Positions 1 through 64,000 of a DNA stretch of 64,000 nucleotides are shown here, piece by piece. Source of the stretch: Oscillospiraceae bacterium (lineage in GTDB: Bacteria > Bacillota > Clostridia > Oscillospirales > Acutalibacteraceae); NCBI GenBank assembly GCA_015065685.1, contig SVPU01000008.1:6769-70768 (forward strand), read 5' to 3'. Numbering within the stretch: the stretch's first letter is position 1; each line of letters opens with the position of its first letter. The translations under genes were made by a program, and so were the position numbers. Under the pieces are notes generated by a model. The model saw only the letters and a list, made by a program, of their open reading frames with translations, was not told where the DNA came from and made no database searches.

Positions 1-4
1 AATA

Positions 5-39
5 TAAAAAACGCAGTGCATTTTGCACTGCGTTTTTCT
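5..39 (-). terminator. intrinsic terminator 3' of the surface OB-fold protein gene
   Basis: Stem cgcagtgc (12-19) pairs with gcactgcg (25-32) around a short loop. An A-run lies on one side and a T-run on the other, so it could act on either strand. It sits just past the minus-strand stop at 57. Confidence 0.7.
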
Positions 40-56
40 TATGTTAAAAATCTATA

Positions 57-1448
57 TTAGTTTTTGCAGAACTTAGAAACAACGAATGTTGCAACAACAG
101 CAAGACCAACGATAGAAATTAATGTAACAACAACGTTGTTTGAATCGCCTGTTACAGGAATAGGCTTAGTTGTGTTGTTATTATTGGTGTTTGCACCTGT
201 ATTAGTATCAGCACCTGTGCCGGCACCGGTATTGTTACCGCCTTCAATATTTCCGCCGCCCTGGTTGTTATCGCCAGCAGGAGCATCCTTGAACCAGCCG
301 TTCTTCATCTGTGCAACATTGTTGTACTTACCGATGATACCGTAAACAGTAACAGTGTCGCCAACAGCAGGCTTTTCAGCTATTTCATCAAAACGAACAG
401 AACCGTCTTCGTTATATGTACCATAAATAGTAAGAATGTTACCTTCAGCATCCTTAATCTTCATGTTACCATACTGTTCATTGTAGATTTCAGTGATTTC
501 GCCGGTAACATAATATTTGTTAGTGGTGTAAACATTGTGGTCCTTAGAAGCGCCAAGGTCGATAGCTTCTTTAACAGTAAGAACGGTATCAGCAGCAGGA
601 TCATTGTTTACAGGAGGAGTACCAGGAGTGTGAGCAACAATCCAAGCATTCTTCATCTGTGGAGTAGTGTTGTACTTACCGATAATACCATAAAGTTTAA
701 CAGTGTCGCCTGCTGCGGGCTGAGTAGCCATAGCATCAAAACGGTTGGTACCGTCTGCATCGTATGAGCCGTAGATAGTAAGAGAATTACCGTTAGCATC
801 TTTAATGTTCATGTTACCATACTGTGTATTAGAAATGCTTGTGATAACGCCTTCAACATAGTACTTTCCTGAAGTATATTCGTTGTGTTCTTTAGTCTCG
901 CCAAGAGCAAGAGCTTCAACGATAGTTAATGTGCTGTCAGCAGGAGGATCCTGATTTACAGGAGGAGGAGTAACACTTGCACCTTCATAGTAAACAACGA
1001 GGCTATTTACACGAGCCTGACCATCAGAAAGTGTGAATGTGAAGCTTGTTGCAGCTGCAGCGGGTGTAAATGTTACAACACTATCGTTAGCAGTAGCTTC
1101 GGCGCCGATAGACTTTTTCAAAGAGGTTGCATAACTACTAGAGTTAGCAGTGAATTCAATTTTTTTGATTGCAGAAGTATATTCTACTTTAAGAGTTGAA
1201 TTTTTGTAGAAACGAGCGGGATTAGCATAGTCAGCAACAGAGCTTGTAGAACTTGCTTTTTCATTTGTAACTTTAATACCGTTTTGCTCCCAAACTTGCT
1301 TGCTTGCATCAAAAGATGTGCGCTGTGCTTTGTTAGCAAAAGAAATGGTTGCGCTTGATTCTGCTGCGGATGCTGAAATTACCACAACTGAGAACATCAA
1401 ACATACGCAAACGAGAACTGCAAAAATTTTTTTGATTTGCGATTTCAT
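57..1448 (-). CDS. secreted, probably sortase-anchored surface protein with two tandem OB-fold-like repeats (YhcR-type nucleic-acid-binding module suspected)
   Basis: ORF 57..1526. I moved the start to ATG 1448, which has AAGGAGAA just upstream and gives a signal peptide (MKSQIKKIFAVLVCVCLMFSVVVISASA). There are two ~108-aa repeats (YGNM.IKDA.GN.LTIYG...GDTV..YGIIGKYN..QMKN.W). The C-terminus is IPVTGD, then a hydrophobic helix, then KFCKN, which is an LPXTG-like sorting signal. Confidence 0.8.
   Translation of the reverse strand: MKSQIKKIFAVLVCVCLMFSVVVISASAAESSATISFANKAQRTSFDASKQVWEQNGIKVTNEKASSTSSVADYANPARFYKNSTLKVEYTSAIKKIEFTANSSSYATSLKKSIGAEATANDSVVTFTPAAAATSFTFTLSDGQARVNSLVVYYEGASVTPPPVNQDPPADSTLTIVEALALGETKEHNEYTSGKYYVEGVITSISNTQYGNMNIKDANGNSLTIYGSYDADGTNRFDAMATQPAAGDTVKLYGIIGKYNTTPQMKNAWIVAHTPGTPPVNNDPAADTVLTVKEAIDLGASKDHNVYTTNKYYVTGEITEIYNEQYGNMKIKDAEGNILTIYGTYNEDGSVRFDEIAEKPAVGDTVTVYGIIGKYNNVAQMKNGWFKDAPAGDNNQGGGNIEGGNNTGAGTGADTNTGANTNNNNTTKPIPVTGDSNNVVVTLISIVGLAVVATFVVSKFCKN
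291..968 (-). repeat. in-gene tandem duplication (2 x ~330 nt) encoding the OB-fold-like module
   Basis: Residues ~187-296 and ~303-412 of the ORF align along their full length. The DNA is also visibly similar, e.g. ttcttcatctgtg...gttgtacttaccgat at 301 and at 649. Confidence 0.8.
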
Positions 1449-1625
1449 TTTAAATTTCTCCTTTATTTTAAATTTTATTTTTTCGGAAACACATAGTTTC
1501 CGCAATCGCCAAAAGTAATATATCAATATACAAATATATTATATCATAAAGAAATCTAATGTCAACATTAAAAAACATTTTTTCACTATATATTGTTAAA
1601 TTTTTTTGAGAAATTCACCAATTAT

Positions 1626-1664
1626 AGAAAAAGCAAGGCCAACGGCGATTTCACGCCGCTGGCT
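1626..1664 (-). terminator. intrinsic terminator after the 449-aa lipoprotein gene
   Basis: On the minus strand, gccagcggcg / cgccgttggc forms a stem (one G-U pair) followed by cttgcttttt. It separates the ABC-nuclease operon from the downstream surface-protein gene. Confidence 0.6.
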
Positions 1665-1675
1665 TAAATTAAAAA

Positions 1676-3025
1676 TTATTTATAGAAGTGGCAGAAATAG
1701 CCGTCTTTAGAAGTTACATTAACACCGATGGTGTAGTAGTTGCCATAGGTACTGAATGCACATTCCTGACCGTCAAGAGTTGTAACAAGAGTCTTTAATG
1801 AACTGTTGTATGTAAATACGGTTGATGCGGTATCACGGTAAACTGCGTTTTTATGAGTACCGCTAATTTCCATATTCATATACTGCTTCTTGCCTTCTAC
1901 CATTGTGTAGAGATAGTAACCGCCGTTTGCGTTTTCAAGATATACATCAATAGCAACTGTTGAAGAGGTTGATGTTGCCATATAGTATCCGCTCATACCG
2001 CCGATAGCATAGTAGTTACAGTTTTTAGCGGTCTGGAAGAAACCAAACTTATAAGCAGTACCAACTACGGGAGTATCAACAACAGAAAGAACTTTTTCTT
2101 CAACCTTACCAGCTACGAGTTTGATTAAAGCAACTTCGGTCTGGCTTGCATCATCCCAAGTGAACTCAACATCACCCGCGGTGTCTGCGTCATCATAGAA
2201 GAAGTTCTTAATAACACCTCTGCAAGTAATAGTATCGCCTATTTTAACCTTGCTTGTTTCTGTGCCCTTCATATTCCAGCATTTGATATTTTTGCCTTCA
2301 ACTGTCATTGTAACAGAAATGCTGCTATATTGAGCATTATATTCTCTGTCAATGCTTACAACCTTACCTGTAAGTTGTGCAATGTAAGGTGTGGTTTCGT
2401 TTCTGCCAAGTGCAAAAGCATCCTTAAGGATTTTTGCAGTATCAGTAACGAGTGATAACTGAGTGTTGCCTGCGTTTCCGCTGTTTCCTGTGTTACCGCT
2501 ATTTCCGCTATTGCCGGTATTTCCGGAGTTGGTGGGCTTGCTGGTGGTATCGGTGTTACCTGCATTGTCAGAAGCGGTGCCATCAGTAGCATCATCTGTA
2601 TTAGCATCGTCATCTGAGCCTTCAACGTTAATGCCTGCTACCTTGTATTCAAATTTAGCTTCAGCAGTATTTTTCTTTTCTTTAACAGTTGCAATAGCTG
2701 TGAAGAGAATGTCTTCCTCGGGAAGATCAGGGATATCGATAATTACATAGTTATCTTTTTCAGATTCGCTAATCTTAACAGAATCCTTGTCGCCTTCTTT
2801 AACCTTTACGGACCATTCAACCTCATAGGTTTTACCATCAACAGTAACAACAGATAAAACTTCCTGGTCAACTGAAAGGTTCATAGGTTCGCTCTTGCTG
2901 CCCTTTTGATACATATTAACGAGATATGCTGCTGCATTCTCAAGGTCAGCGTTTTTCTCGCCGCAACCTACGAAAAGTGTAGCAATCATAAGTAAACATA
3001 AAACTGCACTAATAATTCTTTTCAT
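1676..3025 (-). CDS. lipoprotein of unknown function with a Gly/Asn/Ser/Thr low-complexity linker and one OB-fold-like module
   Basis: Lipobox LFVGC in MKRIISAVLCLLMIATLFVGCGEK. Linker is SGNTGNSGNSGNTGNSGNAGNT. The segment ALGRNETTPYIAQLTGKVVSIDREYNAQYSSISVTMTVEGKNI...GDTITCRGVIKNF follows the same pattern as the repeats in the 57..1448 protein. An RBS aaaggaaa lies 18 nt after the nuclease stop. Confidence 0.75.
   Translation of the reverse strand: MKRIISAVLCLLMIATLFVGCGEKNADLENAAAYLVNMYQKGSKSEPMNLSVDQEVLSVVTVDGKTYEVEWSVKVKEGDKDSVKISESEKDNYVIIDIPDLPEEDILFTAIATVKEKKNTAEAKFEYKVAGINVEGSDDDANTDDATDGTASDNAGNTDTTSKPTNSGNTGNSGNSGNTGNSGNAGNTQLSLVTDTAKILKDAFALGRNETTPYIAQLTGKVVSIDREYNAQYSSISVTMTVEGKNIKCWNMKGTETSKVKIGDTITCRGVIKNFFYDDADTAGDVEFTWDDASQTEVALIKLVAGKVEEKVLSVVDTPVVGTAYKFGFFQTAKNCNYYAIGGMSGYYMATSTSSTVAIDVYLENANGGYYLYTMVEGKKQYMNMEISGTHKNAVYRDTASTVFTYNSSLKTLVTTLDGQECAFSTYGNYYTIGVNVTSKDGYFCHFYK
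2461..2530 (-). repeat. short in-frame 9/18-nt repeats encoding (S/A)GN(T/S)GN
   Basis: gtttccgctgtttcctgtgttaccgctatttccgctattgccggtatttccgga is a run of imperfect ttccg/ttacc nonamers. Confidence 0.7.
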
Positions 3026-3043
3026 AATAATTTCCTTTCTTTC

Positions 3044-4411
3044 TTAACGAACAATAATATCTTTTGCGGAAAATACTTTGATTTGATAAGCACCGCTGAA
3101 ATAATCAACAATACCTGTCACATCAATGGTTTTATTAAGAAAATCTGCTTCAGTTAAAAGTCTGCCATTATCATCATAAAGAACGATGGTACGAACATCA
3201 ATCGGTAGACCGTTTGCCTCGCAGGACAAGGTCATTGCACCGTCCGAATCGCCGCCATTATGTGTTGTATAGATACTCTTAACCTTGAGATTTTTCATAC
3301 TAATGGAAGTGCTCATTGCAAGGTTAGCATATTCAAAAGTTTTAACGGTTGTTTCTTCACTATTCAAAGCATTCATAGTTTCAATATCCAAAGTGCCTCT
3401 TGTGAAGAGCTCTGGTGAAGTTTCCTTGTTAGCCGCGCTGTTACCCTCGCTAATCATAATTGTATTACTCGGGTCATTAGGCTTGAATTCGCGGTAGCTA
3501 AGACCGGATACCTGCCATGTTCCGCCCGTTTCGTAATAAGTAACAGTACCAACAACGCGCACACGGTTGCCAACCTTTAAAATGTTAAGCAAGGCACCTG
3601 TTTCGTATCCATAATAAACCGACATTCCGTAATACATATCGGTTTCAGCGTCATAGCTTTCAACATAAACCGAGTTGTTGTTATTGCGTGTTATAACACC
3701 CTCAAATGCAACCTTTGCATTATCATAAAGCGAAATGTTTGTACGAAGTCCTTTAAGGTCTACCTCATACGCATCACCATAGAAGAAATCAGGGTCTTTT
3801 GCACCTGAAAAAACATGGAGCTTTTGCGCTTTTGCTTGTTGGAAAGCATTAGAAGCTGCTGTGCCGTAGCGGTCAGCAGTTGTACCGCAGGAAATTGATA
3901 AGCCGTTTTGGATAAGCTCGAGATTCAAGCAACGGTAATCTTCACTGTCAGCAGTTTTATACCAAACCCAAACCAAGTGGCGTCCGCCTGTAGAATCCAC
4001 ATTCCATTGATCGTTATCCGACTCAACAATAATTGAGGTGGCTTTTTCTAATTTTCCTCTTGTGAAGAGTGAAGCCTTTTTGCCCCACTCTTCGATTTTA
4101 CCTGTCGATTCAGGTGTGTTTACACCCATATAACGCGCTTTTAAAACACCGTCTGCGCTAATACTTTCGGGAACGAAGAAATGAGTTGTGTCGCCATCAA
4201 TAAAGCTTTTAACAGTAACCTCTTGCTTCTTGGTTTCCGATTTCAAGTTAAGCTTTGTTTCTGCAACATAATCAACGGTGCTTGAGCCATCAGTTTTCTG
4301 AGTGTCGGTATCCTTGCCATCACAGCCTGCAAAAACCGAGACTATAAGACATAATACCGCTAATAATGATATAAGTTTTTGAAAGGTTTTAGTATTCATA
4401 TTTTTAAACAT
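3044..4411 (-). CDS. lipoprotein thermonuclease (staphylococcal nuclease fold) followed by two OB-fold-like domains
   Basis: Lipobox VFAGC. SNase motifs IDGDTTHF, ARYMGVNTPES and GGRHLVWVW align with staphylococcal nuclease DGDT / RLLLVDTPE / GRGLAYIY. The C-terminal half has two OB-like segments (GNRVRVVGTVTYYETGGTWQV and TIDVTGIVDYFSGAYQIKV). The start ATG overlaps the upstream stop (TAATG). Confidence 0.85.
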   Translation of the reverse strand: MFKNMNTKTFQKLISLLAVLCLIVSVFAGCDGKDTDTQKTDGSSTVDYVAETKLNLKSETKKQEVTVKSFIDGDTTHFFVPESISADGVLKARYMGVNTPESTGKIEEWGKKASLFTRGKLEKATSIIVESDNDQWNVDSTGGRHLVWVWYKTADSEDYRCLNLELIQNGLSISCGTTADRYGTAASNAFQQAKAQKLHVFSGAKDPDFFYGDAYEVDLKGLRTNISLYDNAKVAFEGVITRNNNNSVYVESYDAETDMYYGMSVYYGYETGALLNILKVGNRVRVVGTVTYYETGGTWQVSGLSYREFKPNDPSNTIMISEGNSAANKETSPELFTRGTLDIETMNALNSEETTVKTFEYANLAMSTSISMKNLKVKSIYTTHNGGDSDGAMTLSCEANGLPIDVRTIVLYDDNGRLLTEADFLNKTIDVTGIVDYFSGAYQIKVFSAKDIIVR

Positions 4412-5835
4412 TAATATTCACACTCATCAATTGCTTCTTGGAAAGCATCGTCAATTAACTTATCAACAGCCTTTTCGTCAGCAGCCTCACCGCTTAAGCA
4501 CTTAAGCAACAATGCACCAACCTGTGTACGTGCAGATGATGAACCGTTAAATGCGGGAGAAACGAAATAATCATCACGGCCGTCAATACCAACCTTAACG
4601 CACTTAGCAACGAGATATTCGTAACCGTTACCTTTATTAAGCCAAGCTGCATAATTTTCATTTTCTGTAACAGATTTAAGAACGGGCATATAACCTGAAG
4701 CCATTGAGAATTCTGCCTGGAACTCAACGTTTGTGCAAAGGAACTTAACAAACAACCAAGAAGCTAAAACCTGCTGGTCAGTTGTGTTTTTGCCCTTTAA
4801 GATACAAAGGCTGGGACCCTGAGAAATTGTCTTGCGGTTGTCTTCATCAAACTGAGGAATCGGTGCAACGCCAACTTCGAAAGCAAAGCTACCATCTCCG
4901 GTATCGTTGTTAGACATCTGATAAGAAGCACCACCAGAAGAGCCTACGCACATATAGCAACGAGTATCAGTTGTTTCTACGAAGAGGTTGGAGGTATAGC
5001 TACCGTATAATTCCTGTGTGGTGAAATAACCTTTCTGATAATACTCACGCAATTCTTTTACGAATGCTTTGTTTTTATCATTGTTAAAGAGATACTGTCC
5101 GCCGTCTTCTGCGCTTGTGTAGCCTGTTTTCATCTGTTCGCACAAGGTGATAAACCAGTTGTCTTCAGCGTCATATCCTAACGGATAGCAATCAGGGTCA
5201 ATCTTCAAAATCTTTTCGCAAGTGTCCCAAAGCTCATCCCAAGTGGTAGGAACCTTAAGATTATTTGCTTCGAAGAAGGTTTTATCGTAATAAAGAACTT
5301 CGGTAGACTTATTAAGAGGCATGGTATACATTAAATCATCGCCATAAGCCAAGCCTTCATTATAATAGCTTTCAATAAAGTCTTTTTTCTGCTCATCGGT
5401 AAGACCAATGATTTCATCTTTACCTTCGATAGCGATATCACTTTCAATTAAGTTATCCAAGGTTACAACTGACTTTGCAATGTTATACATAGCAACATGG
5501 TCGGGATAACAGTAAGCAATATTTGGCTGTGTTCCGCCGGCAATCTCGGTGTTAATCTGACCGTTTATATCAGACCAACCACCTGCTGACTGGTGAGTGA
5601 TTTGGATGTTAGGGTAGATTTTGTTGAACTCTGTAATATAGGTGTTAAGTACATCCTGTAATTTAGCACCCATAGTGTGAGTAAATGTGATTTCGACTGT
5701 CTCGTCGGGATTGAAGCCTGCTTCGGGAACTTCAAAGGCTTTTTGTGCACTGCCGCCAAGTCCGCAACCTGCAAGGCTGCACATACCAAGCACCATAACG
5801 CACATAAGGATTAAGCTGATAATTTTCTTTTGCAT
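4411..5835 (-). CDS. ABC transporter substrate-binding lipoprotein, family 1 (CUT1 type)
   Basis: Lipobox SLAGC. Length and composition are typical of sugar/polyol/glycerophosphate-type binding proteins. It lies directly downstream of two MalF/MalG-type permease genes. Confidence 0.85.
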   Translation of the reverse strand: MQKKIISLILMCVMVLGMCSLAGCGLGGSAQKAFEVPEAGFNPDETVEITFTHTMGAKLQDVLNTYITEFNKIYPNIQITHQSAGGWSDINGQINTEIAGGTQPNIAYCYPDHVAMYNIAKSVVTLDNLIESDIAIEGKDEIIGLTDEQKKDFIESYYNEGLAYGDDLMYTMPLNKSTEVLYYDKTFFEANNLKVPTTWDELWDTCEKILKIDPDCYPLGYDAEDNWFITLCEQMKTGYTSAEDGGQYLFNNDKNKAFVKELREYYQKGYFTTQELYGSYTSNLFVETTDTRCYMCVGSSGGASYQMSNNDTGDGSFAFEVGVAPIPQFDEDNRKTISQGPSLCILKGKNTTDQQVLASWLFVKFLCTNVEFQAEFSMASGYMPVLKSVTENENYAAWLNKGNGYEYLVAKCVKVGIDGRDDYFVSPAFNGSSSARTQVGALLLKCLSGEAADEKAVDKLIDDAFQEAIDECEY

Positions 5836-5888
5836 GCTGAATAATTCCTTTCAATTGATAATTTATATAACAGACATAAAACTGTCTA

Positions 5889-6782
5889 TTAACCTTTAAT
5901 ACCGCCGCGGCTAACGCCCGACATAATGTATTTGCGCAAGCACAAGAATACGAGGAACAACGGTGCCGAAACAATTGCAACCGCTGCCATCTGAACAGGG
6001 TAATTCGCCTGTCCCGATGTATCAGTAAACGCATTACGCAAACCGTTGGTTATCATTTGATGCGCATCATCATTAGCAACCAATTTAGGCCAGATATATG
6101 AGTTCCAAGCGCCCATCATCTTCAATATTGTTATAGAAATAAGAGTGGGTAATGCTAACGGAATCATAACCTTCCACAAATACTTAATATCTGATGTTCC
6201 ATCCACCTTAGCAGCCAAATACAATTCATTCGGAATCTGCATAAAGTTTTGTCTTAACAAATAAATATAGAACACACTTACCAAGAACGGCACAATAAGA
6301 GCTGTAAATGTGTGCATCCATCCTAATTCGTTAATAGTTATATAGTTGGTAATGGTAAACAACTCGCCCGGAATCATCATCGTTGCAAGTAAAGCGCCGA
6401 ACAATGTTTCTTTGCCCTTGAACTCAAGACGAGCAAAAGCGAAAGCAGATAAAACTGTTATTACCAAACTGAGTATTGTAGAAACAACACCAACATAAAG
6501 GGTGTTCATAAACAAATCACCGAGGTGAGCGGTTGTGAACGCTTCAACATAGTTGTTAAACATTAATTGACGCGGCCAGAAAGTAGGAACTGCCTGACGG
6601 TATTCAGCTAATGTTTTAAGTGATGAAATAATCATCCAATAGAATGGAAAAAGAACAATAAGAGCCATTATCAGAAGAAAAGCATATGTGCCTGTCTTAG
6701 CCAAAACACGGGCAATTTTCTGACCTGTGGATAATTTTTGAATGTCTCTTTCCTTCATAACATTAATTGTATTTTTAGCCAT
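5889..6782 (-). CDS. CUT1 ABC transporter permease (MalG/UgpE-like)
   Basis: Six predicted TM segments. EAA loop LYLAAKVDGTSDIKYLWKVMIPLALP. Confidence 0.9.
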   Translation of the reverse strand: MAKNTINVMKERDIQKLSTGQKIARVLAKTGTYAFLLIMALIVLFPFYWMIISSLKTLAEYRQAVPTFWPRQLMFNNYVEAFTTAHLGDLFMNTLYVGVVSTILSLVITVLSAFAFARLEFKGKETLFGALLATMMIPGELFTITNYITINELGWMHTFTALIVPFLVSVFYIYLLRQNFMQIPNELYLAAKVDGTSDIKYLWKVMIPLALPTLISITILKMMGAWNSYIWPKLVANDDAHQMITNGLRNAFTDTSGQANYPVQMAAVAIVSAPLFLVFLCLRKYIMSGVSRGGIKG

Positions 6783-6795
6783 AACGCGCCACCTC

Positions 6796-7734
6796 CTAAT
6801 AATGAACGCGTTTCTTAATAACCTTATTATTAATTAAGGTTACAATAAGAATAATCGCGAACAGAATAAGTGCCGCAGCACTAGCACGGCCTTGACGGTC
6901 TCTCTCCAATGCATCGTAAACGAAACCAACCATTGTATTAAGTCTTCCCGCATCATCTGCAGGACCCATCTTATCACCGAAGATACCAATGATGCTTGAG
7001 TATTCTTTAAATCCACCTATGAAGCCTGTAATAATAACATAAGCGAGCATTGGTGATAAAAGCGGAACAGTGATTTTGGTCAACACTCGGCGTTTAGAAG
7101 TGCCATCAACCTTAGCAGCATCGTAATACTGCTTGTTAATGCTCTGCAAGCCGCCCAAAAGAATGAGTATTTTAAACGGCAAAGCATTCCACACAATATA
7201 AATAACCATAACTACGATGTTAGCTATATAGGAAGAACCTGCGTTTATCCAGTTAATAGGCTCGCCGCCAAAGAACTGAATAACATTGTTGATTATTCCC
7301 CAAGTGTCTGCCATTGCACTTCCCTGCTTAAGACCAACAATATTAAACATTGCCGCAAACACCATGCCGATAGCTATAGAGTTTGTAACATATGGCAAGA
7401 AGAATATTGTTTGCAAGGTCTTTTGCAGAGGCTTAATGGAATTAAGGGCTACTGCAATAAGTAACGCAAGAATAGTTGAAATCGGAACAGTAGCCACGCA
7501 CAAAATTGCTGTATTTTGTAAGCACTGTAAAAATTCTTTATATTCTATAACTTTAAGGAAATTTTCAATACCGAACTCAAAGGTAGCACCGCCAATAGCA
7601 GCCATATTACCGTATCCGTTTAAAAAAGCCATACGCAATGTGTTGAAAATCGGCCAAACGGTAAAGACTAACAATAGGATAATAGCCGGCGCCAAATAGA
7701 GCCAGGATTTCCATTGATGTTTATTTTCAACCAT
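6796..7734 (-). CDS. CUT1 ABC transporter permease (MalF/UgpA-like)
   Basis: Polytopic membrane protein. EAA loop YYDAAKVDGTSKRRVLTKITVPLLSP. Confidence 0.9.
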   Translation of the reverse strand: MVENKHQWKSWLYLAPAIILLLVFTVWPIFNTLRMAFLNGYGNMAAIGGATFEFGIENFLKVIEYKEFLQCLQNTAILCVATVPISTILALLIAVALNSIKPLQKTLQTIFFLPYVTNSIAIGMVFAAMFNIVGLKQGSAMADTWGIINNVIQFFGGEPINWINAGSSYIANIVVMVIYIVWNALPFKILILLGGLQSINKQYYDAAKVDGTSKRRVLTKITVPLLSPMLAYVIITGFIGGFKEYSSIIGIFGDKMGPADDAGRLNTMVGFVYDALERDRQGRASAAALILFAIILIVTLINNKVIKKRVHY

Positions 7735-7735
7735 T

Positions 7736-8839
7736 TTATTTCACCTCAAAATATACACGTTCTTCGGTTTCTTTATTGAACATAAAGAACTTATGAGGCT
7801 TAATGTTGAACTTAATTGTCTCAGCAGTTGTATCAACCTTGATATCTGAATTAATAATAGCGCGAATAACAGGGTTAAGAGAAGCTTCGTGTGTAGCAAC
7901 CACGCTTGCATCGCGGCCCATAACTTCAACATTGTTGAGCTTGCACTCTAAAGCGCCGTTTGCATTAGGCTCAATTCCTTCGGGGCGTATACCAATATAT
8001 ACGTCCTGATCCTCAACGCCGTTAACTTCCATAACAGCTTCTTCGCCTATGTATACCTTACCGCCTTTAACAGCACCCTCGAGTACATTTATGGGAGGTG
8101 TGCCCAAGAACTTTGCAACGAATAAGTTTTTAGGATCATCATAAACCTTTTGAGGTTCACCAATTTGCTGAACAACACCCGCTTTCATTACAACAATAAC
8201 ATCAGAAATAGACATTGCTTCTTCCTGGTCGTGTGTAACGAATACGGTGGTAATTCCTGTTTCTTTTTGAATTCTGCGGATTTCTTCACGAGTTTGCAAA
8301 CGAAGACGCGCATCAAGGTTTGAAAGCGGTTCGTCAAGTAAAAGCACTCTCGGCATTTTAACAAGCGCACGCGCGATAGCCACACGCTGTTGCTGACCAC
8401 CTGACAACTCACTCGGCTTTCTGTCCATCAATTCATCAATCTGAACTAATCTTGCAGCTTCATAAGCACGGTCAAGCATTTCCTGTTTAGAAAGCTTGTC
8501 CTTACCTGTTAAGTTTTGTAACGGGAACAAAACATTCTGCATAACCGTCATATGAGGATAAAGCGCATAGTTTTGGAAAACAAGGCCAATACCTCTGTTT
8601 TCGGTGGAAAGCTCGGTAACATCATCGTCGCCGAAAAAGATTTTGCCGCTGGTGGGCTTTTGCAGACCACTAATCATATAAAGAGTGGTGCTCTTTCCGC
8701 AACCGGATGGTCCCAACAAGCCTACAAGCTGACCGTCAGGAATTTCAAAGGTGAAATCGTTTACAGCCACTACTTCTTTGCCCGCTTTTTTATCACGGCT
8801 AGGGAAAATTTTTGTCAGATTTTGCAATACAACTTTCAT
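7736..8839 (-). CDS. ABC transporter ATP-binding protein (MalK/UgpC/MsmK type with C-terminal regulatory domain)
   Basis: Walker A GPSGCGKST, signature LSGGQQQRVAIARAL, Walker B LLLDEPLSNLD. The ~130-aa C-terminal extension is typical of this subfamily. Confidence 0.95.
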   Translation of the reverse strand: MKVVLQNLTKIFPSRDKKAGKEVVAVNDFTFEIPDGQLVGLLGPSGCGKSTTLYMISGLQKPTSGKIFFGDDDVTELSTENRGIGLVFQNYALYPHMTVMQNVLFPLQNLTGKDKLSKQEMLDRAYEAARLVQIDELMDRKPSELSGGQQQRVAIARALVKMPRVLLLDEPLSNLDARLRLQTREEIRRIQKETGITTVFVTHDQEEAMSISDVIVVMKAGVVQQIGEPQKVYDDPKNLFVAKFLGTPPINVLEGAVKGGKVYIGEEAVMEVNGVEDQDVYIGIRPEGIEPNANGALECKLNNVEVMGRDASVVATHEASLNPVIRAIINSDIKVDTTAETIKFNIKPHKFFMFNKETEERVYFEVK

Positions 8840-8876
8840 ATTGACTCCCTTTCAAAAAATAATTTAATAACTTATG

Positions 8877-9638
8877 CTAATACGCCGACTTTTCGGCACG
8901 CTCAGCATGAATTTTCTTAGTGTATTCAATCAATTCTTCTCTGTTTTCAAAAATTCTCTGACTCGCTATATCCACTGCAACAGTACCCGACATAACATCG
9001 TGCAAAAGAGAATTTGTTCGGCTTGTGATAAGGCATATAACCTCAACCGCTAAAATAACAATGAAAATAATACCGCCCATAAAACCGATTAAATTGAAGA
9101 AAATCATCATTATAACACTCAGCGGAATCATAATCTCAATAGCGAATTTTCCTAAAATCGCACGGGCAAATAGCTGAAGATTGCTAACCTTAATTCCTTC
9201 AACATGCATAAGCCCAATGCCGAAAATTTTCTTGCCGGCCGTTTGTCCGTTCCCCAAAATCAGCGGCATTGCAAACTCAACGATAAGCACACCTATCAAA
9301 ATACTGAGCGTTGCAATAAGAAGAGTGAGATTAATCAACATATTATCAGAATAAACCACTTTTTCATCTTGGTTTAAGGCCTTATATGCGGCATCATAAT
9401 TTTCTCGTTGCTCATCGGAAAGCTCTTCATATTTTTCCTGTGTTAGATTAAATTCTACATTATATTCTGTTTCATATTTTTCGTAAGCTTCATTTACGGT
9501 ATTCATATGACTATCGTATCCGAAAGCCGCCGAGAGTAGTGTTGCAAAGCCAACAACTAACAAGCTCAAAAAAATAAAATCAAAAATAGCAGCTATAATG
9601 CGCTTGCCAAAATTTGCTTTTTGTAAATCAATCATCAT
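8877..9638 (-). CDS. RDD-family membrane protein
   Basis: ORF 8877..9740. Start moved to ATGATG at 9638, preceded by GGGAGC. N-terminus ANFGKRIIAAIFDFIFLSLLVV is typical of RDD proteins. Only 37 nt and no terminator separate it from the ABC ATPase gene. Confidence 0.7.
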   Translation of the reverse strand: MMIDLQKANFGKRIIAAIFDFIFLSLLVVGFATLLSAAFGYDSHMNTVNEAYEKYETEYNVEFNLTQEKYEELSDEQRENYDAAYKALNQDEKVVYSDNMLINLTLLIATLSILIGVLIVEFAMPLILGNGQTAGKKIFGIGLMHVEGIKVSNLQLFARAILGKFAIEIMIPLSVIMMIFFNLIGFMGGIIFIVILAVEVICLITSRTNSLLHDVMSGTVAVDIASQRIFENREELIEYTKKIHAERAEKSAY

Positions 9639-9765
9639 ATAATTGCTCCCAGCGTTATTCAACGCGCAATTTTTTTGCATACATATATATAATACAATCT
9701 TATATATAAAAACGCAAGTATGTTTTTTAATTTTTTGCAAAAAAATGTCGTTTTAAAATAAAATC

Positions 9766-9794
9766 TTGTCATCAGTACATATAAGTAGTATAAT
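9766..9794 (+). promoter_or_regulatory. sigma-A-type promoter for the tandem nucleotidase gene
   Basis: TTGTCA (9766-9771), a 17-nt spacer, then TATAAT (9789-9794), about 60 nt upstream of the ATG at 9857. Confidence 0.55.
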
Positions 9795-9856
9795 TATCTT
9801 AAGATTTTAACTTATTTCGTTAAAAATAATTCAAATTTTATAAAATGGTGGAAGAT

Positions 9857-12349
9857 ATGAAGAAAATTATAAAATACTGCGTATTACCGCTCCTGATTTT
9901 TTCAATTTTACTTAGCAGCTGCGATAATAAGCAAAACGGTTGCAAAAAACATACCGATTCCGATAATAACGGTATATGCGAGGTTTGTGAGAATTCCGTT
10001 TTCACTTATTACAATTTTTACACTGTTAACGACCTATCAAGCAGTCAAACAGATACAGCACAGCTTACAGAATATCTTGAGAAGGTTCGCGAAGCTGATG
10101 AGAATGCTGTTTTTCTCTCGGCAGGCAATATGCTAAAGGGCGATATTGGACAAGATATATCCGAATGGATGAACGAGCTTGAATTTTCTGCAATGACACT
10201 TGGCAACCTGGATTTAAATTTAGGTGTTGAAGATTTAAAGAAAAGTGAAAAAGAAGCAGATTTCCCCTTCCTTGCCATCAATATTTTTGCCCGCAAAAAC
10301 GATAAGCGTGCCAAATTCTGCTCTCCCTCAACAATAATTAAATTCGATGATTTGCAAATTGGTGTTATTGGTGCTGTTGGCGACTGCTATTCCGAAATTG
10401 AACCCAATAGTATCAACGATTACTATTTTAAAACCGGTTCAGAGCTTACTAAGCTTGTTAAAGATGAAGCTAACCGTTTGCGCAAAAAAGGTGCGGACTA
10501 TATCATTTATTTACTACACGAAGGCTTCACTCAGAGCAACAAGGAGTCTGTTCAGCAGGTTTCGGGTGCGGACATATATACATATTATGATATTTCTTTA
10601 TCAGATGGTTATGTTGACCTTGTTTTCGAAGGACATACCTCACAATCCTATCAGCTTGTCGATAGCTGCAATGTATATCATTTGCAGAACAGCGGTGATG
10701 CGAATGCCGCAGTTTCTTATGCTCAAATTGCCTACAACACGGTTTTAAAGACAACCGATTTAAACGCTTCAAAGCTAATCACGGTTACCGAAGAGGAAAT
10801 TTCTAACATTGTTATCCCATCTGAAGATACAATTGACGACAACAACGATGATGACACCAATAATACAATCGGAAATTCAGACAAGCCCTCTTCCCCCACT
10901 CAAAACAATTCGAATTCGGGCTGCAAAAAACATACCGACAGTGATGACAATGGCATTTGTGATTCCTGTTCGGGCTCGGTTTTGGTTTATTTTGATTTTT
11001 ATAACATCAATGACCTTCACGGAAAACTTGCCGACGGCACCAACCATCCGGGTGTTGATGAATTAACCACATATCTAAAAAATGCTCGCAAAACAGACCA
11101 AAACGCCATTTTCCTCTCGACAGGCGATATGTGGCAAGGCGCATCTGAATCTAATATGACCAAAGGGCTTATTATGACCGACTGGATGAACGAATTGGAT
11201 TTCTCAGCTATGGCTATTGGCAACCACGAGTTTGACTGGGGTGAAGAATATATTGCAGATAATGCGGATTTTGCAGAATTCCCACTCTTAGCAATCAATA
11301 TTTACGACCGCGATACAAACAAAATTTCCGATTTTTGCAAGCCCTCGGTAATGGTTGAAGCAGATGGCTTGCAGATTGGAATTATCGGCGCTATAGGCGA
11401 CTGTTATTCATCGATTGCAGTTGATAAATGTGATGATGTTTATTTCAAGGTCGGAAGTTCATTAACCTCACTTGTGAAAGCAGAATCAAAAAAGCTTCGT
11501 AATCAGGGCGCGGATTTCATTGTGTATATTATACATGATGGCTATGGTCGTTCACAATCGGGAACAGTTTCATCCTCGCAAATTTCTTCTTATTATGATG
11601 TCTCCCTTTCCGATGGCTTTATTGACCTTGTTTTTGAGGGCCACACCCACCAAGGTTACACTCTCAAAGACCAATACGGCGTTTATCATCTCCAGAACAG
11701 AGGCGATAACAGTGGTGGCATTTCACACGCAGAGGTTGCGATAAATTCTGTAACATACTCAAAAAACATCACTGCAGCCGAGCTTATTTCAACAAGTGCT
11801 TACAGTTCTTTAAGCGATGACCCAATTGTTGAAAAGCTACTTAGCAAATATGATGAACAAATATCTCCTTCAAAGCTTGTTTTAGGTTATAACAGTTCTT
11901 ACAGAAACAGCAATTTTTTACGGCAATTAAGCGCGGATTTATACTATAAAAAGGGCCTTGAGCTATGGGGCAATAAATATAACATTGTTTTAGGCGGTGG
12001 CTTCACTTCAATCAGAAGCCCTTATAATCTCGCCGCGGGAAATGTAACCTATGCAAATTTGCAATCCCTCTTCCCCTTTGATAACAATCTCACACTTTGC
12101 TCTATAAAGGGCAGTGATTTGCGCTCAAAGTTTTTCGAAACCGACAATTCCGACTATTATATATCTTACGGTGATTACGGCAGTAGCGTTAAACAGAATA
12201 TCAACCCAACCGCCACTTATTACATTGTGGTTGATACCTACACTGCGTTCTACAAACCCAATCGGCTCACCGTGCTTGAAACTCTCGATCAGGATGTATT
12301 TATGCGAGATTTATTCGCGGAATACATTCAAAACGGCGGCTTATCATAA
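9857..12349 (+). CDS. lipoprotein with two tandem calcineurin-type metallophosphoesterase (5'/3'-nucleotidase N-domain) modules plus one nucleotidase C-terminal domain; first module degenerate
   Basis: Start at ATG 9857 (GGTGGAAG upstream). Lipobox LLSSC. Copy 2 keeps NDLHG, GDMWQG, GNHEFDWG, IIHDG and GHTHQ. Copy 1 reads NDLSS, GNMLKG, GNLDLNLG, LLHEG and GHTSQ. The C-terminal ~200 aa resemble the 5'-nucleotidase substrate-binding domain. Confidence 0.85.
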   Translation: MKKIIKYCVLPLLIFSILLSSCDNKQNGCKKHTDSDNNGICEVCENSVFTYYNFYTVNDLSSSQTDTAQLTEYLEKVREADENAVFLSAGNMLKGDIGQDISEWMNELEFSAMTLGNLDLNLGVEDLKKSEKEADFPFLAINIFARKNDKRAKFCSPSTIIKFDDLQIGVIGAVGDCYSEIEPNSINDYYFKTGSELTKLVKDEANRLRKKGADYIIYLLHEGFTQSNKESVQQVSGADIYTYYDISLSDGYVDLVFEGHTSQSYQLVDSCNVYHLQNSGDANAAVSYAQIAYNTVLKTTDLNASKLITVTEEEISNIVIPSEDTIDDNNDDDTNNTIGNSDKPSSPTQNNSNSGCKKHTDSDDNGICDSCSGSVLVYFDFYNINDLHGKLADGTNHPGVDELTTYLKNARKTDQNAIFLSTGDMWQGASESNMTKGLIMTDWMNELDFSAMAIGNHEFDWGEEYIADNADFAEFPLLAINIYDRDTNKISDFCKPSVMVEADGLQIGIIGAIGDCYSSIAVDKCDDVYFKVGSSLTSLVKAESKKLRNQGADFIVYIIHDGYGRSQSGTVSSSQISSYYDVSLSDGFIDLVFEGHTHQGYTLKDQYGVYHLQNRGDNSGGISHAEVAINSVTYSKNITAAELISTSAYSSLSDDPIVEKLLSKYDEQISPSKLVLGYNSSYRNSNFLRQLSADLYYKKGLELWGNKYNIVLGGGFTSIRSPYNLAAGNVTYANLQSLFPFDNNLTLCSIKGSDLRSKFFETDNSDYYISYGDYGSSVKQNINPTATYYIVVDTYTAFYKPNRLTVLETLDQDVFMRDLFAEYIQNGGLS
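9938..11750 (+). repeat. intragenic duplication (~810 nt units starting at 9938 and 10919)
   Basis: Both units begin G-CKKHTDSD(N/D)NGIC..C and align through ...VYHLQN.GD. The DNA at 9941 and 10921 is nearly identical for about 25 nt (tgcaaaaaacataccga). Confidence 0.85.
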
Positions 12350-12351
12350 CA

Positions 12352-12386
12352 AAAAGGCTTGAGATTTTAGTCTCAAGCCTTTGTAT
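12352..12386. terminator. bidirectional intrinsic terminator between the nucleotidase gene and glnA
   Basis: aaaaaggcttgaga-ttttagt-ctcaagcctttgtatttt: a 10-bp stem flanked by A- and T-runs. Confidence 0.75.
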
Positions 12387-12387
12387 T

Positions 12388-13809
12388 TTAGAGATTGTAA
12401 TATTTATCGAATTCAGCAGGATGCGGAATTTTTGCAAGCTCTGCACATTCCTTGCGCTTTGCTTTAATGAAGTTTTCAAGCAATTCCTTCGGGAATACAC
12501 CGCCTGCAGTGAGGTAATCATTGTCAGATTCTAAAGCATCTAATGCTTCAGGCAAACTTGTGGGAAGGCCCTTAAGCTTTGCCTTTTCTTCATCGGGAAG
12601 ATTATAAAGATTAAAGTCATATGGTCCCCAACCGTTTTCGTGTGGGTCAATCTTATTCTTAACACCGTCAAGACCGGCCATAAGAATTGCCGCATAAGCA
12701 AAATATGGGTTACATGTAGCATCGGGGTTGCGAAGCTCAAATCTGCGCTTATCGGGCGCCTTAGCATATGCAGGGATACGAATAACTGCGCTTCGGTTTG
12801 AGGTTGCATAACCTACGGTTACGGGTGCTTCAAAGCCGGGTACCAAACGCTTGAATGAGTTTGTGCTAGGGTTTGTGATTGCACAAAGCGAAGCAATGTG
12901 CTTCAATAAACCACCCATAAAGTAGTGCGCAGTCTTGCTCAAGTGTGAATAACCGTTATCATCAGAGAAAACGGGCTCGCCATCCTTGAACAAAATCATA
13001 TGAACGTGCATTCCGCTGCCTGCTTCGCCATAAATAGGTTTAGGCATAAAGGTTGCCGATTTGCCATATTTTAGCGCTGTATTATGAATGATATATTTAA
13101 TCATCATAGTAGCATCTGCCATGTGAACAACTTCGCCGAGCTGGGGCTCAATCTCAAACTGACCGGATGCTGCAACCTCGGGGTGATGATAATTAATTTC
13201 AATACCCGCCTCATTCATAAGCATACACATTTCACTGCGGCATTCATATGAGGTATCAAACGGCTTAGCTATATGATAATTTTTTTGCTTTTGAACAACA
13301 ACACCCTTACCTTCAACACCGCTGTTCCAATAAGACTGCTTAGCATCAACCGATGCGCCGATATAATTACCCTCTACCCCCCAATTAACCTCATCAAAAA
13401 GGTAAAACTCAAATTCAGGGAGAATTTTCATAGTATCAGCAATACCGCTTTGCTTCATATAATCAACTGCGGCGCGAATAATGTTGCGGGGGTATTGTGC
13501 TAACGGGCGATTATGAGGAGTATCAATAATCATAGCGTTACCCGTCATAGTAAGGGTCGGGATTTCGCAGAATGGGTCAACCATTGCAGTGTCGGGGTCG
13601 GGAATAAATACCATATCGCTTTTTTCAACAACGGCATAACCATAGTTGGAAGCATCAAAGCCAATACCGCTTATCATTGTGTCTTCAGAAAAATTTTGTG
13701 CGGGAATGGTAACATGGCGGAACTGACCGTTTATATCAACCATTTTAAAATCAATCATTTTAATGTTGTTTTCTTTAATAAGCTTTAAAACATTTTTTAT
13801 TTTATCCAA
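12388..13809 (-). CDS. glnA: glutamine synthetase, type I
   Basis: Full-length match by eye to GlnA: N-terminal beta-grasp region (IKMIDFKMVDINGQFRHVTIP) and a catalytic region with GSGMHVHMIL and NPDATCNPY. Confidence 0.9.
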   Translation of the reverse strand: MDKIKNVLKLIKENNIKMIDFKMVDINGQFRHVTIPAQNFSEDTMISGIGFDASNYGYAVVEKSDMVFIPDPDTAMVDPFCEIPTLTMTGNAMIIDTPHNRPLAQYPRNIIRAAVDYMKQSGIADTMKILPEFEFYLFDEVNWGVEGNYIGASVDAKQSYWNSGVEGKGVVVQKQKNYHIAKPFDTSYECRSEMCMLMNEAGIEINYHHPEVAASGQFEIEPQLGEVVHMADATMMIKYIIHNTALKYGKSATFMPKPIYGEAGSGMHVHMILFKDGEPVFSDDNGYSHLSKTAHYFMGGLLKHIASLCAITNPSTNSFKRLVPGFEAPVTVGYATSNRSAVIRIPAYAKAPDKRRFELRNPDATCNPYFAYAAILMAGLDGVKNKIDPHENGWGPYDFNLYNLPDEEKAKLKGLPTSLPEALDALESDNDYLTAGGVFPKELLENFIKAKRKECAELAKIPHPAEFDKYYNL

Positions 13810-13840
13810 GGATAAAACCCCCTATCTTTTCTACAAGTTA

Positions 13841-13869
13841 ATTCTATAACATATATAATAATTTGTCAA
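13841..13869 (-). promoter_or_regulatory. sigma-A-type promoter for glnA
   Basis: On the minus strand: TTGACA (13869-13864), a 17-nt spacer, then TAGAAT (13846-13841). Confidence 0.55.
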
Positions 13870-13893
13870 TTTTTTTCTAAGTAATAAAAATTC

Positions 13894-13923
13894 AAAAGCT
13901 TGGAGAATTTTCTCCAAGCTTTT
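13894..13923 (-). terminator. intrinsic terminator after the 252-aa membrane protein gene
   Basis: Perfect 13-bp stem aaaagcttggaga / tctccaagctttt with a 4-nt loop. Confidence 0.75.
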
Positions 13924-13925
13924 AA

Positions 13926-14684
13926 CTATACAGTTATTTTTTGTTTTACTTCGGCCTGTTTTTCCTTTTGCTTGCAATGCTTCTGTAAAATTAAAATGGG
14001 TAAATACATAACAAACATAACAATCGGTAAAAGAACCGGGAATCCCCAAAGGTGGCTACCTAAATATTTTTCGAAAAGTCCCAACGGATTTCCCGTTTCA
14101 GGATTCATTAAAAACATAAAATTGGTATCACACAAAAGGTTTATGAAATATATTGGTATTGCAAGTAAAACTAGCAATATAATACATTTAGGCATTGTTT
14201 TTATGGTGGGCTTTAGTTCCCCGTTGGCTAATAAAAGGATAGGATAATATACGATTAAAGCGTGAACTGTGAAACTATGTATATTAAAGAAGTTCATGCA
14301 GGGCAGCACTGTCCAGTTAGGGAAAAGCAATGCCAGCATAGCACCGGGAATTCCTATATAATAAAGGAAATTTCTAACCGTGGATGTAGGCTTTATAACA
14401 TCGAAACCGATAAGCAAAATACTTATACCGCACAAATGAAACGGCAAATGCCCTATTCCAAAATCATCAACACAAATTGCAACAATATCTTTGATTACCT
14501 CTTCGGCTATTATTATCCAACCGAGAGTTTTTCTGATTAGCTGCTGCTTTAAAGGGGATTTTTTAAAGATATAAACCAAGGCAACGCCGATGATTAGAAA
14601 CACCGATAGCCAAGCAATATGAGTTAATCCAAAAGTGGTAAAGCCCACACCTTCAGGCACTCTCTCCTTTGACATAAAAAACAT
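13926..14684 (-). CDS. integral membrane protein (YwaF/TIGR02206-like by overall look)
   Basis: About seven hydrophobic segments and no soluble domain. The family assignment is from memory of similar sequences only. Confidence 0.5.
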   Translation of the reverse strand: MFFMSKERVPEGVGFTTFGLTHIAWLSVFLIIGVALVYIFKKSPLKQQLIRKTLGWIIIAEEVIKDIVAICVDDFGIGHLPFHLCGISILLIGFDVIKPTSTVRNFLYYIGIPGAMLALLFPNWTVLPCMNFFNIHSFTVHALIVYYPILLLANGELKPTIKTMPKCIILLVLLAIPIYFINLLCDTNFMFLMNPETGNPLGLFEKYLGSHLWGFPVLLPIVMFVMYLPILILQKHCKQKEKQAEVKQKITV

Positions 14685-14792
14685 AAAACTCCCTCCCGAA
14701 CAATTTAATCACAAACTCAAAAGAATGTCAATAAAATAAAAATTTTGTCATTTTTGATGGGTAATGGTTACAATACTGTTATGTTAAATCCC

Positions 14793-14821
14793 TTGACCTT
14801 TAAAAATATTTATTGTATGAT
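14793..14821 (+). promoter_or_regulatory. sigma-A-type promoter
   Basis: TTGACC (14793-14798), a 17-nt spacer ending in TG, then TATGAT (14816-14821). Confidence 0.5.
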
Positions 14822-14856
14822 ATTTTTGTATCTTGGATACCGAAAGGAGTTTTAAT

Positions 14857-16233
14857 ATGAAAAAACTTTTATGTTTAATGCTTTCAATTTTAGTTTTATT
14901 CGGCTGTGTTGCGGGTTGTAAAAAGAATGATACCTCTTCCGACAGCGATACCACAAAAGCGGAAGGCTTTGTTAAACCCGAATCCTATGCTTCGGTTATT
15001 CTTGTAACCATTAACCCTCAGTTTAGACTTTATATTTCCGAAAACAATGAAGTATTAGCGGTTGAACCCGTTAACGATGACGCTAAATCAATTGCTAAGG
15101 AAATTAAGTTTGAAGGCAAAAAAATCGAAACTGTTGTTGAAAATCTAATCACAGTTTCTGCAGATAACGGTTTTGTTAAAGAAAACGCCGAAATTAATTT
15201 CACTGTTTCTGAGGTTGTCAATGATTCTATCAACCCTGATGCTTTGCTCAATAAGGTTAAAGACAGTGCTCAAAAGAAGCTTGAAAAGCTTGATATTAAG
15301 GCTGAAATCACAACTGCCTTTGTTACTGAGCCTAATGAAGATAACTCTCAGGCTGATACACCGAGTGATACCACAAGCAGTGATAACACCACCACCCCTC
15401 CTGCTAACACCCCAAAGCCTGATAATACGGTTAACGCAGATAAAACTTGCAAGCACACTAAAACAGGATTTATCGCAATTTCAACCGGCGAAAATATCAT
15501 TGATGCTTCAAAGCTAGATATGGTTAACCATATGAAATACTGTACCGAGTGCAACACAAATTTATCCCTCGAAAAGCACAGTGTTAAAGATGGTAAATGC
15601 ACAGTTTGCTCACAATCCAATTTCGAAATAACTACAATTAATGCTATAAACGCAGGCGTTTCCGGCGCAGATAATTTTGGACTTGATGAAGCGAGAATCA
15701 GAGCAGACGGAACACCTGATTCTGCACTTGTGCTTGACTGTACTGTTTGGTTAAGCGATAATACAGCCTACGCTAAGGATGAGTTCAATTACGAAATCCC
15801 CGAAAGTGTGATACTTGAAAATATCAGAAAGAAATTCGAATTTTCCGATGCGCAATTTGAAAAGCTTAAAGCAGAAGGCACATATCACTTCTTCTTTGGA
15901 ACTCAAAGATATGAAAACGGAATCTTCTATATTATCAACCCTGCCGCAGGTGGCCCCGGTGATTTTACACATACACCTGTAGGTTATAAGGATAATAAAA
16001 ACGGTACTTTTGAAATTTATTATGATTACCAAAGCGGTGGTCCTGAAAATCCCGATTATAAACATTTATATTACTACGCTGTAACATACACCTATAAAGG
16101 CGCTTCTAACTTGGAGGTTATTATCGGTGAGTATGGAGATGCAAGTATCAGTGGATGGAAAGCAGTTGTTGATTCAATGAAAGTTGCTTCCATCAAGAAG
16201 GTTGATAGCATCTCGGGAATAACAAAATTCTAA
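14857..16233 (+). CDS. lipoprotein of unknown function with an extracytoplasmic Cys-rich mini-domain
   Basis: Start moved to ATG 14857 (AAAGGAG 8 nt upstream). Lipobox LFGCVAGC. Thr/Pro/Asp linker, then CKHTKTG...YCTEC...KDGKCTVC. Confidence 0.75.
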   Translation: MKKLLCLMLSILVLFGCVAGCKKNDTSSDSDTTKAEGFVKPESYASVILVTINPQFRLYISENNEVLAVEPVNDDAKSIAKEIKFEGKKIETVVENLITVSADNGFVKENAEINFTVSEVVNDSINPDALLNKVKDSAQKKLEKLDIKAEITTAFVTEPNEDNSQADTPSDTTSSDNTTTPPANTPKPDNTVNADKTCKHTKTGFIAISTGENIIDASKLDMVNHMKYCTECNTNLSLEKHSVKDGKCTVCSQSNFEITTINAINAGVSGADNFGLDEARIRADGTPDSALVLDCTVWLSDNTAYAKDEFNYEIPESVILENIRKKFEFSDAQFEKLKAEGTYHFFFGTQRYENGIFYIINPAAGGPGDFTHTPVGYKDNKNGTFEIYYDYQSGGPENPDYKHLYYYAVTYTYKGASNLEVIIGEYGDASISGWKAVVDSMKVASIKKVDSISGITKF

Positions 16234-16241
16234 AATATTTT

Positions 16242-16281
16242 GGGCTTGAAGAGTTAATTCTTCAAGCCCTAGATTTTTTTT
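16242..16281 (+). terminator. intrinsic terminator
   Basis: gggcttgaaga / tcttcaagccc stem followed by a run of eight T. Confidence 0.8.
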
Positions 16282-16291
16282 AAAATTACTG

Positions 16292-16320
16292 TTGACTTTA
16301 GCGCGCTAATGTGTTAGAAT
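16292..16320 (+). promoter_or_regulatory. his operon promoter with a 12-bp perfect palindrome in the spacer
   Basis: TTGACT (16292-16297), a 17-nt spacer, then TAGAAT (16315-16320) preceded by TGT. The spacer contains TTAGCGCGCTAA (16298-16309). Confidence 0.6.
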
Positions 16321-16353
16321 ATTAAAGTATTTTTGAATAGGAGTATTTTAAAT

Positions 16354-16647
16354 ATGCTTAAAAAAGGAAAAAATGACTTTGAAAAATTGTTCAAAGCAAT
16401 TTTAACATTAGAAAATGTAGAGGAATGTGCCGCTTTTTTTGATGATGTTTGCACCATTCAAGAGCTTGAAGCCCTAGCGCAAAGATTAGATGTTGCATGT
16501 GAGCTGCGCAATGGTAAGAGTTATATTGATATTAACAAATCCACAGGGGCAAGCACTGCCACAATCTGCAGAGTCAGCAAGGCTTTGAATTACGGCGATG
16601 GCGGATACAAAACCGCAATAGAAAGGCTAGAGAAAAATGATTTTTAA
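16354..16647 (+). CDS. YerC/YecD-type TrpR-like DNA-binding protein (candidate histidine-operon repressor)
   Basis: ATG 16354 with TAGGAG upstream. The sequence ...FFDDVCTIQELEALAQRLDVA..L..GKSY..I...TGASTATICRV.KAL.YG is the YerC/TrpR-like pattern. Its 3' end overlaps the hisZG start by 11 nt. Confidence 0.8.
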   Translation: MLKKGKNDFEKLFKAILTLENVEECAAFFDDVCTIQELEALAQRLDVACELRNGKSYIDINKSTGASTATICRVSKALNYGDGGYKTAIERLEKNDF

Positions 16648-18196
16648 CCAGAATATTTTAAAATTTGATGAAAAGGCAGTTTTTATTCTGCGTGAGCTTT
16701 ATTCTAAATACGGCTATCGTCAGTTTAAAATGAGCAAGTTCGAAGAATATGACCTTTATTCTAAAAACAAGGATTTCCTCGTTTCTGACGGTGTTATCAC
16801 CTTTAACGATACTAACGGTAAGCTTTTGGCCCTAAAGCCTGACGTTACACTTTCAATCATCAAAAATTCACAAGATGCGAAAGGTGTTACCGAAAAGTTT
16901 TATTATAACGAGAATGTTTACAGAATTTCAGAAAGTTCTCACACTTATAAGGAAATTATGCAAACAGGTCTTGAGTGCATTGGTGAAATCGGCGAAAGTG
17001 AAATTTTTGAGGTTACCGAGCTTGCCGCTAAAAGCCTTAGTTTAATTGATAAGGATTTTATGCTGCATTTATCACATATTGGACTTATAAATGCTTTATT
17101 TGATGAATACAAGGTTAACGAATCGGTTGCCGATAAAATCACCGAGGCAATAACCGAAAAGAATGCGGGCATTTTAAAAAGCCTTTTAAGTGAAAGCCAA
17201 TTCAATGCATTGAAAGTGCTTGTGAAGAGCTATGAAAGCACTGCTTCTGCCCTTTCGGCTATAGAAAGCATTGCAAAAAGCGATGCATCGAAATCAGCAT
17301 TCTGCGAACTCAAAAGCACAGTTGCAAATCTTTCAAAAATTGGGTTTAGTGAAAAACTGTCAATTGATTTTTCGATAATTAGTCAAAACAGTTATTACTG
17401 CGGTGTTGTTTTCAAGGGTTATATAAGCGGCATTGCTTCGCGAGTGCTCTCGGGCGGTCAATATGATAAGCTAATGCAAAGAATGGGCAGAAGCTCTTCT
17501 GCTATAGGCTTTGCGGTTTATCTTGACACTCTCGAGCGGCTCCCCGATAAAACCGAAGCAGATGAAATGATAAACATCGCTCTTCCAAAAGGAAGGCTCG
17601 GTGAAAAGGTTTATGCTATGTTTGAAGCGGCTGGGTTTGATTGCCCTTCAATTAAGGAAAACAACCGCAAGCTGATTTTCGAAAACAAGGAAAAAGGCAT
17701 TAGATTTTTCTGGGTTAAGCCCTCTGATGTTGCAATCTATGTTGAGCGTGGGGCAGCCGATATCGGTGTTGCAGGAAAAGATATTCTTTTAGAATACACG
17801 CCCGATGTTTTCGAGCTTTTAGACCTTAATATCGGAAAATGCAGAATGGCGGTTGCAGCTAAAAAAGATTTTTGTGATGACACATCAAAAACCCTGAGAG
17901 TTGCAACCAAGTTTTCGAACATTGCAAAAAATTATTATGCAAAAAAATGCCGTGAAATCGATATCATTCACCTTAACGGCTCAATCGAAATTGCCCCCAT
18001 TTTAGGACTTTCCGATGTTATTGTTGATATTGTTGAAACGGGCAAAACATTGCTCGAAAATGACCTTGCCCCGTTTGAGACAATTACTCCGATAAGTGCG
18101 CGACTCATATCCAACAAAGCGTCGTTTAGCTTTAAGCTTAAGAAAATTGAAGAAATCAAAAAAGGACTATTAAGTCAGGTGAAAACAGATGATTAA
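16637..18196 (+). CDS. hisZG: fused ATP phosphoribosyltransferase regulatory subunit (HisZ, ~310 aa) and short-form catalytic subunit (HisG, 209 aa)
   Basis: The N-terminal part is HisRS-like without an anticodon domain. The C-terminal part from MINIALPKGRLGEKV (ATG 17567) is classic short HisG. There is no stop codon between them and they share one frame. Confidence 0.85.
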   Translation: MIFNQNILKFDEKAVFILRELYSKYGYRQFKMSKFEEYDLYSKNKDFLVSDGVITFNDTNGKLLALKPDVTLSIIKNSQDAKGVTEKFYYNENVYRISESSHTYKEIMQTGLECIGEIGESEIFEVTELAAKSLSLIDKDFMLHLSHIGLINALFDEYKVNESVADKITEAITEKNAGILKSLLSESQFNALKVLVKSYESTASALSAIESIAKSDASKSAFCELKSTVANLSKIGFSEKLSIDFSIISQNSYYCGVVFKGYISGIASRVLSGGQYDKLMQRMGRSSSAIGFAVYLDTLERLPDKTEADEMINIALPKGRLGEKVYAMFEAAGFDCPSIKENNRKLIFENKEKGIRFFWVKPSDVAIYVERGAADIGVAGKDILLEYTPDVFELLDLNIGKCRMAVAAKKDFCDDTSKTLRVATKFSNIAKNYYAKKCREIDIIHLNGSIEIAPILGLSDVIVDIVETGKTLLENDLAPFETITPISARLISNKASFSFKLKKIEEIKKGLLSQVKTDD

Positions 18197-19469
18197 AATT
18201 ATGAAATACGGCGAGGTTTCTGCAGATGAAATTTTCGCCCGCGGCAAAACATCCTTTGATGTTGCAGACATTGTTACAGATATTATAGAAAATGTTAAAA
18301 CCAACGGTGATAAGGCGCTTTTTGAATATTGCGAAAAATTCGATAAAGCGAAGCTTGATTCACTTGAAGTTACCGCCGAGGAAATTGATGAGGCGTTTGG
18401 CCTTGTTGAGCCAAGATTTATAGAAATATTAGAAAAGGCAGCAGAAAATATCCGCCAATTCCACAAAAAACAGGTGCGAAACAGTTTTATTATAAACGAT
18501 AATGACGGTATAATCACAGGTCAAAAGGTTACCCCTATCGACAAGGTTGGTCTTTATGTTCCCGGTGGCACAGCGGCTTATCCCTCAACCGTGCTTATGG
18601 ACAGTATTCCCGCGAAGATTGCGGGTTGCAATGAAATTTGCATAACCACTCCCCCATCTGCTAACGGCAAGGTTAATCCCGTTATTTTAGCAGCCGCAAA
18701 AATCGCGGGAGTTGATAGAATTTTCAAGGTTGGCGGAGCGCAAGCAATTGCCGCTTTAAGCTATGGCACCGAAACCGTGCCAAAGGTTGATAAAATTGTT
18801 GGCCCCGGTAATGCATTCGTTGCAGAGGCTAAGCGTCAGGTATTCGGAAGAGTATCCATTGATATGATTGCAGGTCCAAGTGAAATATTGGTTATTGCCG
18901 ATAAAGATAGTAACCCGAGTTTTGTTGCGGCTGACCTTTTATCACAAGCAGAGCACGATAAAATGGCAAGCGCAGTGCTTGTTACCGATAGTATGGACCT
19001 TGCCGACAAGGTGAGCGAGGAAATCGAAAAACAGTTGAGAAAACTGCCGCGTGAAGAAATTGCAAGAGAATCCATTGATAACAATGGGAAAATCATTGTT
19101 GCCGAAAACATAGAAGATGTTATTGATGTTTCAAACGAAATTGCACCCGAGCACTTGGAGCTTTGTGTTGATAATCCATTTGATTATCTCGATAAAATTA
19201 AGAATGCAGGCAGCATTTTTATGGGCAGATATTGCCCCGAAGCATTGGGCGACTATTATGCAGGACCCAACCACACACTTCCCACCTCAGGTACTGCAAG
19301 ATTTTCAAGCCCACTTTCTGTTGATGATTTTGTTAAAAAATCGCAATACACATATTACACAAAGGATGCGCTTAAAAAAGTGGCCGAGGATGTTGCTTTC
19401 TTTGCAGAAAAGGAAGGCCTCTCAGCACATGCCAGAAGCGCTACAGTAAGATTTCAGGATGATAAATAG
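18189..19469 (+). CDS. hisD: histidinol dehydrogenase
   Basis: Conserved segments GLYVPGGTAAYPSTVLM, GPGNAFVAEAKR, SQAEHD. Confidence 0.95.
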   Translation: MIKIMKYGEVSADEIFARGKTSFDVADIVTDIIENVKTNGDKALFEYCEKFDKAKLDSLEVTAEEIDEAFGLVEPRFIEILEKAAENIRQFHKKQVRNSFIINDNDGIITGQKVTPIDKVGLYVPGGTAAYPSTVLMDSIPAKIAGCNEICITTPPSANGKVNPVILAAAKIAGVDRIFKVGGAQAIAALSYGTETVPKVDKIVGPGNAFVAEAKRQVFGRVSIDMIAGPSEILVIADKDSNPSFVAADLLSQAEHDKMASAVLVTDSMDLADKVSEEIEKQLRKLPREEIARESIDNNGKIIVAENIEDVIDVSNEIAPEHLELCVDNPFDYLDKIKNAGSIFMGRYCPEALGDYYAGPNHTLPTSGTARFSSPLSVDDFVKKSQYTYYTKDALKKVAEDVAFFAEKEGLSAHARSATVRFQDDK

Positions 19470-19471
19470 TA

Positions 19472-20533
19472 ATGAGTAGATTTTTAAAAGATTCAATAAA
19501 AAAACTCGAAAGCTATACCCCCGGCGAACAACCGCAGGATAAAAAATACATAAAACTCAATACAAACGAATCCCCCTTTCCCCCTTCGCCCGAGGTTGTA
19601 AATGCAATAACCACAGCAGAGGTTCGGGATTTGAGACTCTATTGCGACCCCGAATGTAAGAAATTGCGTGCGGCACTTGCAAAGCGTTATAATGTTGAGA
19701 GTGAAAATGTTTTTCTTTCAAACGGTTCTGATGATATATTGAATTTCAGTTTTTTCGCCTATGGCGAAAAGGGTGTTGCTTTTGCTGATATTACCTATGG
19801 TTTCTATAGTGTTTTTGCCGATTTATATAATCTCGAAACCACTGTGATTCCGCTAAAATCAGATTTCACCATTGATTGTAATGCCTTTTGCAACCAAAAC
19901 AAGCTGGTTGTTATTGCGAATCCAAACGCCCCCACAGGAATTGAATTGCCGCTTGAGGAAATTGAAAAAATCATTGTTTCCAATCCCGAAAGTATTGTTC
20001 TCATCGATGAAGCTTATGTTGATTTTGGCGGTAAATCGTGTGTAGAACTTACAAAGAAATATAAAAACCTCTTGTGTGTGGGCACTTTTTCTAAATCGCG
20101 CAGTATGGCTGGAGCAAGGCTTGGCTTTGCCATCGCAGATAGGGAACTTATTGCCGACCTCGAAAAAATCAAATATTCCACTAACCCTTATAATATTAAC
20201 CGCTTAACACAGGTTGCGGGTGTTGCGGCAATTGAGTCGGACAGTTATTATATTAATAACTGCAAAACCATTATTGAAAACCGCGATTACACCGAAACCG
20301 AACTCAAAAAATTAGGGTTTACCGTACTAAAATCAAAGGCTAACTTTATTTTTGCTAAAAGCGATATAATAGGCGGCAAAGAGTTATATGAAAAACTCAA
20401 AGAAAACGGCGTTTTAATCAGACACTTTGAAAAGACAAGAATTAAAGATTTTAACCGAATCACCATTGGAAGCCGCGAAGAAATGGGAATTTTTATTTCA
20501 AAGGTTAAAGAAATTTTAGGAGAAAATTTATGA
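19472..20533 (+). CDS. hisC: histidinol-phosphate aminotransferase
   Basis: Class II aminotransferase. PLP-lysine motif TFSKSRSMAGARLGF. Confidence 0.95.
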   Translation: MSRFLKDSIKKLESYTPGEQPQDKKYIKLNTNESPFPPSPEVVNAITTAEVRDLRLYCDPECKKLRAALAKRYNVESENVFLSNGSDDILNFSFFAYGEKGVAFADITYGFYSVFADLYNLETTVIPLKSDFTIDCNAFCNQNKLVVIANPNAPTGIELPLEEIEKIIVSNPESIVLIDEAYVDFGGKSCVELTKKYKNLLCVGTFSKSRSMAGARLGFAIADRELIADLEKIKYSTNPYNINRLTQVAGVAAIESDSYYINNCKTIIENRDYTETELKKLGFTVLKSKANFIFAKSDIIGGKELYEKLKENGVLIRHFEKTRIKDFNRITIGSREEMGIFISKVKEILGENL

Positions 20534-21117
20534 GAATTGCAGAAATTAATCGCAAAACCAATGAAACAGATATTAAATTAAAGCTCAATATCGATGGTAC
20601 GGGCGAAAGTAAAATTGATTCGGGCTGTGGCTTTCTTGACCACATGCTAACCCTTCTTGCCCGCCACGCGAGGTTTGATTTGGAGCTTATTTGCAAGGGA
20701 GACACCAACGTTGATTACCACCACACTGTTGAGGATATTGGCATTGTTTTGGGTGATGCATTAAAAGAGGCGCTTGGCAATATGCGCGGAATTAAGCGTT
20801 ACGGCAGTTTTATTCTACCTATGGATGAAACCCTCATTCTCACCGCAGTTGATATTTCAGGCAGATGCCACCTGTCTTACGGCTTGGAAATCCCCTCTTA
20901 CAGAGTCGGTGATTTTGACACTGAACTCATTGAAGAATTCTTCCTTGGATTTGTTCGACACGCGAATATAACTTTGCATATCAAACAACTTGACGGCAAA
21001 AATTCACACCACATTATTGAAGGCACATTTAAATCGATAGCACACACCTTAAAATCCGCAGTTGCTATCGATACAAAATTTTCTAAAGAAATTCCCTCAA
21101 CTAAGGGTGTTCTGTAA
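20530..21117 (+). CDS. hisB: imidazoleglycerol-phosphate dehydratase
   Basis: RKTNETDI, DSGCGFLDHML, HHTVEDIGI, SHHIIEG motifs. Confidence 0.95.
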   Translation: MRIAEINRKTNETDIKLKLNIDGTGESKIDSGCGFLDHMLTLLARHARFDLELICKGDTNVDYHHTVEDIGIVLGDALKEALGNMRGIKRYGSFILPMDETLILTAVDISGRCHLSYGLEIPSYRVGDFDTELIEEFFLGFVRHANITLHIKQLDGKNSHHIIEGTFKSIAHTLKSAVAIDTKFSKEIPSTKGVL

Positions 21118-21133
21118 ATGAGAGGATATATTA

Positions 21134-21745
21134 ATGATTGCAATAATTGATTACGGTGTTGGAAATTTGTTTTCCCTTTCATCTTCTTTCAAGCAAATCG
21201 GTTTTGAAACGGTTATAACAGGCGATGCCGAAATTATTAAAAAAGCCGATAAACTTATTTTGCCGGGTGTTGGTGCTTTTGGCGATGCTATAAATAAGCT
21301 GCGCGAAACAGGACTCGACAAGGTAATTTTAGAACAAGCAAAAAACGGCAAGCCCTTGCTTGGAATTTGCCTTGGAATGCAGATGCTTTTTGATAAAAGC
21401 TATGAATATGGCGAATACGAAGGGCTCGGCTTGATTGAAGGCTCGGTTGTTCCAATGCAAAACAAAATCCCCAAAAACCTTAAAATTCCGCACATTGGCT
21501 GGAATGCGCTTATATTCAAGCAAGAAAGCCCATTATTCAAATATATAAAGAACGGAGACTGTGTTTATTTTGTTCATTCCTATTATGCCGAAACCAAAGC
21601 TACCTCACTTATTGCCACAACAGAATACGGCAAGGAATTAACCGCCGCAGTGGCAAACGGCAATGTTTTCGGTTGCCAATTCCACCCCGAAAAAAGCGGA
21701 ACGGTTGGTCTTAATATTTTAAAAGCATTTTGCGAAATGGAGTAA
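21134..21745 (+). CDS. hisH: imidazole glycerol phosphate synthase, glutaminase subunit
   Basis: IAIIDYGVGN, LPGVGAFG, GICLGMQ, FHPEKS. Confidence 0.95.
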   Translation: MIAIIDYGVGNLFSLSSSFKQIGFETVITGDAEIIKKADKLILPGVGAFGDAINKLRETGLDKVILEQAKNGKPLLGICLGMQMLFDKSYEYGEYEGLGLIEGSVVPMQNKIPKNLKIPHIGWNALIFKQESPLFKYIKNGDCVYFVHSYYAETKATSLIATTEYGKELTAAVANGNVFGCQFHPEKSGTVGLNILKAFCEME

Positions 21746-21748
21746 ACA

Positions 21749-22462
21749 ATGAAACTTTTTCCTGCAATAGATTTATACGGCGGCAAGGCCGTGCGCCTTT
21801 ATAAAGGCGATTATGAAAATATGACAGTTTACAACGAAAATCCGTTGGAAGTGGCACTCAAATTCGAGAGGCTCGGCGCCGAATATATTCACCTTGTTGA
21901 CCTTGAAGGCGCCAAGGATGGCACCACACCAAACCTTGAAATCGTGAAAGTAATAGCAAATAAAACCTCCCTTTTCACCGAAATTGGTGGCGGAATTCGT
22001 TCTATTGAGACGGTTGATAAATATCTTAATAACGGTGTTGACCGAGTGATTTTAGGAACAGCAGCTGTTAATGACGAAGAATTTTTAAAAGCCGCAATTC
22101 AAAAATACGATGAGAGAATCGCAGTTGGTGTTGATATTAAGGATGGCTTTGTTGCCATTAAGGGTTGGCTTGAAAAATCAAGCTATAGCTGTTTTGAATT
22201 TTGCGAAAAAATGCAGGCTTTAGGTGTTAAAACCCTTATCTGTACCGATATTTCAAAGGATGGCGCAATGATGGGCACCAACCGCGAATTATACCACGAA
22301 TTATCTGAGAAATTCTCAATTGATATTACTGCATCGGGCGGTGTTTCATCAATTGAGGACATTAAAGCGCTCAGAAACTTAGATTTATACGGCGCCATAA
22401 TCGGCAAGGCTTATTATGTTGGCGCTATTGACTTAAAAGAAGCATTGGAGGCAGCAAAATGA
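21749..22462 (+). CDS. hisA: ProFAR isomerase
   Basis: LFPAIDLYGGKAVRL, plus GGGIRS and a TIM-barrel phosphate-binding tail. Confidence 0.95.
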   Translation: MKLFPAIDLYGGKAVRLYKGDYENMTVYNENPLEVALKFERLGAEYIHLVDLEGAKDGTTPNLEIVKVIANKTSLFTEIGGGIRSIETVDKYLNNGVDRVILGTAAVNDEEFLKAAIQKYDERIAVGVDIKDGFVAIKGWLEKSSYSCFEFCEKMQALGVKTLICTDISKDGAMMGTNRELYHELSEKFSIDITASGGVSSIEDIKALRNLDLYGAIIGKAYYVGAIDLKEALEAAK

Positions 22463-23217
22463 TTACAAAAAGAATTATCCCCTGCCTCGATGTTAAAAAT
22501 GGTCGTGTTGTTAAAGGGGTTAACTTTGAAAACTTAAATGATGTTTCTTCCCCCGTTGAGCTCGGAAAATATTATAGTGAATGCGGTGCGGATGAGCTTG
22601 TTTTCTATGATATCACCGCATCGAGCGATGGAAGAAAGCTTTTCACCGATATATTAACCGAGGTGGCTTCTAAAATTTTCATTCCTCTTACAGTTGGCGG
22701 CGGAATAAATACGATTGATGACTTTGACCGCGTTTTGAAATGCGGTGCCGACAAGGTGAGTGTGAATTCGGGCGCTATTAAAAACCCCGACTTAATAAAG
22801 ATAGCCGCACAGAAATACGGCAACCAATGTGTCGTTATTTCGGTTGATATTAAGCGTGTTGACGGGGAATTCAGAGTTTTTGCCAAAGGCGGCCGCGAGG
22901 ACACGGGAATCGAGGCAATTGGTTGGATAAAGCGTTGTGTCGAAAATGGCGCAGGCGAGGTTGTTGTTAACTCAATTGATACCGATGGCGTTAAAAAAGG
23001 TTTTGATATTGAAATGCTAAAAGCCGTTTGCGCTGCCGTGAATGTGCCCGTAATTGCTTCGGGCGGTGCGGGATGCAAAGAAGATTTCGTAGAACTTTTC
23101 AAAGAAATTCCCGATATTGATGCGGGGCTTGCAGCATCAATCTTCCACTTCGGTGAGGTTAAAATTTCCGACCTAAAACAAACGCTTAAACAAAATAATA
23201 TTACAGTTAGAATATAG
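22459..23217 (+). CDS. hisF: imidazole glycerol phosphate synthase, cyclase subunit
   Basis: RIIPCLDVKNGRVVKG, VGGGI, ASGGAG. Confidence 0.95.
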   Translation: MITKRIIPCLDVKNGRVVKGVNFENLNDVSSPVELGKYYSECGADELVFYDITASSDGRKLFTDILTEVASKIFIPLTVGGGINTIDDFDRVLKCGADKVSVNSGAIKNPDLIKIAAQKYGNQCVVISVDIKRVDGEFRVFAKGGREDTGIEAIGWIKRCVENGAGEVVVNSIDTDGVKKGFDIEMLKAVCAAVNVPVIASGGAGCKEDFVELFKEIPDIDAGLAASIFHFGEVKISDLKQTLKQNNITVRI

Positions 23218-23226
23218 GTGATTAAA

Positions 23227-23880
23227 ATGATTAAAATTGAAGATTTAAAGTTTGATAAAAACGGTTTAATTCCCGCCATTGTTGTTGATAGCCTTTCAAA
23301 AAAGGTTTTAACTTTGGCTTATATGAATGAAGAAAGTCTCAAAATTTCGCTCGAGAAAAAGCTCACCTGTTTTTACAGTCGCTCAAGAAATGAGCTCTGG
23401 CTTAAAGGTGAAACAAGCGGAAATTATCAGCACATTGTTTCAATCACCGCCGACTGTGATAGGGACGCTTTGGTGGTGGTGGTTGATAAAGAGGGTCCTG
23501 CTTGCCACGAAGGTAATGATTCTTGCTTCAACTATCCCCTTTTCATTGATGAAACAAAATCTTCCTTTTCAATGGATGGACTTTATAAACTTTTAATTGG
23601 CAGAAAGCAAGAACTTCCCGAAGGCTCGTATACAACCTATCTTTTCCAAAAGGGAATTGACAAAATTCTCAAGAAAATCGGCGAAGAATCAACCGAGGTT
23701 ATAATTGCTTCGAAAGCAAATGACAAGAGCGAAACCATTTATGAAATCGCAGACCTTGCTTATCACATTATGGTTATGATGGTTGAAATGGGTATCAGCG
23801 TTGAAGACATCAAAAAAGAACTCGCATCCCGCCACATAATTGACCACAAGGTAAAACAAGAAAAGATGACAAATAATTAA
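23227..23880 (+). CDS. hisI: bifunctional phosphoribosyl-AMP cyclohydrolase / phosphoribosyl-ATP pyrophosphatase
   Basis: The ORF opens at GTG 23218, but ATG 23227 has AGGTGA 5 nt upstream. The HisI part contains [16 protein letters not shown]...CD.D. The HisE part contains YTTYLF..G...I.KK.GEE..E. Confidence 0.9.
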
Positions 23881-23885
23881 ACGAA

Positions 23886-23922
23886 AATCAACCCCGTCAT
23901 GAAGAGCGGGGTTGATTTTTTC
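23886..23922 (+). terminator. his operon terminator
   Basis: aatcaaccccg / cggggttgatt stem followed by tttttt. Confidence 0.85.
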
Positions 23923-23951
23923 TTGACAATAACTCCTTTAAAATATATAAT
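23923..23951 (+). promoter_or_regulatory. consensus sigma-A promoter
   Basis: TTGACA (23923-23928), exactly 17 nt, then TATAAT (23946-23951), immediately after the his terminator. Confidence 0.7.
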
Positions 23952-24015
23952 TTTATTAGTAGATAACACGATTTTTAATTTGTTATCTATGACAAAAAAC
24001 ATGGGAGTGAGAATT

Positions 24016-24714
24016 TTGAGTGAATTATTATGTTGCGAAAATTTAACCAAATTTTATGGGAAAAATTGCGCTTTAAACAATGTTAATTTAACACTTGAAA
24101 GCGGAAAAATTGTGGGTTTATTAGGCCCTAACGGTTCAGGTAAAACCACACTCATAAAAATTATCAACGGCCTTTTAACTCCAACTCGCGGTTCGGTTAC
24201 AATAGACGGTAATTATCCCGGAGTTGAATCAAAAAAACTCGTTGCATATTTACCCGATAACATATATTTAAACTCTTGGATGACCATAACTCAAATCGTT
24301 AATTATTTTGCCGATTTTTATGATGATTTCAGACCCGAAGTGGCTTTTGAACTGTTATATAATTTGGGCATTTCACTCAATTCCCGTTTGAAAACTCTTT
24401 CAAAAGGCAATAAAGAAAAGGTTTGTCTTATTTTGGTTATGAGCAGAAATGCAAAATTATATGTGTTAGATGAGCCGATTGCGGGTGTTGACCCTGCCGC
24501 CAGAGATTATGTTATTTCAACAATCATAAACAACCATAATCCCGATTCCACAGTACTTATATCAACCCATTTGATTTCAGACATTGAAAAGGTTCTTAAT
24601 GAGGTTATTTTCATCAAAAACGGTGAAATTGTTTTGCACAATTCAGTGAGTGAAATAATGGCCGAACACGATAAAAGTATTGATGAACTTTTCAGGGAGG
24701 TATTCAGATGGTAA
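24016..24714 (+). CDS. ABC transporter ATP-binding protein (ABC-2 type)
   Basis: The ORF 23899.. begins inside the terminator/promoter, so the true start must be downstream. TTG 24016 has GGGAGTGAG upstream; ATG 23989 and ATG 24001 are alternatives. Walker A GPNGSGKTT, signature LSKGNKEK, Walker B LYVLDEP. Confidence 0.8.
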   Translation: MSELLCCENLTKFYGKNCALNNVNLTLESGKIVGLLGPNGSGKTTLIKIINGLLTPTRGSVTIDGNYPGVESKKLVAYLPDNIYLNSWMTITQIVNYFADFYDDFRPEVAFELLYNLGISLNSRLKTLSKGNKEKVCLILVMSRNAKLYVLDEPIAGVDPAARDYVISTIINNHNPDSTVLISTHLISDIEKVLNEVIFIKNGEIVLHNSVSEIMAEHDKSIDELFREVFRW

Positions 24715-25517
24715 AGAAACTTTTTAAATATGAATTTTTGGCGTTTTTACGTGTTTGGTTACCCACTCTTGCAGTTTTATTTGGAATTTCGCTTATTGGT
24801 AGAATTATTCAAATATTTGAAACCGACTCAACTGTATACCAAATTATAAACGGTTTCTCAATATTTACTTATGTGGTAGCAATATTTGTTTTACTCGGTG
24901 TTGCAACTGTTTTCAGTATTGTGAGGTTCTATAAAAACTTATTCACAGGTGAAGGCTATCTTAGTTTTACTTTGCCCGTAACACCAACACAACACATATT
25001 AGTAAAAGCTTTTACGGCTATTGCTATGCATTTCGCAACTCTCGTTGCAATTTTAATTTCATTTTGTATTTTCACATTTGGCGATGTGTTTTTGGAATTT
25101 TCGAAAGCAGGAAATTACTTATTTGCTATTGCTTTAAAAGACCTGAAATTTCATCTGATTTTTTACATACTTGAATGTCTTGTTTTATTTACAGCTATTC
25201 TCCTTTCACAATTCCTATTTTATGCCACTTGTATTTCAATCGGTCAGTTATTCAAAAAGAACCGTGTTTTAGCTGCTGTTGGCGTTTATTTCGGTTTTTA
25301 TATGCTTTCTCAAATACTCAGTACCATTTTCACTGTGTTGTTTGCTGTTTTCGGCGAATATATTCCGATTGAAAAAATTTCGAATTTCTTTACGGCTCAC
25401 CCACAAGCCAGCGTTCATATTATATTTTGTGCATTAATTCTATTAACACTTATAAGCGCTGTTATTTACTTTTTTGTCACCAAAACAATTATCAAGCGCA
25501 AACTTAATTTGGAATAA
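24708..25517 (+). CDS. polytopic membrane protein, probable permease partner of the preceding ATPase
   Basis: About six TM segments. Its ATG overlaps the ATPase stop (ATGGTAA). Confidence 0.65.
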   Translation: MVKKLFKYEFLAFLRVWLPTLAVLFGISLIGRIIQIFETDSTVYQIINGFSIFTYVVAIFVLLGVATVFSIVRFYKNLFTGEGYLSFTLPVTPTQHILVKAFTAIAMHFATLVAILISFCIFTFGDVFLEFSKAGNYLFAIALKDLKFHLIFYILECLVLFTAILLSQFLFYATCISIGQLFKKNRVLAAVGVYFGFYMLSQILSTIFTVLFAVFGEYIPIEKISNFFTAHPQASVHIIFCALILLTLISAVIYFFVTKTIIKRKLNLE

Positions 25518-25529
25518 GGAGAAGATACT

Positions 25530-26288
25530 ATGAAAAAAGTTTTACGAATTTCTTTTTTGTTCATATTAGTTATTTCCTTATGCTTGTCACTCTGCAGTTG
25601 TCAATTAATTGATGACGCGCGCGCAGCCCACGGTATTTATACAGATAAAAATATCCAACTCGGCGAAGATAAATATATTTTATTACCTTATAGTTATAAC
25701 TTGCGTCCAAACTATGATTACAGTTCAGACACAATCTATGCAACAGAACCCGATGTACCTGTTCTTTTGAGTTCTATGCTTGGTACACCTTTGTATAAAA
25801 GTAACGATGGGGTATTCTTAATTACCGTAGATGATGAATTGATTGAAACCATCTATTGCAAAGAAGATAAATATCAAGAAATCATCAAATATATTGAAAA
25901 TCCTATTTACCTCAACCGTTATTATTATGAATACACAGTACAAGATAAAAAAACCTATGAATCGAGCAGTGAATATTATTTATTAACCAAAGAGGAAACA
26001 AGCGTAATCGATGAAATTATCAGAGATGGCGAAGTTTACGAATTTGAAGATTTGTCACTTAAAAATTATGAAATACTCGTAACTTTAAATAACTGCGCCG
26101 ACAACATTAATTTCAAGGGTGACTTATACTACGATATTTATACCATCGAAGGTTATTATTTCCTCGTTGAAACTGATAATGAATTGGTTGTATATCATCG
26201 TGTTCCCGACAAACATATTCAAACCATCAAATCAATTTTAGCCGACTATTATTTGAATGAAAATAATTCATACATTGACGGTTTCTAA
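25530..26288 (+). CDS. lipoprotein of unknown function
   Basis: Lipobox LSLCSC. Tyr/Asp/Glu-rich soluble domain with no recognisable motif. Confidence 0.65.
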   Translation: MKKVLRISFLFILVISLCLSLCSCQLIDDARAAHGIYTDKNIQLGEDKYILLPYSYNLRPNYDYSSDTIYATEPDVPVLLSSMLGTPLYKSNDGVFLITVDDELIETIYCKEDKYQEIIKYIENPIYLNRYYYEYTVQDKKTYESSSEYYLLTKEETSVIDEIIRDGEVYEFEDLSLKNYEILVTLNNCADNINFKGDLYYDIYTIEGYYFLVETDNELVVYHRVPDKHIQTIKSILADYYLNENNSYIDGF

Positions 26289-26320
26289 TAATGTGTACCA
26301 TTATCATAAATATGAGATTG

Positions 26321-26356
26321 AAAAAGACGAAACTCGAAAGAGTTTCGTCTTTTTAT
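26321..26356. terminator. bidirectional terminator between convergent genes
   Basis: aaaagacgaaactc-gaaa-gagtttcgtctttt: a 14-bp perfect stem. Confidence 0.8.
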
Positions 26357-26360
26357 TATT

Positions 26361-27233
26361 CTATCTTTCTTTACCGATAAAGAAAACTGCGAGTGTTCCG
26401 GGTCCCGCATGCGCCGCTATCACGGGGTCTATCAGATTATAAACCATATTCCCGATTTTGTATTTTTTCTTTATCTCATTTCCAACATATAAAGCATCCT
26501 GCTCACAGTCGCCGTGAACTATGAATATGTCCTGACCATCTATGTTTTTTCCCTGTTTCTCGAGCGAGTCTACAAGCGCATCCATTGATGCTTTTCTGCC
26601 TCTGACTTTTCCCGTAACATAAAGCTTACCGTCATCAGCGGTGTAAAGCATAGGCTTGATACCAATCAAGGTTCCAAGAACGGCGCTCGTACCCGAGAGT
26701 CTGCCTCCCCTTTTCAAGAAAAACAAATCTTCAATGGTGAATATGTGACAAATGCTACCCTTATTTTCTTCTGCCCAAGCAGCAACCTCTTCAATTGTTT
26801 TGCCTTTATTTTTTTCTTTCACGCAATAATGGACAAGAAGTCCCTCGCCCAAAGAGGCGCAGAGTGTATCAACCAACATTATTTTTCTTTGCGGGAATTT
26901 TTCTTTGTAATCTTCAACAGCGAGTCTTATGTTTTGATATGTTCCCGAAAGTCCCGAAGAGAATGATAAAATCAAAACATCTTCCCCATTTTCTAAAAGC
27001 GGCAGAATAACACTGTCGCAAGACTCACGCGATACAAGCGAAGTTGTTATCATTTCCTTTTCTCTGAGCAACTTATATGTTCTGGCATAATCTGTTTTTT
27101 TGCCTTTTATATAACTGTCAAACTCTTCATCCTTTATATGATATTTAAGTGAAATAATTTCAACGCCATATTCTTCTATCTGTTTATCGGTTAGATTAGC
27201 GCAAGAATCGGTTACAATTTTAAAGCTCATCAA
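26361..27233 (-). CDS. DegV-family fatty-acid-binding protein
   Basis: N-terminus [12 protein letters not shown], with length and overall pattern typical of DegV. Confidence 0.85.
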
Positions 27234-27312
27234 AAACGCTCCTTTTTAAATGCTACACTAATTATATACAGATTTTTTGCTCGATTCAATCTATTTCACT
27301 TTTTATGAGTCT

Positions 27313-27363
27313 AATAAAAAAATCTTCACAGTAGAGAAGATTTTTTTCAACTCTACTGTGAAG
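27313..27363 (-). terminator. intrinsic terminator after the ECF S-component gene
   Basis: 13-bp stem cttcacagtagag (27324-27336) / ctctactgtgaag (27351-27363), followed on the minus strand by atttttttat. Confidence 0.7.
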
Positions 27364-27368
27364 AGAAT

Positions 27369-27881
27369 TCACCTTTTTATTAACTTGTTCATTATATTTG
27401 TGAGTGGTCGGTAAAGCAAAAGCGTGAGTATCAGGTTGCCTGCGAAATGCAGAAAATCAAAGTTTATACCCGCAATAATATTTGCCATTCCCATTGAAAA
27501 TCCACCGATTAAAAAATACGGGATCGAACAAAAGCTTCCAAACAGAATACCAAATATTGCAGATATTAACGCGTAAACTATCGTGTTATCTATTTTTCTT
27601 AAAATATAAACCGCAAGCCAAAGAATCAACCATACATAAAGATAATTTATATTCCAAATACCGATACCATAGGTTAAAATTTCGCACCCCACAAAAACAT
27701 AAATGGAATAAAGCGCGCGTACTCCGAATTTGCGCGTTATAAGTATTATAAGAAGTGAAACAATTTCAATATTCGGTAGTGCTTGCATAATTACCTGTGA
27801 AATATACATCAGCACACCGAATAAGGAAAGCAAAATCATCTCAAATAGCTTATGCGGGTGTATATGTGATTTCAAATTCAT
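27369..27881 (-). CDS. small 6-TM protein, probable ECF-transporter S component (corrinoid-specific candidate)
   Basis: About 170 aa with six hydrophobic helices. It overlaps the 3' end of the DUF4430-like gene and sits behind a cobalamin riboswitch. The start is ambiguous (ATG 27881 or 27887). Confidence 0.6.
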   Translation of the reverse strand: MNLKSHIHPHKLFEMILLSLFGVLMYISQVIMQALPNIEIVSLLIILITRKFGVRALYSIYVFVGCEILTYGIGIWNINYLYVWLILWLAVYILRKIDNTIVYALISAIFGILFGSFCSIPYFLIGGFSMGMANIIAGINFDFLHFAGNLILTLLLYRPLTNIMNKLIKR

Positions 27882-28242
27882 CACCATCCATAATGGGCAA
27901 ATCATTCATACCCTTATCGGTCATTTCCCCATCCTTTGTCACACACCACCAAGCACCGTCTGCCGTGTAGTCGGCTCTTACGCCATCAATATGCAAATAA
28001 TACCCCGATTTATATTCTTCTTGGGTTATCAATTTTTCTTCAAGCAATGCATCTGCTAAATACTCGGCATCTGTGTTGATTTCAAATTCCTTTTCGGTTT
28101 TGTCCGCATATACAACTGTAACCGTAACATCTTTTTCGCCATCGTTTGTGTCGGGCCCGTTTGTGATAATCACTACTGCAAAAATCGCAATAATCACTGC
28201 TAAAACCACAGCCAAGCCCATAATAATCTTTTTGTTTTTCAC
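27850..28242 (-). CDS. membrane-anchored DUF4430-like (transcobalamin-like) protein
   Basis: GTG start with AAAGGAG 8 nt upstream. N-terminal TM anchor. Soluble domain YLHIDGVRADYTADGAWWCVTKDGEMTDKGMNDLPIMDGDEFEITY resembles the DUF4430 family seen next to B12 uptake genes. Confidence 0.65.
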   Translation of the reverse strand: MKNKKIIMGLAVVLAVIIAIFAVVIITNGPDTNDGEKDVTVTVVYADKTEKEFEINTDAEYLADALLEEKLITQEEYKSGYYLHIDGVRADYTADGAWWCVTKDGEMTDKGMNDLPIMDGDEFEITYTPA

Positions 28243-28299
28243 AATAAAAACTCCTTTGTATTGTTGTCAAAGCAAGGTCGGTACAAAAGGAGATATATG

Positions 28300-28522
28300 A
28301 ATAAAAAGAACGCCACAATACAAAAGGCTTCTTCGCAACATACACCGTCAATTACTCGTGACACATTTGTACTAACAGCTAACGGCAAGTATTCCGACTT
28401 ATCGTGCAGAGTTCGGAGTTCTCTCGGCCCTTAGCCTTCCCACAAAACGCAGTGACATAATTTAAGGGCTTTAACACGAATTACGGCGACGAGTTCGCAG
28501 AGGAATTGCACCTCTATTCCAG
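28300..28522 (-). promoter_or_regulatory. cobalamin (B12) riboswitch with terminator and anti-RBS elements
   Basis: The minus strand reads AATAGAGGTGCAATTCCTCTGCGAACTCGTCGCCGTAA...CACTGCGTTTTGTGGGAAGGC...AAGTCGGAATACTTGCCG. These match the conserved GGTG..A.TCC, GCC(A/G)..GTAA and CACTG..GGGAAG blocks and the B12 box. It is followed by an aagaagcc/ggcgttctt hairpin plus a T-run, and by ctccttttgta, which is complementary to the RBS region tacaaaggag. Confidence 0.85.
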
Positions 28523-28533
28523 TTTAAATCTTC

Positions 28534-28569
28534 TAAAAAAGATACCGCCAGCCTTTGCTAAGCGGTATC
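28534..28569 (-). terminator. intrinsic terminator of the ABC-F gene
   Basis: gataccgc / gcggtatc stem followed on the minus strand by tttttt. Confidence 0.7.
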
Positions 28570-28598
28570 ATTTTATCATCAATCGAAATCCTTGTCAA
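28570..28598 (-). promoter_or_regulatory. candidate promoter for the riboswitch-controlled unit
   Basis: On the minus strand: TTGACA (28598-28593, overlapping the ABC-F stop codon), a 17-nt spacer, then TAAAAT (28575-28570). Confidence 0.45.
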
Positions 28599-30475
28599 TC
28601 ATTTTCTAATAGCTGCTCCCATTCAGCCATCACTTCAAAAAGCTCTGCCTCTAAGGCATCCTTTTCCTCCTGCAAAGCAGATAATTTAACATAATCAGAA
28701 AGATTCTGCTCACTTGAAAGTTCGCTTTCAATATTACCTATTTTTTCTTCGAGCAAAGCAATTTTTTCTTCTGCCTTTTTAATTGCTCTTTCGCGTTTTG
28801 CTTTTTCCTTTAAAGGCGTTGTGTAGGTTTTTTTGGTCCTTATCTCTTTCGCCTTTTCTTCTGTGATTTGGGGTTTACTGTTTTGCAAAAATTGTTCGTA
28901 GCCAAACGGGAATAATCTGGTCTCGCCCTTTTCAAAGCTTAAAACCTTTGTTGCAATTTGTTTAATAAAATAGCGGTCGTGCGAAACGAAAATAACCGTG
29001 CCCTTATAATTCTTTAAAATATCTTCGAGTGTTTCCTTGCCGATAATATCCATATGATTGGTCGGCTCATCAAGAATAAGGAAATTCGGTTTCTGTTCAA
29101 ATATTTTGCAAAGTGCCAAACGCACCTTTTCCCCGCCTGAGAGCATATCAATCGTTTTAAAAACATCCTCGCCACTGAAAAGAAATGCTCCCAAAGCGCT
29201 TCGTGCTTCAAACTGCGTGCGGCTTGGGAAAGCCTTTAAAAAATCATCTAAAACCGTATCTTTGCTCACATATTGCGCCATTTGCTGATCAAAATAGCCG
29301 ATGGTAGCCCTTGGCGCAAATTTATATTCACCCGAAATTGCTCTAACCTGACCCATAAGGGTTTTAATAAAGGTGGATTTTCCGAGTCCGTTACCGCCGA
29401 TAATTCCGATTTTATCACCAAGCTTAACATCGAGGTTAACGGTCGATAAAACCATATCGTAGCCTATCTGCAAATCTGTAACAGAAAGCATATCCTTAAC
29501 ACCCAAATCATTCGGCTCAAAGCTTGCGTGGAAGGTTCTGTTATCCGAAGAAAAGGGCTCATCTATGAGGTCGATTTTTTCTATTTGTTTGAGCTTTGAT
29601 TGTACCATAGCAGCCTTTGTGGCTTTGTATCTGAACCTATCCACCAACTGATTAAGACGCTCAATCTCATCCTTTTGCGCAGTATACTGTTTTAATTGCT
29701 GTGCACGAAGCTGCTTTTTCAGCTCCATAAATTTTGAATAATTCCCCACATATTTATAGGTTCTACCATATTCAATTTCATAAACAATTTGTGCCACATT
29801 ATCTAAAAACATTCTATCGTGCGAAACCACAACAAACGCCTTTTTATATTCCCTCAAATAGTTTTCTAACCATTCAGTCGCTTCAATATCAAGGTGATTT
29901 GTGGGCTCATCGAGCAATAGAATATCGGGCTTTGAAAGCAGAAGCTTTAAAAAAGCTATTTTTGTTCTCTGTCCGCCCGAGAACTCATAAAGCGGTTTGT
30001 GCTTATCCTCTTCTGTGAAACCGAATTTCTTAATTCCTGCCTCATATTCCCTTTCAAAATAAAATCCGCCCAAATTGTTAAATGTATCGAGCAGATTTGA
30101 ATAATTCTTAATATTTTGTTCGGTGGGCTCTCTCTCCATTGTTTGTTGAGCAATATCCAGTTTTGCTTTTAAATCCAAAATTTCAGAATAAGCACTTCTA
30201 ATCTCATCTAACATTGAAACACTGTCATCCGCAAATGTCATTTGAGATAAAATACCTATTTTGGTGTTTGCGGTAACAGAAAAAAAGCTATCGTTATCAC
30301 TATCAAGCTTTTTAATTTCATGCTCTCCCGAAATCAATTTTAAAAGGGTGGTTTTTCCGCAACCGTTTCTTCCCACAACGGCAATTCGGCTTGTATCGTT
30401 AATTTCAAAATTAACAGAAGAAAGAATCTTCTCGCCCGAAAGCTCAACCACACCGTTCTGAATTTTGAGTTGCAT
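28595..30475 (-). CDS. ABC-F family ATPase (two ABC domains, no TM domain, C-terminal coiled coil)
   Basis: Walker A GRNGCGKTT and GGNGLGKST, signatures FSGGQRTK and LSGGEKVR, an inter-domain linker, and a Lys/Glu-rich tail. Confidence 0.9.
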   Translation of the reverse strand: MQLKIQNGVVELSGEKILSSVNFEINDTSRIAVVGRNGCGKTTLLKLISGEHEIKKLDSDNDSFFSVTANTKIGILSQMTFADDSVSMLDEIRSAYSEILDLKAKLDIAQQTMEREPTEQNIKNYSNLLDTFNNLGGFYFEREYEAGIKKFGFTEEDKHKPLYEFSGGQRTKIAFLKLLLSKPDILLLDEPTNHLDIEATEWLENYLREYKKAFVVVSHDRMFLDNVAQIVYEIEYGRTYKYVGNYSKFMELKKQLRAQQLKQYTAQKDEIERLNQLVDRFRYKATKAAMVQSKLKQIEKIDLIDEPFSSDNRTFHASFEPNDLGVKDMLSVTDLQIGYDMVLSTVNLDVKLGDKIGIIGGNGLGKSTFIKTLMGQVRAISGEYKFAPRATIGYFDQQMAQYVSKDTVLDDFLKAFPSRTQFEARSALGAFLFSGEDVFKTIDMLSGGEKVRLALCKIFEQKPNFLILDEPTNHMDIIGKETLEDILKNYKGTVIFVSHDRYFIKQIATKVLSFEKGETRLFPFGYEQFLQNSKPQITEEKAKEIRTKKTYTTPLKEKAKRERAIKKAEEKIALLEEKIGNIESELSSEQNLSDYVKLSALQEEKDALEAELFEVMAEWEQLLEND

Positions 30476-30508
30476 TTAACCACCCCCCTATTTAGTTCTA
30501 ATGAAAAA

Positions 30509-31525
30509 TTAGGATATTTTTACATTATCATATAAATAATCCAAAGCCTTTTCTTTAATAACTACAGCTTCAAAATAAAAATCACCATAGGCATCAATCA
30601 AATCCTCTTTGGTTACACCATTGCCGATTTCCGCAATCTTTTCGTTAAGCTTTTTATCAACATCCTGTTCTGCCAGTTTCAAGCCTGCTTCATCGAAAAT
30701 AGCATAACAAGCCATTTGAGAATCCATCATGGGTTTAACCTGATCTTCTATGAGTGATTCTTCAAATTCCTCTTCGGTTTGGTTCATATAACCGAGATAT
30801 GTCTTTATATCAATACCATATGATTGCTGCAAGCTTAAAGAAACTGCTTTTTTCACAGTTTCAAGAATTTTATCAACATCCTTTTCGGGATAATTCTTAA
30901 CCTTTGAATCTGCTGTGATTTTTTCATAGATATATTCTTTAACAGCGCGCTCTTTGGTGTCTGCCTCATATTCCTTCAAGGTGCTAAAACCAAGCTTGGA
31001 ATAATATTCCTCGGGCGTTAATTTGCCACCCTTAACATAATTCACCTTAACTGTGAAAACAACTGCTGCACCGGCTAATTCTTCATTACCGTAATTCGTG
31101 GGGAAAGTTAGATTAAGGTCAACCGTGTCGCCTATTGCAACGCCGATAAGTCCATCCTCAAAGCCATCAATAAACTGATCTGAGCCGATTGTTAAAAATT
31201 GATTATCGGCAGTTCCGCCAGCAAACACAACACCGTCTTTTTTGCCTGAATAGTTAATGTTAACGGTATCGCCCTCAGCAACCTCACCCTCAGTTTTCTG
31301 TGCATAAAGGTCTTTTTCCTCAATATCCTCTGAAATCATACCATCGTAAACACTTTTAAATTCTTTAGATGCCGTATCAACTGTGATTTCCTCATAATCA
31401 CAAAGATCAATATATTTCGAAAACTTTGTATCTGCAAAAAGTATTCTATCCTTCTTTTCGCCGCAGCCCGCAGTAAAGGTCATAATGATTGCCCCCAATA
31501 ACACTAAACTCAAAATTCTTTTCAT
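30509..31525 (-). CDS. lipoprotein with trigger-factor-type FKBP PPIase and C-terminal chaperone domains
   Basis: Lipobox FTAGC. GDTVNINYSGKKDGVVFAGGTADNQFLTIGSDQFIDGFEDGLIGV..GDTV...LTFP..Y....LAG.AVVFTVKV is the trigger-factor PPIase pattern. There is no ribosome-binding N-domain. Confidence 0.75.
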   Translation of the reverse strand: MKRILSLVLLGAIIMTFTAGCGEKKDRILFADTKFSKYIDLCDYEEITVDTASKEFKSVYDGMISEDIEEKDLYAQKTEGEVAEGDTVNINYSGKKDGVVFAGGTADNQFLTIGSDQFIDGFEDGLIGVAIGDTVDLNLTFPTNYGNEELAGAAVVFTVKVNYVKGGKLTPEEYYSKLGFSTLKEYEADTKERAVKEYIYEKITADSKVKNYPEKDVDKILETVKKAVSLSLQQSYGIDIKTYLGYMNQTEEEFEESLIEDQVKPMMDSQMACYAIFDEAGLKLAEQDVDKKLNEKIAEIGNGVTKEDLIDAYGDFYFEAVVIKEKALDYLYDNVKIS

Positions 31526-32658
31526 ATTTCTACTCCTTCTCCGTTTGAAAGCTCACCTTTGGATGAGGCTTTTAAATAACTGTTTATAAATCCGTCCAAA
31601 TCGCCGTCCATAACGGCGTTGATATTTCCCGATTCGAAGCCTGTTCTGTGGTCTTTGGCTAAAGTATATGGCATAAATACATAAGATCTTATTTGTGAGC
31701 CCCAAGCAATATCCTTTTGAACGCCCTTGATATCCTCAATTTTTTCTAAATGCTCACGCTCTTTAATTTCTAAAAGCTTAGATTTAAGCATTCGCATTGC
31801 ACGGTCGCGGTTTTGAAACTGACTTCTCTCATTCTGACAAGCAACCACAATTCCGGTTGGGATATGGGTTAGTCTTACCGCGGAAGAGGTCTTGTTAATA
31901 TGCTGACCGCCCGCACCGGAAGAACGGAAAACATCCATTTTAACATCTTCTTCGCGAATTTCAATATCAGCATCATCAGCGATTTCGGGCATAACCTCGA
32001 GAGACGCAAAGGATGTGTGCCTTCTGCCCGATGCATCAAAGGGAGACACACGAACAAGTCTGTGAACACCCGATTCGCTTTTTAAATAGCCATAGGCATT
32101 TTCGCCTTCAATCGATAAAATTGCACTTTTAAGACCCGCTTCATCGCCATCGAGAAAGTCAAGCATCTGCACCTTAAATCCGTGGCGCTCGGTCCAACGG
32201 GTATACATTCTAACCAGCATTGAAACCCAATCCATTGCCTCGGTACCGCCCGCACCCGCGTGGAAGGTGAGCAATGCATTATTTTTATCATATTCACCCG
32301 TAAGCAAAGTTTGAAGCCTGAGTGAAGCCAAATCCTTTTCGAGCGAATTTATCGATTCCTCGATTTCTGCAACTAGGGATAAATCCTCTTCCTCATTACC
32401 CATTTCAATTAAAACGGTTAAGTCATCATACAAAGCACAAAGGCGGTCATAGGTTTCAACCGTGTTTTTAAGCTTGCCCGTTCTTTGAAGAATTTTTTGA
32501 GAATTTTCCATATCATCCCAAAAACCGGGGGCTGCCGCCTTTGTTTCAAGCTCTTCAATTTCTCTTTTGAGTCTCTCATAACCCAAAGCGTCCCTCAAAT
32601 CCTTAAGCTCCCCTTCATTGCCGAGAAGCCTTAGATTCAACTGCTCAAATTCAAGCAT
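31522..32658 (-). CDS. prfB: peptide chain release factor 2, uninterrupted frame
   Basis: Start ATG 32658 (GGAGGA upstream; the prmA stop is at 32660). SPF motif (RVSPFD), GGQ motif (SGAGGQHINKT). There is no internal in-frame TGA or shift site. Confidence 0.92.
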   Translation of the reverse strand: MLEFEQLNLRLLGNEGELKDLRDALGYERLKREIEELETKAAAPGFWDDMENSQKILQRTGKLKNTVETYDRLCALYDDLTVLIEMGNEEEDLSLVAEIEESINSLEKDLASLRLQTLLTGEYDKNNALLTFHAGAGGTEAMDWVSMLVRMYTRWTERHGFKVQMLDFLDGDEAGLKSAILSIEGENAYGYLKSESGVHRLVRVSPFDASGRRHTSFASLEVMPEIADDADIEIREEDVKMDVFRSSGAGGQHINKTSSAVRLTHIPTGIVVACQNERSQFQNRDRAMRMLKSKLLEIKEREHLEKIEDIKGVQKDIAWGSQIRSYVFMPYTLAKDHRTGFESGNINAVMDGDLDGFINSYLKASSKGELSNGEGVEI

Positions 32659-32659
32659 A

Positions 32660-33589
32660 TTATTCCTCCGAAATATTTTTAAGCACAAACGCACACCAAT
32701 TATCGCGGCATGCTTCGTTCACAATTTCAAATTTGTTTTCTTTCACTGCCGACAAAACATCTTCTTTTCTGATGTCGATAATGCCCGAGATAATAAGAAT
32801 AGCATCCTTTTTCATAAACTGCGCAACATCGGGTAACAGTTTAATAATTACATCAGCCACAATATTCGCGCAGATAATATCATATTTACCGCTCACCTTA
32901 TCGGCAAGGTCGCCCACGATAAACTCTGTATTTGCACTAATTGAGTTAATTTCTGCATTCTCTTTTGCAGTTTTAACCGATTGTGCATCAATATCAACAC
33001 CGAGCGCATTCTCGGCACCCAAAAGAATTGAAGCAATGGCAAGAATTCCGCTTCCGCAACCAATATCAAGAACCTTATCGCCCGTTTTAACACATTCATC
33101 GAGTATATTAAGGCAAAGCGAGGTTGTGGCGTGTGTGCCTGTGCCGAAAGCAGCACCGGGGTCAATACTTAAAATCACGCGGTTATCCTTGTTATCATAT
33201 TCTTCCCAGCTTGGAACAACTGCAAGTCTGTTACCAACCTCAATAGGATGAAAATATTTCTTCCAATTCTCGTTCCAATCCTTATCATCAACACCAACAG
33301 CGCCCACTTCGAACGGAATCTTCTCTGCCGCCAATCTTTCCTTTAAAAATTCTAAGGCCTCAGCAGCGTTATCACATTCAGATATGTATATATGAATAAC
33401 AGAATTGCTTCTGTCCTTAGCAATAAGGTCTTCATCAATAAGATCAATGTGTGCGATTTCCCAAGCCGCTATTTCTAAATCAGAATAATCCTCAATATAA
33501 ATGCCGTAAGGCACCGTCATATTAGCAATAGCCGCGGCAGAATCTGTATATTCCTGCGGCACGCTAACTGTAATTTCAGTCCAGTTCAT
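32660..33589 (-). CDS. prmA: ribosomal protein L11 methyltransferase
   Basis: W.EI.V N-terminus, GTGTHATT, DIGCGSGILAI SAM motif. Confidence 0.9.
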   Translation of the reverse strand: MNWTEITVSVPQEYTDSAAAIANMTVPYGIYIEDYSDLEIAAWEIAHIDLIDEDLIAKDRSNSVIHIYISECDNAAEALEFLKERLAAEKIPFEVGAVGVDDKDWNENWKKYFHPIEVGNRLAVVPSWEEYDNKDNRVILSIDPGAAFGTGTHATTSLCLNILDECVKTGDKVLDIGCGSGILAIASILLGAENALGVDIDAQSVKTAKENAEINSISANTEFIVGDLADKVSGKYDIICANIVADVIIKLLPDVAQFMKKDAILIISGIIDIRKEDVLSAVKENKFEIVNEACRDNWCAFVLKNISEE

Positions 33590-33654
33590 AAATACCTCGC
33601 ATATAGTTTAAACTCAAATATTATAACACTTAATCCCGTTAATTTCAATAACTG

Positions 33655-34806
33655 TCAAGCCCTTAGTCTTGCAAAAAACTCTTCGATTTCTTGGGCACTT
33701 GCATTAACTGTTCCCTGCACCATTGAGCCTCTGCCACCGCCACGAACTGAAAACTCAGTTTTAAAAGAAGCAAAGATTTTCGAAAGGCTTTCATCATCAC
33801 CGCAAATAGCAAAGGCAAAGCCGTTATCCTTTTTAGAGAAAACCGCTCTTATTCCACCGTTTGTTTTGTAAAGCAAATCCGAAAAATACTGCAAATCCTT
33901 AACCTCAAGATTTTCTTCAAATATTGCGGTTATTTTTTCTTTGCCAATATTCTCAGCTTTTTGTGCAAAGGCTGCACGTTTATAACCCGAAAGCTCATAT
34001 TTTAATTTATCAATCTGTTCTAAAAGCTTGTCAACCGCTTCGGCAGTTTCTTCTTGTTTAACACAAAGTTTATTAGAAATGCTTAAAACATTAGAATATT
34101 TCTCATTATAATCACTGAGTGCTCTGCCACCGCACTTAATTTCTATTCTGATACCGCCCCTTAAGCTTTCGGTGGCGAGGAACTTAATAATTCCTATTTC
34201 GCCCGTAAAAGCAACATGCGGAGCACAGCAGGCACACATATCAACATCTGCAATCTCAACAATTCTGATATCGCCCTCAAGCTCTTTCTTGCTTCTATAG
34301 GGCAAGGTTTTTAAAACACTCTCTTGAGGGTAATAGGTTGAAATTTTTCGGTTTTCAAAAACCGCTTTATTGCTGAGCGCCTCAAGCTTTGCAAGCTGCT
34401 CCTTTGAAAGAGGCTTGTCAAAATCTAGGGTTACGATTTCCTCGCTCAAATGAAACCCGACATTTTCACAGCCATAAAGTTTGTTTGCAATTCCTGAAAT
34501 AATGTGCTCGCCCGAATGCTGCTGCATAAAATCAAAACGGCGTTCCCAATCAATTTTGCCTATAACGGTTGTCCCAGCCTCGATTTTTTCGTTAGTTATG
34601 TGAATAATCTCACCGTTTTTAATCTGAACATCCGAAACTACCGCATCGTTTAGGTGACCTTTATCGCTCTTTTGTCCCCCACCCTCAGGGAAAAATGCGG
34701 TTTTATTAAGCACAATCCCAAAGCCTTGGGAAAGCTCTTGGCAAGAAACCACTTCGGCCGCGAATTCTTTTAGGTGAGAGTTTATATCATAAAGCTTCTC
34801 TGTCAT
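33655..34806 (-). CDS. alaX: alanyl-tRNA editing protein (AlaX-L type)
   Basis: Zinc/editing motifs HSGEHIISG and CCAPHV, plus a DHHA1-like C-terminal part. Confidence 0.8.
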   Translation of the reverse strand: MTEKLYDINSHLKEFAAEVVSCQELSQGFGIVLNKTAFFPEGGGQKSDKGHLNDAVVSDVQIKNGEIIHITNEKIEAGTTVIGKIDWERRFDFMQQHSGEHIISGIANKLYGCENVGFHLSEEIVTLDFDKPLSKEQLAKLEALSNKAVFENRKISTYYPQESVLKTLPYRSKKELEGDIRIVEIADVDMCACCAPHVAFTGEIGIIKFLATESLRGGIRIEIKCGGRALSDYNEKYSNVLSISNKLCVKQEETAEAVDKLLEQIDKLKYELSGYKRAAFAQKAENIGKEKITAIFEENLEVKDLQYFSDLLYKTNGGIRAVFSKKDNGFAFAICGDDESLSKIFASFKTEFSVRGGGRGSMVQGTVNASAQEIEEFFARLRA

Positions 34807-34807
34807 T

Positions 34808-36184
34808 TTATTTTCCTAACTTCTCCTGTACAATATGCGCTGCCTTGTAAATATCGCCGCCACCCATTGTTATTACGATATCGTTTTCATTGGCCGTTTC
34901 GATAATTTTATCAGCAATATTATCAAAGCCATCAACGATAATCGCATCGTTTAGCCTTTCAGCGATATCCTCAGATTTAATGCCATAGGTGTTAACCTCG
35001 CGCGAGCCCATAATGGGTGTTAAAATAACCTTATCGGCAACCGAGAGTGCTTCAATGAATTCATCCTTTAATAATGCGGTTCTTGAGAATGTGAAGGGTT
35101 GGAAAACCGCTATAACACGATTGTAGCTAAGCTGCTTTGCCGCGTTAAGTGTGGCCTTGATTTCTGTGGGATGATGTGCATAATCATCTGCCAAGGTGAA
35201 TCCATTATATTCACCTAAGAACTCGAATCTTCTGCCTGCACCCGTGAATTTTTCGAGCGCAGATTTAATACCCTCAGCCGAAACGCCTTGCTCATAAGAA
35301 ACAGCAAAAGCTGCCAATGCATTAAGCACATTATGTCTGCCTGGGGCTCTGAGTTCGATATTTATAACTTTCTTTCCGTTCATCATAACATCAAAGCCAA
35401 AACCGAATTTACCCGCTGCTATGTTTTCTGCATAATACTTATTATTACCGCTAAAACCAAATGTTATAATCTCAGCTTCGGTGTCCTTTGCGGCTTTAAG
35501 GCAAAGCTCATCATCTCCGTTTATATAAGCTTTGCTTGACATTTTAAGGAATTTGTGAAATGATAATACAAGATTATCCATCGTTTTGAAATAATCAAGA
35601 TGGTCGTTATCAATATTAAGCAAAACCGAAATATCGGGGCTCATCTGTAAGAAGGTATCAACAAACTCACAAGCCTCACAAACCATAGTTTCACTCTTGC
35701 CCGCAATTCCGTTGGAATTAATCATAGGCAGTCTGCCTCCGATAACTGCAGTAGGTTCCATCTTGTTTAAAAGCAAAATTTGTGTTATCATAGATGTAAC
35801 GGTGGTTTTACCGTGTGTTCCGCAAACACCGATAACATTATCAAATTGGCGGGTTAAGGCGCCCAAAAGGTGCGAACGCTCCATTGTGGGAATACCGAGT
35901 TCCTTTGCAGCAACAATCTCGGGATTATCAGATGAAATCGCGGCAGAATAAACCACCAATTCGGCATCCTTAACATTTTCTGCATTATGACCCATAAAAA
36001 CCTTTATTCCAAGATTTTTGATACGCTTTAATGGGTCGCTCTCGTTATTATCAGAGCCGGTTAAGATATATCCCTTGCTATGAAGAATTTCGGCTAACGG
36101 ACACATTCCGCTACCGCCAATACCAATCATATGAATTCTTTTGATATTATTTATAATTTTATCTTCTGCGCGTTCGATTTTCAT
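34808..36184 (-). CDS. murC: UDP-N-acetylmuramate--L-alanine ligase
   Basis: HMIGIGGSGM, GTHGKTTT, Mur ligase middle and C-terminal domains. Confidence 0.92.
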   Translation of the reverse strand: MKIERAEDKIINNIKRIHMIGIGGSGMCPLAEILHSKGYILTGSDNNESDPLKRIKNLGIKVFMGHNAENVKDAELVVYSAAISSDNPEIVAAKELGIPTMERSHLLGALTRQFDNVIGVCGTHGKTTVTSMITQILLLNKMEPTAVIGGRLPMINSNGIAGKSETMVCEACEFVDTFLQMSPDISVLLNIDNDHLDYFKTMDNLVLSFHKFLKMSSKAYINGDDELCLKAAKDTEAEIITFGFSGNNKYYAENIAAGKFGFGFDVMMNGKKVINIELRAPGRHNVLNALAAFAVSYEQGVSAEGIKSALEKFTGAGRRFEFLGEYNGFTLADDYAHHPTEIKATLNAAKQLSYNRVIAVFQPFTFSRTALLKDEFIEALSVADKVILTPIMGSREVNTYGIKSEDIAERLNDAIIVDGFDNIADKIIETANENDIVITMGGGDIYKAAHIVQEKLGK

Positions 36185-36269
36185 AAATCTTCTCCTAAAA
36201 TATTTCTCTTTACATTATAGTACTTTTTAGCTCAAAAATAAACACTTTTTTGCGAGGAATGGTAAATTT

Positions 36270-37427
36270 ATGTTTAAAATACCTGCAAAAATTGAATATG
36301 TTATTGAAACACTGCAAAAAAACGGCTTTAGTGCCTATATTGTGGGCGGTTGCGTGCGTGATATTTTACTTGGAGTTACTCCACACGATTATGACATTAC
36401 AACATCCGCCACCCCCGAACAAGTTATGGCCATTTTCAAAAAAACCATACCCACGGGCATTAAGCACGGCACAGTTACAGTTTTAATTGAAAAAGAACCG
36501 ATAGAGGTTACCACCTTCCGAATTGATGGCGACTATACCGATAGCCGCCACCCCGACAGTGTGGAATTTGTAACCTCGCTCAAAAAAGACCTTGCACGCC
36601 GCGATTTCACTGTTAATGCAATGGCCTATAACCACTGTGAAGGTGTTATTGATTATTTTGGTGGTCAGAACGACCTTAAAAACGGTATTCTTCGCGCTGT
36701 GGGAGACCCCGAAAAAAGATTTTTAGAAGATGCACTCAGAATTTTGCGACTTTTTAGATTCGCATCGGTTTTAGGCTTTGAAATTGAGGAAAAAACATTA
36801 TGCGCCGCCCTTAAATATGCCTATGAGCTTGAAAGCGTGAGCGGTGAGAGAATTATGGCAGAGCTTTCAAAGGCAGTTTGCGGTAAAAACACCGAGGTAT
36901 TTTCGACCTTACTCCAAAACGGCGGACTCAAATTTTTGAACATCAAATATATCCCCGATTTTAAAAAGCTTCAACAGCTCAATTTCAATCAGAATATTGC
37001 CTTATTCACATTTCTTTATAACTCTTGTGAAAAGGGCGATTTAATTTCTTCGTTAGAGCTGTTAAAGCCCTCTAATGCATTGAAGGATTATTTCTTAAAG
37101 TTTAGCAGGCTTTTAGAGTTACCACTACCTAGTGAAAAGTCTCACATCAAAAAAATGCTAACCATAGCAGAAAAGCAAATTGTTAGTGATTATTTTGCGT
37201 ATATTTCCGTTTTTTATGATTGCGATAAAAATTTACTCGAAATAATGCTTGAAGAGAGTTTAAAAGAGCCATATCTGATTTCCCACCTTGAAATAAACGG
37301 CAACGATTTAAAGAAAATGGGCTTTGAGGGTGAGCGAATCGGAGAAATTCTTACAACTCTTCAAGAAAAAGTAATCGAGAATCCAAAGCTTAACCAAAAG
37401 GATTTGCTTATCAATTTAATAACCTAA
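36270..37427 (+). CDS. cca: CCA-adding tRNA nucleotidyltransferase (class II)
   Basis: GGCVRDILLG..P.DYDITT, R.DFT.NA, ED.LR.LR..RF motifs. Confidence 0.85.
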   Translation: MFKIPAKIEYVIETLQKNGFSAYIVGGCVRDILLGVTPHDYDITTSATPEQVMAIFKKTIPTGIKHGTVTVLIEKEPIEVTTFRIDGDYTDSRHPDSVEFVTSLKKDLARRDFTVNAMAYNHCEGVIDYFGGQNDLKNGILRAVGDPEKRFLEDALRILRLFRFASVLGFEIEEKTLCAALKYAYELESVSGERIMAELSKAVCGKNTEVFSTLLQNGGLKFLNIKYIPDFKKLQQLNFNQNIALFTFLYNSCEKGDLISSLELLKPSNALKDYFLKFSRLLELPLPSEKSHIKKMLTIAEKQIVSDYFAYISVFYDCDKNLLEIMLEESLKEPYLISHLEINGNDLKKMGFEGERIGEILTTLQEKVIENPKLNQKDLLINLIT

Positions 37428-37443
37428 GCGTAACAAAATTTAT

Positions 37444-37491
37444 ATCAGCGCCATAAACTGTATTAAACAGTTAGGCGCTGATTTTATTTTA
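37444..37491 (+). terminator. intrinsic terminator
   Basis: atcagcgcc / ggcgctgat outer stem with an inner aactgt/acagtt stem, followed by tttatttt. Confidence 0.65.
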
Positions 37492-37503
37492 GGAAGATGA
37501 CAA

Positions 37504-38304
37504 ATGAAAAAAATCACTGTTATAGGCGGAGATAACCGCCTCAAAATTGTCAAAGAAGAACTGCAGAAATCGGGATATAATGTGGATAGCATTGGTCTTT
37601 TAGAAGATGATTGCGGAGATTACAAAGGCTCGGATATTATCGTTTTACCCGTTCCCACCACAAAAGACCATATTAATATCTTCACACCGCTGACAAGCAG
37701 AAAAATACCACTTAGCGAAATTTATGAAAACACAAGTAATGAACAGTTAATTCTCAGCTGCAATTATTTTTTTGAGAATAAAAAATGTGTTGATTATGGT
37801 GCGCTCGACAGTTACGCGCTTCTTAATGCCGTGCCAACTGCAGAGGGTGCAATAAAGCTTGCAATTGAAAACACAAATTACACTTTATGGAAGGCTAATG
37901 TTTTGGTGATTGGCTACGGCAGGGTTGGGAAAATTTTGGCAAACAGACTAAAAGCGTTCGGCGCAGATGTAACAGTTAGTGCTAGAAAGCCTGCAGATTT
38001 TGGTCTGCTCTCTGCGCTCGGTTTTAATTACATAAACACCGAGCACTTAAACCTGAAGCCAATAAAATATGATATAATTTTCAACACCGTTGATGCAAAG
38101 GTTATTGATGACAAATCTTTTAAAAACTGCCGTTCAGATTTGCTTATAGATTTAGCTTCAGCTTCAAATCTTAACTTTGCTGCTGCCGAAGAATGTAAAA
38201 TCAGGACCATAAAAGCACCAGGGCTCCCCGGCAAAATAGCACCTAAAACTGCAGCTGATATATTAGTTAACACAATAAAATATATAATCAATTCATATAA
38301 TTAG
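37504..38304 (+). CDS. dpaA: dipicolinate synthase subunit A
   Basis: N-terminus KITVIGGDNR and a Rossmann motif VIGYGRVGK, typical of SpoVFA. Confidence 0.85.
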   Translation: MKKITVIGGDNRLKIVKEELQKSGYNVDSIGLLEDDCGDYKGSDIIVLPVPTTKDHINIFTPLTSRKIPLSEIYENTSNEQLILSCNYFFENKKCVDYGALDSYALLNAVPTAEGAIKLAIENTNYTLWKANVLVIGYGRVGKILANRLKAFGADVTVSARKPADFGLLSALGFNYINTEHLNLKPIKYDIIFNTVDAKVIDDKSFKNCRSDLLIDLASASNLNFAAAEECKIRTIKAPGLPGKIAPKTAADILVNTIKYIINSYN

Positions 38305-38306
38305 GG

Positions 38307-38891
38307 GTGAAAACTTTGGAAAAAATCAACTTAGGATATGCCTTTTGCGGTTCTTTTTGCACGATTAAACAATCGCTTAGTGCTTTAGAGGAGCTCGCAA
38401 AATTAAACTATAAAATAAAGCCAATTATGTCCCAAATTGTTTACACAACCGATACCCGCTTTGGAAAAGCGGAAGATTTAATAAACAAAACAGAAGAAAT
38501 ATGCCAAGAAAAGATTATTCACGATATTGCTTCAGCTGAGCCGATAGGTCCCAAAAATTTGCTCGATATTATTGTTGTGGCGCCTTGCACGGGTAACACA
38601 ATCGCAAAAATCGCACTCGGTATCACCGATACACCCGTTACAATGGCCGTTAAAGCACATCTTCGCAACAACAAGCCTGTTGTTTTAGCCATTGCCACTA
38701 ACGATGCCTTGGGGGCATCTGCTAAAAATTTAGGCCTTCTTCACAATACTAAAAATATTTATTTTGTTCCCTATACCCAAGATGATGCCTTTTCGAAAAA
38801 CAATTCGCTTGTTTGTGATTTTTCACTGATTGCGGAAACTGTGGAAGCGGCATTAAAGGGCGAACAATTACAACCCGTTATTAAAAAATAA
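38307..38891 (+). CDS. dpaB: dipicolinate synthase subunit B (flavoprotein)
   Basis: GYAFCGSFCT and APCTGNT motifs. It lies immediately after dpaA. Confidence 0.85.
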   Translation: MKTLEKINLGYAFCGSFCTIKQSLSALEELAKLNYKIKPIMSQIVYTTDTRFGKAEDLINKTEEICQEKIIHDIASAEPIGPKNLLDIIVVAPCTGNTIAKIALGITDTPVTMAVKAHLRNNKPVVLAIATNDALGASAKNLGLLHNTKNIYFVPYTQDDAFSKNNSLVCDFSLIAETVEAALKGEQLQPVIKK

Positions 38892-38893
38892 AA

Positions 38894-38940
38894 GCCGTTG
38901 AGGTGCTTTCCAAAGAGAAGGCGCCTCAACGCTTTTTTTA
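38894..38940. terminator. bidirectional terminator
   Basis: cgttgagg / cctcaacg stem with A- and T-runs on both sides, between convergent dpaB and the tetR-like gene. Confidence 0.7.
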
Positions 38941-38942
38941 TT

Positions 38943-39461
38943 TTATCTTCCGCGATATTCTTGCTGTAACACCTCTGCCATAGCCTCGGGTGACTCTTTG
39001 CAGCCGTTTGCCAGCCACATTTTAATAATAGCATTAAGCCCATTTCTGAAAAATTCGATATGATACTTTATGTTGCTATCAATATGCTCTTTTTCGGCCC
39101 GTTCTGTATCGTATATCGAAACAAGGTGCTTATCATCATAACAAAGCTTGAAATAAGTTTTATAAAAAAGCTGATTTTCTTTGATGTGGGTGAACATTTT
39201 AAGCGCACCTGTGCGCTCGTTAAAATAATCATAATCAGAAAAAAGATTAGAAAAATCGTTTTCAAGCTTTTCTCTTGTTTTATCCGCAAGGTCGAATATA
39301 TCAATATAATTCGCATAAAAGGTGCTTCGGTTAAGCCCTGTATTTTTAATTATATCAGAAACGGTGATTGCTTTTAATTCGCAGGTCTGCAAAAGCTCAA
39401 TAAAGGCTTTTTCGATTTTTTCCTGCGACTCTTTTCTTCGTTTATTGTTCTTTACATTCAT
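38943..39461 (-). CDS. TetR/AcrR-family transcriptional regulator
   Basis: N-terminal HTH: IEKAFIELLQTCELKAITVSDIIKNTGLNRSTFY. Confidence 0.85.
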   Translation of the reverse strand: MNVKNNKRRKESQEKIEKAFIELLQTCELKAITVSDIIKNTGLNRSTFYANYIDIFDLADKTREKLENDFSNLFSDYDYFNERTGALKMFTHIKENQLFYKTYFKLCYDDKHLVSIYDTERAEKEHIDSNIKYHIEFFRNGLNAIIKMWLANGCKESPEAMAEVLQQEYRGR

Positions 39462-39582
39462 AAATTGTCCCCATTATTCCAACACTTGTTGCTAAATTGA
39501 TGATTGTTTTATACCATCACAAATATTATAGTAGTATTGTAATAAAAACACAAGTGTTGGATTAATGAAAGGAGATTTTAAA

Positions 39583-39951
39583 ATGAAAAAAAGTAGTTTT
39601 GTTACACTTGTTATGGGAACCGTAAGCGGAATTTTGTTTGCTCTTGGTATGTGTATGGCACTCTTGCCCGAGTGGAACGCATTTAAAGAGGGTGTTATTT
39701 TTGGCGGTATAGGCTTGATTCTCGGTATTATCACATTCATTGTGTGGTGCAAAATGGAAAATAAAACCCTGCCTAAAATAAACGGCAAAAATCTTTTACG
39801 CATTGTTTATGCAGTTTTAGCTGTATTGGTTTTAGGATTCGGAATGTGCATGTGTCTCGTTTGGGAGCAAATTGTTTGGGGCACACTCGTAGGACTTGTT
39901 GGTATTATTATGCTAATTGCATTAATACCGATGATTAAAGGCATAAAATGA
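39583..39951 (+). CDS. small 4-TM protein built from an internal duplication
   Basis: ATG 39583 has AAAGGAG upstream. The two halves share (L/F)G(M)CM.L...E......G...G..G.I. Confidence 0.65.
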   Translation: MKKSSFVTLVMGTVSGILFALGMCMALLPEWNAFKEGVIFGGIGLILGIITFIVWCKMENKTLPKINGKNLLRIVYAVLAVLVLGFGMCMCLVWEQIVWGTLVGLVGIIMLIALIPMIKGIK

Positions 39952-40766
39952 AAGCATTAAAAATTGCACAAAGTCCTTACACGAGTCTGATTTTTAACTT
40001 TGTTTATGCAGTAGGAAACTGTGCTATAGGCTTTGGCCTACATTCCTGGTGGTTTATCACTGTGGGAGCATATTATGCCGTTCTTGCCACCACCCGTTTT
40101 TCTGTTTTAAGAGTTAAAAAAACAGCAAACGGTAATTCAGAAATAGAGGCATTTGCAAAGCGAATTACAGGCATTTTGCTGTTCGTGTTATCCCTTTGTT
40201 TAATAGGCATAAATATCTTATCCTCAGTTAAAGAAAGAGGCTCTGATTTTCACGAAATCATAATGATTGCAATTGCAACCTACACGTTTACGAAAATCAC
40301 AATTGCGATTATAGGCTTAATTAAATCAAAGTCCATGGACTCAATAATCACTGCAACACTGAGAAATATATCCTTTGCAGATGCTGTTGTTTCCATTTAC
40401 ACACTGCAACGCTCAATGCTGGTTTCCTTTCCGGGAATGAAGCCTAATGAAATTTTAATTTTTAACATTCTAACCGGAACTGCCGTTTGGATTATTGTGC
40501 TGTTTCTCGGTTTAAATTTAATAGGAGGAAAATTTGTAGATATGGCAAAATCAAAAATTGTAAAGGTGAATGAAAAAATTGCGGAAGCGGTAACTGAGGG
40601 TTACAAGAAAATTGAAAAAGGTGTAACCGAAGGCTATAAAAAAATTGAAAAAGGTGTAACCGAGGGCTACACCAAAATTGAAGATAAGTTTGTTGACGCT
40701 TATCTTACAAAAGACGGCGAAACCGTTGAAGAGGCAAAGAAAAGATTAAAAAAAGAGAATAAATAA
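39948..40766 (+). CDS. polytopic membrane protein with a C-terminal cytoplasmic repeat tail
   Basis: Six hydrophobic segments, then three copies of VTEGYKKIEKG and a Lys/Glu-rich end. Its start overlaps the upstream stop. Confidence 0.65.
   Translation: MKALKIAQSPYTSLIFNFVYAVGNCAIGFGLHSWWFITVGAYYAVLATTRFSVLRVKKTANGNSEIEAFAKRITGILLFVLSLCLIGINILSSVKERGSDFHEIIMIAIATYTFTKITIAIIGLIKSKSMDSIITATLRNISFADAVVSIYTLQRSMLVSFPGMKPNEILIFNILTGTAVWIIVLFLGLNLIGGKFVDMAKSKIVKVNEKIAEAVTEGYKKIEKGVTEGYKKIEKGVTEGYTKIEDKFVDAYLTKDGETVEEAKKRLKKENK
40590..40688 (+). repeat. three 33-nt in-frame tandem repeats
   Basis: gtaac(t/c)ga(g/a)gg(t/c)ta(c/t)a(a/c)(g/a/c)aaaattgaa(a/g)a... occurs three times, encoding VTEGY(K/T)KIE(K/D)(G/K). 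Confidence 0.85.
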
Positions 40767-40772
40767 TAAAAA

Positions 40773-40803
40773 GTGGCAGAGGAATGTTCCCCTGCCGTTT
40801 TTT
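40773..40803. terminator. bidirectional terminator
   Basis: ggcagagg / cccctgcc stem (one mismatch) followed by gtttttta. Confidence 0.6.
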
Positions 40804-41443
40804 ATTTGCAAAATCTATGGTTTCCTATAGTTGTTATAACCTCGCGCGAGAATATCCACTTGCTTGTTGCCGTTTTGGGGTTGTAATAATAAATTGCGCC
40901 ACCCGATGGGTCAAGTCCGTTTAAAACATCAGAGGCTGCAAGATATGCACTTTCCGCAACAGGCTGATTGAATTGCCCATCATAAAGGCAAGAAAATGCC
41001 CCCTTTTGATATACAACGCCCGACAAAGTATCAGGAAAAGACGGATGCTCAATTCGGTTCATAATAACCGCGCCAACCGCTACCTGTCCAAGATAAACCT
41101 CGCCTCTTGCCTCGGCAGAGATAATGCGCGCCAATAATTCATAATCTGATGAAGCAATGCCGCCCATTCCGTTTTTAATGCCTAAAGCAGTTAATGTTTT
41201 TGAGCCTGCAATTCCGTCTGCAACAAGTCCGTTATCTCTTTGGAAAGCAATTACGGCATTTTTTGTTGCCAAGCCGAATATCCCGTCAACATTTCCGCTA
41301 TAATACCCTTTTTGTTTTAAAATCGTTTGGATTTGTCGCACCTCACTCGAGCGAGAGCCCATTTTTGAAAGTGCAGATACAACCCCCGATGAAATACAAA
41401 TAATTAAAATAACCGCTAAACTGATTTTGAATATTTTTTTCAT
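40802..41443 (-). CDS. sleB: spore cortex-lytic enzyme (SleB-type: PG-binding domain plus cell-wall hydrolase domain)
   Basis: VRQIQTILKQKGYYSGNVDGIFGLATKNAVIAFQRDNGL (PG_binding_1 pattern), then ISAEARGE...GQVAVGAVIMNR...FPDT...VV.Q (SleB hydrolase pattern). I chose the start MKKIFKISL. Confidence 0.85.
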   Translation of the reverse strand: MKKIFKISLAVILIICISSGVVSALSKMGSRSSEVRQIQTILKQKGYYSGNVDGIFGLATKNAVIAFQRDNGLVADGIAGSKTLTALGIKNGMGGIASSDYELLARIISAEARGEVYLGQVAVGAVIMNRIEHPSFPDTLSGVVYQKGAFSCLYDGQFNQPVAESAYLAASDVLNGLDPSGGAIYYYNPKTATSKWIFSREVITTIGNHRFCK

Positions 41444-41530
41444 AAAAATCACTTCCCGCAAATAATAATTCCCAAAAATACCCTTTTTATTCCTTCATTT
41501 TCAAAAACTTTGCTTTTCTTACATCACGCT

Positions 41531-41563
41531 TTGACAAAATAACCCCGCCCGTCGATTTATAAT
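41531..41563 (+). promoter_or_regulatory. spoIIE promoter candidate with a 21-nt spacer
   Basis: TTGACA (41531-41536) and TATAAT (41558-41563) are separated by 21 nt. The spacer contains cGTCGAt, a 5/7 match to the Spo0A box TGTCGAA. Confidence 0.5.
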
Positions 41564-41582
41564 ATTATTAGAATTTTAGGCG

Positions 41583-43901
41583 GTGATACGATTGAAGGAA
41601 TTAGTAAAAATACCGGTTAAATCCGAGAATTTTACACTAAAAGAATTATTAATAGCAAGCTTTGAGCATTTATTGATAGGACTAATTGGTTTTATTATGT
41701 GCAGAGCAGTTGTGTTGGACAAGCTTCTCCCCTTTGGCATCTCCTATTTAGCGGGTTGTTCATTAACTTTTACGCCCGCGGCGGCAATCGGCGTGTTTCT
41801 CGGTTATTTCATCCCCGCGGTTGGTAACGGTGCGTTCCGTTACATTGCGGCGCTTTTTGCGGTTTTATCTATTAAGCTGCTTCTTAGTGCATATAAAAAA
41901 ATAATATGCAACCCATTATTTTTAACAGTTATAACCTTACTTATCTCGTTTTTTACATCTGCTGTAACTCTTAAGTGGATGCAAACCTCGTTTTTAGAGG
42001 TGCTGACCGAATCTTTATTATCTGCTGCGGGGGCATATTTTATTACACGCTGCTTTTTAACTCTAAACAAATCCAAAGCAGGCCTCACCACCGATGAGCT
42101 TGCAGAGCTGCTCATAGTTGCAAGTATTATCATTATGGGCTTTAGCGGATTCCAATTAAACGGCATTTCCCTTGGCAGAATTTTAGGTGTTTTTCTTGTG
42201 CTGACCGCTGCAAAATATGGCGGCATAATATCGGGTGCCGTTAGCGGAATTGCGGTTGCTCTTTCCTTCGCACTGAGTAATGTTGAAGGTCAAATAGGTA
42301 TAGCTCTCGCATTTGCAGGTTTGGCCGCAGGCATATTTTCCTCACTCGGCAAATATGCACAAGTGCTTTGTTCTATAATCTTTGTTTTTATCGGCGTGGC
42401 TTCAACAAAGGATGTATTGCTAATTTCACGTTCTATAACCGAAACGGCAATTGGGTCCATTCTCTTTTTAACCCTTCCACGAAGAGCGGGGATTTATTTC
42501 GGCAAGATTTTTTCCTATAACCCAAAAATTGCAATTCCGATTAACTTAAAAAAATCAATAACCATGCGTTTGGAATTAGCATCAGATGCACTAAAGGATG
42601 TTTCGCAAACGGTTGAGCAGGTTTCAAAAGAGCTCTCGCGCATCAATTCCCCCGATTTCGGCACGGTTATAAGAAACATTGAACAAGATGCCTGTGCAGG
42701 TTGCAAGCTCAGGATTCACTGCTGGGAAAGCAGAAAAGATAGCACTATTAACGCAATTCTTGAAATGACAAAAGCTGTAAAACTCGGCGAATGCTCACCC
42801 GAAAAATTTGCCCCTGAAGAATTCAAAGGCAGATGTATGAAGGTGTCATCAGTTGGAAACGCAACCTATAAACGCTATTCCGACTTTGCATCGCGAATTT
42901 CGGCAGAAAACCGAATTGATGAGGTACGTTCGGTAGTTTCCGACCAATTTAACGGCATTTCACAAATGCTTTATGAACTAAGTAATGATTTTAAAAACGA
43001 TGAACAATTTGATAATTCTGCTGCCGAAAATGCCGCGGCGGCGCTTAAAACACTCGAAATTCACTCTGAGGAAGCAAGCAGCAGAATTGATAAATTCGGT
43101 AGAATGACCTTGGAATTTAAAATTAAGAAAACACCCGAATTGGTTATTAATAAGCTTCAGGTTATGAAGCTTTTATCGGTTGTTTGCGAAAGAGATTTCA
43201 ATATTCCGATTGTTAGCGAGGTTGGCGGAGATATATTTATGATATTAAATGAGCACGCCAATATAACTATTGATATAGGCATTGAGCAAATTTCCGCAAA
43301 CGAAGCCACCATGTGCGGAGATGCTTATAAATATTTTAATGATGGAAAAGGGCATTTTGTAATCATTCTCAGCGACGGTATGGGTACAGGTGGCAGAGCC
43401 GCAGTTGACGGCGCGATGGCATCGGGACTTATGAGCCGACTACTCAAAGCGGGTTTTGGGTATGACTGCTCATTACAAATTCTTAATTCTTCAATGCTCT
43501 TTAAATCAACCGATGAATCTCTTGCAACGGTTGATATTGCAAGCATAGACCTCTATACCGGTGAAATAACGCTTTTAAAAGCGGGTGCGGCACCAACAAT
43601 CATTCGCCGTTCAGGAAAAACCGGCAAGGCAGAAAGCACTTCACTGCCCGCAGGGATTTTGCGTGATATAAGCTTTGATAAAGCAATTATTAAGTGCAAA
43701 ATCGGTGATATTGCGGTTTTAATGTCCGATGGGGCCATAGGCGCCGGAACCGATTGGATAAGGGCAGAAATTGAGGCCTGGCAAGAGGGCTCTGCACAAG
43801 CACTTGCAGAAAGACTTTGCGAATGTGCAAAACGCCGAAGAAACGATGACCACACAGATGATATTACAGTTATTGCAGCCATTCTTAACAAGGCTGTATA
43901 A
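41583..43901 (+). CDS. spoIIE: stage II sporulation protein E (membrane PP2C phosphatase)
   Basis: About 10 N-terminal TM segments, a central domain, and a C-terminal PP2C domain with CGDAYKYF and ILSDGMGTGGRAA. The start could be GTG 41583 or TTG 41592. Confidence 0.9.
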   Translation: MIRLKELVKIPVKSENFTLKELLIASFEHLLIGLIGFIMCRAVVLDKLLPFGISYLAGCSLTFTPAAAIGVFLGYFIPAVGNGAFRYIAALFAVLSIKLLLSAYKKIICNPLFLTVITLLISFFTSAVTLKWMQTSFLEVLTESLLSAAGAYFITRCFLTLNKSKAGLTTDELAELLIVASIIIMGFSGFQLNGISLGRILGVFLVLTAAKYGGIISGAVSGIAVALSFALSNVEGQIGIALAFAGLAAGIFSSLGKYAQVLCSIIFVFIGVASTKDVLLISRSITETAIGSILFLTLPRRAGIYFGKIFSYNPKIAIPINLKKSITMRLELASDALKDVSQTVEQVSKELSRINSPDFGTVIRNIEQDACAGCKLRIHCWESRKDSTINAILEMTKAVKLGECSPEKFAPEEFKGRCMKVSSVGNATYKRYSDFASRISAENRIDEVRSVVSDQFNGISQMLYELSNDFKNDEQFDNSAAENAAAALKTLEIHSEEASSRIDKFGRMTLEFKIKKTPELVINKLQVMKLLSVVCERDFNIPIVSEVGGDIFMILNEHANITIDIGIEQISANEATMCGDAYKYFNDGKGHFVIILSDGMGTGGRAAVDGAMASGLMSRLLKAGFGYDCSLQILNSSMLFKSTDESLATVDIASIDLYTGEITLLKAGAAPTIIRRSGKTGKAESTSLPAGILRDISFDKAIIKCKIGDIAVLMSDGAIGAGTDWIRAEIEAWQEGSAQALAERLCECAKRRRNDDHTDDITVIAAILNKAV

Positions 43902-43916
43902 ATCCCCCCTTAAACA

Positions 43917-43952
43917 CAAAAGAACCGAGCATGAGCTCGGTTCTTTTGTGTT
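43917..43952. terminator. bidirectional terminator
   Basis: agaaccgagc-atga-gctcggttct perfect stem with flanking A/T runs. Confidence 0.8.
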
Positions 43953-43954
43953 TA

Positions 43955-45403
43955 TTAGCATTGTTTTATAAGTCTTATATAAAATTCAACCGCTTTAAGC
44001 GCTGTTGAAACACGGATTCGCTCGTTGTTTCCGTGAATAGTAGCTCTTTCTTCACTTGTTAAATCCATAGCAGAGAATCTGTAAACCTTATCAGAAATTC
44101 TGCCGTAATGTCGGCTATCGGAGCACTGCACCATAAGATATGGTGAAACTATTGTGCCCTTCCAGGTTGAAGCCACTGCCGAAGCCACCTTTTCGAAAGC
44201 CTCGCAATTGGTTTCGGAAATTCGGCTTGGATTCATTCCATGCAAGAGATTAACCTCAACCTTTTCGTTATCAATGGTTTTTCTTATATATTCCAAAGCG
44301 GAATCAATATTATCCTGCGGGTTAAGGCGCATATTAGAAACCATTGTGGCTTTAGGCGGAATAACGTTTGAAGCAGCACTGCCGCTCATCTGAGTGAATG
44401 CCACAGTTGTTCTCATTAACGCGTTAAGCTCTCCGCCGCTTTTCTTACAGATTAAATCCAAAACACCGCTAAATGCCCAAAGATTAGCAAAAATCATTCT
44501 ATAAAGGAAATTAGAATGTCTGCCAAGTGTATCAAACATTTCGGCAACAGGCTTTGTTAAATGCATTTTAAAGGGGTTATTTTCCATTTTGCAGCAAGCT
44601 GCAGAAAGCTCACCTACAGGTGTGTGAGGCTTTGGTGCCGAGGCATGACCGCCTGCCGATTTGCAGCTGTATTCAACATCCATCATACCCTTTTCGGCAA
44701 TGCCGATAAGGCCGCAAGGACTCGATACACCTGGGAAAACTCCCTCAACAACAGCTCCGCCCTCATCAACAACCAGCGCGGGCACAATTCCGTTTTCTTC
44801 GAAATAATCAACAATATTAACGGCTCCCTTTCCGTTAACCTCTTCCCCACCGGAAAATGCAAAATAAATATCATTCTCGGGAACAAAGCCTTTTGCTATT
44901 AAGGTGTCGGCAGAGAATAGAACGCCGTTGAATGTAACCTTTGTATCAAGAGTTCCTCTTCCCCAAATAACATTATCTTCCAAAATAGCCTCAAAGGGCG
45001 GTTTTTCCCACATTTCTTCATTAACGGGAACAACATCATAATGCGCCATCAAAACTGTCGGCTCATTATGGTTTCTGCCCTCCCATTTAAAAAGCAATGC
45101 ACGGTCCGCAAGCTCAGAAAAAGAGCATTTTGAAAAAACATTCGGATAAAGATAAGGCAAACGAGCAACCAGCTTTTGAAACTCTGCATCGTCTTCCTTG
45201 GAGGAATCCTTATAAGACACGGTCTTGCATCTTACAAGCTCTCTCAAACTTTCAATCGCCTTTTCATTATCAAACTCGATTTCTTCTTCGAAAATTTTAA
45301 CATTTTTCTTTGGTACGAATTTTAAAGTTCTTATAACTATCGTTAAAATAAACCCAAAAATAACTGCTGCCAATACAATTAAAATATAATCAAAAAATCC
45401 CAT
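43955..45403 (-). CDS. M20-family metallopeptidase with N-terminal TM anchor (carboxypeptidase S-like)
   Basis: N-terminal helix ILIVLAAVIFGFILTIVI. M20 motifs LMAHYDVVP, GRGTLDTK, GGEE. Dimerisation-domain insert. Confidence 0.8.
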   Translation of the reverse strand: MGFFDYILIVLAAVIFGFILTIVIRTLKFVPKKNVKIFEEEIEFDNEKAIESLRELVRCKTVSYKDSSKEDDAEFQKLVARLPYLYPNVFSKCSFSELADRALLFKWEGRNHNEPTVLMAHYDVVPVNEEMWEKPPFEAILEDNVIWGRGTLDTKVTFNGVLFSADTLIAKGFVPENDIYFAFSGGEEVNGKGAVNIVDYFEENGIVPALVVDEGGAVVEGVFPGVSSPCGLIGIAEKGMMDVEYSCKSAGGHASAPKPHTPVGELSAACCKMENNPFKMHLTKPVAEMFDTLGRHSNFLYRMIFANLWAFSGVLDLICKKSGGELNALMRTTVAFTQMSGSAASNVIPPKATMVSNMRLNPQDNIDSALEYIRKTIDNEKVEVNLLHGMNPSRISETNCEAFEKVASAVASTWKGTIVSPYLMVQCSDSRHYGRISDKVYRFSAMDLTSEERATIHGNNERIRVSTALKAVEFYIRLIKQC

Positions 45404-45405
45404 AA

Positions 45406-46077
45406 TTAAAGCATACCCTTTTTATACATTATTCTTGCAACTAAAATGGTAAATAACACGCCAACAGGAACCATAATACCAACCGTGCCGCGATTAAGCT
45501 GTGGAACGAAGATAAATAAAATAAGCATTAAAATAACGGGTGCTATTGAAAGTTTTGCGTGTTTAGAAATGAAAACCACTGCAAGACCGCCGAAAAGCGC
45601 AGGCAAAATTAAATCAAACGCAGGCTCTAGCACAGGTGATTCAAGAATTGGAGTTAAAGGAACAATTAAAATTACACCAATAATAATTATAAATGTTGTT
45701 ACAATGCTTGAAACCGCTATTGAAATGGTTGAAATGATTTCGCCCTCTTCACTGCTAGGCTTCACATTGGCTCTTTCCATTGCATCAACCGCACACGGAA
45801 GCTTAAGATTTGAAATGTTACCTGTTACGAACGAAAGATAAGTTCCGCCCGCACCAAGCATTGGAACATAGGTGAAAATTTCAACCAATCCCACTGCCCA
45901 ATACATTGGAAGTGTTGCAAAAAGACCCTGTGCTAAGGGCTTCCACTGAGGAACAACATTAAAAATCAATGAAACTGCAAGTGGGAATATAAAAATCATA
46001 ACGCAGATAATAAGTCCCCAAATAAGACCGTCGCGATGAACGGATTCGAGATAATTTAAATTCTTTTTTGCTTTCAT
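45406..46077 (-). CDS. polytopic membrane protein, unknown function
   Basis: About six TM segments. Its ATG overlaps the upstream stop (TAATG), and it ends 2 nt before the M20 gene. Confidence 0.6.
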   Translation of the reverse strand: MKAKKNLNYLESVHRDGLIWGLIICVMIFIFPLAVSLIFNVVPQWKPLAQGLFATLPMYWAVGLVEIFTYVPMLGAGGTYLSFVTGNISNLKLPCAVDAMERANVKPSSEEGEIISTISIAVSSIVTTFIIIIGVILIVPLTPILESPVLEPAFDLILPALFGGLAVVFISKHAKLSIAPVILMLILFIFVPQLNRGTVGIMVPVGVLFTILVARIMYKKGML

Positions 46078-46826
46078 TATTTAATCACCTCATAACCCAA
46101 AATTTCAGCCAGCGGGATAGCCGCCGCCATTCCGCCTATAAGGCTTAATGGTAACGCATAATCGGTTAACCAACGCACTTTAAACTTCTTTGAAAGAATT
46201 CCGCAAATTGCCATTATAACCGCCGAAACAAGCATAACACAAACAGGTGTAAGACCTGCGGTACTTCCTTTAAAAACATCAGAAACATCGCAGAAAACAT
46301 AACCTAAAAATGCGGAAATCATACCGAGAAACATAGCATCGTTGAATATTTCTCCCCATTTTTTATCCTTCATTCCGATTTTGTTCATACCGCCCTGAAT
46401 TTTCTTTGTGATAAGCGGAACTAAAATGAGGCCTATTGCAATTCCCAATGTCATAACCCAAAGCACAGTAACATAAAGCGAAGCATCCGTAACGGTTGAG
46501 CCCGCACCAACACCTGCCGCAGTTAATGCATTGTTAGCCGCAACGGTTTCATATGTAATAGAGCCTATAACCGAGAGTCTGAGCCACGGCAAAGCAATAC
46601 CAAGGCTTTTTGAGAGTGCCACAACACCAACCAAAACCGCTATTGCGGGGGCAATTGTAAACACAGCCGATGAAGTGATTGTTTTTTTAACTGTTGATGA
46701 TGCAATACCGATTTCTTTAGCGCGTTTCATCGCTTTAATTAAAAAGAAAACCGACTGAGCCAAAACAGTTAAAATGATTGCGCCAACAATGACAAAAAGA
46801 ATTGGATGGTTAACATTAAAATCCAT
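46077..46826 (-). CDS. polytopic membrane protein, unknown function
   Basis: About six or seven TM segments. It starts 12 nt after the pdxK stop. Confidence 0.6.
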   Translation of the reverse strand: MDFNVNHPILFVIVGAIILTVLAQSVFFLIKAMKRAKEIGIASSTVKKTITSSAVFTIAPAIAVLVGVVALSKSLGIALPWLRLSVIGSITYETVAANNALTAAGVGAGSTVTDASLYVTVLWVMTLGIAIGLILVPLITKKIQGGMNKIGMKDKKWGEIFNDAMFLGMISAFLGYVFCDVSDVFKGSTAGLTPVCVMLVSAVIMAICGILSKKFKVRWLTDYALPLSLIGGMAAAIPLAEILGYEVIK

Positions 46827-46838
46827 TTTTACATCTCC

Positions 46839-47678
46839 TTATAAATTTTCTAAGTATTTAAGCAAATGTGGTATATTTTCTTCAAAATTAACACCATAAC
46901 GCTTGTCGCTTTTTTGCAAGGTGGTTTGCTTAATGCAAAGTGAAACAAAGTTAACAGCAATCTGAGCAGATGCTTTAATGCTTCTGCCGTGCAGAATTGA
47001 TGCACCCAGCACACTTGCAAAAATATCACCTGTGCTATGGAAAGAAACGGGTTGTTTTTCGGCAAAAACATATGAGATTTCACCCTCTTCGAAAATCGCC
47101 ACACCAATTTTCCTCTCATCAAAAGAAACACCTGTTAAGATTATTTTTGCATTTGTGAGCGAATAAAGTTTATTAAGCAATTTTTCTATATAATCTTGGC
47201 CATAGTCTTTATCTTTAAAGGCAATTCCCGTGAGCAAACAAGCCTCTGTGATATTGGGCGTTATAATGTCTGCCTTTTGGCAAAGTCTTAGCATATAACT
47301 AACGTAACTCAAAGAAAAACCGCTATAAAGTTCGCCGTTATCACCCATAACCGGGTCGGTTATAAGCAGATTGGAATCGGTTTTGATATGTTCTAAAGCC
47401 GAAATAACCGCACACACCTGAGTAGGACCGCACAAATAACCCGTATAAATAGCATCAAAATCAATGTTTTCGCTTTTCCAATGCTCTGCGATGGGTTCAA
47501 TATCCTGTGTTAAATCGTGAAAGGTCTGATTTTTAAAACCGCCTGTGTGGGTTGAAAGAACTGCAGTTGGAATAACCGAAGTTTGAATTCCTGTTGCCGA
47601 AAGCAGCGGCAACGCCACCGTGAGAGAACATCTGCCAAAACACGATATATCGTGTATTGCAACGATTTTTTTCTGCAC
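46839..47678 (-). CDS. pdxK: pyridoxamine/pyridoxal kinase
   Basis: N-terminus KKIVAIHDISCFGRCSLTVALPLLSATG, and a ribokinase-fold tail with STGDIFAS. Confidence 0.8.
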   Translation of the reverse strand: MQKKIVAIHDISCFGRCSLTVALPLLSATGIQTSVIPTAVLSTHTGGFKNQTFHDLTQDIEPIAEHWKSENIDFDAIYTGYLCGPTQVCAVISALEHIKTDSNLLITDPVMGDNGELYSGFSLSYVSYMLRLCQKADIITPNITEACLLTGIAFKDKDYGQDYIEKLLNKLYSLTNAKIILTGVSFDERKIGVAIFEEGEISYVFAEKQPVSFHSTGDIFASVLGASILHGRSIKASAQIAVNFVSLCIKQTTLQKSDKRYGVNFEENIPHLLKYLENL

Positions 47679-47685
47679 TCAAAAA

Positions 47686-48330
47686 TCATCCTTTCTTTTT
47701 ATTTTTGCAAATATCACTTAAAACACAAATTTCACATTTGGGATTTCTTGCCACACAAATATCTCTGCCAAAAAGCACAGTTCTGTGACAAAAATCATTT
47801 GATTTTTCGGGTGGCAAAAGTTTTCGCATTGCCATTTCAACCGAAAGCGGATTTTCTGTTTTAACAAAACCCAATCTGTTCATAATTCGGATAAAATGAG
47901 TGTCTGTAACCACGGCGGGTTTTTTATAAATATCACCGCACACAAGATTTGCGGTTTTTCTGCCCACACCCGAAAGGGTTGTTAGCTCTTCTATAGTGTC
48001 AGGCACAACACCGCCAAAATCAGACATTAATTTTTGAGCGATAAGAATTAAATCTTTTGCCTTGGTTTTATATAACCCACAAGTTTTTATGAGTTCCTCT
48101 ACCCTGTTTATATTTGCAACTGCCATTTTTTGCGGTGTTGGAAACTCTTTAAATAAATCGGGTGTTACCATATTAACCCGCTTATCTGTGCACTGAGCCG
48201 AAAGCCTTGTTGCGATGAGCAACTGAAAGGCATCTGTATACTCGAGTGAACAAATTGCATCGGGATATAATTCTTCTAATCTTTCAACCGCGGCTATAAC
48301 TCGTTCTTTTTTAAGCATTGGCAGCCTCAA
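47686..48330 (-). CDS. nth: endonuclease III
   Basis: HhH-GPD motif LSGVGRKTANLV and a 4Fe-4S cluster loop C.ARNPKCEIC.LSDIC. Confidence 0.92.
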   Translation of the reverse strand: MRLPMLKKERVIAAVERLEELYPDAICSLEYTDAFQLLIATRLSAQCTDKRVNMVTPDLFKEFPTPQKMAVANINRVEELIKTCGLYKTKAKDLILIAQKLMSDFGGVVPDTIEELTTLSGVGRKTANLVCGDIYKKPAVVTDTHFIRIMNRLGFVKTENPLSVEMAMRKLLPPEKSNDFCHRTVLFGRDICVARNPKCEICVLSDICKNKKKG

Positions 48331-49363
48331 GTTTTAAATCATTTGGTTTAATAAGTTTGAGTTTTCTCATTCCCTCTGCTATTGCGAGTGTTACTACCGC
48401 GGGAAGAACAAAATGCATAACAACGATTTCTAAAATTGTGATAATGGGTGAAACACCGTTTGCAATCATACTGTCATACGCCATAAACTGACCCACAAGA
48501 CCCGCAGAGCCCATACCCGAGCCCACGGGGTTACTCACCATTTTTAGAACCGCAGAAGAAACAGGACCCAAAATTGCACTCGAAATTATTGAAGGCAACC
48601 AAATAAGCGGATTTCTGACAATGTTTGGAACCTGAAGCATTGAAGTTCCAAGTCCCTGCGCGATAAGACCGCCGAATTTATTCTCGCGATAACTGATAAC
48701 TGCAAAACCAACCATATTACAGCAACAACCAATTGTTGCGGCACCCGCAGCAAGACCTGTAATACCCATAGAAACACCGATAGCCGCCGAAGAAATCGGC
48801 AAGGTAAGAATAATACCCATAAGCACAGAAACCGCCATACCGCCCAAAATTGGGTATTTCGCAACATTAACATTAACTAAATTTCCAAGCCACATCATAG
48901 CGGTTGAAATATAAGGTCCAACAAAGTAGCCCGCAAAAGCACCCGACAAAATACAGCAAATCGGAGTTACGATTATATCAACCTTTGTTTTGCCTGCCAC
49001 CAATGCGCCGATTTCGATTGCCACATAAGCGGCAATGAAGGCGCCCAAGGGCTCACCGGGAGTGCCAATCTTGAAAGCTTCATTAAGAAGATTTGGAAAA
49101 GCACCAATCATACCGCAAACTGCAGCAGAAACGGTTGTGAGCGGCGAAGATTTGAGTTTGCAAGCAACACCGACACCGATACCTGCACCTGTCAGAGTTT
49201 TAGCAACACTGCCCATTGCGTTCAAATAATCGGCAACTATATTAGCACCTAAAAGCTTTGCTATCTGGCAAATAATGGTGCCGATAATAAGTGTTGAAAA
49301 TAGTCCATACGCCATACCTGAGAGTCCATCAATAAAAACTCTGTTTAAATACTTTTTAACCAT
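48311..49363 (-). CDS. PTS EIIC-like membrane protein (stand-alone EIIC_2 type)
   Basis: Start ATG 49363 with GGAGGA upstream. Gly/Ala-rich with about 10 TM segments. N-terminus KKYLNRVFIDGLSGMAYGLF recalls the orphan EIIC-like family. No EIIA or EIIB gene lies nearby. Confidence 0.6.
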   Translation of the reverse strand: MVKKYLNRVFIDGLSGMAYGLFSTLIIGTIICQIAKLLGANIVADYLNAMGSVAKTLTGAGIGVGVACKLKSSPLTTVSAAVCGMIGAFPNLLNEAFKIGTPGEPLGAFIAAYVAIEIGALVAGKTKVDIIVTPICCILSGAFAGYFVGPYISTAMMWLGNLVNVNVAKYPILGGMAVSVLMGIILTLPISSAAIGVSMGITGLAAGAATIGCCCNMVGFAVISYRENKFGGLIAQGLGTSMLQVPNIVRNPLIWLPSIISSAILGPVSSAVLKMVSNPVGSGMGSAGLVGQFMAYDSMIANGVSPIITILEIVVMHFVLPAVVTLAIAEGMRKLKLIKPNDLKLEAANA

Positions 49364-49496
49364 TTTAACTTCCTCCAAATTGGTTTTTCTTGTAGATAAT
49401 TATACATTAAAAATATTTTTTTTACAATAGTGTATAACATTTTTTTAACTAGAAACAATAATAAAATAAAAAATTTTTGGCTAAAGAGGTTTTATT

Positions 49497-50477
49497 ATGA
49501 AAACTGTTGCTTTTTTTGACACAAAATCTTATGACAGAGAAAGCTTTAAAAAATTCCAAGACCCCGATATAAATATTCGGTTTTTCGAAAACAAACTCAA
49601 TTCCGATACCGTTAGTATGGCGGCTTGTTGCGATGCGGTTTGCGCCTTTGTTAATGATGATATTAACAGTTTTGTTTTAGAAAAATTAGAAAGTTACGGG
49701 GTGGGACTTGTAGCGCTTCGCTGTGCGGGTTACAACAATGTTGACCTTAAAACCGCCCGTGGCAGAGTTCATATTGTGCGTGTTCCCTCTTATTCGCCCT
49801 ATGCTATTGCAGAACATTCGATGGGAATGATTTTATTACTCAACAGAAAACTTCACCGCGCTTATATCAGAACGCGCGACCATAACTTTTCACTTGAGGG
49901 ACTTACTGGGTTTGACCTTAATCAAAAAACCGTTGGTATTATAGGAACGGGTAAAATAGGTTTGACCTTTTCGGAAATCTGTCAAGGATTCAGTATGGAT
50001 ATATTAGGTTATGACCCATATAAAAACAATGATTTTAAGGGTAAATATGTGTCGCTTGATGAACTTTTAGAAAGTAGTGACATTATTTCTTTACATTGTC
50101 CCCTCACAAAAGAAAATAAGCATTTAATTAACGATAAAACCATCGAAAAAATGAAAAACGGGGTTTTTATTATCAACACTTCGCGCGGACAGCTGATTGA
50201 TACCCAAAGTTTAATCAACGGCCTTAAAAGCGGAAAAGTAGCAGCGGCAGGACTTGATGTTTACGAAGAAGAAACTGCTCTTTTCTTTGAGGATTTTTCT
50301 GATGAAGTTATCCACGACGACACCCTTTCCACCCTCATTTCAATGCCAAATGTAATAGTGACCTCACATCAGGCGTTCTTGACCAAAGAAGCTCTTTATG
50401 CAATCGCAGAAACCACAATGAAAAATTTAAAGAGTTATTTTGACGGTGAGGAACTCCAAAATGAGATTTCGGTATAG
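49497..50477 (+). CDS. ldhA: D-isomer-specific 2-hydroxyacid dehydrogenase (D-lactate dehydrogenase-like)
   Basis: N-terminus KTVAFFDTKSYD, NAD motif GIIGTGKIG, and catalytic R/E/H context (NTSRG, TSHQAF). Confidence 0.8.
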   Translation: MKTVAFFDTKSYDRESFKKFQDPDINIRFFENKLNSDTVSMAACCDAVCAFVNDDINSFVLEKLESYGVGLVALRCAGYNNVDLKTARGRVHIVRVPSYSPYAIAEHSMGMILLLNRKLHRAYIRTRDHNFSLEGLTGFDLNQKTVGIIGTGKIGLTFSEICQGFSMDILGYDPYKNNDFKGKYVSLDELLESSDIISLHCPLTKENKHLINDKTIEKMKNGVFIINTSRGQLIDTQSLINGLKSGKVAAAGLDVYEEETALFFEDFSDEVIHDDTLSTLISMPNVIVTSHQAFLTKEALYAIAETTMKNLKSYFDGEELQNEISV

Positions 50478-50525
50478 ACTTGTATTTTAATTACTTCTAT
50501 GGTATACTTTATTTGGTGATTTTTA

Positions 50526-51194
50526 ATGACAAAAATTTATCTCGTGCGGCATTGCGAGGCTATCGGTAATGTTACTGATATTTTCCAAGGAGTTACCGAC
50601 CTTGATATAACCGAACTCGGCGAGAAACAACTTAAATTTTTAAAAGAGCGCTTCGAAAACATTCAACTTGACTGTGTTTATTCAAGTCCTCTTATAAGAA
50701 CGCGAAAAACCGCCAATGCGATTATCGGAAACAAATCCCTTTCTGCTAAAATTGAAAAAGGGCTCATAGAGATTGACGGCGGAGTTATCGAGGGAAAAAA
50801 CTATAACGATGTTTTTTCAAACAATCGTGAACTTGCAGAAACTTGGCTTAACAAACCGCAAGATTTTCTTCCAGAAGGCGGTGAAAGCACAAGAGATGCT
50901 TATGAGCGTATTTGGAAAACGGTAAAGCAAATCGCATCTGAAAATAAAGGGAAAACCGTTGCATGTGCCACACACGGCGGTGTTATGCGTTGTCTTATTT
51001 GCAGATTATTAAACGGCGATATCGAACATCTTAAAGACACTCCTTTTCACGAAAACACAGGAGTAACCTTAATAGAATTTGATGACAACCTAAACGCCAA
51101 TCTTGTTTTTTACAATGATTTTTCTCATCTCCCCAGTGAATTTATAGGTAAAAAGAAAAAAACGCTGAACCGTTTTATAGAGGTAAAAAAATGA
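50526..51194 (+). CDS. histidine phosphatase family protein (phosphoglycerate mutase-like)
   Basis: IYLVRHCEAIGN (RHG-type motif) and a C-terminal ATHGGV. Confidence 0.8.
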   Translation: MTKIYLVRHCEAIGNVTDIFQGVTDLDITELGEKQLKFLKERFENIQLDCVYSSPLIRTRKTANAIIGNKSLSAKIEKGLIEIDGGVIEGKNYNDVFSNNRELAETWLNKPQDFLPEGGESTRDAYERIWKTVKQIASENKGKTVACATHGGVMRCLICRLLNGDIEHLKDTPFHENTGVTLIEFDDNLNANLVFYNDFSHLPSEFIGKKKKTLNRFIEVKK

Positions 51195-51607
51195 TAATTA
51201 TGTCTGTTGATTTAGGTAAAGCGCGAACAGGAATTGCCGTTAGTGATAACGGTGAAAATTTTGCTTTCCCTAAGGGTGTTATAACCGAATATAACACCGA
51301 AAAGTTAGTTGAAAAGCTCTGCCTTGCCATAGATGAGCATAATGCTGAGCGTGTTATCGTGGGGTATCCTAAGAATATGGACGGTTCTGTGGGCAGCAGA
51401 GCCCAAGAATGTGCTGAAATTGCAGAACTCATTAAAGAAAAAAGCGGCAAAGAAGTGGTTTTATGGGATGAACGCTGCACTACTATTTCCGCACACACTG
51501 CACTTAATTTTACCGATACACGCGGTAAGAAGCGCAAACAAATTGTTGATGCCGTTGCCGCAGTGATTATTCTTGAAGATTATTTAAGATTTTTGAAAAC
51601 GAAATAA
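51191..51607 (+). CDS. ruvX: Holliday junction resolvase-like / pre-16S rRNA nuclease YqgF
   Basis: SVDLGKARTGIAVSD and VVGYPKNMDGS, typical of RuvX. Confidence 0.88.
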   Translation: MIIMSVDLGKARTGIAVSDNGENFAFPKGVITEYNTEKLVEKLCLAIDEHNAERVIVGYPKNMDGSVGSRAQECAEIAELIKEKSGKEVVLWDERCTTISAHTALNFTDTRGKKRKQIVDAVAAVIILEDYLRFLKTK

Positions 51608-51734
51608 TAAGATTTTAAAAAATAATTGATAAGTTGATTATTGTTAATTTATTGATTATTTTTTTAATATTAATAATTTGTTATTATTTTCCTTGTATAC
51701 TAACTATAGGCTATCTTAGAGAAAGGGAGTTTCT

Positions 51735-54347
51735 ATGTTAAAACTTCAAAATATTGTTAAGAAATACCGCACAGGCGATACCGTGGTAGAAGCACTTAAA
51801 GGTGTGAATATTGAATTCAGAAAAAATGAATTTGTATCTATTTTAGGTCAATCAGGTTGCGGTAAAACCACACTGCTTAATATCATCGGCGGACTTGACC
51901 GTTATACCGATGGTAATTTGTTTATAAACGGTAAATCCACAAAGCTATATAATGATAAGGACTGGGATAATTACCGCAACCACACAATAGGCTTTATTTT
52001 CCAAAGCTATAACCTTATCCCCCACCAAACCGTGCTTTCAAATGTTGAATTAGCATTAACTCTTTCGGGTGTTTCTAAGTCCGAGCGCAGAAAACGCGCA
52101 ACCGAAGCACTTAGCAAGGTAGGGCTTCTCGACCAACTAAATAAAAAGCCCAACCAAATGTCGGGCGGTCAGATGCAAAGAGTTGCCATTGCAAGAGCGC
52201 TTGTTAACAATCCCGATATTTTACTTGCCGATGAGCCAACCGGTGCGCTTGACAGTGAAACATCGCTTCAGATTATGGCGCTTTTGAAAGAAATTGCTAA
52301 AGACAGACTCGTAATTATGGTGACACATAACCCGGATTTAGCAGCGGAATATTCCACAAGAATTGTTCGTTTACTTGATGGCAGAGTTATTGATGATACT
52401 ATGCCTTACAAGGAAGAATTCCTAGAGCAAAAAGAAACCAAAACAGTTAAGAAACCCTCAATGTCATTCACAACTGCGCTTTCTTTGTCATTCAATAACC
52501 TTTTAACCAAGAAAACACGAACTTTCCTCACCTCTTTTGCGGGTTCTATCGGAATTATCGGTATTGCGCTGATACTTGCCCTTTCAAGCGGTGTTAATGC
52601 CTTTATTGAACAGGTCGAAGAAGAAACCCTTTCGAGTTATCCAATCACCATTGAACAAGCAGGCATAGATATGTCGGGTATGGCAGACAGTTTAATGGGT
52701 GATATCGATAAGGATAAAGAATTTGACCAAAACAAAATTCACTCCAACAATATTATGACCGAAATGATGTCAACCATGGTGAACGGTATTTCGGTTAATA
52801 ACCTTAAACTCTTCAAGGAGCATATTGAAGCCACTCCTGAATTCAAAGAATTTGCAAGTGATATCCAATATGTTTACAACACACCGATGAATATCTACAC
52901 CGAAGACGGTGAACACATTAACCCAAATCAGATTTTCAACACAATAAACAAAAGTCTCGGTATGGGTGAAACAAGTTCTTCGGTGATGTATAGCCCTATT
53001 ATGAGTAATACTGAAATATGGCATCAGTTGTTTGAAAACGAAGAACTTCTCGAAAGGCAATATAAGGTCATTGCGGGTAAAATGCCTAAAGCATATAACG
53101 AAGTTGTGCTTGTTGTAAACAAAAATAATCAGATAAGTGATTATACGCTTTATTCATTGGGTCTTAAAGATTCAGCCGAACTTGAAGAAATGATGGAAAA
53201 GGCGAAAAAAGGCGAAAAAATTGAAGCAACCGAAGAAACCTCTTATACCTTTGATGAAATTTTAAAATTGAAATTCAAGCTATTGGTTAACACTGATTAT
53301 TTTGAAAAAAATGCAAACGGAACCTGGTCTGATAAAACCCGCGATGATTTATATATTCAGTCGCAATTAGCCAATTGCGAAGAAATCAAGGTTGTGGGTA
53401 TTTTAAGACCCTCCGAAAACGCCGTTAACGATCAGACAAGCGGATTTGTGGGTTACAAAAGAGAGCTTATGGAAAAGCTTATCAATTCGGTTAACGACAG
53501 TGAGATTGTAAAGCAGCAAAAAGAAAACGCCGAAATCAACGTTTTAACCGGTAGACCTTTTACAAACAACTATGATGATATGACCTATCCGCAGCTTATC
53601 GGTTATATCTCTACCCTACCCGAGCAAGAGCAACAACAATATAACCTTTATGTTGAAGGAATGAAACAGCAAGGCAAAACCGAAGATGAAATTTTAAACA
53701 CCTTTAAAACCGCCTTTTCAAGCCAAAGCAACGAGGCAACTTATGAAAGCAACCTTACTTCTTTTGGTGTTTCGGATTTAAGCAATCCCGTAACCATTAA
53801 TATTTATCCCAAAGATTTTGAACTGAAAGATTCCTTGACAGATTTAATTGATAAATACAACGAAAAAGCAGATGAAAGCGAACAGATTAACTTCACCGAC
53901 TATGTTGGTCTTATGATGTCATCTATCACCACAATAATTAATGCTATTAGTTATATTTTAATTGCATTTGTCAGTATCTCACTTATTGTTTCTTCAATTA
54001 TGATTGGAATTATAACCTATATTTCGGTGCTTGAAAGAACGAAAGAAATCGGTATTTTACGGGCAATGGGTGCTTCTAAACGCGATATTTCGCGTGTGTT
54101 CAATGCCGAGACCTTAATTGTCGGATTTGGTGCGGGTGCGCTTGGAATTGTGGTAACGCTTCTGTTGCTCATACCAATCAATGCTATAATAAAATCATTA
54201 ACGAGCATCGGCGGTTTGGCGGCCCTCCCCTATAACGGCGCAGTAATACTTGTAATTATCAGTATGTTACTGACCTTTGTCGCAGGTCTTATCCCATCAA
54301 AGATAGCGGCTAAAAAAGACCCCGTAACAGCACTTAGAACTGAATAA
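51735..54347 (+). CDS. fused ABC ATPase / FtsX-type permease (MacB-like) with a very large extracytoplasmic domain
   Basis: N-terminal ATPase (GQSGCGKTT, MSGGQMQRVAIARAL). TM1 is at about residue 265. About 440 aa of soluble sequence follow, then three C-terminal TM segments with the FtsX pattern (ILRAMGASKRDI). Confidence 0.88.
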   Translation: MLKLQNIVKKYRTGDTVVEALKGVNIEFRKNEFVSILGQSGCGKTTLLNIIGGLDRYTDGNLFINGKSTKLYNDKDWDNYRNHTIGFIFQSYNLIPHQTVLSNVELALTLSGVSKSERRKRATEALSKVGLLDQLNKKPNQMSGGQMQRVAIARALVNNPDILLADEPTGALDSETSLQIMALLKEIAKDRLVIMVTHNPDLAAEYSTRIVRLLDGRVIDDTMPYKEEFLEQKETKTVKKPSMSFTTALSLSFNNLLTKKTRTFLTSFAGSIGIIGIALILALSSGVNAFIEQVEEETLSSYPITIEQAGIDMSGMADSLMGDIDKDKEFDQNKIHSNNIMTEMMSTMVNGISVNNLKLFKEHIEATPEFKEFASDIQYVYNTPMNIYTEDGEHINPNQIFNTINKSLGMGETSSSVMYSPIMSNTEIWHQLFENEELLERQYKVIAGKMPKAYNEVVLVVNKNNQISDYTLYSLGLKDSAELEEMMEKAKKGEKIEATEETSYTFDEILKLKFKLLVNTDYFEKNANGTWSDKTRDDLYIQSQLANCEEIKVVGILRPSENAVNDQTSGFVGYKRELMEKLINSVNDSEIVKQQKENAEINVLTGRPFTNNYDDMTYPQLIGYISTLPEQEQQQYNLYVEGMKQQGKTEDEILNTFKTAFSSQSNEATYESNLTSFGVSDLSNPVTINIYPKDFELKDSLTDLIDKYNEKADESEQINFTDYVGLMMSSITTIINAISYILIAFVSISLIVSSIMIGIITYISVLERTKEIGILRAMGASKRDISRVFNAETLIVGFGAGALGIVVTLLLLIPINAIIKSLTSIGGLAALPYNGAVILVIISMLLTFVAGLIPSKIAAKKDPVTALRTE

Positions 54348-54353
54348 AAAATT

Positions 54354-54384
54354 AAGCCTCCGCAAAAGCGGAGGCTATTTTTTT
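54354..54384. terminator. bidirectional terminator
   Basis: agcctccgc-aaaa-gcggaggct followed by attttttt. Confidence 0.8.
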
Positions 54385-56116
54385 AGTTTTCAAGAATATA
54401 TTTGAACTGCCACTCAGATATCACATAAATTACATAATCAGGCTTTACTTGACTATAAATTTTACTGTCAAAAGTATATGTAAACATTGTTGAAAAATGT
54501 GAAATATTGCTACGGTCGGCAATAAGGTCATGAATTTGTGTTCCAAAAGAGTTACGCATTACCCAAACGTTTGGCAGGCTTGCATTACCCGTATTATATC
54601 TTTTCTCATTTTTCATTTCATCTGTATATGAATCGTATGTAACACAGTTTGAAAGTTTATATCTACTTATTCCCTGAATTACAGAAGATACGTTTGTTTG
54701 GAAATCACGACGTACACCATATTCAAGAACCTTTGTGCCGGGTTTTGTATCAACACCGAAGTAAGAAGGAATATCAGAACCAATATAATAATCTCTTGTC
54801 CATTTAAATTCATTCAACTTTCTTGGCGCGGCGCTCGGAAATTTGTTTGAAATATGCTTATATAACTCAACATAAGCAATATATGCGCCGTAATCGGTCC
54901 AGTGGGAATCATACTTATTATAAAGCGGTAAAGAATCGTTTTTATGTTCATTAAAGGTTTGACGCAAATCTAAAACAGTAGCACCTGCAGATTTCAAACA
55001 ATTAGCAACCTGGTCATAATAACTTGTTTTGTTGAGTTTGGTGTAATCACTCGGCACCGACTCTGGATATACGGTTATTGAACTCGGAACTAAAACACAA
55101 ACTATTTCTGCGCCACTGTTAACTTGCCTTAATTTTTGAATTCTATCAGAGAATTTTTGAGCGTATTTTTGTGAATTTGAAGATGTAATTTGCACTTCAT
55201 TTGTAAAATACTGAAGCATTTTATAGAAATAGCCTTGATTGTTATTACCAATCATCGGGCGCCATTCCGCATCATACGCATAGGGAGAACTTTGGAGTTT
55301 TATATCCTTCTTTATTTCGCCTACACATTTACCGTTATACCAAAGAGTGAACAGGCCCTTAGACTCTTTCATTGTGCTGATTCTCATGCCAAAACAACCA
55401 TTGGTTGAATTGACCGCATAACAACCGCGTTCATTCTGCAAAACAACGGCAAGACCTTTTGGACATTCGCCATAAAGTGCGGAATAACCATTATCAGAGC
55501 CGGCACTTGAAGCACCGTAAATCTTAAACTCGGTATCAGCGGCATTATATTTTTCGGATGTTTTTCTGGCGGTTGAATATTCACTGCCATAGGCTTGAGT
55601 GTATGTTATAGCCTCTGTTTTCTTGTGCGCACAAAGTTGACAAGTATATGTAACAACACCGTTTGAAGAAGCGGTTGGAGCCGCGGTTATGTCGCCATCG
55701 TTCCAAACGTGTTCTAATTCGGCTACCTCTTCACAGAAAAGGCATTTTGAAGAGCACTTGGTATTAGAAGTCATTGTCCATTTATTATAAGTATGGAAAT
55801 CGGCATCATGTGTACCTGCGGCGATATTATCATCCGACGGGGGCTTTATAACACCTGTTGAAGTGTCGGTAGAACTGATATTTGTGCTGCCTTTATCAGA
55901 TGAATTATTTGCACTTTGAGAATTATTTCCGCTTGCAGTATCGGTTGGGGTGTTCTCAACCCCACCGTTCTGCTCTGCCGAAGTGATTTCCGAAGAATTC
56001 TGAGCGGTAGATTCACCATCGGAATTCACGTTGTTTTTGTTACACGATACGGTTAAACATAACGAAATCACCAACAAAAAGCAAAGCGCGGTTTTAAAAA
56101 AGACTTTAAATTTCAT
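54383..56116 (-). CDS. lipoprotein with Ser/Thr/Asn linker, Cys-rich mini-domain and AlgJ/AlgX-like (DHHW-type) acyltransferase/esterase domain
   Basis: Start ATG 56116 (AAAGGAAAAG upstream). Lipobox LTVSC. CSSKCLFC...HVWNDGDIT...VTYTCQLC. Catalytic-type motifs YDSHWTDYGAYIAY and VMRNSFG. Confidence 0.75.
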   Translation of the reverse strand: MKFKVFFKTALCFLLVISLCLTVSCNKNNVNSDGESTAQNSSEITSAEQNGGVENTPTDTASGNNSQSANNSSDKGSTNISSTDTSTGVIKPPSDDNIAAGTHDADFHTYNKWTMTSNTKCSSKCLFCEEVAELEHVWNDGDITAAPTASSNGVVTYTCQLCAHKKTEAITYTQAYGSEYSTARKTSEKYNAADTEFKIYGASSAGSDNGYSALYGECPKGLAVVLQNERGCYAVNSTNGCFGMRISTMKESKGLFTLWYNGKCVGEIKKDIKLQSSPYAYDAEWRPMIGNNNQGYFYKMLQYFTNEVQITSSNSQKYAQKFSDRIQKLRQVNSGAEIVCVLVPSSITVYPESVPSDYTKLNKTSYYDQVANCLKSAGATVLDLRQTFNEHKNDSLPLYNKYDSHWTDYGAYIAYVELYKHISNKFPSAAPRKLNEFKWTRDYYIGSDIPSYFGVDTKPGTKVLEYGVRRDFQTNVSSVIQGISRYKLSNCVTYDSYTDEMKNEKRYNTGNASLPNVWVMRNSFGTQIHDLIADRSNISHFSTMFTYTFDSKIYSQVKPDYVIYVISEWQFKYILEN

Positions 56117-56135
56117 AACTCTTTTCCTTTCAAAA

Positions 56136-57353
56136 TTATTTAACATTGTCTAAAATATTGTTTTCGGTTAAGTTTTCGAAATTATAAACAAACAAAACAC
56201 GGTCACAGTTATACTCTTTAGCGTACTCTGTGACATTAGTATTATTGTTTGCAAGGTTGATAATCACAAGGTCAAAATGTTGCGCCAAAAAAGGAACTAA
56301 AGAATCTGCAAAAGAATCTTTCATAACAAGCAGTCTTTCTCTCTTTTCCCCGCTTTTTAGAAATACTGTTTGTTCATTATGTGTTCCGTCAAGAAAAGCG
56401 GCATATTTATTCTTTTCAGTTAAATACTCACGGTTAAGATAACCCGAAAAGGTTTTATAAGGCTTTTTAGCCTTTATCATTTTTCCGTTTTCATCTTTTT
56501 GTCTAACAACCGAATAACAAGTGGTTATAAAATCTTCTTGGTTGCCAAGACTCCAGATTTCTAAAATATCCGAGGGCACAAATTTCATACCCGCCTTTGA
56601 CCAAGTGGTACCATAAAAATCGGAAATTTGCTCTACCTTGAAAGAATCTTTCGGAATTATTTTTTCTTCCATTCCCCACTTTTTCATTATTTCGGTATAG
56701 GCAATGTATGCGCCTTCACTTGTCCAATGATGGTCGGTTTTATAATAAACATAATTTCCCTTTTCATTTTCTTTTTGGAAAATGGGTAATAAATCAATAT
56801 ATCCGCTTTCTTCACAAACACTCGATTTTATTTCTTCACTCAAAGAGATTCCGTTTTCGTTTGGATAAATTAAATCCTCACCTACAACATCAACCGTTCT
56901 TGGCGGGAAAAGTGTGATTAACGGCAGAGTTTCACTTTTTGCATATTCGTTAAACTTTTCCAAACTGTCTTTTAAATTTTCTGAATAATAAAAATCCGTT
57001 GAAGATGTTTTTTCAAAACGGTTTTTATATGTATCAAACAGTCTGACCGCCAATTGCTCGTTTTTACCCAAAAGCACACCGTTATTTTCTCCACAACCCA
57101 GAACAGAGGCTACCATTCCCTTAAGCCCCACAAATTCATCTCGTGCAACAAATTGGTCAGCAAAATAAACATTCATTTCCTTTGTGAAGGTGCCATCTGC
57201 AATATTGCCAAACTCAGTTTCGGGAAATGCCTGCAAAGAACGGTTTTCTTCGCTTGAAAACTCTTTATCGGGCATTAGAAAAAATGCAATAGAAAGTGCA
57301 AAAATCACTACTAAAAAGGAGGCGGTTGTAAAAATATTTATAAACTTTTTCAA
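56136..57353 (-). CDS. DHHW-family protein (AlgJ/PatB-like O-acetyltransferase), N-terminal membrane anchor
   Basis: TM anchor FTTASFLVVIFALSIAFFL. Motifs KTDHHWTSEGAYIAY and VMKDSFADSL. Confidence 0.8.
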   Translation of the reverse strand: MKKFINIFTTASFLVVIFALSIAFFLMPDKEFSSEENRSLQAFPETEFGNIADGTFTKEMNVYFADQFVARDEFVGLKGMVASVLGCGENNGVLLGKNEQLAVRLFDTYKNRFEKTSSTDFYYSENLKDSLEKFNEYAKSETLPLITLFPPRTVDVVGEDLIYPNENGISLSEEIKSSVCEESGYIDLLPIFQKENEKGNYVYYKTDHHWTSEGAYIAYTEIMKKWGMEEKIIPKDSFKVEQISDFYGTTWSKAGMKFVPSDILEIWSLGNQEDFITTCYSVVRQKDENGKMIKAKKPYKTFSGYLNREYLTEKNKYAAFLDGTHNEQTVFLKSGEKRERLLVMKDSFADSLVPFLAQHFDLVIINLANNNTNVTEYAKEYNCDRVLFVYNFENLTENNILDNVK

Positions 57354-57368
57354 AACCTTTCTCCCCCT

Positions 57369-58820
57369 TTAGAAATTAAAATATAAAAACGGACTAAAGG
57401 TTGAATCAACCATATAAGCAACACATATAACTAAGAGCAATATCCAAATGATTGCCGTGATTACTTGGAACAAACCGCCGAATATTTTTGTTATACCTTC
57501 GCTTTTGTTATTAAAAACAGCACAAAGTTTTGAATAAAGCATTTTTGGAAACGGTGTTGCCGCTATCGCTGCAATAGCCAAAAACGGCAAAGAAATTAAA
57601 AACTGATAATTTATAACGGCGGTAGAGAATGAATCCACACCTATGCCAAAAATGGCTTTAAATACATTTTTAATTTCTGATAAATCGGTGAATGCGAAGA
57701 TTATCCAACCGAAGCCTATTAAAAGCAATGCATAAATATGGCGGAAAACCTTGGGGATTTTTACAAGCAATTTCAAAATAAATGTTTTTTCGAGCATTAA
57801 AATCGCACCGAAATATGCACCCCAGAAAATAAAGTTCCAACTAGCGCCATGCCAGAAACCCGTAAGCAACCAAACCATTGCAATATTTCTGTATTGTTTT
57901 AAAAGTCCTTTTCTGTTGCCGCCAAGCGGTATATAAACATATTCCTTAAACCATGAACTCAGTGACATATGCCATCTGCGCCAGAATTCAGTGATACTTG
58001 CCGAAATGTAAGGGAAATTGAAATTCTCAAGAAAACGGAAGCCAAACATTTTGCCAAGACCTATTGCCATATCGGAATATCCCGAAAAATCAAAATAAAT
58101 ATGTAGCGTGTAGAAAATCATTACCATCCACGCCGCAAGAGTTGTGTTTTCAAACTCCATTGAAGAACGGCAATACTCGTAAATTGCTGCGGCGGTATCG
58201 CCTAATATGATTTTTTTAGAAAGACCGATAATAAACCTTTTAACGCCGTTTGTGAACAATTCAAGCGTTTCTTTGCGCTCAATTATCTGGTCATCAACAT
58301 CGCGGTAGCGAACAATAGGACCCGCAATCAGTTGTGGGAAAAGCGCAACATAGGTGCCAAAAGCAACAAAGTTTTTCTGCACCTGTGTTCTTTTCCAATA
58401 AAGGTCAATCGTGTATGAAATAATTTGGAACGTGTAAAAAGATATACCAATCGGCAAAACCAAATTCTTTATAAGCGGTGTGCCAGAAAAGACAGGTATG
58501 AGTCTTAAATTTTCAATAAAGAAATTACAGTATTTAAAGAAAAGCAGTGAAACAAGATTAAGACAAACCGACAAAATCATAAAGAATTTAGCCTTTTTCT
58601 TGTTACTGTCGCTATATTTTGCTATGAATAAACCGCATATATAAGCCTCTAATATTGATAACAGCATTAAACTGATATATACAGGCTCACCCCAAGCATA
58701 AAAGATAAGGCTCATCACAAAAAGAACAGTGTTTCTTATGCTTCTGCTTGGTGTTATGTAGTAAAGAATTAAGGTTAGCGGTAAAAACGCAAATAAGAAA
58801 ATAAGCGAAGAAAATACCAT
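57369..58820 (-). CDS. MBOAT-family membrane O-acyltransferase (AlgI/PatA/DltB-like)
   Basis: More than 10 TM segments. Signature FWRRWHMSLSSWFKEYVYIPLGGNR and a downstream FWHGASW. Confidence 0.9.
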   Translation of the reverse strand: MVFSSLIFLFAFLPLTLILYYITPSRSIRNTVLFVMSLIFYAWGEPVYISLMLLSILEAYICGLFIAKYSDSNKKKAKFFMILSVCLNLVSLLFFKYCNFFIENLRLIPVFSGTPLIKNLVLPIGISFYTFQIISYTIDLYWKRTQVQKNFVAFGTYVALFPQLIAGPIVRYRDVDDQIIERKETLELFTNGVKRFIIGLSKKIILGDTAAAIYEYCRSSMEFENTTLAAWMVMIFYTLHIYFDFSGYSDMAIGLGKMFGFRFLENFNFPYISASITEFWRRWHMSLSSWFKEYVYIPLGGNRKGLLKQYRNIAMVWLLTGFWHGASWNFIFWGAYFGAILMLEKTFILKLLVKIPKVFRHIYALLLIGFGWIIFAFTDLSEIKNVFKAIFGIGVDSFSTAVINYQFLISLPFLAIAAIAATPFPKMLYSKLCAVFNNKSEGITKIFGGLFQVITAIIWILLLVICVAYMVDSTFSPFLYFNF

Positions 58821-58821
58821 T

Positions 58822-59340
58822 TTATTTACCTAATTCGCTTTCGATATCCTTAACAATATCCGAGGAATCCTTGCCTACAGCGTAATAAACATAATTTGCC
58901 TTTTGCTTAATAACAGCCTTTTTGAGTGTTGCAACATCAATATCGGAATATGCAAGACCATCAGCAATTTTAGCATCAATTCGCGCCTTTATAAACTTCA
59001 TAAAGGTTTCGGCATATTCAGTATCTCCCATTTCAAAAATACCCACATCGGTTATGAGTTTGGGGTCAGATTCATCAACATAAACACAGTATTTTGAGAT
59101 TTTTGAAAAATCGGGATATTCGGTTGCATCACCGTAATACGAAATAATTAAATCTTCATCAAGATATTCGCCTAAATTTTGGGAAGATGAGGTGAAAACA
59201 AAACCGTTTTCCATTTTATAGTCTGCAACAATTTTTTCGATAAGTGCATCGGTATCAACATTTAAAGTTTTTTCACCGCACGAAGTGAAAAATGTCAAAG
59301 ATAAAACTATTAATAAAACAACTGCAACGATTCTTTTCAT
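58822..59340 (-). CDS. small lipoprotein (DUF4358-like) associated with the MBOAT module
   Basis: Start ATG 59340 (AAGGAGAG upstream). Lipobox FFTSC. It ends 1 nt before the MBOAT start. The family name is from memory of similar gene neighbourhoods. Confidence 0.6.
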   Translation of the reverse strand: MKRIVAVVLLIVLSLTFFTSCGEKTLNVDTDALIEKIVADYKMENGFVFTSSSQNLGEYLDEDLIISYYGDATEYPDFSKISKYCVYVDESDPKLITDVGIFEMGDTEYAETFMKFIKARIDAKIADGLAYSDIDVATLKKAVIKQKANYVYYAVGKDSSDIVKDIESELGK

Positions 59341-59428
59341 AATACTCTCCTTATGTTTAGATACATAAATTATACATTTCCTTAATATTTTTGTCAATAA
59401 TTTTCAAATTTGTGTTAATACATTACAA

Positions 59429-60280
59429 TCAGGATTTTTGCGCGCTCAAATATGTATTTCTATAAACAAGCGGACTTTTTCCGAATTTCATTCTAAAGCA
59501 TTTTATGAAATAAGAAACTGTGTTAAAACCGCACAAAAGAGCAATTTCGCCAACTGCCACATCGGTTTGAATAAGCATTAATTTTGCATAGAATAACCGC
59601 GTTTCCAAAATATACTGATTTGGCGTTTGTGAGAGTTCTTTTTTGAAAAGTTTAATAAAGTAATTCTTGTTTAAAGATAAATAATCGGCTATATCTCCAA
59701 CCGAAATATCTTTCGCATAGTTGCGGTTTATGTAATTACATGCCCTTTTCACATAAGAAGTATTATTGTATCCCATATCAACCGTTTCTCTGTTATGTTT
59801 ATAAGCATCGGATAAAACAAGCAATAGAAATTCGGTGACTGCTTTTTGCTGCATTTCTTCGTTTACGATATTTGGATACGAATACTTGCTCATAACCTTA
59901 TAAAGTTCAAGAATTTCTTCTTGATGTGTCGGAAAAAACACTTCAGGTATATCTTGGAAAATATCAAATTCGCACTTTTTCTGAAGCGGTGTTATATCGC
60001 TCCTGAAATATTTATCTTGCGATATTTTTTGTTCTTTACTGAAATCAAGCGTCAATATAAACATATTGTAATCGCCGCTGCCTATAACAACTTGTCCCGG
60101 CTTTCTGAAAACAAGACAGCCCTTTGAAATTTTGTGATAGCGTCCGTCTATGTACATATCACGTTCGCCATCCATATAAAAATCAAATTCATAATCTTTC
60201 ACATGTCTCCGAGCAGCATTTTGACCTTCCGCAATAAAACGGTAACACTGCAAAATATTAGGAACAGGAAATTGGGACAT
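59429..60280 (-). CDS. AraC-family transcriptional regulator (cupin plus double HTH)
   Basis: C-terminal ISVGDIADYLSLNKNYFIKLFKKELSQTPNQYI...IALLCGFNTVSYFIKCFRMKFGKSPLVYR. Confidence 0.88.
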   Translation of the reverse strand: MSQFPVPNILQCYRFIAEGQNAARRHVKDYEFDFYMDGERDMYIDGRYHKISKGCLVFRKPGQVVIGSGDYNMFILTLDFSKEQKISQDKYFRSDITPLQKKCEFDIFQDIPEVFFPTHQEEILELYKVMSKYSYPNIVNEEMQQKAVTEFLLLVLSDAYKHNRETVDMGYNNTSYVKRACNYINRNYAKDISVGDIADYLSLNKNYFIKLFKKELSQTPNQYILETRLFYAKLMLIQTDVAVGEIALLCGFNTVSYFIKCFRMKFGKSPLVYRNTYLSAQKS

Positions 60281-60441
60281 ATAATAACCCTCTTCGTGAT
60301 AATTTTTTATTTATATTACTATATTTGATTTGTTTTGTCAATAAAAGCGTATATTTTTACATTTTTGATGTATTTTATTTCTTTTACATTTTAAAAATAA
60401 ATGCTAATATATAAATACCACATAAAAATGGAGTGAATTTA

Positions 60442-61395
60442 ATGGAAAAACTGTTTTTAGCAGCCGATTCGGGCGGCTCAAAAACCATTTGGCGACTGAT
60501 AAACACAAATGGTAAAATCGTTTTTGAATGTTCGACCGATGGGTTAGGCGCAATAAAGGCAGGTTTATTGCCTATTAAAGAAACGGTTTTAGAAGCAAAA
60601 GAAAAAATAGATAAAGTCGGGAATCCCGAAGGTATATTCTTATCTCTTGGCGGACCGAATGTTGACGAGGTTATCAATGCATTAAACAACGCCTGGAACG
60701 GTGTTAAAATTCAAGTTGAACGTGAAAGTCGCGGAGATGCAATTTTATATGCCGCAAGTTTTTTAGGTTGCTCTGGCGTTGTTATGTGCGGCACTGGGAG
60801 TGTTGCCGTTGGTAACACCAAGAGTGGCAGATGTTACTGCGGCGGTTGGGGTCCCATTTACGGTGACGGTGGCTCAGGTGGCGGCTTAGGCACTGAAGCG
60901 CTCAAATTATATTTAAAACATTTTGATAATCTTGAAAATATCGGCAGTATTGCCCAAATTTTTTCATTTTTATCCGAAGGGTTAAATGTCAGTACTTTTG
61001 AAGGCAGAATGGCAATGAAAGACAGAGTTACCGCGCTCTCTCGCAAAGAAATTGCCGCACTTACACCAAAAATTTATAATTCAGCATTAAAAGGTGACAA
61101 AACCGCTCTCGAATTATATAAAAAATTTGCAAAAGAAATTGCTTTAATGGCTTATAATGTTTCTGACAATTCTGAAAATACCAAAGTTTTACTTTGCGGC
61201 GGTTTCTTTAATAACTCGCCTCTGCTTTTAAAACTCTGCGAACAGGAATTTGCAGGTTTAAGTAAAGGTAAGTTGTTTTATTCCCCAAAATTTGCCCCTA
61301 TTTTAGGTGCAGAACTTTCTGTACTCAAAAACTCATCGCTTGAAATAACCGATGAGATATTTAATAACATTTTTAAAAATGCAAAGGAGATATAA
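60442..61395 (+). CDS. BadF/BadG/BcrA/BcrD-type ATPase, probable GlcNAc/MurNAc kinase
   Basis: ATG 60442 with GGAGTG upstream. LAADSGGSKT phosphate-1 motif, and CGTGS and GGWG segments. It is adjacent to nanE and murQ. Confidence 0.75.
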   Translation: MEKLFLAADSGGSKTIWRLINTNGKIVFECSTDGLGAIKAGLLPIKETVLEAKEKIDKVGNPEGIFLSLGGPNVDEVINALNNAWNGVKIQVERESRGDAILYAASFLGCSGVVMCGTGSVAVGNTKSGRCYCGGWGPIYGDGGSGGGLGTEALKLYLKHFDNLENIGSIAQIFSFLSEGLNVSTFEGRMAMKDRVTALSRKEIAALTPKIYNSALKGDKTALELYKKFAKEIALMAYNVSDNSENTKVLLCGGFFNNSPLLLKLCEQEFAGLSKGKLFYSPKFAPILGAELSVLKNSSLEITDEIFNNIFKNAKEI

Positions 61396-61397
61396 AA

Positions 61398-62081
61398 ATG
61401 AATAACAAAATTATTGACAGTTTAAAAGGCGGACTTATTGTTTCGTGTCAGGCTTTGCAAGGAAATCCCTTGCGCGCTCCTACACATATGGCGGCAATGG
61501 CCCAGGCTGCAGAACTTGGTGGCGCTGTGGGTATCAGAGCAAACGGTGTGGAAGATATTACCGAAATCAAAAAGCGTGTTAATATTCCGATAATCGGCAT
61601 TAATAAAACTGCCGCAACTCCCGAATTTCCCTATATCACACCTTCTTTTGAACACGCGAAAGAAATTGCTGACCTTGGTGTTGAAATTATCGCCCTTGAT
61701 GCAACTTTAAGACCCCGTCCCGACGGTACCGACATTAACGAACTTATTTACAGAATAAAGAACGAATTAAATGTTTTGGTTATGGCCGATATTGCAACCT
61801 TTGAAGAGGGTGTTAATGCGGCAAAAGCGGGTGTAGACATTGTTGCCACCACTTTAAGCGGTTACACAACCTATTCTCCTATCACTGAGGGTCCCGATTT
61901 AGAACTTGTTACAAGACTCAAGGAAACTATTGATGTTCCGATTATTGCAGAAGGCCGCTATACCTCTCCCCAACTTTTAGCCGAGGGAATCAAAGCAGGT
62001 GCTCACGCGGTTGTTATTGGAAAATCGATTACAAATATTATGTTTAACACAAAAAGATTCATTACGGAGGCAGGTCTATGA
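61398..62081 (+). CDS. nanE: N-acetylmannosamine-6-phosphate 2-epimerase
   Basis: LKGGLIVSCQALQGNPL, IIGI.K, and an IAEGRY..P tail. Confidence 0.88.
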   Translation: MNNKIIDSLKGGLIVSCQALQGNPLRAPTHMAAMAQAAELGGAVGIRANGVEDITEIKKRVNIPIIGINKTAATPEFPYITPSFEHAKEIADLGVEIIALDATLRPRPDGTDINELIYRIKNELNVLVMADIATFEEGVNAAKAGVDIVATTLSGYTTYSPITEGPDLELVTRLKETIDVPIIAEGRYTSPQLLAEGIKAGAHAVVIGKSITNIMFNTKRFITEAGL

Positions 62082-62884
62082 ACACAGAAAACGTAAATAT
62101 AAACAGTATTGATATTGATAAAAAATCCACCGTTGAGATGATTTCAATCATCAACAACGAAGATAAAACCGTAGCATTGGCAGTTGAAAAGGCTATTCCT
62201 CAAATTGCAAAGGCGGTTGATGTTATTTCTGAGGGTCTTAAAAAAGACGGCAGACTTATATCCATCGGCGCAGGAACAAGCGGAAGACTCGCTATCCAGG
62301 ATGCCGCTGAATGCACCGTTACCTACGGTGTTCCCGAAGGTACTGTTTCTGCAATTATGGCGGGTGGAAGGGATGCCGTTTTTAAACCTTCTGAGAATGT
62401 TGAGGATAATTTTGATGGCGGTGCTGAGGAAATCGCAAAATTAAACGTTGGCCCGAACGACACTATTGTTGGAATCAGCGCCTCAGGAAATGCCCCTTAT
62501 GTTTGTGGTGCATTAACCCAGGCTAAAGCGCACGGTGCAAACACTGTTTCTCTGCTTTGTAACGAACACGGCAAAATTGCGGATTGTTCTGATATTGCAA
62601 TTTGCGTTCCCACAGGTGCAGAAGTTATTAACGGTTCAACCCGAATGAAAGCAGGAACCGCACAAAAAATGGTGCTTAATATGTTAAGCACCGCATCTAT
62701 GATAAAACTCGGCAAGGTTACAAGCAATTTTATGACCTGGATGACTCCCACCAACATAAAACTTGAAAAACGCGCGAGATTTATTGTTTCAAATCTTTGC
62801 AATGTTTCCGAAGAAGAAGCAGATGAGTTACTCACCGAAAATAATTATAATATTCAGGCTGTTGTTTCAAAATATAGAAAGTAG
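62078..62884 (+). CDS. murQ: N-acetylmuramic acid 6-phosphate etherase (SIS domain)
   Basis: GAGTSGRLAIQDA, GISASGN.PYV, GSTRMKAGTAQK. Confidence 0.88.
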   Translation: MNTENVNINSIDIDKKSTVEMISIINNEDKTVALAVEKAIPQIAKAVDVISEGLKKDGRLISIGAGTSGRLAIQDAAECTVTYGVPEGTVSAIMAGGRDAVFKPSENVEDNFDGGAEEIAKLNVGPNDTIVGISASGNAPYVCGALTQAKAHGANTVSLLCNEHGKIADCSDIAICVPTGAEVINGSTRMKAGTAQKMVLNMLSTASMIKLGKVTSNFMTWMTPTNIKLEKRARFIVSNLCNVSEEEADELLTENNYNIQAVVSKYRK

Positions 62885-63153
62885 GAATTAATATGAAACT
62901 CGATTTCACAAAATTCAACACGGACGCTTTGTTTTTGGTCCGCACACCCGATGTGTTCACAGAAGGTTATGCAGAAGAGGGCTTTAAGGATATGAAGGAA
63001 AACCTTCATTTTGATTTTGCATCTGTGCTTGAAGTTTAGAACTGTTTTGACGGTGTTGTCTGGAAGAGTGATAAATTCCCCCGAAGCAGTTATTGGCGCG
63101 GTGAAGAAAGAGACCCCTTTGAAGAATGCTTCCTCGCTGCAGATAAATACGAT

Positions 63154-63945
63154 ATGGCATTCTTGCCCGAGGCCGGTTGGATGCACGAACAATATATGTT
63201 AGACCACAAGGACGGTATGCTCACCTCATTTGAGGGCGGTGCCGAAACTATTGTTGAAGCATTTATTGAATACTTCGGCAAAAAAGGTTTAGTCGTCTTC
63301 CCTGCAACGAGTTGGAAACTCGGTTATCTTGTTGACAAAGACGGTAATTCACGCGACCCATCGCTTGGAAAAATTGAAGGCTTTACCGAATTCGGCAATC
63401 ATTTCGATGTTAAAACAACACCTTGCCACGGGCTCGGAATTATACCCGAAATTTTCAGAACATATCCCGGTGTTGTGCGTTCTATCTGCCCCACTTCATC
63501 AGTTTGCGCTTACGGTCCCGATGCCGCGGATTTCTGCTCAGGTCACGAAAAGGCAGAAACTCCGCTCAATTGGAATTCGCCTTGGGGAAAACTTTACGAT
63601 AGAAAGGCTAAAATCATATTTTTAGGCACCACAATGCGTTGCAACACATTTATGCACGTTCTTGAAGAATATGCCGGTGTGCCCAATATTTTAGCGCCTT
63701 ATATTTGGAAATACACCGTTACTGATTATAGCGGCAACACATATCCGATAGAATTCAGGCGACACGAACCCGAACACAACGCATATTATTTAAAAGTTCA
63801 GCAAGAACTTATAGATAACGGTGTTGCTAAAGAGGTTAAATTCGGCTCTGCAAACTGTCAATTGGTTGATGTTGTAAAAGAAACCAAATATATGCTAAAA
63901 CGGCTGAAAGAAGAGCCCACACTTTTCTGCCACGAATATAATTAA
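63154..63945 (+). CDS. AAC(3)-family N-acetyltransferase-like protein (minimal ORF; frame continues upstream to ATG 62893 through one TAG)
   Basis: GLGIIPEIFRTYPGVVRSICPTSSVCAYGPDA...SPWGKLYDRKAKIIFLGTTMRCNTFMHVLEEYAGVP follows the AAC(3) pattern (G.IPE.FR..PGV.RS.HP..S.AA.G...SP...L...LLLGV....NT..H..E). Confidence 0.7.
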   Translation: MAFLPEAGWMHEQYMLDHKDGMLTSFEGGAETIVEAFIEYFGKKGLVVFPATSWKLGYLVDKDGNSRDPSLGKIEGFTEFGNHFDVKTTPCHGLGIIPEIFRTYPGVVRSICPTSSVCAYGPDAADFCSGHEKAETPLNWNSPWGKLYDRKAKIIFLGTTMRCNTFMHVLEEYAGVPNILAPYIWKYTVTDYSGNTYPIEFRRHEPEHNAYYLKVQQELIDNGVAKEVKFGSANCQLVDVVKETKYMLKRLKEEPTLFCHEYN

Positions 63946-63950
63946 AACAA

Positions 63951-63983
63951 AAAAGAAGATTCACAAAAGTGAATCTTCTTTTC
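63951..63983 (+). terminator. intrinsic terminator
   Basis: aagaagattcac-aaaa-gtgaatcttctt, a 12-bp perfect stem, followed by ttc. Confidence 0.75.
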
Positions 63984-64000
63984 ATTTCACATTAAATTAT

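Follow-up and report, generated by a model that had tools for sequence, protein, structure and literature searches.

Does the cluster of transport and surface-protein genes analyzed here form a system for feeding on extracellular nucleic acid, and if so, what does its ABC importer carry into the cell? The window is a stretch of 64,000 nucleotides, and its carrier is a gut or rumen Clostridia bacterium. An ORF check of the window confirmed nine open reading frames at the positions given by an earlier note made from the sequence alone, and with Pfam and NCBIfam searches it bore out that note's gene set, lipoboxes, sorting signal and tight junctions (Table 1). Seven of the genes run on the minus strand from 9638 to 1676 in the order RDD protein, ATPase, two permeases, substrate-binding protein (SBP), SNase lipoprotein and OB lipoprotein. 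Their successive junctions measure 37, 1, 13, 53, −1 and 18 nt, and at the −1 junction the SBP stop codon overlaps the start of the SNase gene by 1 nt. The RDD reading frame is open to 9740, and the gene probably begins with the ATG at 9638, which is preceded by a GGGAG ribosome-binding site.

A terminator scan of the minus strand inside the stretch found only the hairpin at 1663–1638 convincing, at the operon end, with none internal to the seven genes, in agreement with the earlier note, and the seven genes are probably co-transcribed. The promoter at 1565–1538 comes after this terminator and ahead of the gene for the anchored OB protein, which had been described as following a terminator and carrying an LPXTG-like signal; both points held, and behind the sorting motif come a hydrophobic stretch and a basic tail. 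Hairpins at 7–37 and 12353–12382 terminate the two outer genes, encoding the anchored protein and the nucleotidase-type lipoprotein, respectively. The divergent intergenic region has a plus-strand promoter-like site (TTGTCA-17-TATAAT, 9766–9794), a palindrome search of it returned only AT-rich imperfect palindromes, and an Rfam search of the locus gave zero matches and hence no known riboswitch in this region.

Table 1. Features of the locus, in window coordinates.
Feature	Position	Strand	Evidence
Secreted protein, IPVTG sorting signal, two OB repeats (anchored OB protein)	57..1448	-	PF01336 25.3-25.4 bits (cut-off 27), tRNA_anti_2
Sigma-70-type consensus promoter of anchored OB protein gene	1538..1565	-	TTGACA-16-TATAAT, 12/12 consensus positions, extended -10 (TG)
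Intrinsic terminator of seven-gene operon	1638..1663	-	10-bp stem, 8 G-C pairs, T-rich tail
Surface lipoprotein, lipobox FVGC: Ig-like, linker, OB, beta-rich module (OB lipoprotein)	1676..3025	-	AF2 pLDDT 80
Surface lipoprotein, lipobox FAGC: SNase domain and two OB-fold domains	3044..4411	-	PF00565 35.3 bits vs cut-off 21
Family-1 substrate-binding lipoprotein, lipobox LAGC (SBP)	4411..5835	-	SBP_bac_8 7e-33; SBP_bac_1
Permease, UgpE/MalG-like	5889..6782	-	PF00528 (BPD_transp_1); best NCBIfam UgpE, sub-threshold
Permease, UgpA/MalF-like	6796..7734	-	PF00528 (BPD_transp_1); best NCBIfam UgpA and MalF, both sub-threshold
ABC ATPase, MalK/UgpC type	7736..8839	-	PF00005 (ABC_tran) 1.6e-37; weak C-terminal OB_MalK/CysA matches
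RDD-family membrane protein, operon gene 1	8877..9638	-	PF06271 45.5 bits vs cut-off 24.1
Divergent intergenic region	9639..9856	.	Promoter-like sites for both units
Lipoprotein, lipobox LSSC, duplicated metallophosphoesterase module (nucleotidase-type)	9857..12349	+	Metallophos 53.6 bits, 5_nucleotid_C 27.4 bits
Bidirectional terminator hairpin, nucleotidase gene / glnA	12353..12382	.	Hairpin scan

The SNase lipoprotein consists of an SNase domain (residues ~60–200) and two OB domains (~210–310 and ~330–455). The active-site motifs IDGDT, R, (N/D)TPE and GGR are kept, equivalents of R35, E43, R87, D21 and T41 are conserved, and position 40, a Ca2+ ligand, is N or D across homologues and Asn in the window protein. 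When the AF2 model was searched with Foldseek, the SNase domain matched SNase (TMt about 0.7) and the two OB domains of the C-terminal half, which the earlier note had recognized, matched the nucleic-acid-binding OB structures Teb1-AB, HIN, RPA and SSB with probability 1.0. SNase digestion yields 3′-phosphates, and we predict from the conserved residues that the product is an active nuclease.

The gene that follows encodes more than the "OB-like lipoprotein" first described. It does have a single OB fold (~190–305), and this is accompanied by an N-terminal Ig-like domain, a disordered Gly/Asn/Ser/Thr linker and an unclassified beta-rich C-terminal module (320–449), which shares 47% identity with part of Endonuclease_NS proteins and found no match in Pfam and PDB searches. 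PF01336 was detected in 8 of 25 homologues of the protein, and in distant loci the gene after SNase exceeds the PF01336 cut-off at 37.5, 43.1 and 29.9 bits. The anchored protein, 463 aa as called on the source contig, places its OB repeats at ~172–279 and ~288–395, after an N-terminal domain without assigned function. A profile built from these repeats matches residues 201–276 of the OB lipoprotein (7e-25), and judged by sequence the two proteins share one OB family. The OB folds are of the nucleic-acid-binding type and would be expected to bind nucleic acid.

The divergent lipoprotein had been read as tandem nucleotidase-type modules, and its duplication and orientation stand. Self-alignment shows that the catalytic motifs NDLHG/GD/GNHEFD/GHTH are kept in module 2 only, with NDLSS, a deletion, GNLDLN and GHTS in module 1; module 1 thus looks degenerate, and module 2 alone, which is followed by the 5′-nucleotidase C-terminal domain, looks catalytic. 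The best NCBIfam matches are the 5′-nucleotidase half of a multifunctional nucleotidase family and UshA. Because the protein is of the 5′ type by best match and SNase makes 3′-phosphates, the two enzymes may not act in series. In the chain of capture, cutting, dephosphorylation and import suggested earlier, the linear dephosphorylation step is therefore not established, whereas linkage, OB folds, the active site and the SBP branch support capture, SNase digestion and CUT1 uptake.

All transporter components score far under the curated NCBIfam cut-offs for any named transporter (the top match of the ATPase is UgpC, at 351 bits under a cut-off of 432), and thus homology does not reveal the substrate. 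The SBP family profile ranked the PDB series 7c0x/7c0f (3.5e-20) above E. coli UgpB (1e-16) and sugar SBPs (near 1e-11). The depositor's name for the series 7C0F-7C1B is "sugar ABC transporter" SBP; we take it to be the U3G dinucleotide-binding protein of Thermus, a relative that reportedly binds glycerophosphocholine too. In a low-identity alignment, the invariant S177, S299, Y382, R436 and G340 of the SBP family correspond to S121, S247, Y323, R374 and G284 of UgpB. Of the four residues that PMC12718374 names as coordinating phosphate, three do not vary in the family and the fourth, Tyr42, is aromatic, being Trp in the window SBP. The SBP shares the three invariant residues and the Arg/Gly pair with UgpB but differs in the loss of the Trp clamp for glycerol, with D225 and F228 instead, and in the loss of the Glu66 equivalent. 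These features place the SBP, by alignment and profile, in the phosphate-ligand (UgpB / GPC-binding / U3G-binding) branch of CUT1. Since it lies in this branch without the glycerol clamp, the cargo is most likely a phosphorylated digestion product, and a 3′-mononucleotide, a dinucleotide or a very short oligonucleotide would be the most likely molecule.

We propose, with moderate confidence, that the locus is a cell-surface system for scavenging extracellular DNA or RNA, built on one seven-gene operon whose SBP imports a small, probably phosphorylated, product. Nucleic acid would be retained at the cell surface by the OB lipoprotein, joined in this lineage by the sortase-anchored OB protein, and the SNase lipoprotein, with two OB domains of its own, would cut it there to small products. 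The SBP would bind such a product and pass it on for import by the two permeases and the UgpC-like ATPase. The nucleotidase-type lipoprotein could act beside this route as an optional branch, freeing phosphate and nucleosides extracellularly.

Across 135 related loci, with SBP identities of 46–88%, the seven genes of the core stay together as a block. All of these loci belong to a single order (Oscillospirales-type MAGs), and many of the metagenome loci are near-duplicates, so part of the synteny may be inheritance. Inspection of the neighborhoods of SBP orthologs, a check set beforehand, found that in 123 of 124 evaluable loci, at SBP identities as low as 46%, the next gene downstream, in the same orientation, encodes SNase. 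In 97 of 105 evaluable loci the SNase gene is in turn followed by an OB gene, and the RDD gene lies directly upstream of the ATPase gene in 91 of 92, making the RDD protein a fixed part of the unit. The pairing has its exceptions: one relative (L047) has kept the transporter and lost SNase, and an SBP paralogue of 32% identity (L057) lacks a nuclease neighbor. The flanks of the core vary among lineages. A divergent nucleotidase gene occurs in 31 of 68 evaluable loci, and loci of the 54–60% identity tier lack the anchored OB protein; both are lineage-specific accessories, and of the locus as the earlier note drew it only the seven-gene unit is the conserved core. One lineage group without the nucleotidase has a PHP-domain neighbor (best matches RNase RNM and 3′,5′-nucleoside bisphosphate phosphatase) and another has a 5′-3′ exonuclease together with a HAD hydrolase that shows weak similarity to pyrimidine 5′-nucleotidases, with the PHP and HAD neighbors occurring in a minority of loci and matching named families only under cut-off. 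These PHP and HAD proteins are likely cytoplasmic phosphoesterases.

The same pathway could instead run on an unphosphorylated cargo, with the SNase products dephosphorylated outside by the nucleotidase or another surface phosphatase and CUT1 importing a nucleoside or deoxyribose. Bacteria generally dephosphorylate nucleotides ahead of uptake, and the window, like just under half of the evaluable loci, has a divergent gene for a surface nucleotidase; nucleoside import has also been tied to a UgpE-type permease in M. bovis (see below). We regard this version as unlikely, however, given that more than half of the evaluable loci lack a nucleotidase near the operon with the core unchanged, that the neighbors in nucleotidase-free lineages are probably cytoplasmic, that the Ser/Ser/Tyr set with which the UgpB/U3G branch coordinates phosphate is retained in the SBP, and that a 5′ specificity is mismatched to 3′ products.

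Two further readings detach the importer from nucleic acid. A Ugp-like importer that takes up glycerophosphodiesters or some other organophosphate, with nuclease and nucleotidase freeing phosphate in parallel, would suit the best-named matches of the four transporter parts (UgpB, UgpA, UgpE and UgpC), the retained phosphate ligands, the Arg/Gly pair whose UgpB counterparts contact glycerol hydroxyls, and the glycerophosphocholine binding reported for the Thermus SBP. All scores are nonetheless far under the equivalog cut-offs (59 against 411 for the SBP and UgpB), the SBP is without the Trp clamp and Glu66 equivalent, 0 of 9 products has a glycerophosphodiesterase domain in Pfam, and pst/pho genes were not found among the neighbors at about 12.4–30.5 kb. 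The translational overlap of SBP and SNase and their near-constant pairing are also hard to explain by merely parallel functions, and we consider this reading quite improbable. An ordinary oligosaccharide importer, merely co-located with nuclease and OB proteins that serve, for example, in eDNA-matrix remodeling or attachment, seems very unlikely: glycoside hydrolases were not found in or beside the conserved block, sugar SBPs rank clearly under the phosphate-ligand branch, the OB domains match nucleic-acid-binding families and structures, and SNase linkage is near-obligate. Against these points stand the label "multiple sugar transport system substrate-binding protein" that source annotations give to SBP homologues, the ability of OB folds to bind oligosaccharides, a faint CBM65 match in the N-terminal part of the anchored protein (E = 0.014) and the occurrence of OB lipoprotein module homologues alongside cohesin/dockerin, Big_2 and ricin-type lectin domains.

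The nucleic-acid scavenging that we favor has precedent, and the claim that the locus would represent an undescribed substrate class for CUT1 importers does not stand. Operons in mycoplasmas that join an SNase lipoprotein to a sugar/Ugp-type ABC "nucleotide transporter" follow the same logic as the Clostridia locus and are a long-standing model, proposed for nucleic-acid feeding (PMC3585158, PMC4045577, PMC9740415). Binding of the dinucleotide U3G by a CUT1 SBP has been published (Chandravanshi et al. 2021, as cited in PMC12718374), and in 2025 metabolomics linked nucleoside import in M. bovis to a permease of the UgpE type (PMC12838404).

ORF calling bore out the gene map drawn in the earlier note, with all genes as described, and every family assignment was confirmed by Pfam and NCBIfam (see table). 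The junctions of the seven core minus-strand genes, from the RDD gene to the OB lipoprotein gene, are 37, 1, 13, 53, −1 and 18 nt in order. The sequence signals that bear on nuclease and transporter forming one unit are the lack of an internal terminator and the 1-nt overlap between the genes for the family-1 substrate-binding lipoprotein (SBP) and the SNase lipoprotein. The sole convincing minus-strand terminator of the locus lies at 1663-1638, and beyond it a perfect extended −10 promoter (1565-1538) serves the gene for the anchored OB protein.

Genes of the locus, core operon in gene order followed by the two accessory genes
Feature	Coordinates	Strand	Basis or remark
RDD membrane protein	8877-9638	minus	PF06271
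UgpC/MalK-like ATPase	7736-8839	minus	PF00005, NCBIfam
MalF/G-type permease 1	6796-7734	minus	PF00528
MalF/G-type permease 2	5889-6782	minus	PF00528
Family-1 binding lipoprotein (SBP)	4411-5835	minus	SBP_bac_8/SBP_bac_1
SNase lipoprotein	3044-4411	minus	PF00565
OB lipoprotein	1676-3025	minus	ORF map, model, OB profile
Secreted anchored protein, two OB repeats and IPVTG sorting signal	57-1448	minus	
Nucleotidase-type lipoprotein	9857-12349	plus	divergent from intergenic 9639-9856

No Rfam family matched anywhere in the locus, including the divergent intergenic region where a riboswitch or other known RNA was sought, and nothing operator-like came up when the locus was scanned for inverted and tandem repeats. 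The window's sole Rfam match is a cobalamin riboswitch (RF00174, 70.9 bits) at 28367-28564 on the minus strand. The window belongs to a metagenome-assembled genome of Ruminococcaceae/Acutalibacteraceae type; its SNase protein is 100% identical to an NCBI "Ruminococcaceae bacterium" protein and is also encoded on a JGI metagenome contig. Housekeeping genes flank the locus, namely glnA and a histidine operon whose first gene (16637-18196, plus) is one ORF with a HisZ-like (tRNA-synt_His) part and HisG. Horizontal acquisition was rejected on account of these neighbors and of a GC content like that of the flanks, and competence-type DNA uptake was rejected for want of com genes.

The transporter has all parts of a CUT1-type (MalFGK/Ugp-like) ABC importer: two permeases, a MalK/UgpC-type ATPase and a family-1 SBP. 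Both permeases match PF00528 (BPD_transp_1), with UgpA/MalF and UgpE/MalG as best NCBIfam matches; the ATPase matches PF00005 at 1.6e-37 and, for its C-terminal regulatory domain, OB_MalK and CysA_C_terminal at 1e-4, with UgpC, GlcV and MalK as its top NCBIfam models; and the SBP exceeds the Pfam cut-offs for SBP_bac_8 (115 bits) and SBP_bac_1 (69 bits). The Bmp-type domain of BmpA/PnrA (CUT2) systems was absent from all nine products in the Pfam search. As in E. coli UgpBAEC, which supplies the best-named matches for ATPase, permeases and SBP, all four parts are closest to Ugp components in NCBIfam, but none reaches the equivalog score (UgpB 59 against a cut-off of 411, UgpE 100 against 297, UgpA 66 against 335, and UgpC 351 against 432).

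A search of the PDB with the SBP family profile ranked the 7c0x/7c0f series (3.5e-20) above E. coli UgpB (1e-16) and sugar binders (about 1e-11), and a single-sequence search with the SBP gave the 7C0F-7C1B series as the closest solved relative (8e-14). We take this series to be the Thermus thermophilus U3G (dinucleotide)-binding protein. Chandravanshi, Samanta and Kanaujia, writing in FEBS J in 2021, reportedly found U3G endogenously bound in the Thermus SBP, and we know of no nuclease context for that protein. A 2025 study groups UgpB with the glycerophosphocholine binder of mycobacteria and the U3G binder in a separate phosphate-ligand CUT1 branch; the defining mark of this branch is a set of two Tyr and two Ser by which the phosphate is held, and within it a Trp pair is specific for glycerol phosphate (PMC12718374). 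According to that article, the Thermus protein belongs to the UgpB branch of the CUT1 SBPs, and its ligand is a phosphodiester-linked dinucleotide (PMC12718374).

The ligand residues of the SBP were mapped via E. coli UgpB, to which identity is low but motif contexts are clear. Three phosphate positions, S177, S299 and Y382, are invariant, and the fourth is Trp in 11/14 sequences and Tyr in 3/14 of this low-identity alignment; the Arg and Gly equivalent to the hydroxyl contacts of UgpB are also invariant in the family. The Trp169/Trp172 clamp of UgpB is lost, with W169 replaced by D225, a variable position, and W172 by F228, and the equivalent of Glu66 is Pro. Because three of the four phosphate residues are kept and the Trp clamp is lost, the residues of the SBP suggest that its ligand contains phosphate but is other than glycerol-3-phosphate. 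The Thermus protein is nonetheless a distant relative: the SBP has 474 aa (including the signal peptide) against a 406-aa chain, carries extra insertions and has Trp in place of one phosphate-ligand Tyr.

The SNase domain of the putative nuclease lipoprotein scores 35.3 bits with PF00565 (cut-off 21), and in Foldseek its AF2 model, which is of moderate quality (pLDDT 69; about 90 in the C-terminal domain), matches staphylococcal nuclease with a TMt of about 0.7. Alignment to that enzyme shows that IDGDT, the catalytic residues Arg35, Glu43 and Arg87 and the Ca2+ ligands Asp21 and Thr41 all have kept equivalents. The third Ca2+ ligand, Asp40, corresponds to Asn in the window protein, and homologues have either Asp or Asn there. 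The C-terminal half of the model resembles tandem-OB DNA binders in Foldseek, including Teb1-AB, HIN domains, RPA and SSB.

In its AF2 model (pLDDT 80), the OB lipoprotein begins with an Ig-like N-terminal domain, after which come a disordered Gly/Asn/Ser/Thr linker, a single OB fold and, at the C-terminus, a beta-rich module. This OB domain was picked up at 7e-25 by a profile built on the anchored protein's two repeats. PF01336 was detected in 8/25 homologues, and in three distant loci the corresponding gene exceeded the cut-off of this family. Whole-chain Foldseek of this protein gave merely weak multi-domain matches (lysenin, Sap S-layer and Ig, with E above 1e-3), and in profile searches neither PDB nor Pfam yielded a match to the C-terminal module. 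This module (window 1676-2065; residues 320-449, about 130 aa) is 47% identical to part of secreted Endonuclease_NS proteins. It is common to the proteins P0349-P0352 and to the product of 10001-12019 in locus L058; the neighborhood of P0349, an Endonuclease_NS protein with the module, holds no CUT1 transporter. Other relatives of the OB lipoprotein carry cohesin/dockerin, Big_2 and ricin-lectin domains in domain listings. Tandem repeats of 9/18 nt at 2464-2525 encode the Gly-Asn-Ser/Thr linker that is disordered in the model, and the length of this linker probably varies between strains.

Within the nucleotidase lipoprotein a metallophosphoesterase module is duplicated. Module 2 is intact, with NDLHG, GD, GNHEFD and GHTH motifs that fit the metal-binding pattern (D-x-H, GD, GNHE and GH-x-H) of the 5′-nucleotidase/UshA/CpdB family, and is followed by a 5′-nucleotidase C-terminal domain (5_nucleotid_C, 27.4 bits against 23.6). 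Module 1 is degenerate (NDLSS, GD deleted, GNLDLN and GHTS), and with its metal-binding motifs lost it looks like a pseudo-enzyme. A Cys-rich motif, GCKKHTDSD(N/D)NGIC(E/D)xC, precedes each module, and many relatives have a single module only.

Two collections, one of species-dereplicated genomes and one of metagenomes, were queried with the SBP and yielded 135 loci with SBP identities of 46-88%, all from one order and, among the metagenome loci, often near-duplicates. The SNase gene lies directly downstream of the SBP gene on the same strand in 123/124 evaluable loci, the next gene after SNase is of the OB family in 97/105, and the RDD gene (PF06271, 45.5 bits against a cut-off of 24.1 in the window) stands upstream of the ATPase gene in 91/92, as the first gene of the importer operon. 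The operon is widespread, being present in at least 56 species-level genomes and on many human-gut, rumen and other animal-gut contigs. One exception, locus L047, keeps the transporter and OB protein and has lost SNase; a replacement nuclease domain was sought in its 715-aa OB protein and none was found. A paralogue of the SBP with 32% identity, in a Lachnospiraceae genome (locus L057), has neither a nuclease nor an RDD neighbor, and the linkage of SBP and SNase therefore stops short of distant paralogues. This SBP (9968-11581) has a hydrophobic C-terminal tail as well as an N-terminal signal, and a related ATPase and permeases lie alongside.

The surroundings of the operon are less constant. 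A nucleotidase gene is near it in just 31/68 evaluable loci, and among the loci with 54-60% identity nearly all lack the anchored OB protein, locus L085 giving the one partial match. The block thus stays intact as accessories and flanks change from locus to locus, a conclusion qualified by the single order and the near-duplicate metagenome loci in the set. In about 10 nucleotidase-less loci (for example 3115-3963 in L062 and 5265-6110 in L047), a gene for a PHP-domain protein, best matched by RNase RNM and 3′,5′-nucleoside bisphosphate phosphatase, adjoins the RDD gene. In about 17 others (for example 2314-3976 in L105), a gene for a HAD hydrolase with weak likeness to pyrimidine 5′-nucleotidases does so, and a 5′-3′ exonuclease gene comes next. 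All of these matches are below curated cut-offs, and we therefore treat these neighbors as hints and assign none of them. By these sequence matches, a nucleotide-phosphoesterase partner seems to recur in varying forms beside RDD.

We suggest that the OB proteins would capture nucleic acid, that the SNase-OB-OB lipoprotein would digest it, and that the transporter would import a small digestion product, a general function that we regard as reasonably probable. Of the possible products we favor, at somewhat less than even odds, one imported in phosphorylated form, as a 3′-nucleotide, a dinucleotide or a very short oligonucleotide; the invariant phosphate residues of the SBP and its kinship with the U3G binder are consistent with such a ligand. 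If nucleosides or deoxyribose were instead imported after dephosphorylation outside the cell, the intact module of the divergent nucleotidase could supply the phosphatase step; given the phosphate residues kept in the SBP and the scattered occurrence of the nucleotidase, we consider this unlikely.

Two further explanations would detach the importer from nucleic acid. A phosphate-scavenging locus that simply houses a Ugp-like importer of organophosphates would agree with the Ugp-like matches of all four transporter parts and with the conserved Ser/Ser/Tyr and Arg/Gly residues. The locus differs from ugpBAEC in its sub-equivalog scores, in the loss of the clamp and Glu66, in gene order and in having no ugpQ-type diesterase, and we judge this explanation to be improbable. 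The importer might also handle ordinary sugars and have no functional tie to the nuclease; with the nuclease gene fixed behind the SBP gene and sugar binders ranking below the U3G binder and UgpB, this is very improbable. Of all these readings, capture, digestion and import of a small product has the best support.

The closest published parallel is in mycoplasmas. There, SNase-type lipoprotein nucleases sit inside or beside sugar/Ugp-type ABC operons, as in M. agalactiae MAG_5030-5070, M. bovis MBOVPG45_0307-0311, M. gallisepticum mslA-MGA_0676-ABC, M. hyopneumoniae mhp379, M. pneumoniae MPN133 and M. genitalium MG_186, and the published model has DNA bound by a lipoprotein (MslA/P80) and broken down by the nuclease, after which the precursors enter through the ABC system (PMC3585158, PMC4045577, PMC9740415, PMC12115388). 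The M. agalactiae nuclease/ABC operon is polycistronic (PMC3585158, PMC4045577, PMC9740415). Compared by their descriptions, both systems combine an SNase surface lipoprotein with a sugar/Ugp-type ATPase, two permeases and a further lipoprotein, and in both the substrates are putative. The capture-digest-import logic is therefore not new, as mycoplasmas precede it, and the earlier note's view that the locus represents an undescribed substrate class for its transporter family fails in the face of these operons, the U3G binder and a published M. bovis UgpE-type permease (PMC12838404).

What is new relative to the mycoplasma operons is the host, walled gut and rumen Clostridia rather than a Mollicute; an SNase that is joined to two OB domains in one chain; the OB-fold lipoproteins, to which the putative DNA-binding and capture role falls; and the RDD gene as a fixed first gene, together with the strong linkage of the block. 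The sortase-anchored OB protein and the nucleotidase are optional extras. Cited since 2007, the mycoplasma uptake model still lacks a demonstrated substrate, and to our knowledge bacterial uptake of phosphorylated nucleotides or short oligonucleotides is poorly documented. The operon offers another system in which to address this question, one that is independent of the mycoplasmas and very widespread. The SBP, the SNase-OB-OB nuclease and the OB proteins are soluble lipoproteins, and their expression and assay would need no cultures of the organisms. Confirmation of the proposed function would show how gut commensals that are abundant make use of DNA and RNA from diet, host and microbes, and would widen the phosphate-ligand CUT1 branch from glycerophosphates to nucleic-acid fragments. 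We advance more tentatively, and with some doubt, the full proposal that this is the first non-Mollicute ABC importer family for intact phosphorylated fragments (3′-nucleotides, dinucleotides and nano-oligonucleotides), working at the cell surface together with an SNase-OB nuclease and OB capture proteins of its own, common among the Oscillospirales of gut and rumen, maybe the walled-Firmicute ancestor of the mycoplasma operons, and with RDD as a hitherto unrecognized fixed accessory.

B. subtilis YhcR is a sortase-anchored, Ca2+-dependent, sugar-non-specific nuclease. Its domain inventory is like that of the window (PF01336-type OB, SNase, metallophosphoesterase with a 5′-nucleotidase C-terminal domain, and an LPXTG-type signal), but YhcR carries all domains on one polypeptide and has no dedicated transporter. 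This single-chain architecture is not present in the window, where the same domains are split over four genes encoding three lipoproteins and one anchored protein, and where the SNase and OB lipoprotein genes lie inside an ABC importer operon. BmpA/PnrA (CUT2) importers, including mycoplasma P48 (PMC12892991), serve the same physiological aim, the salvage of building blocks of nucleic acids, by means of a lipoprotein SBP coupled to an ABC importer, but belong to another SBP family and another transporter subfamily. Finally, the M. bovis operon MBOVPG45_0751-0747 encodes a membrane protein, a GtsA ATPase, two UgpE-type permeases and a lipoprotein and is implicated in nucleoside import, experiments having tied this Ugp-type system to the use of breakdown products of nucleic acids (PMC12838404). 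By description, the window matches its gene order of membrane protein, ATPase, permease, permease and lipoprotein; the M. bovis operon differs in having no nuclease, and the evidence there points to nucleosides (PMC12838404). Its "membrane protein" occupies the place that RDD has in the window.
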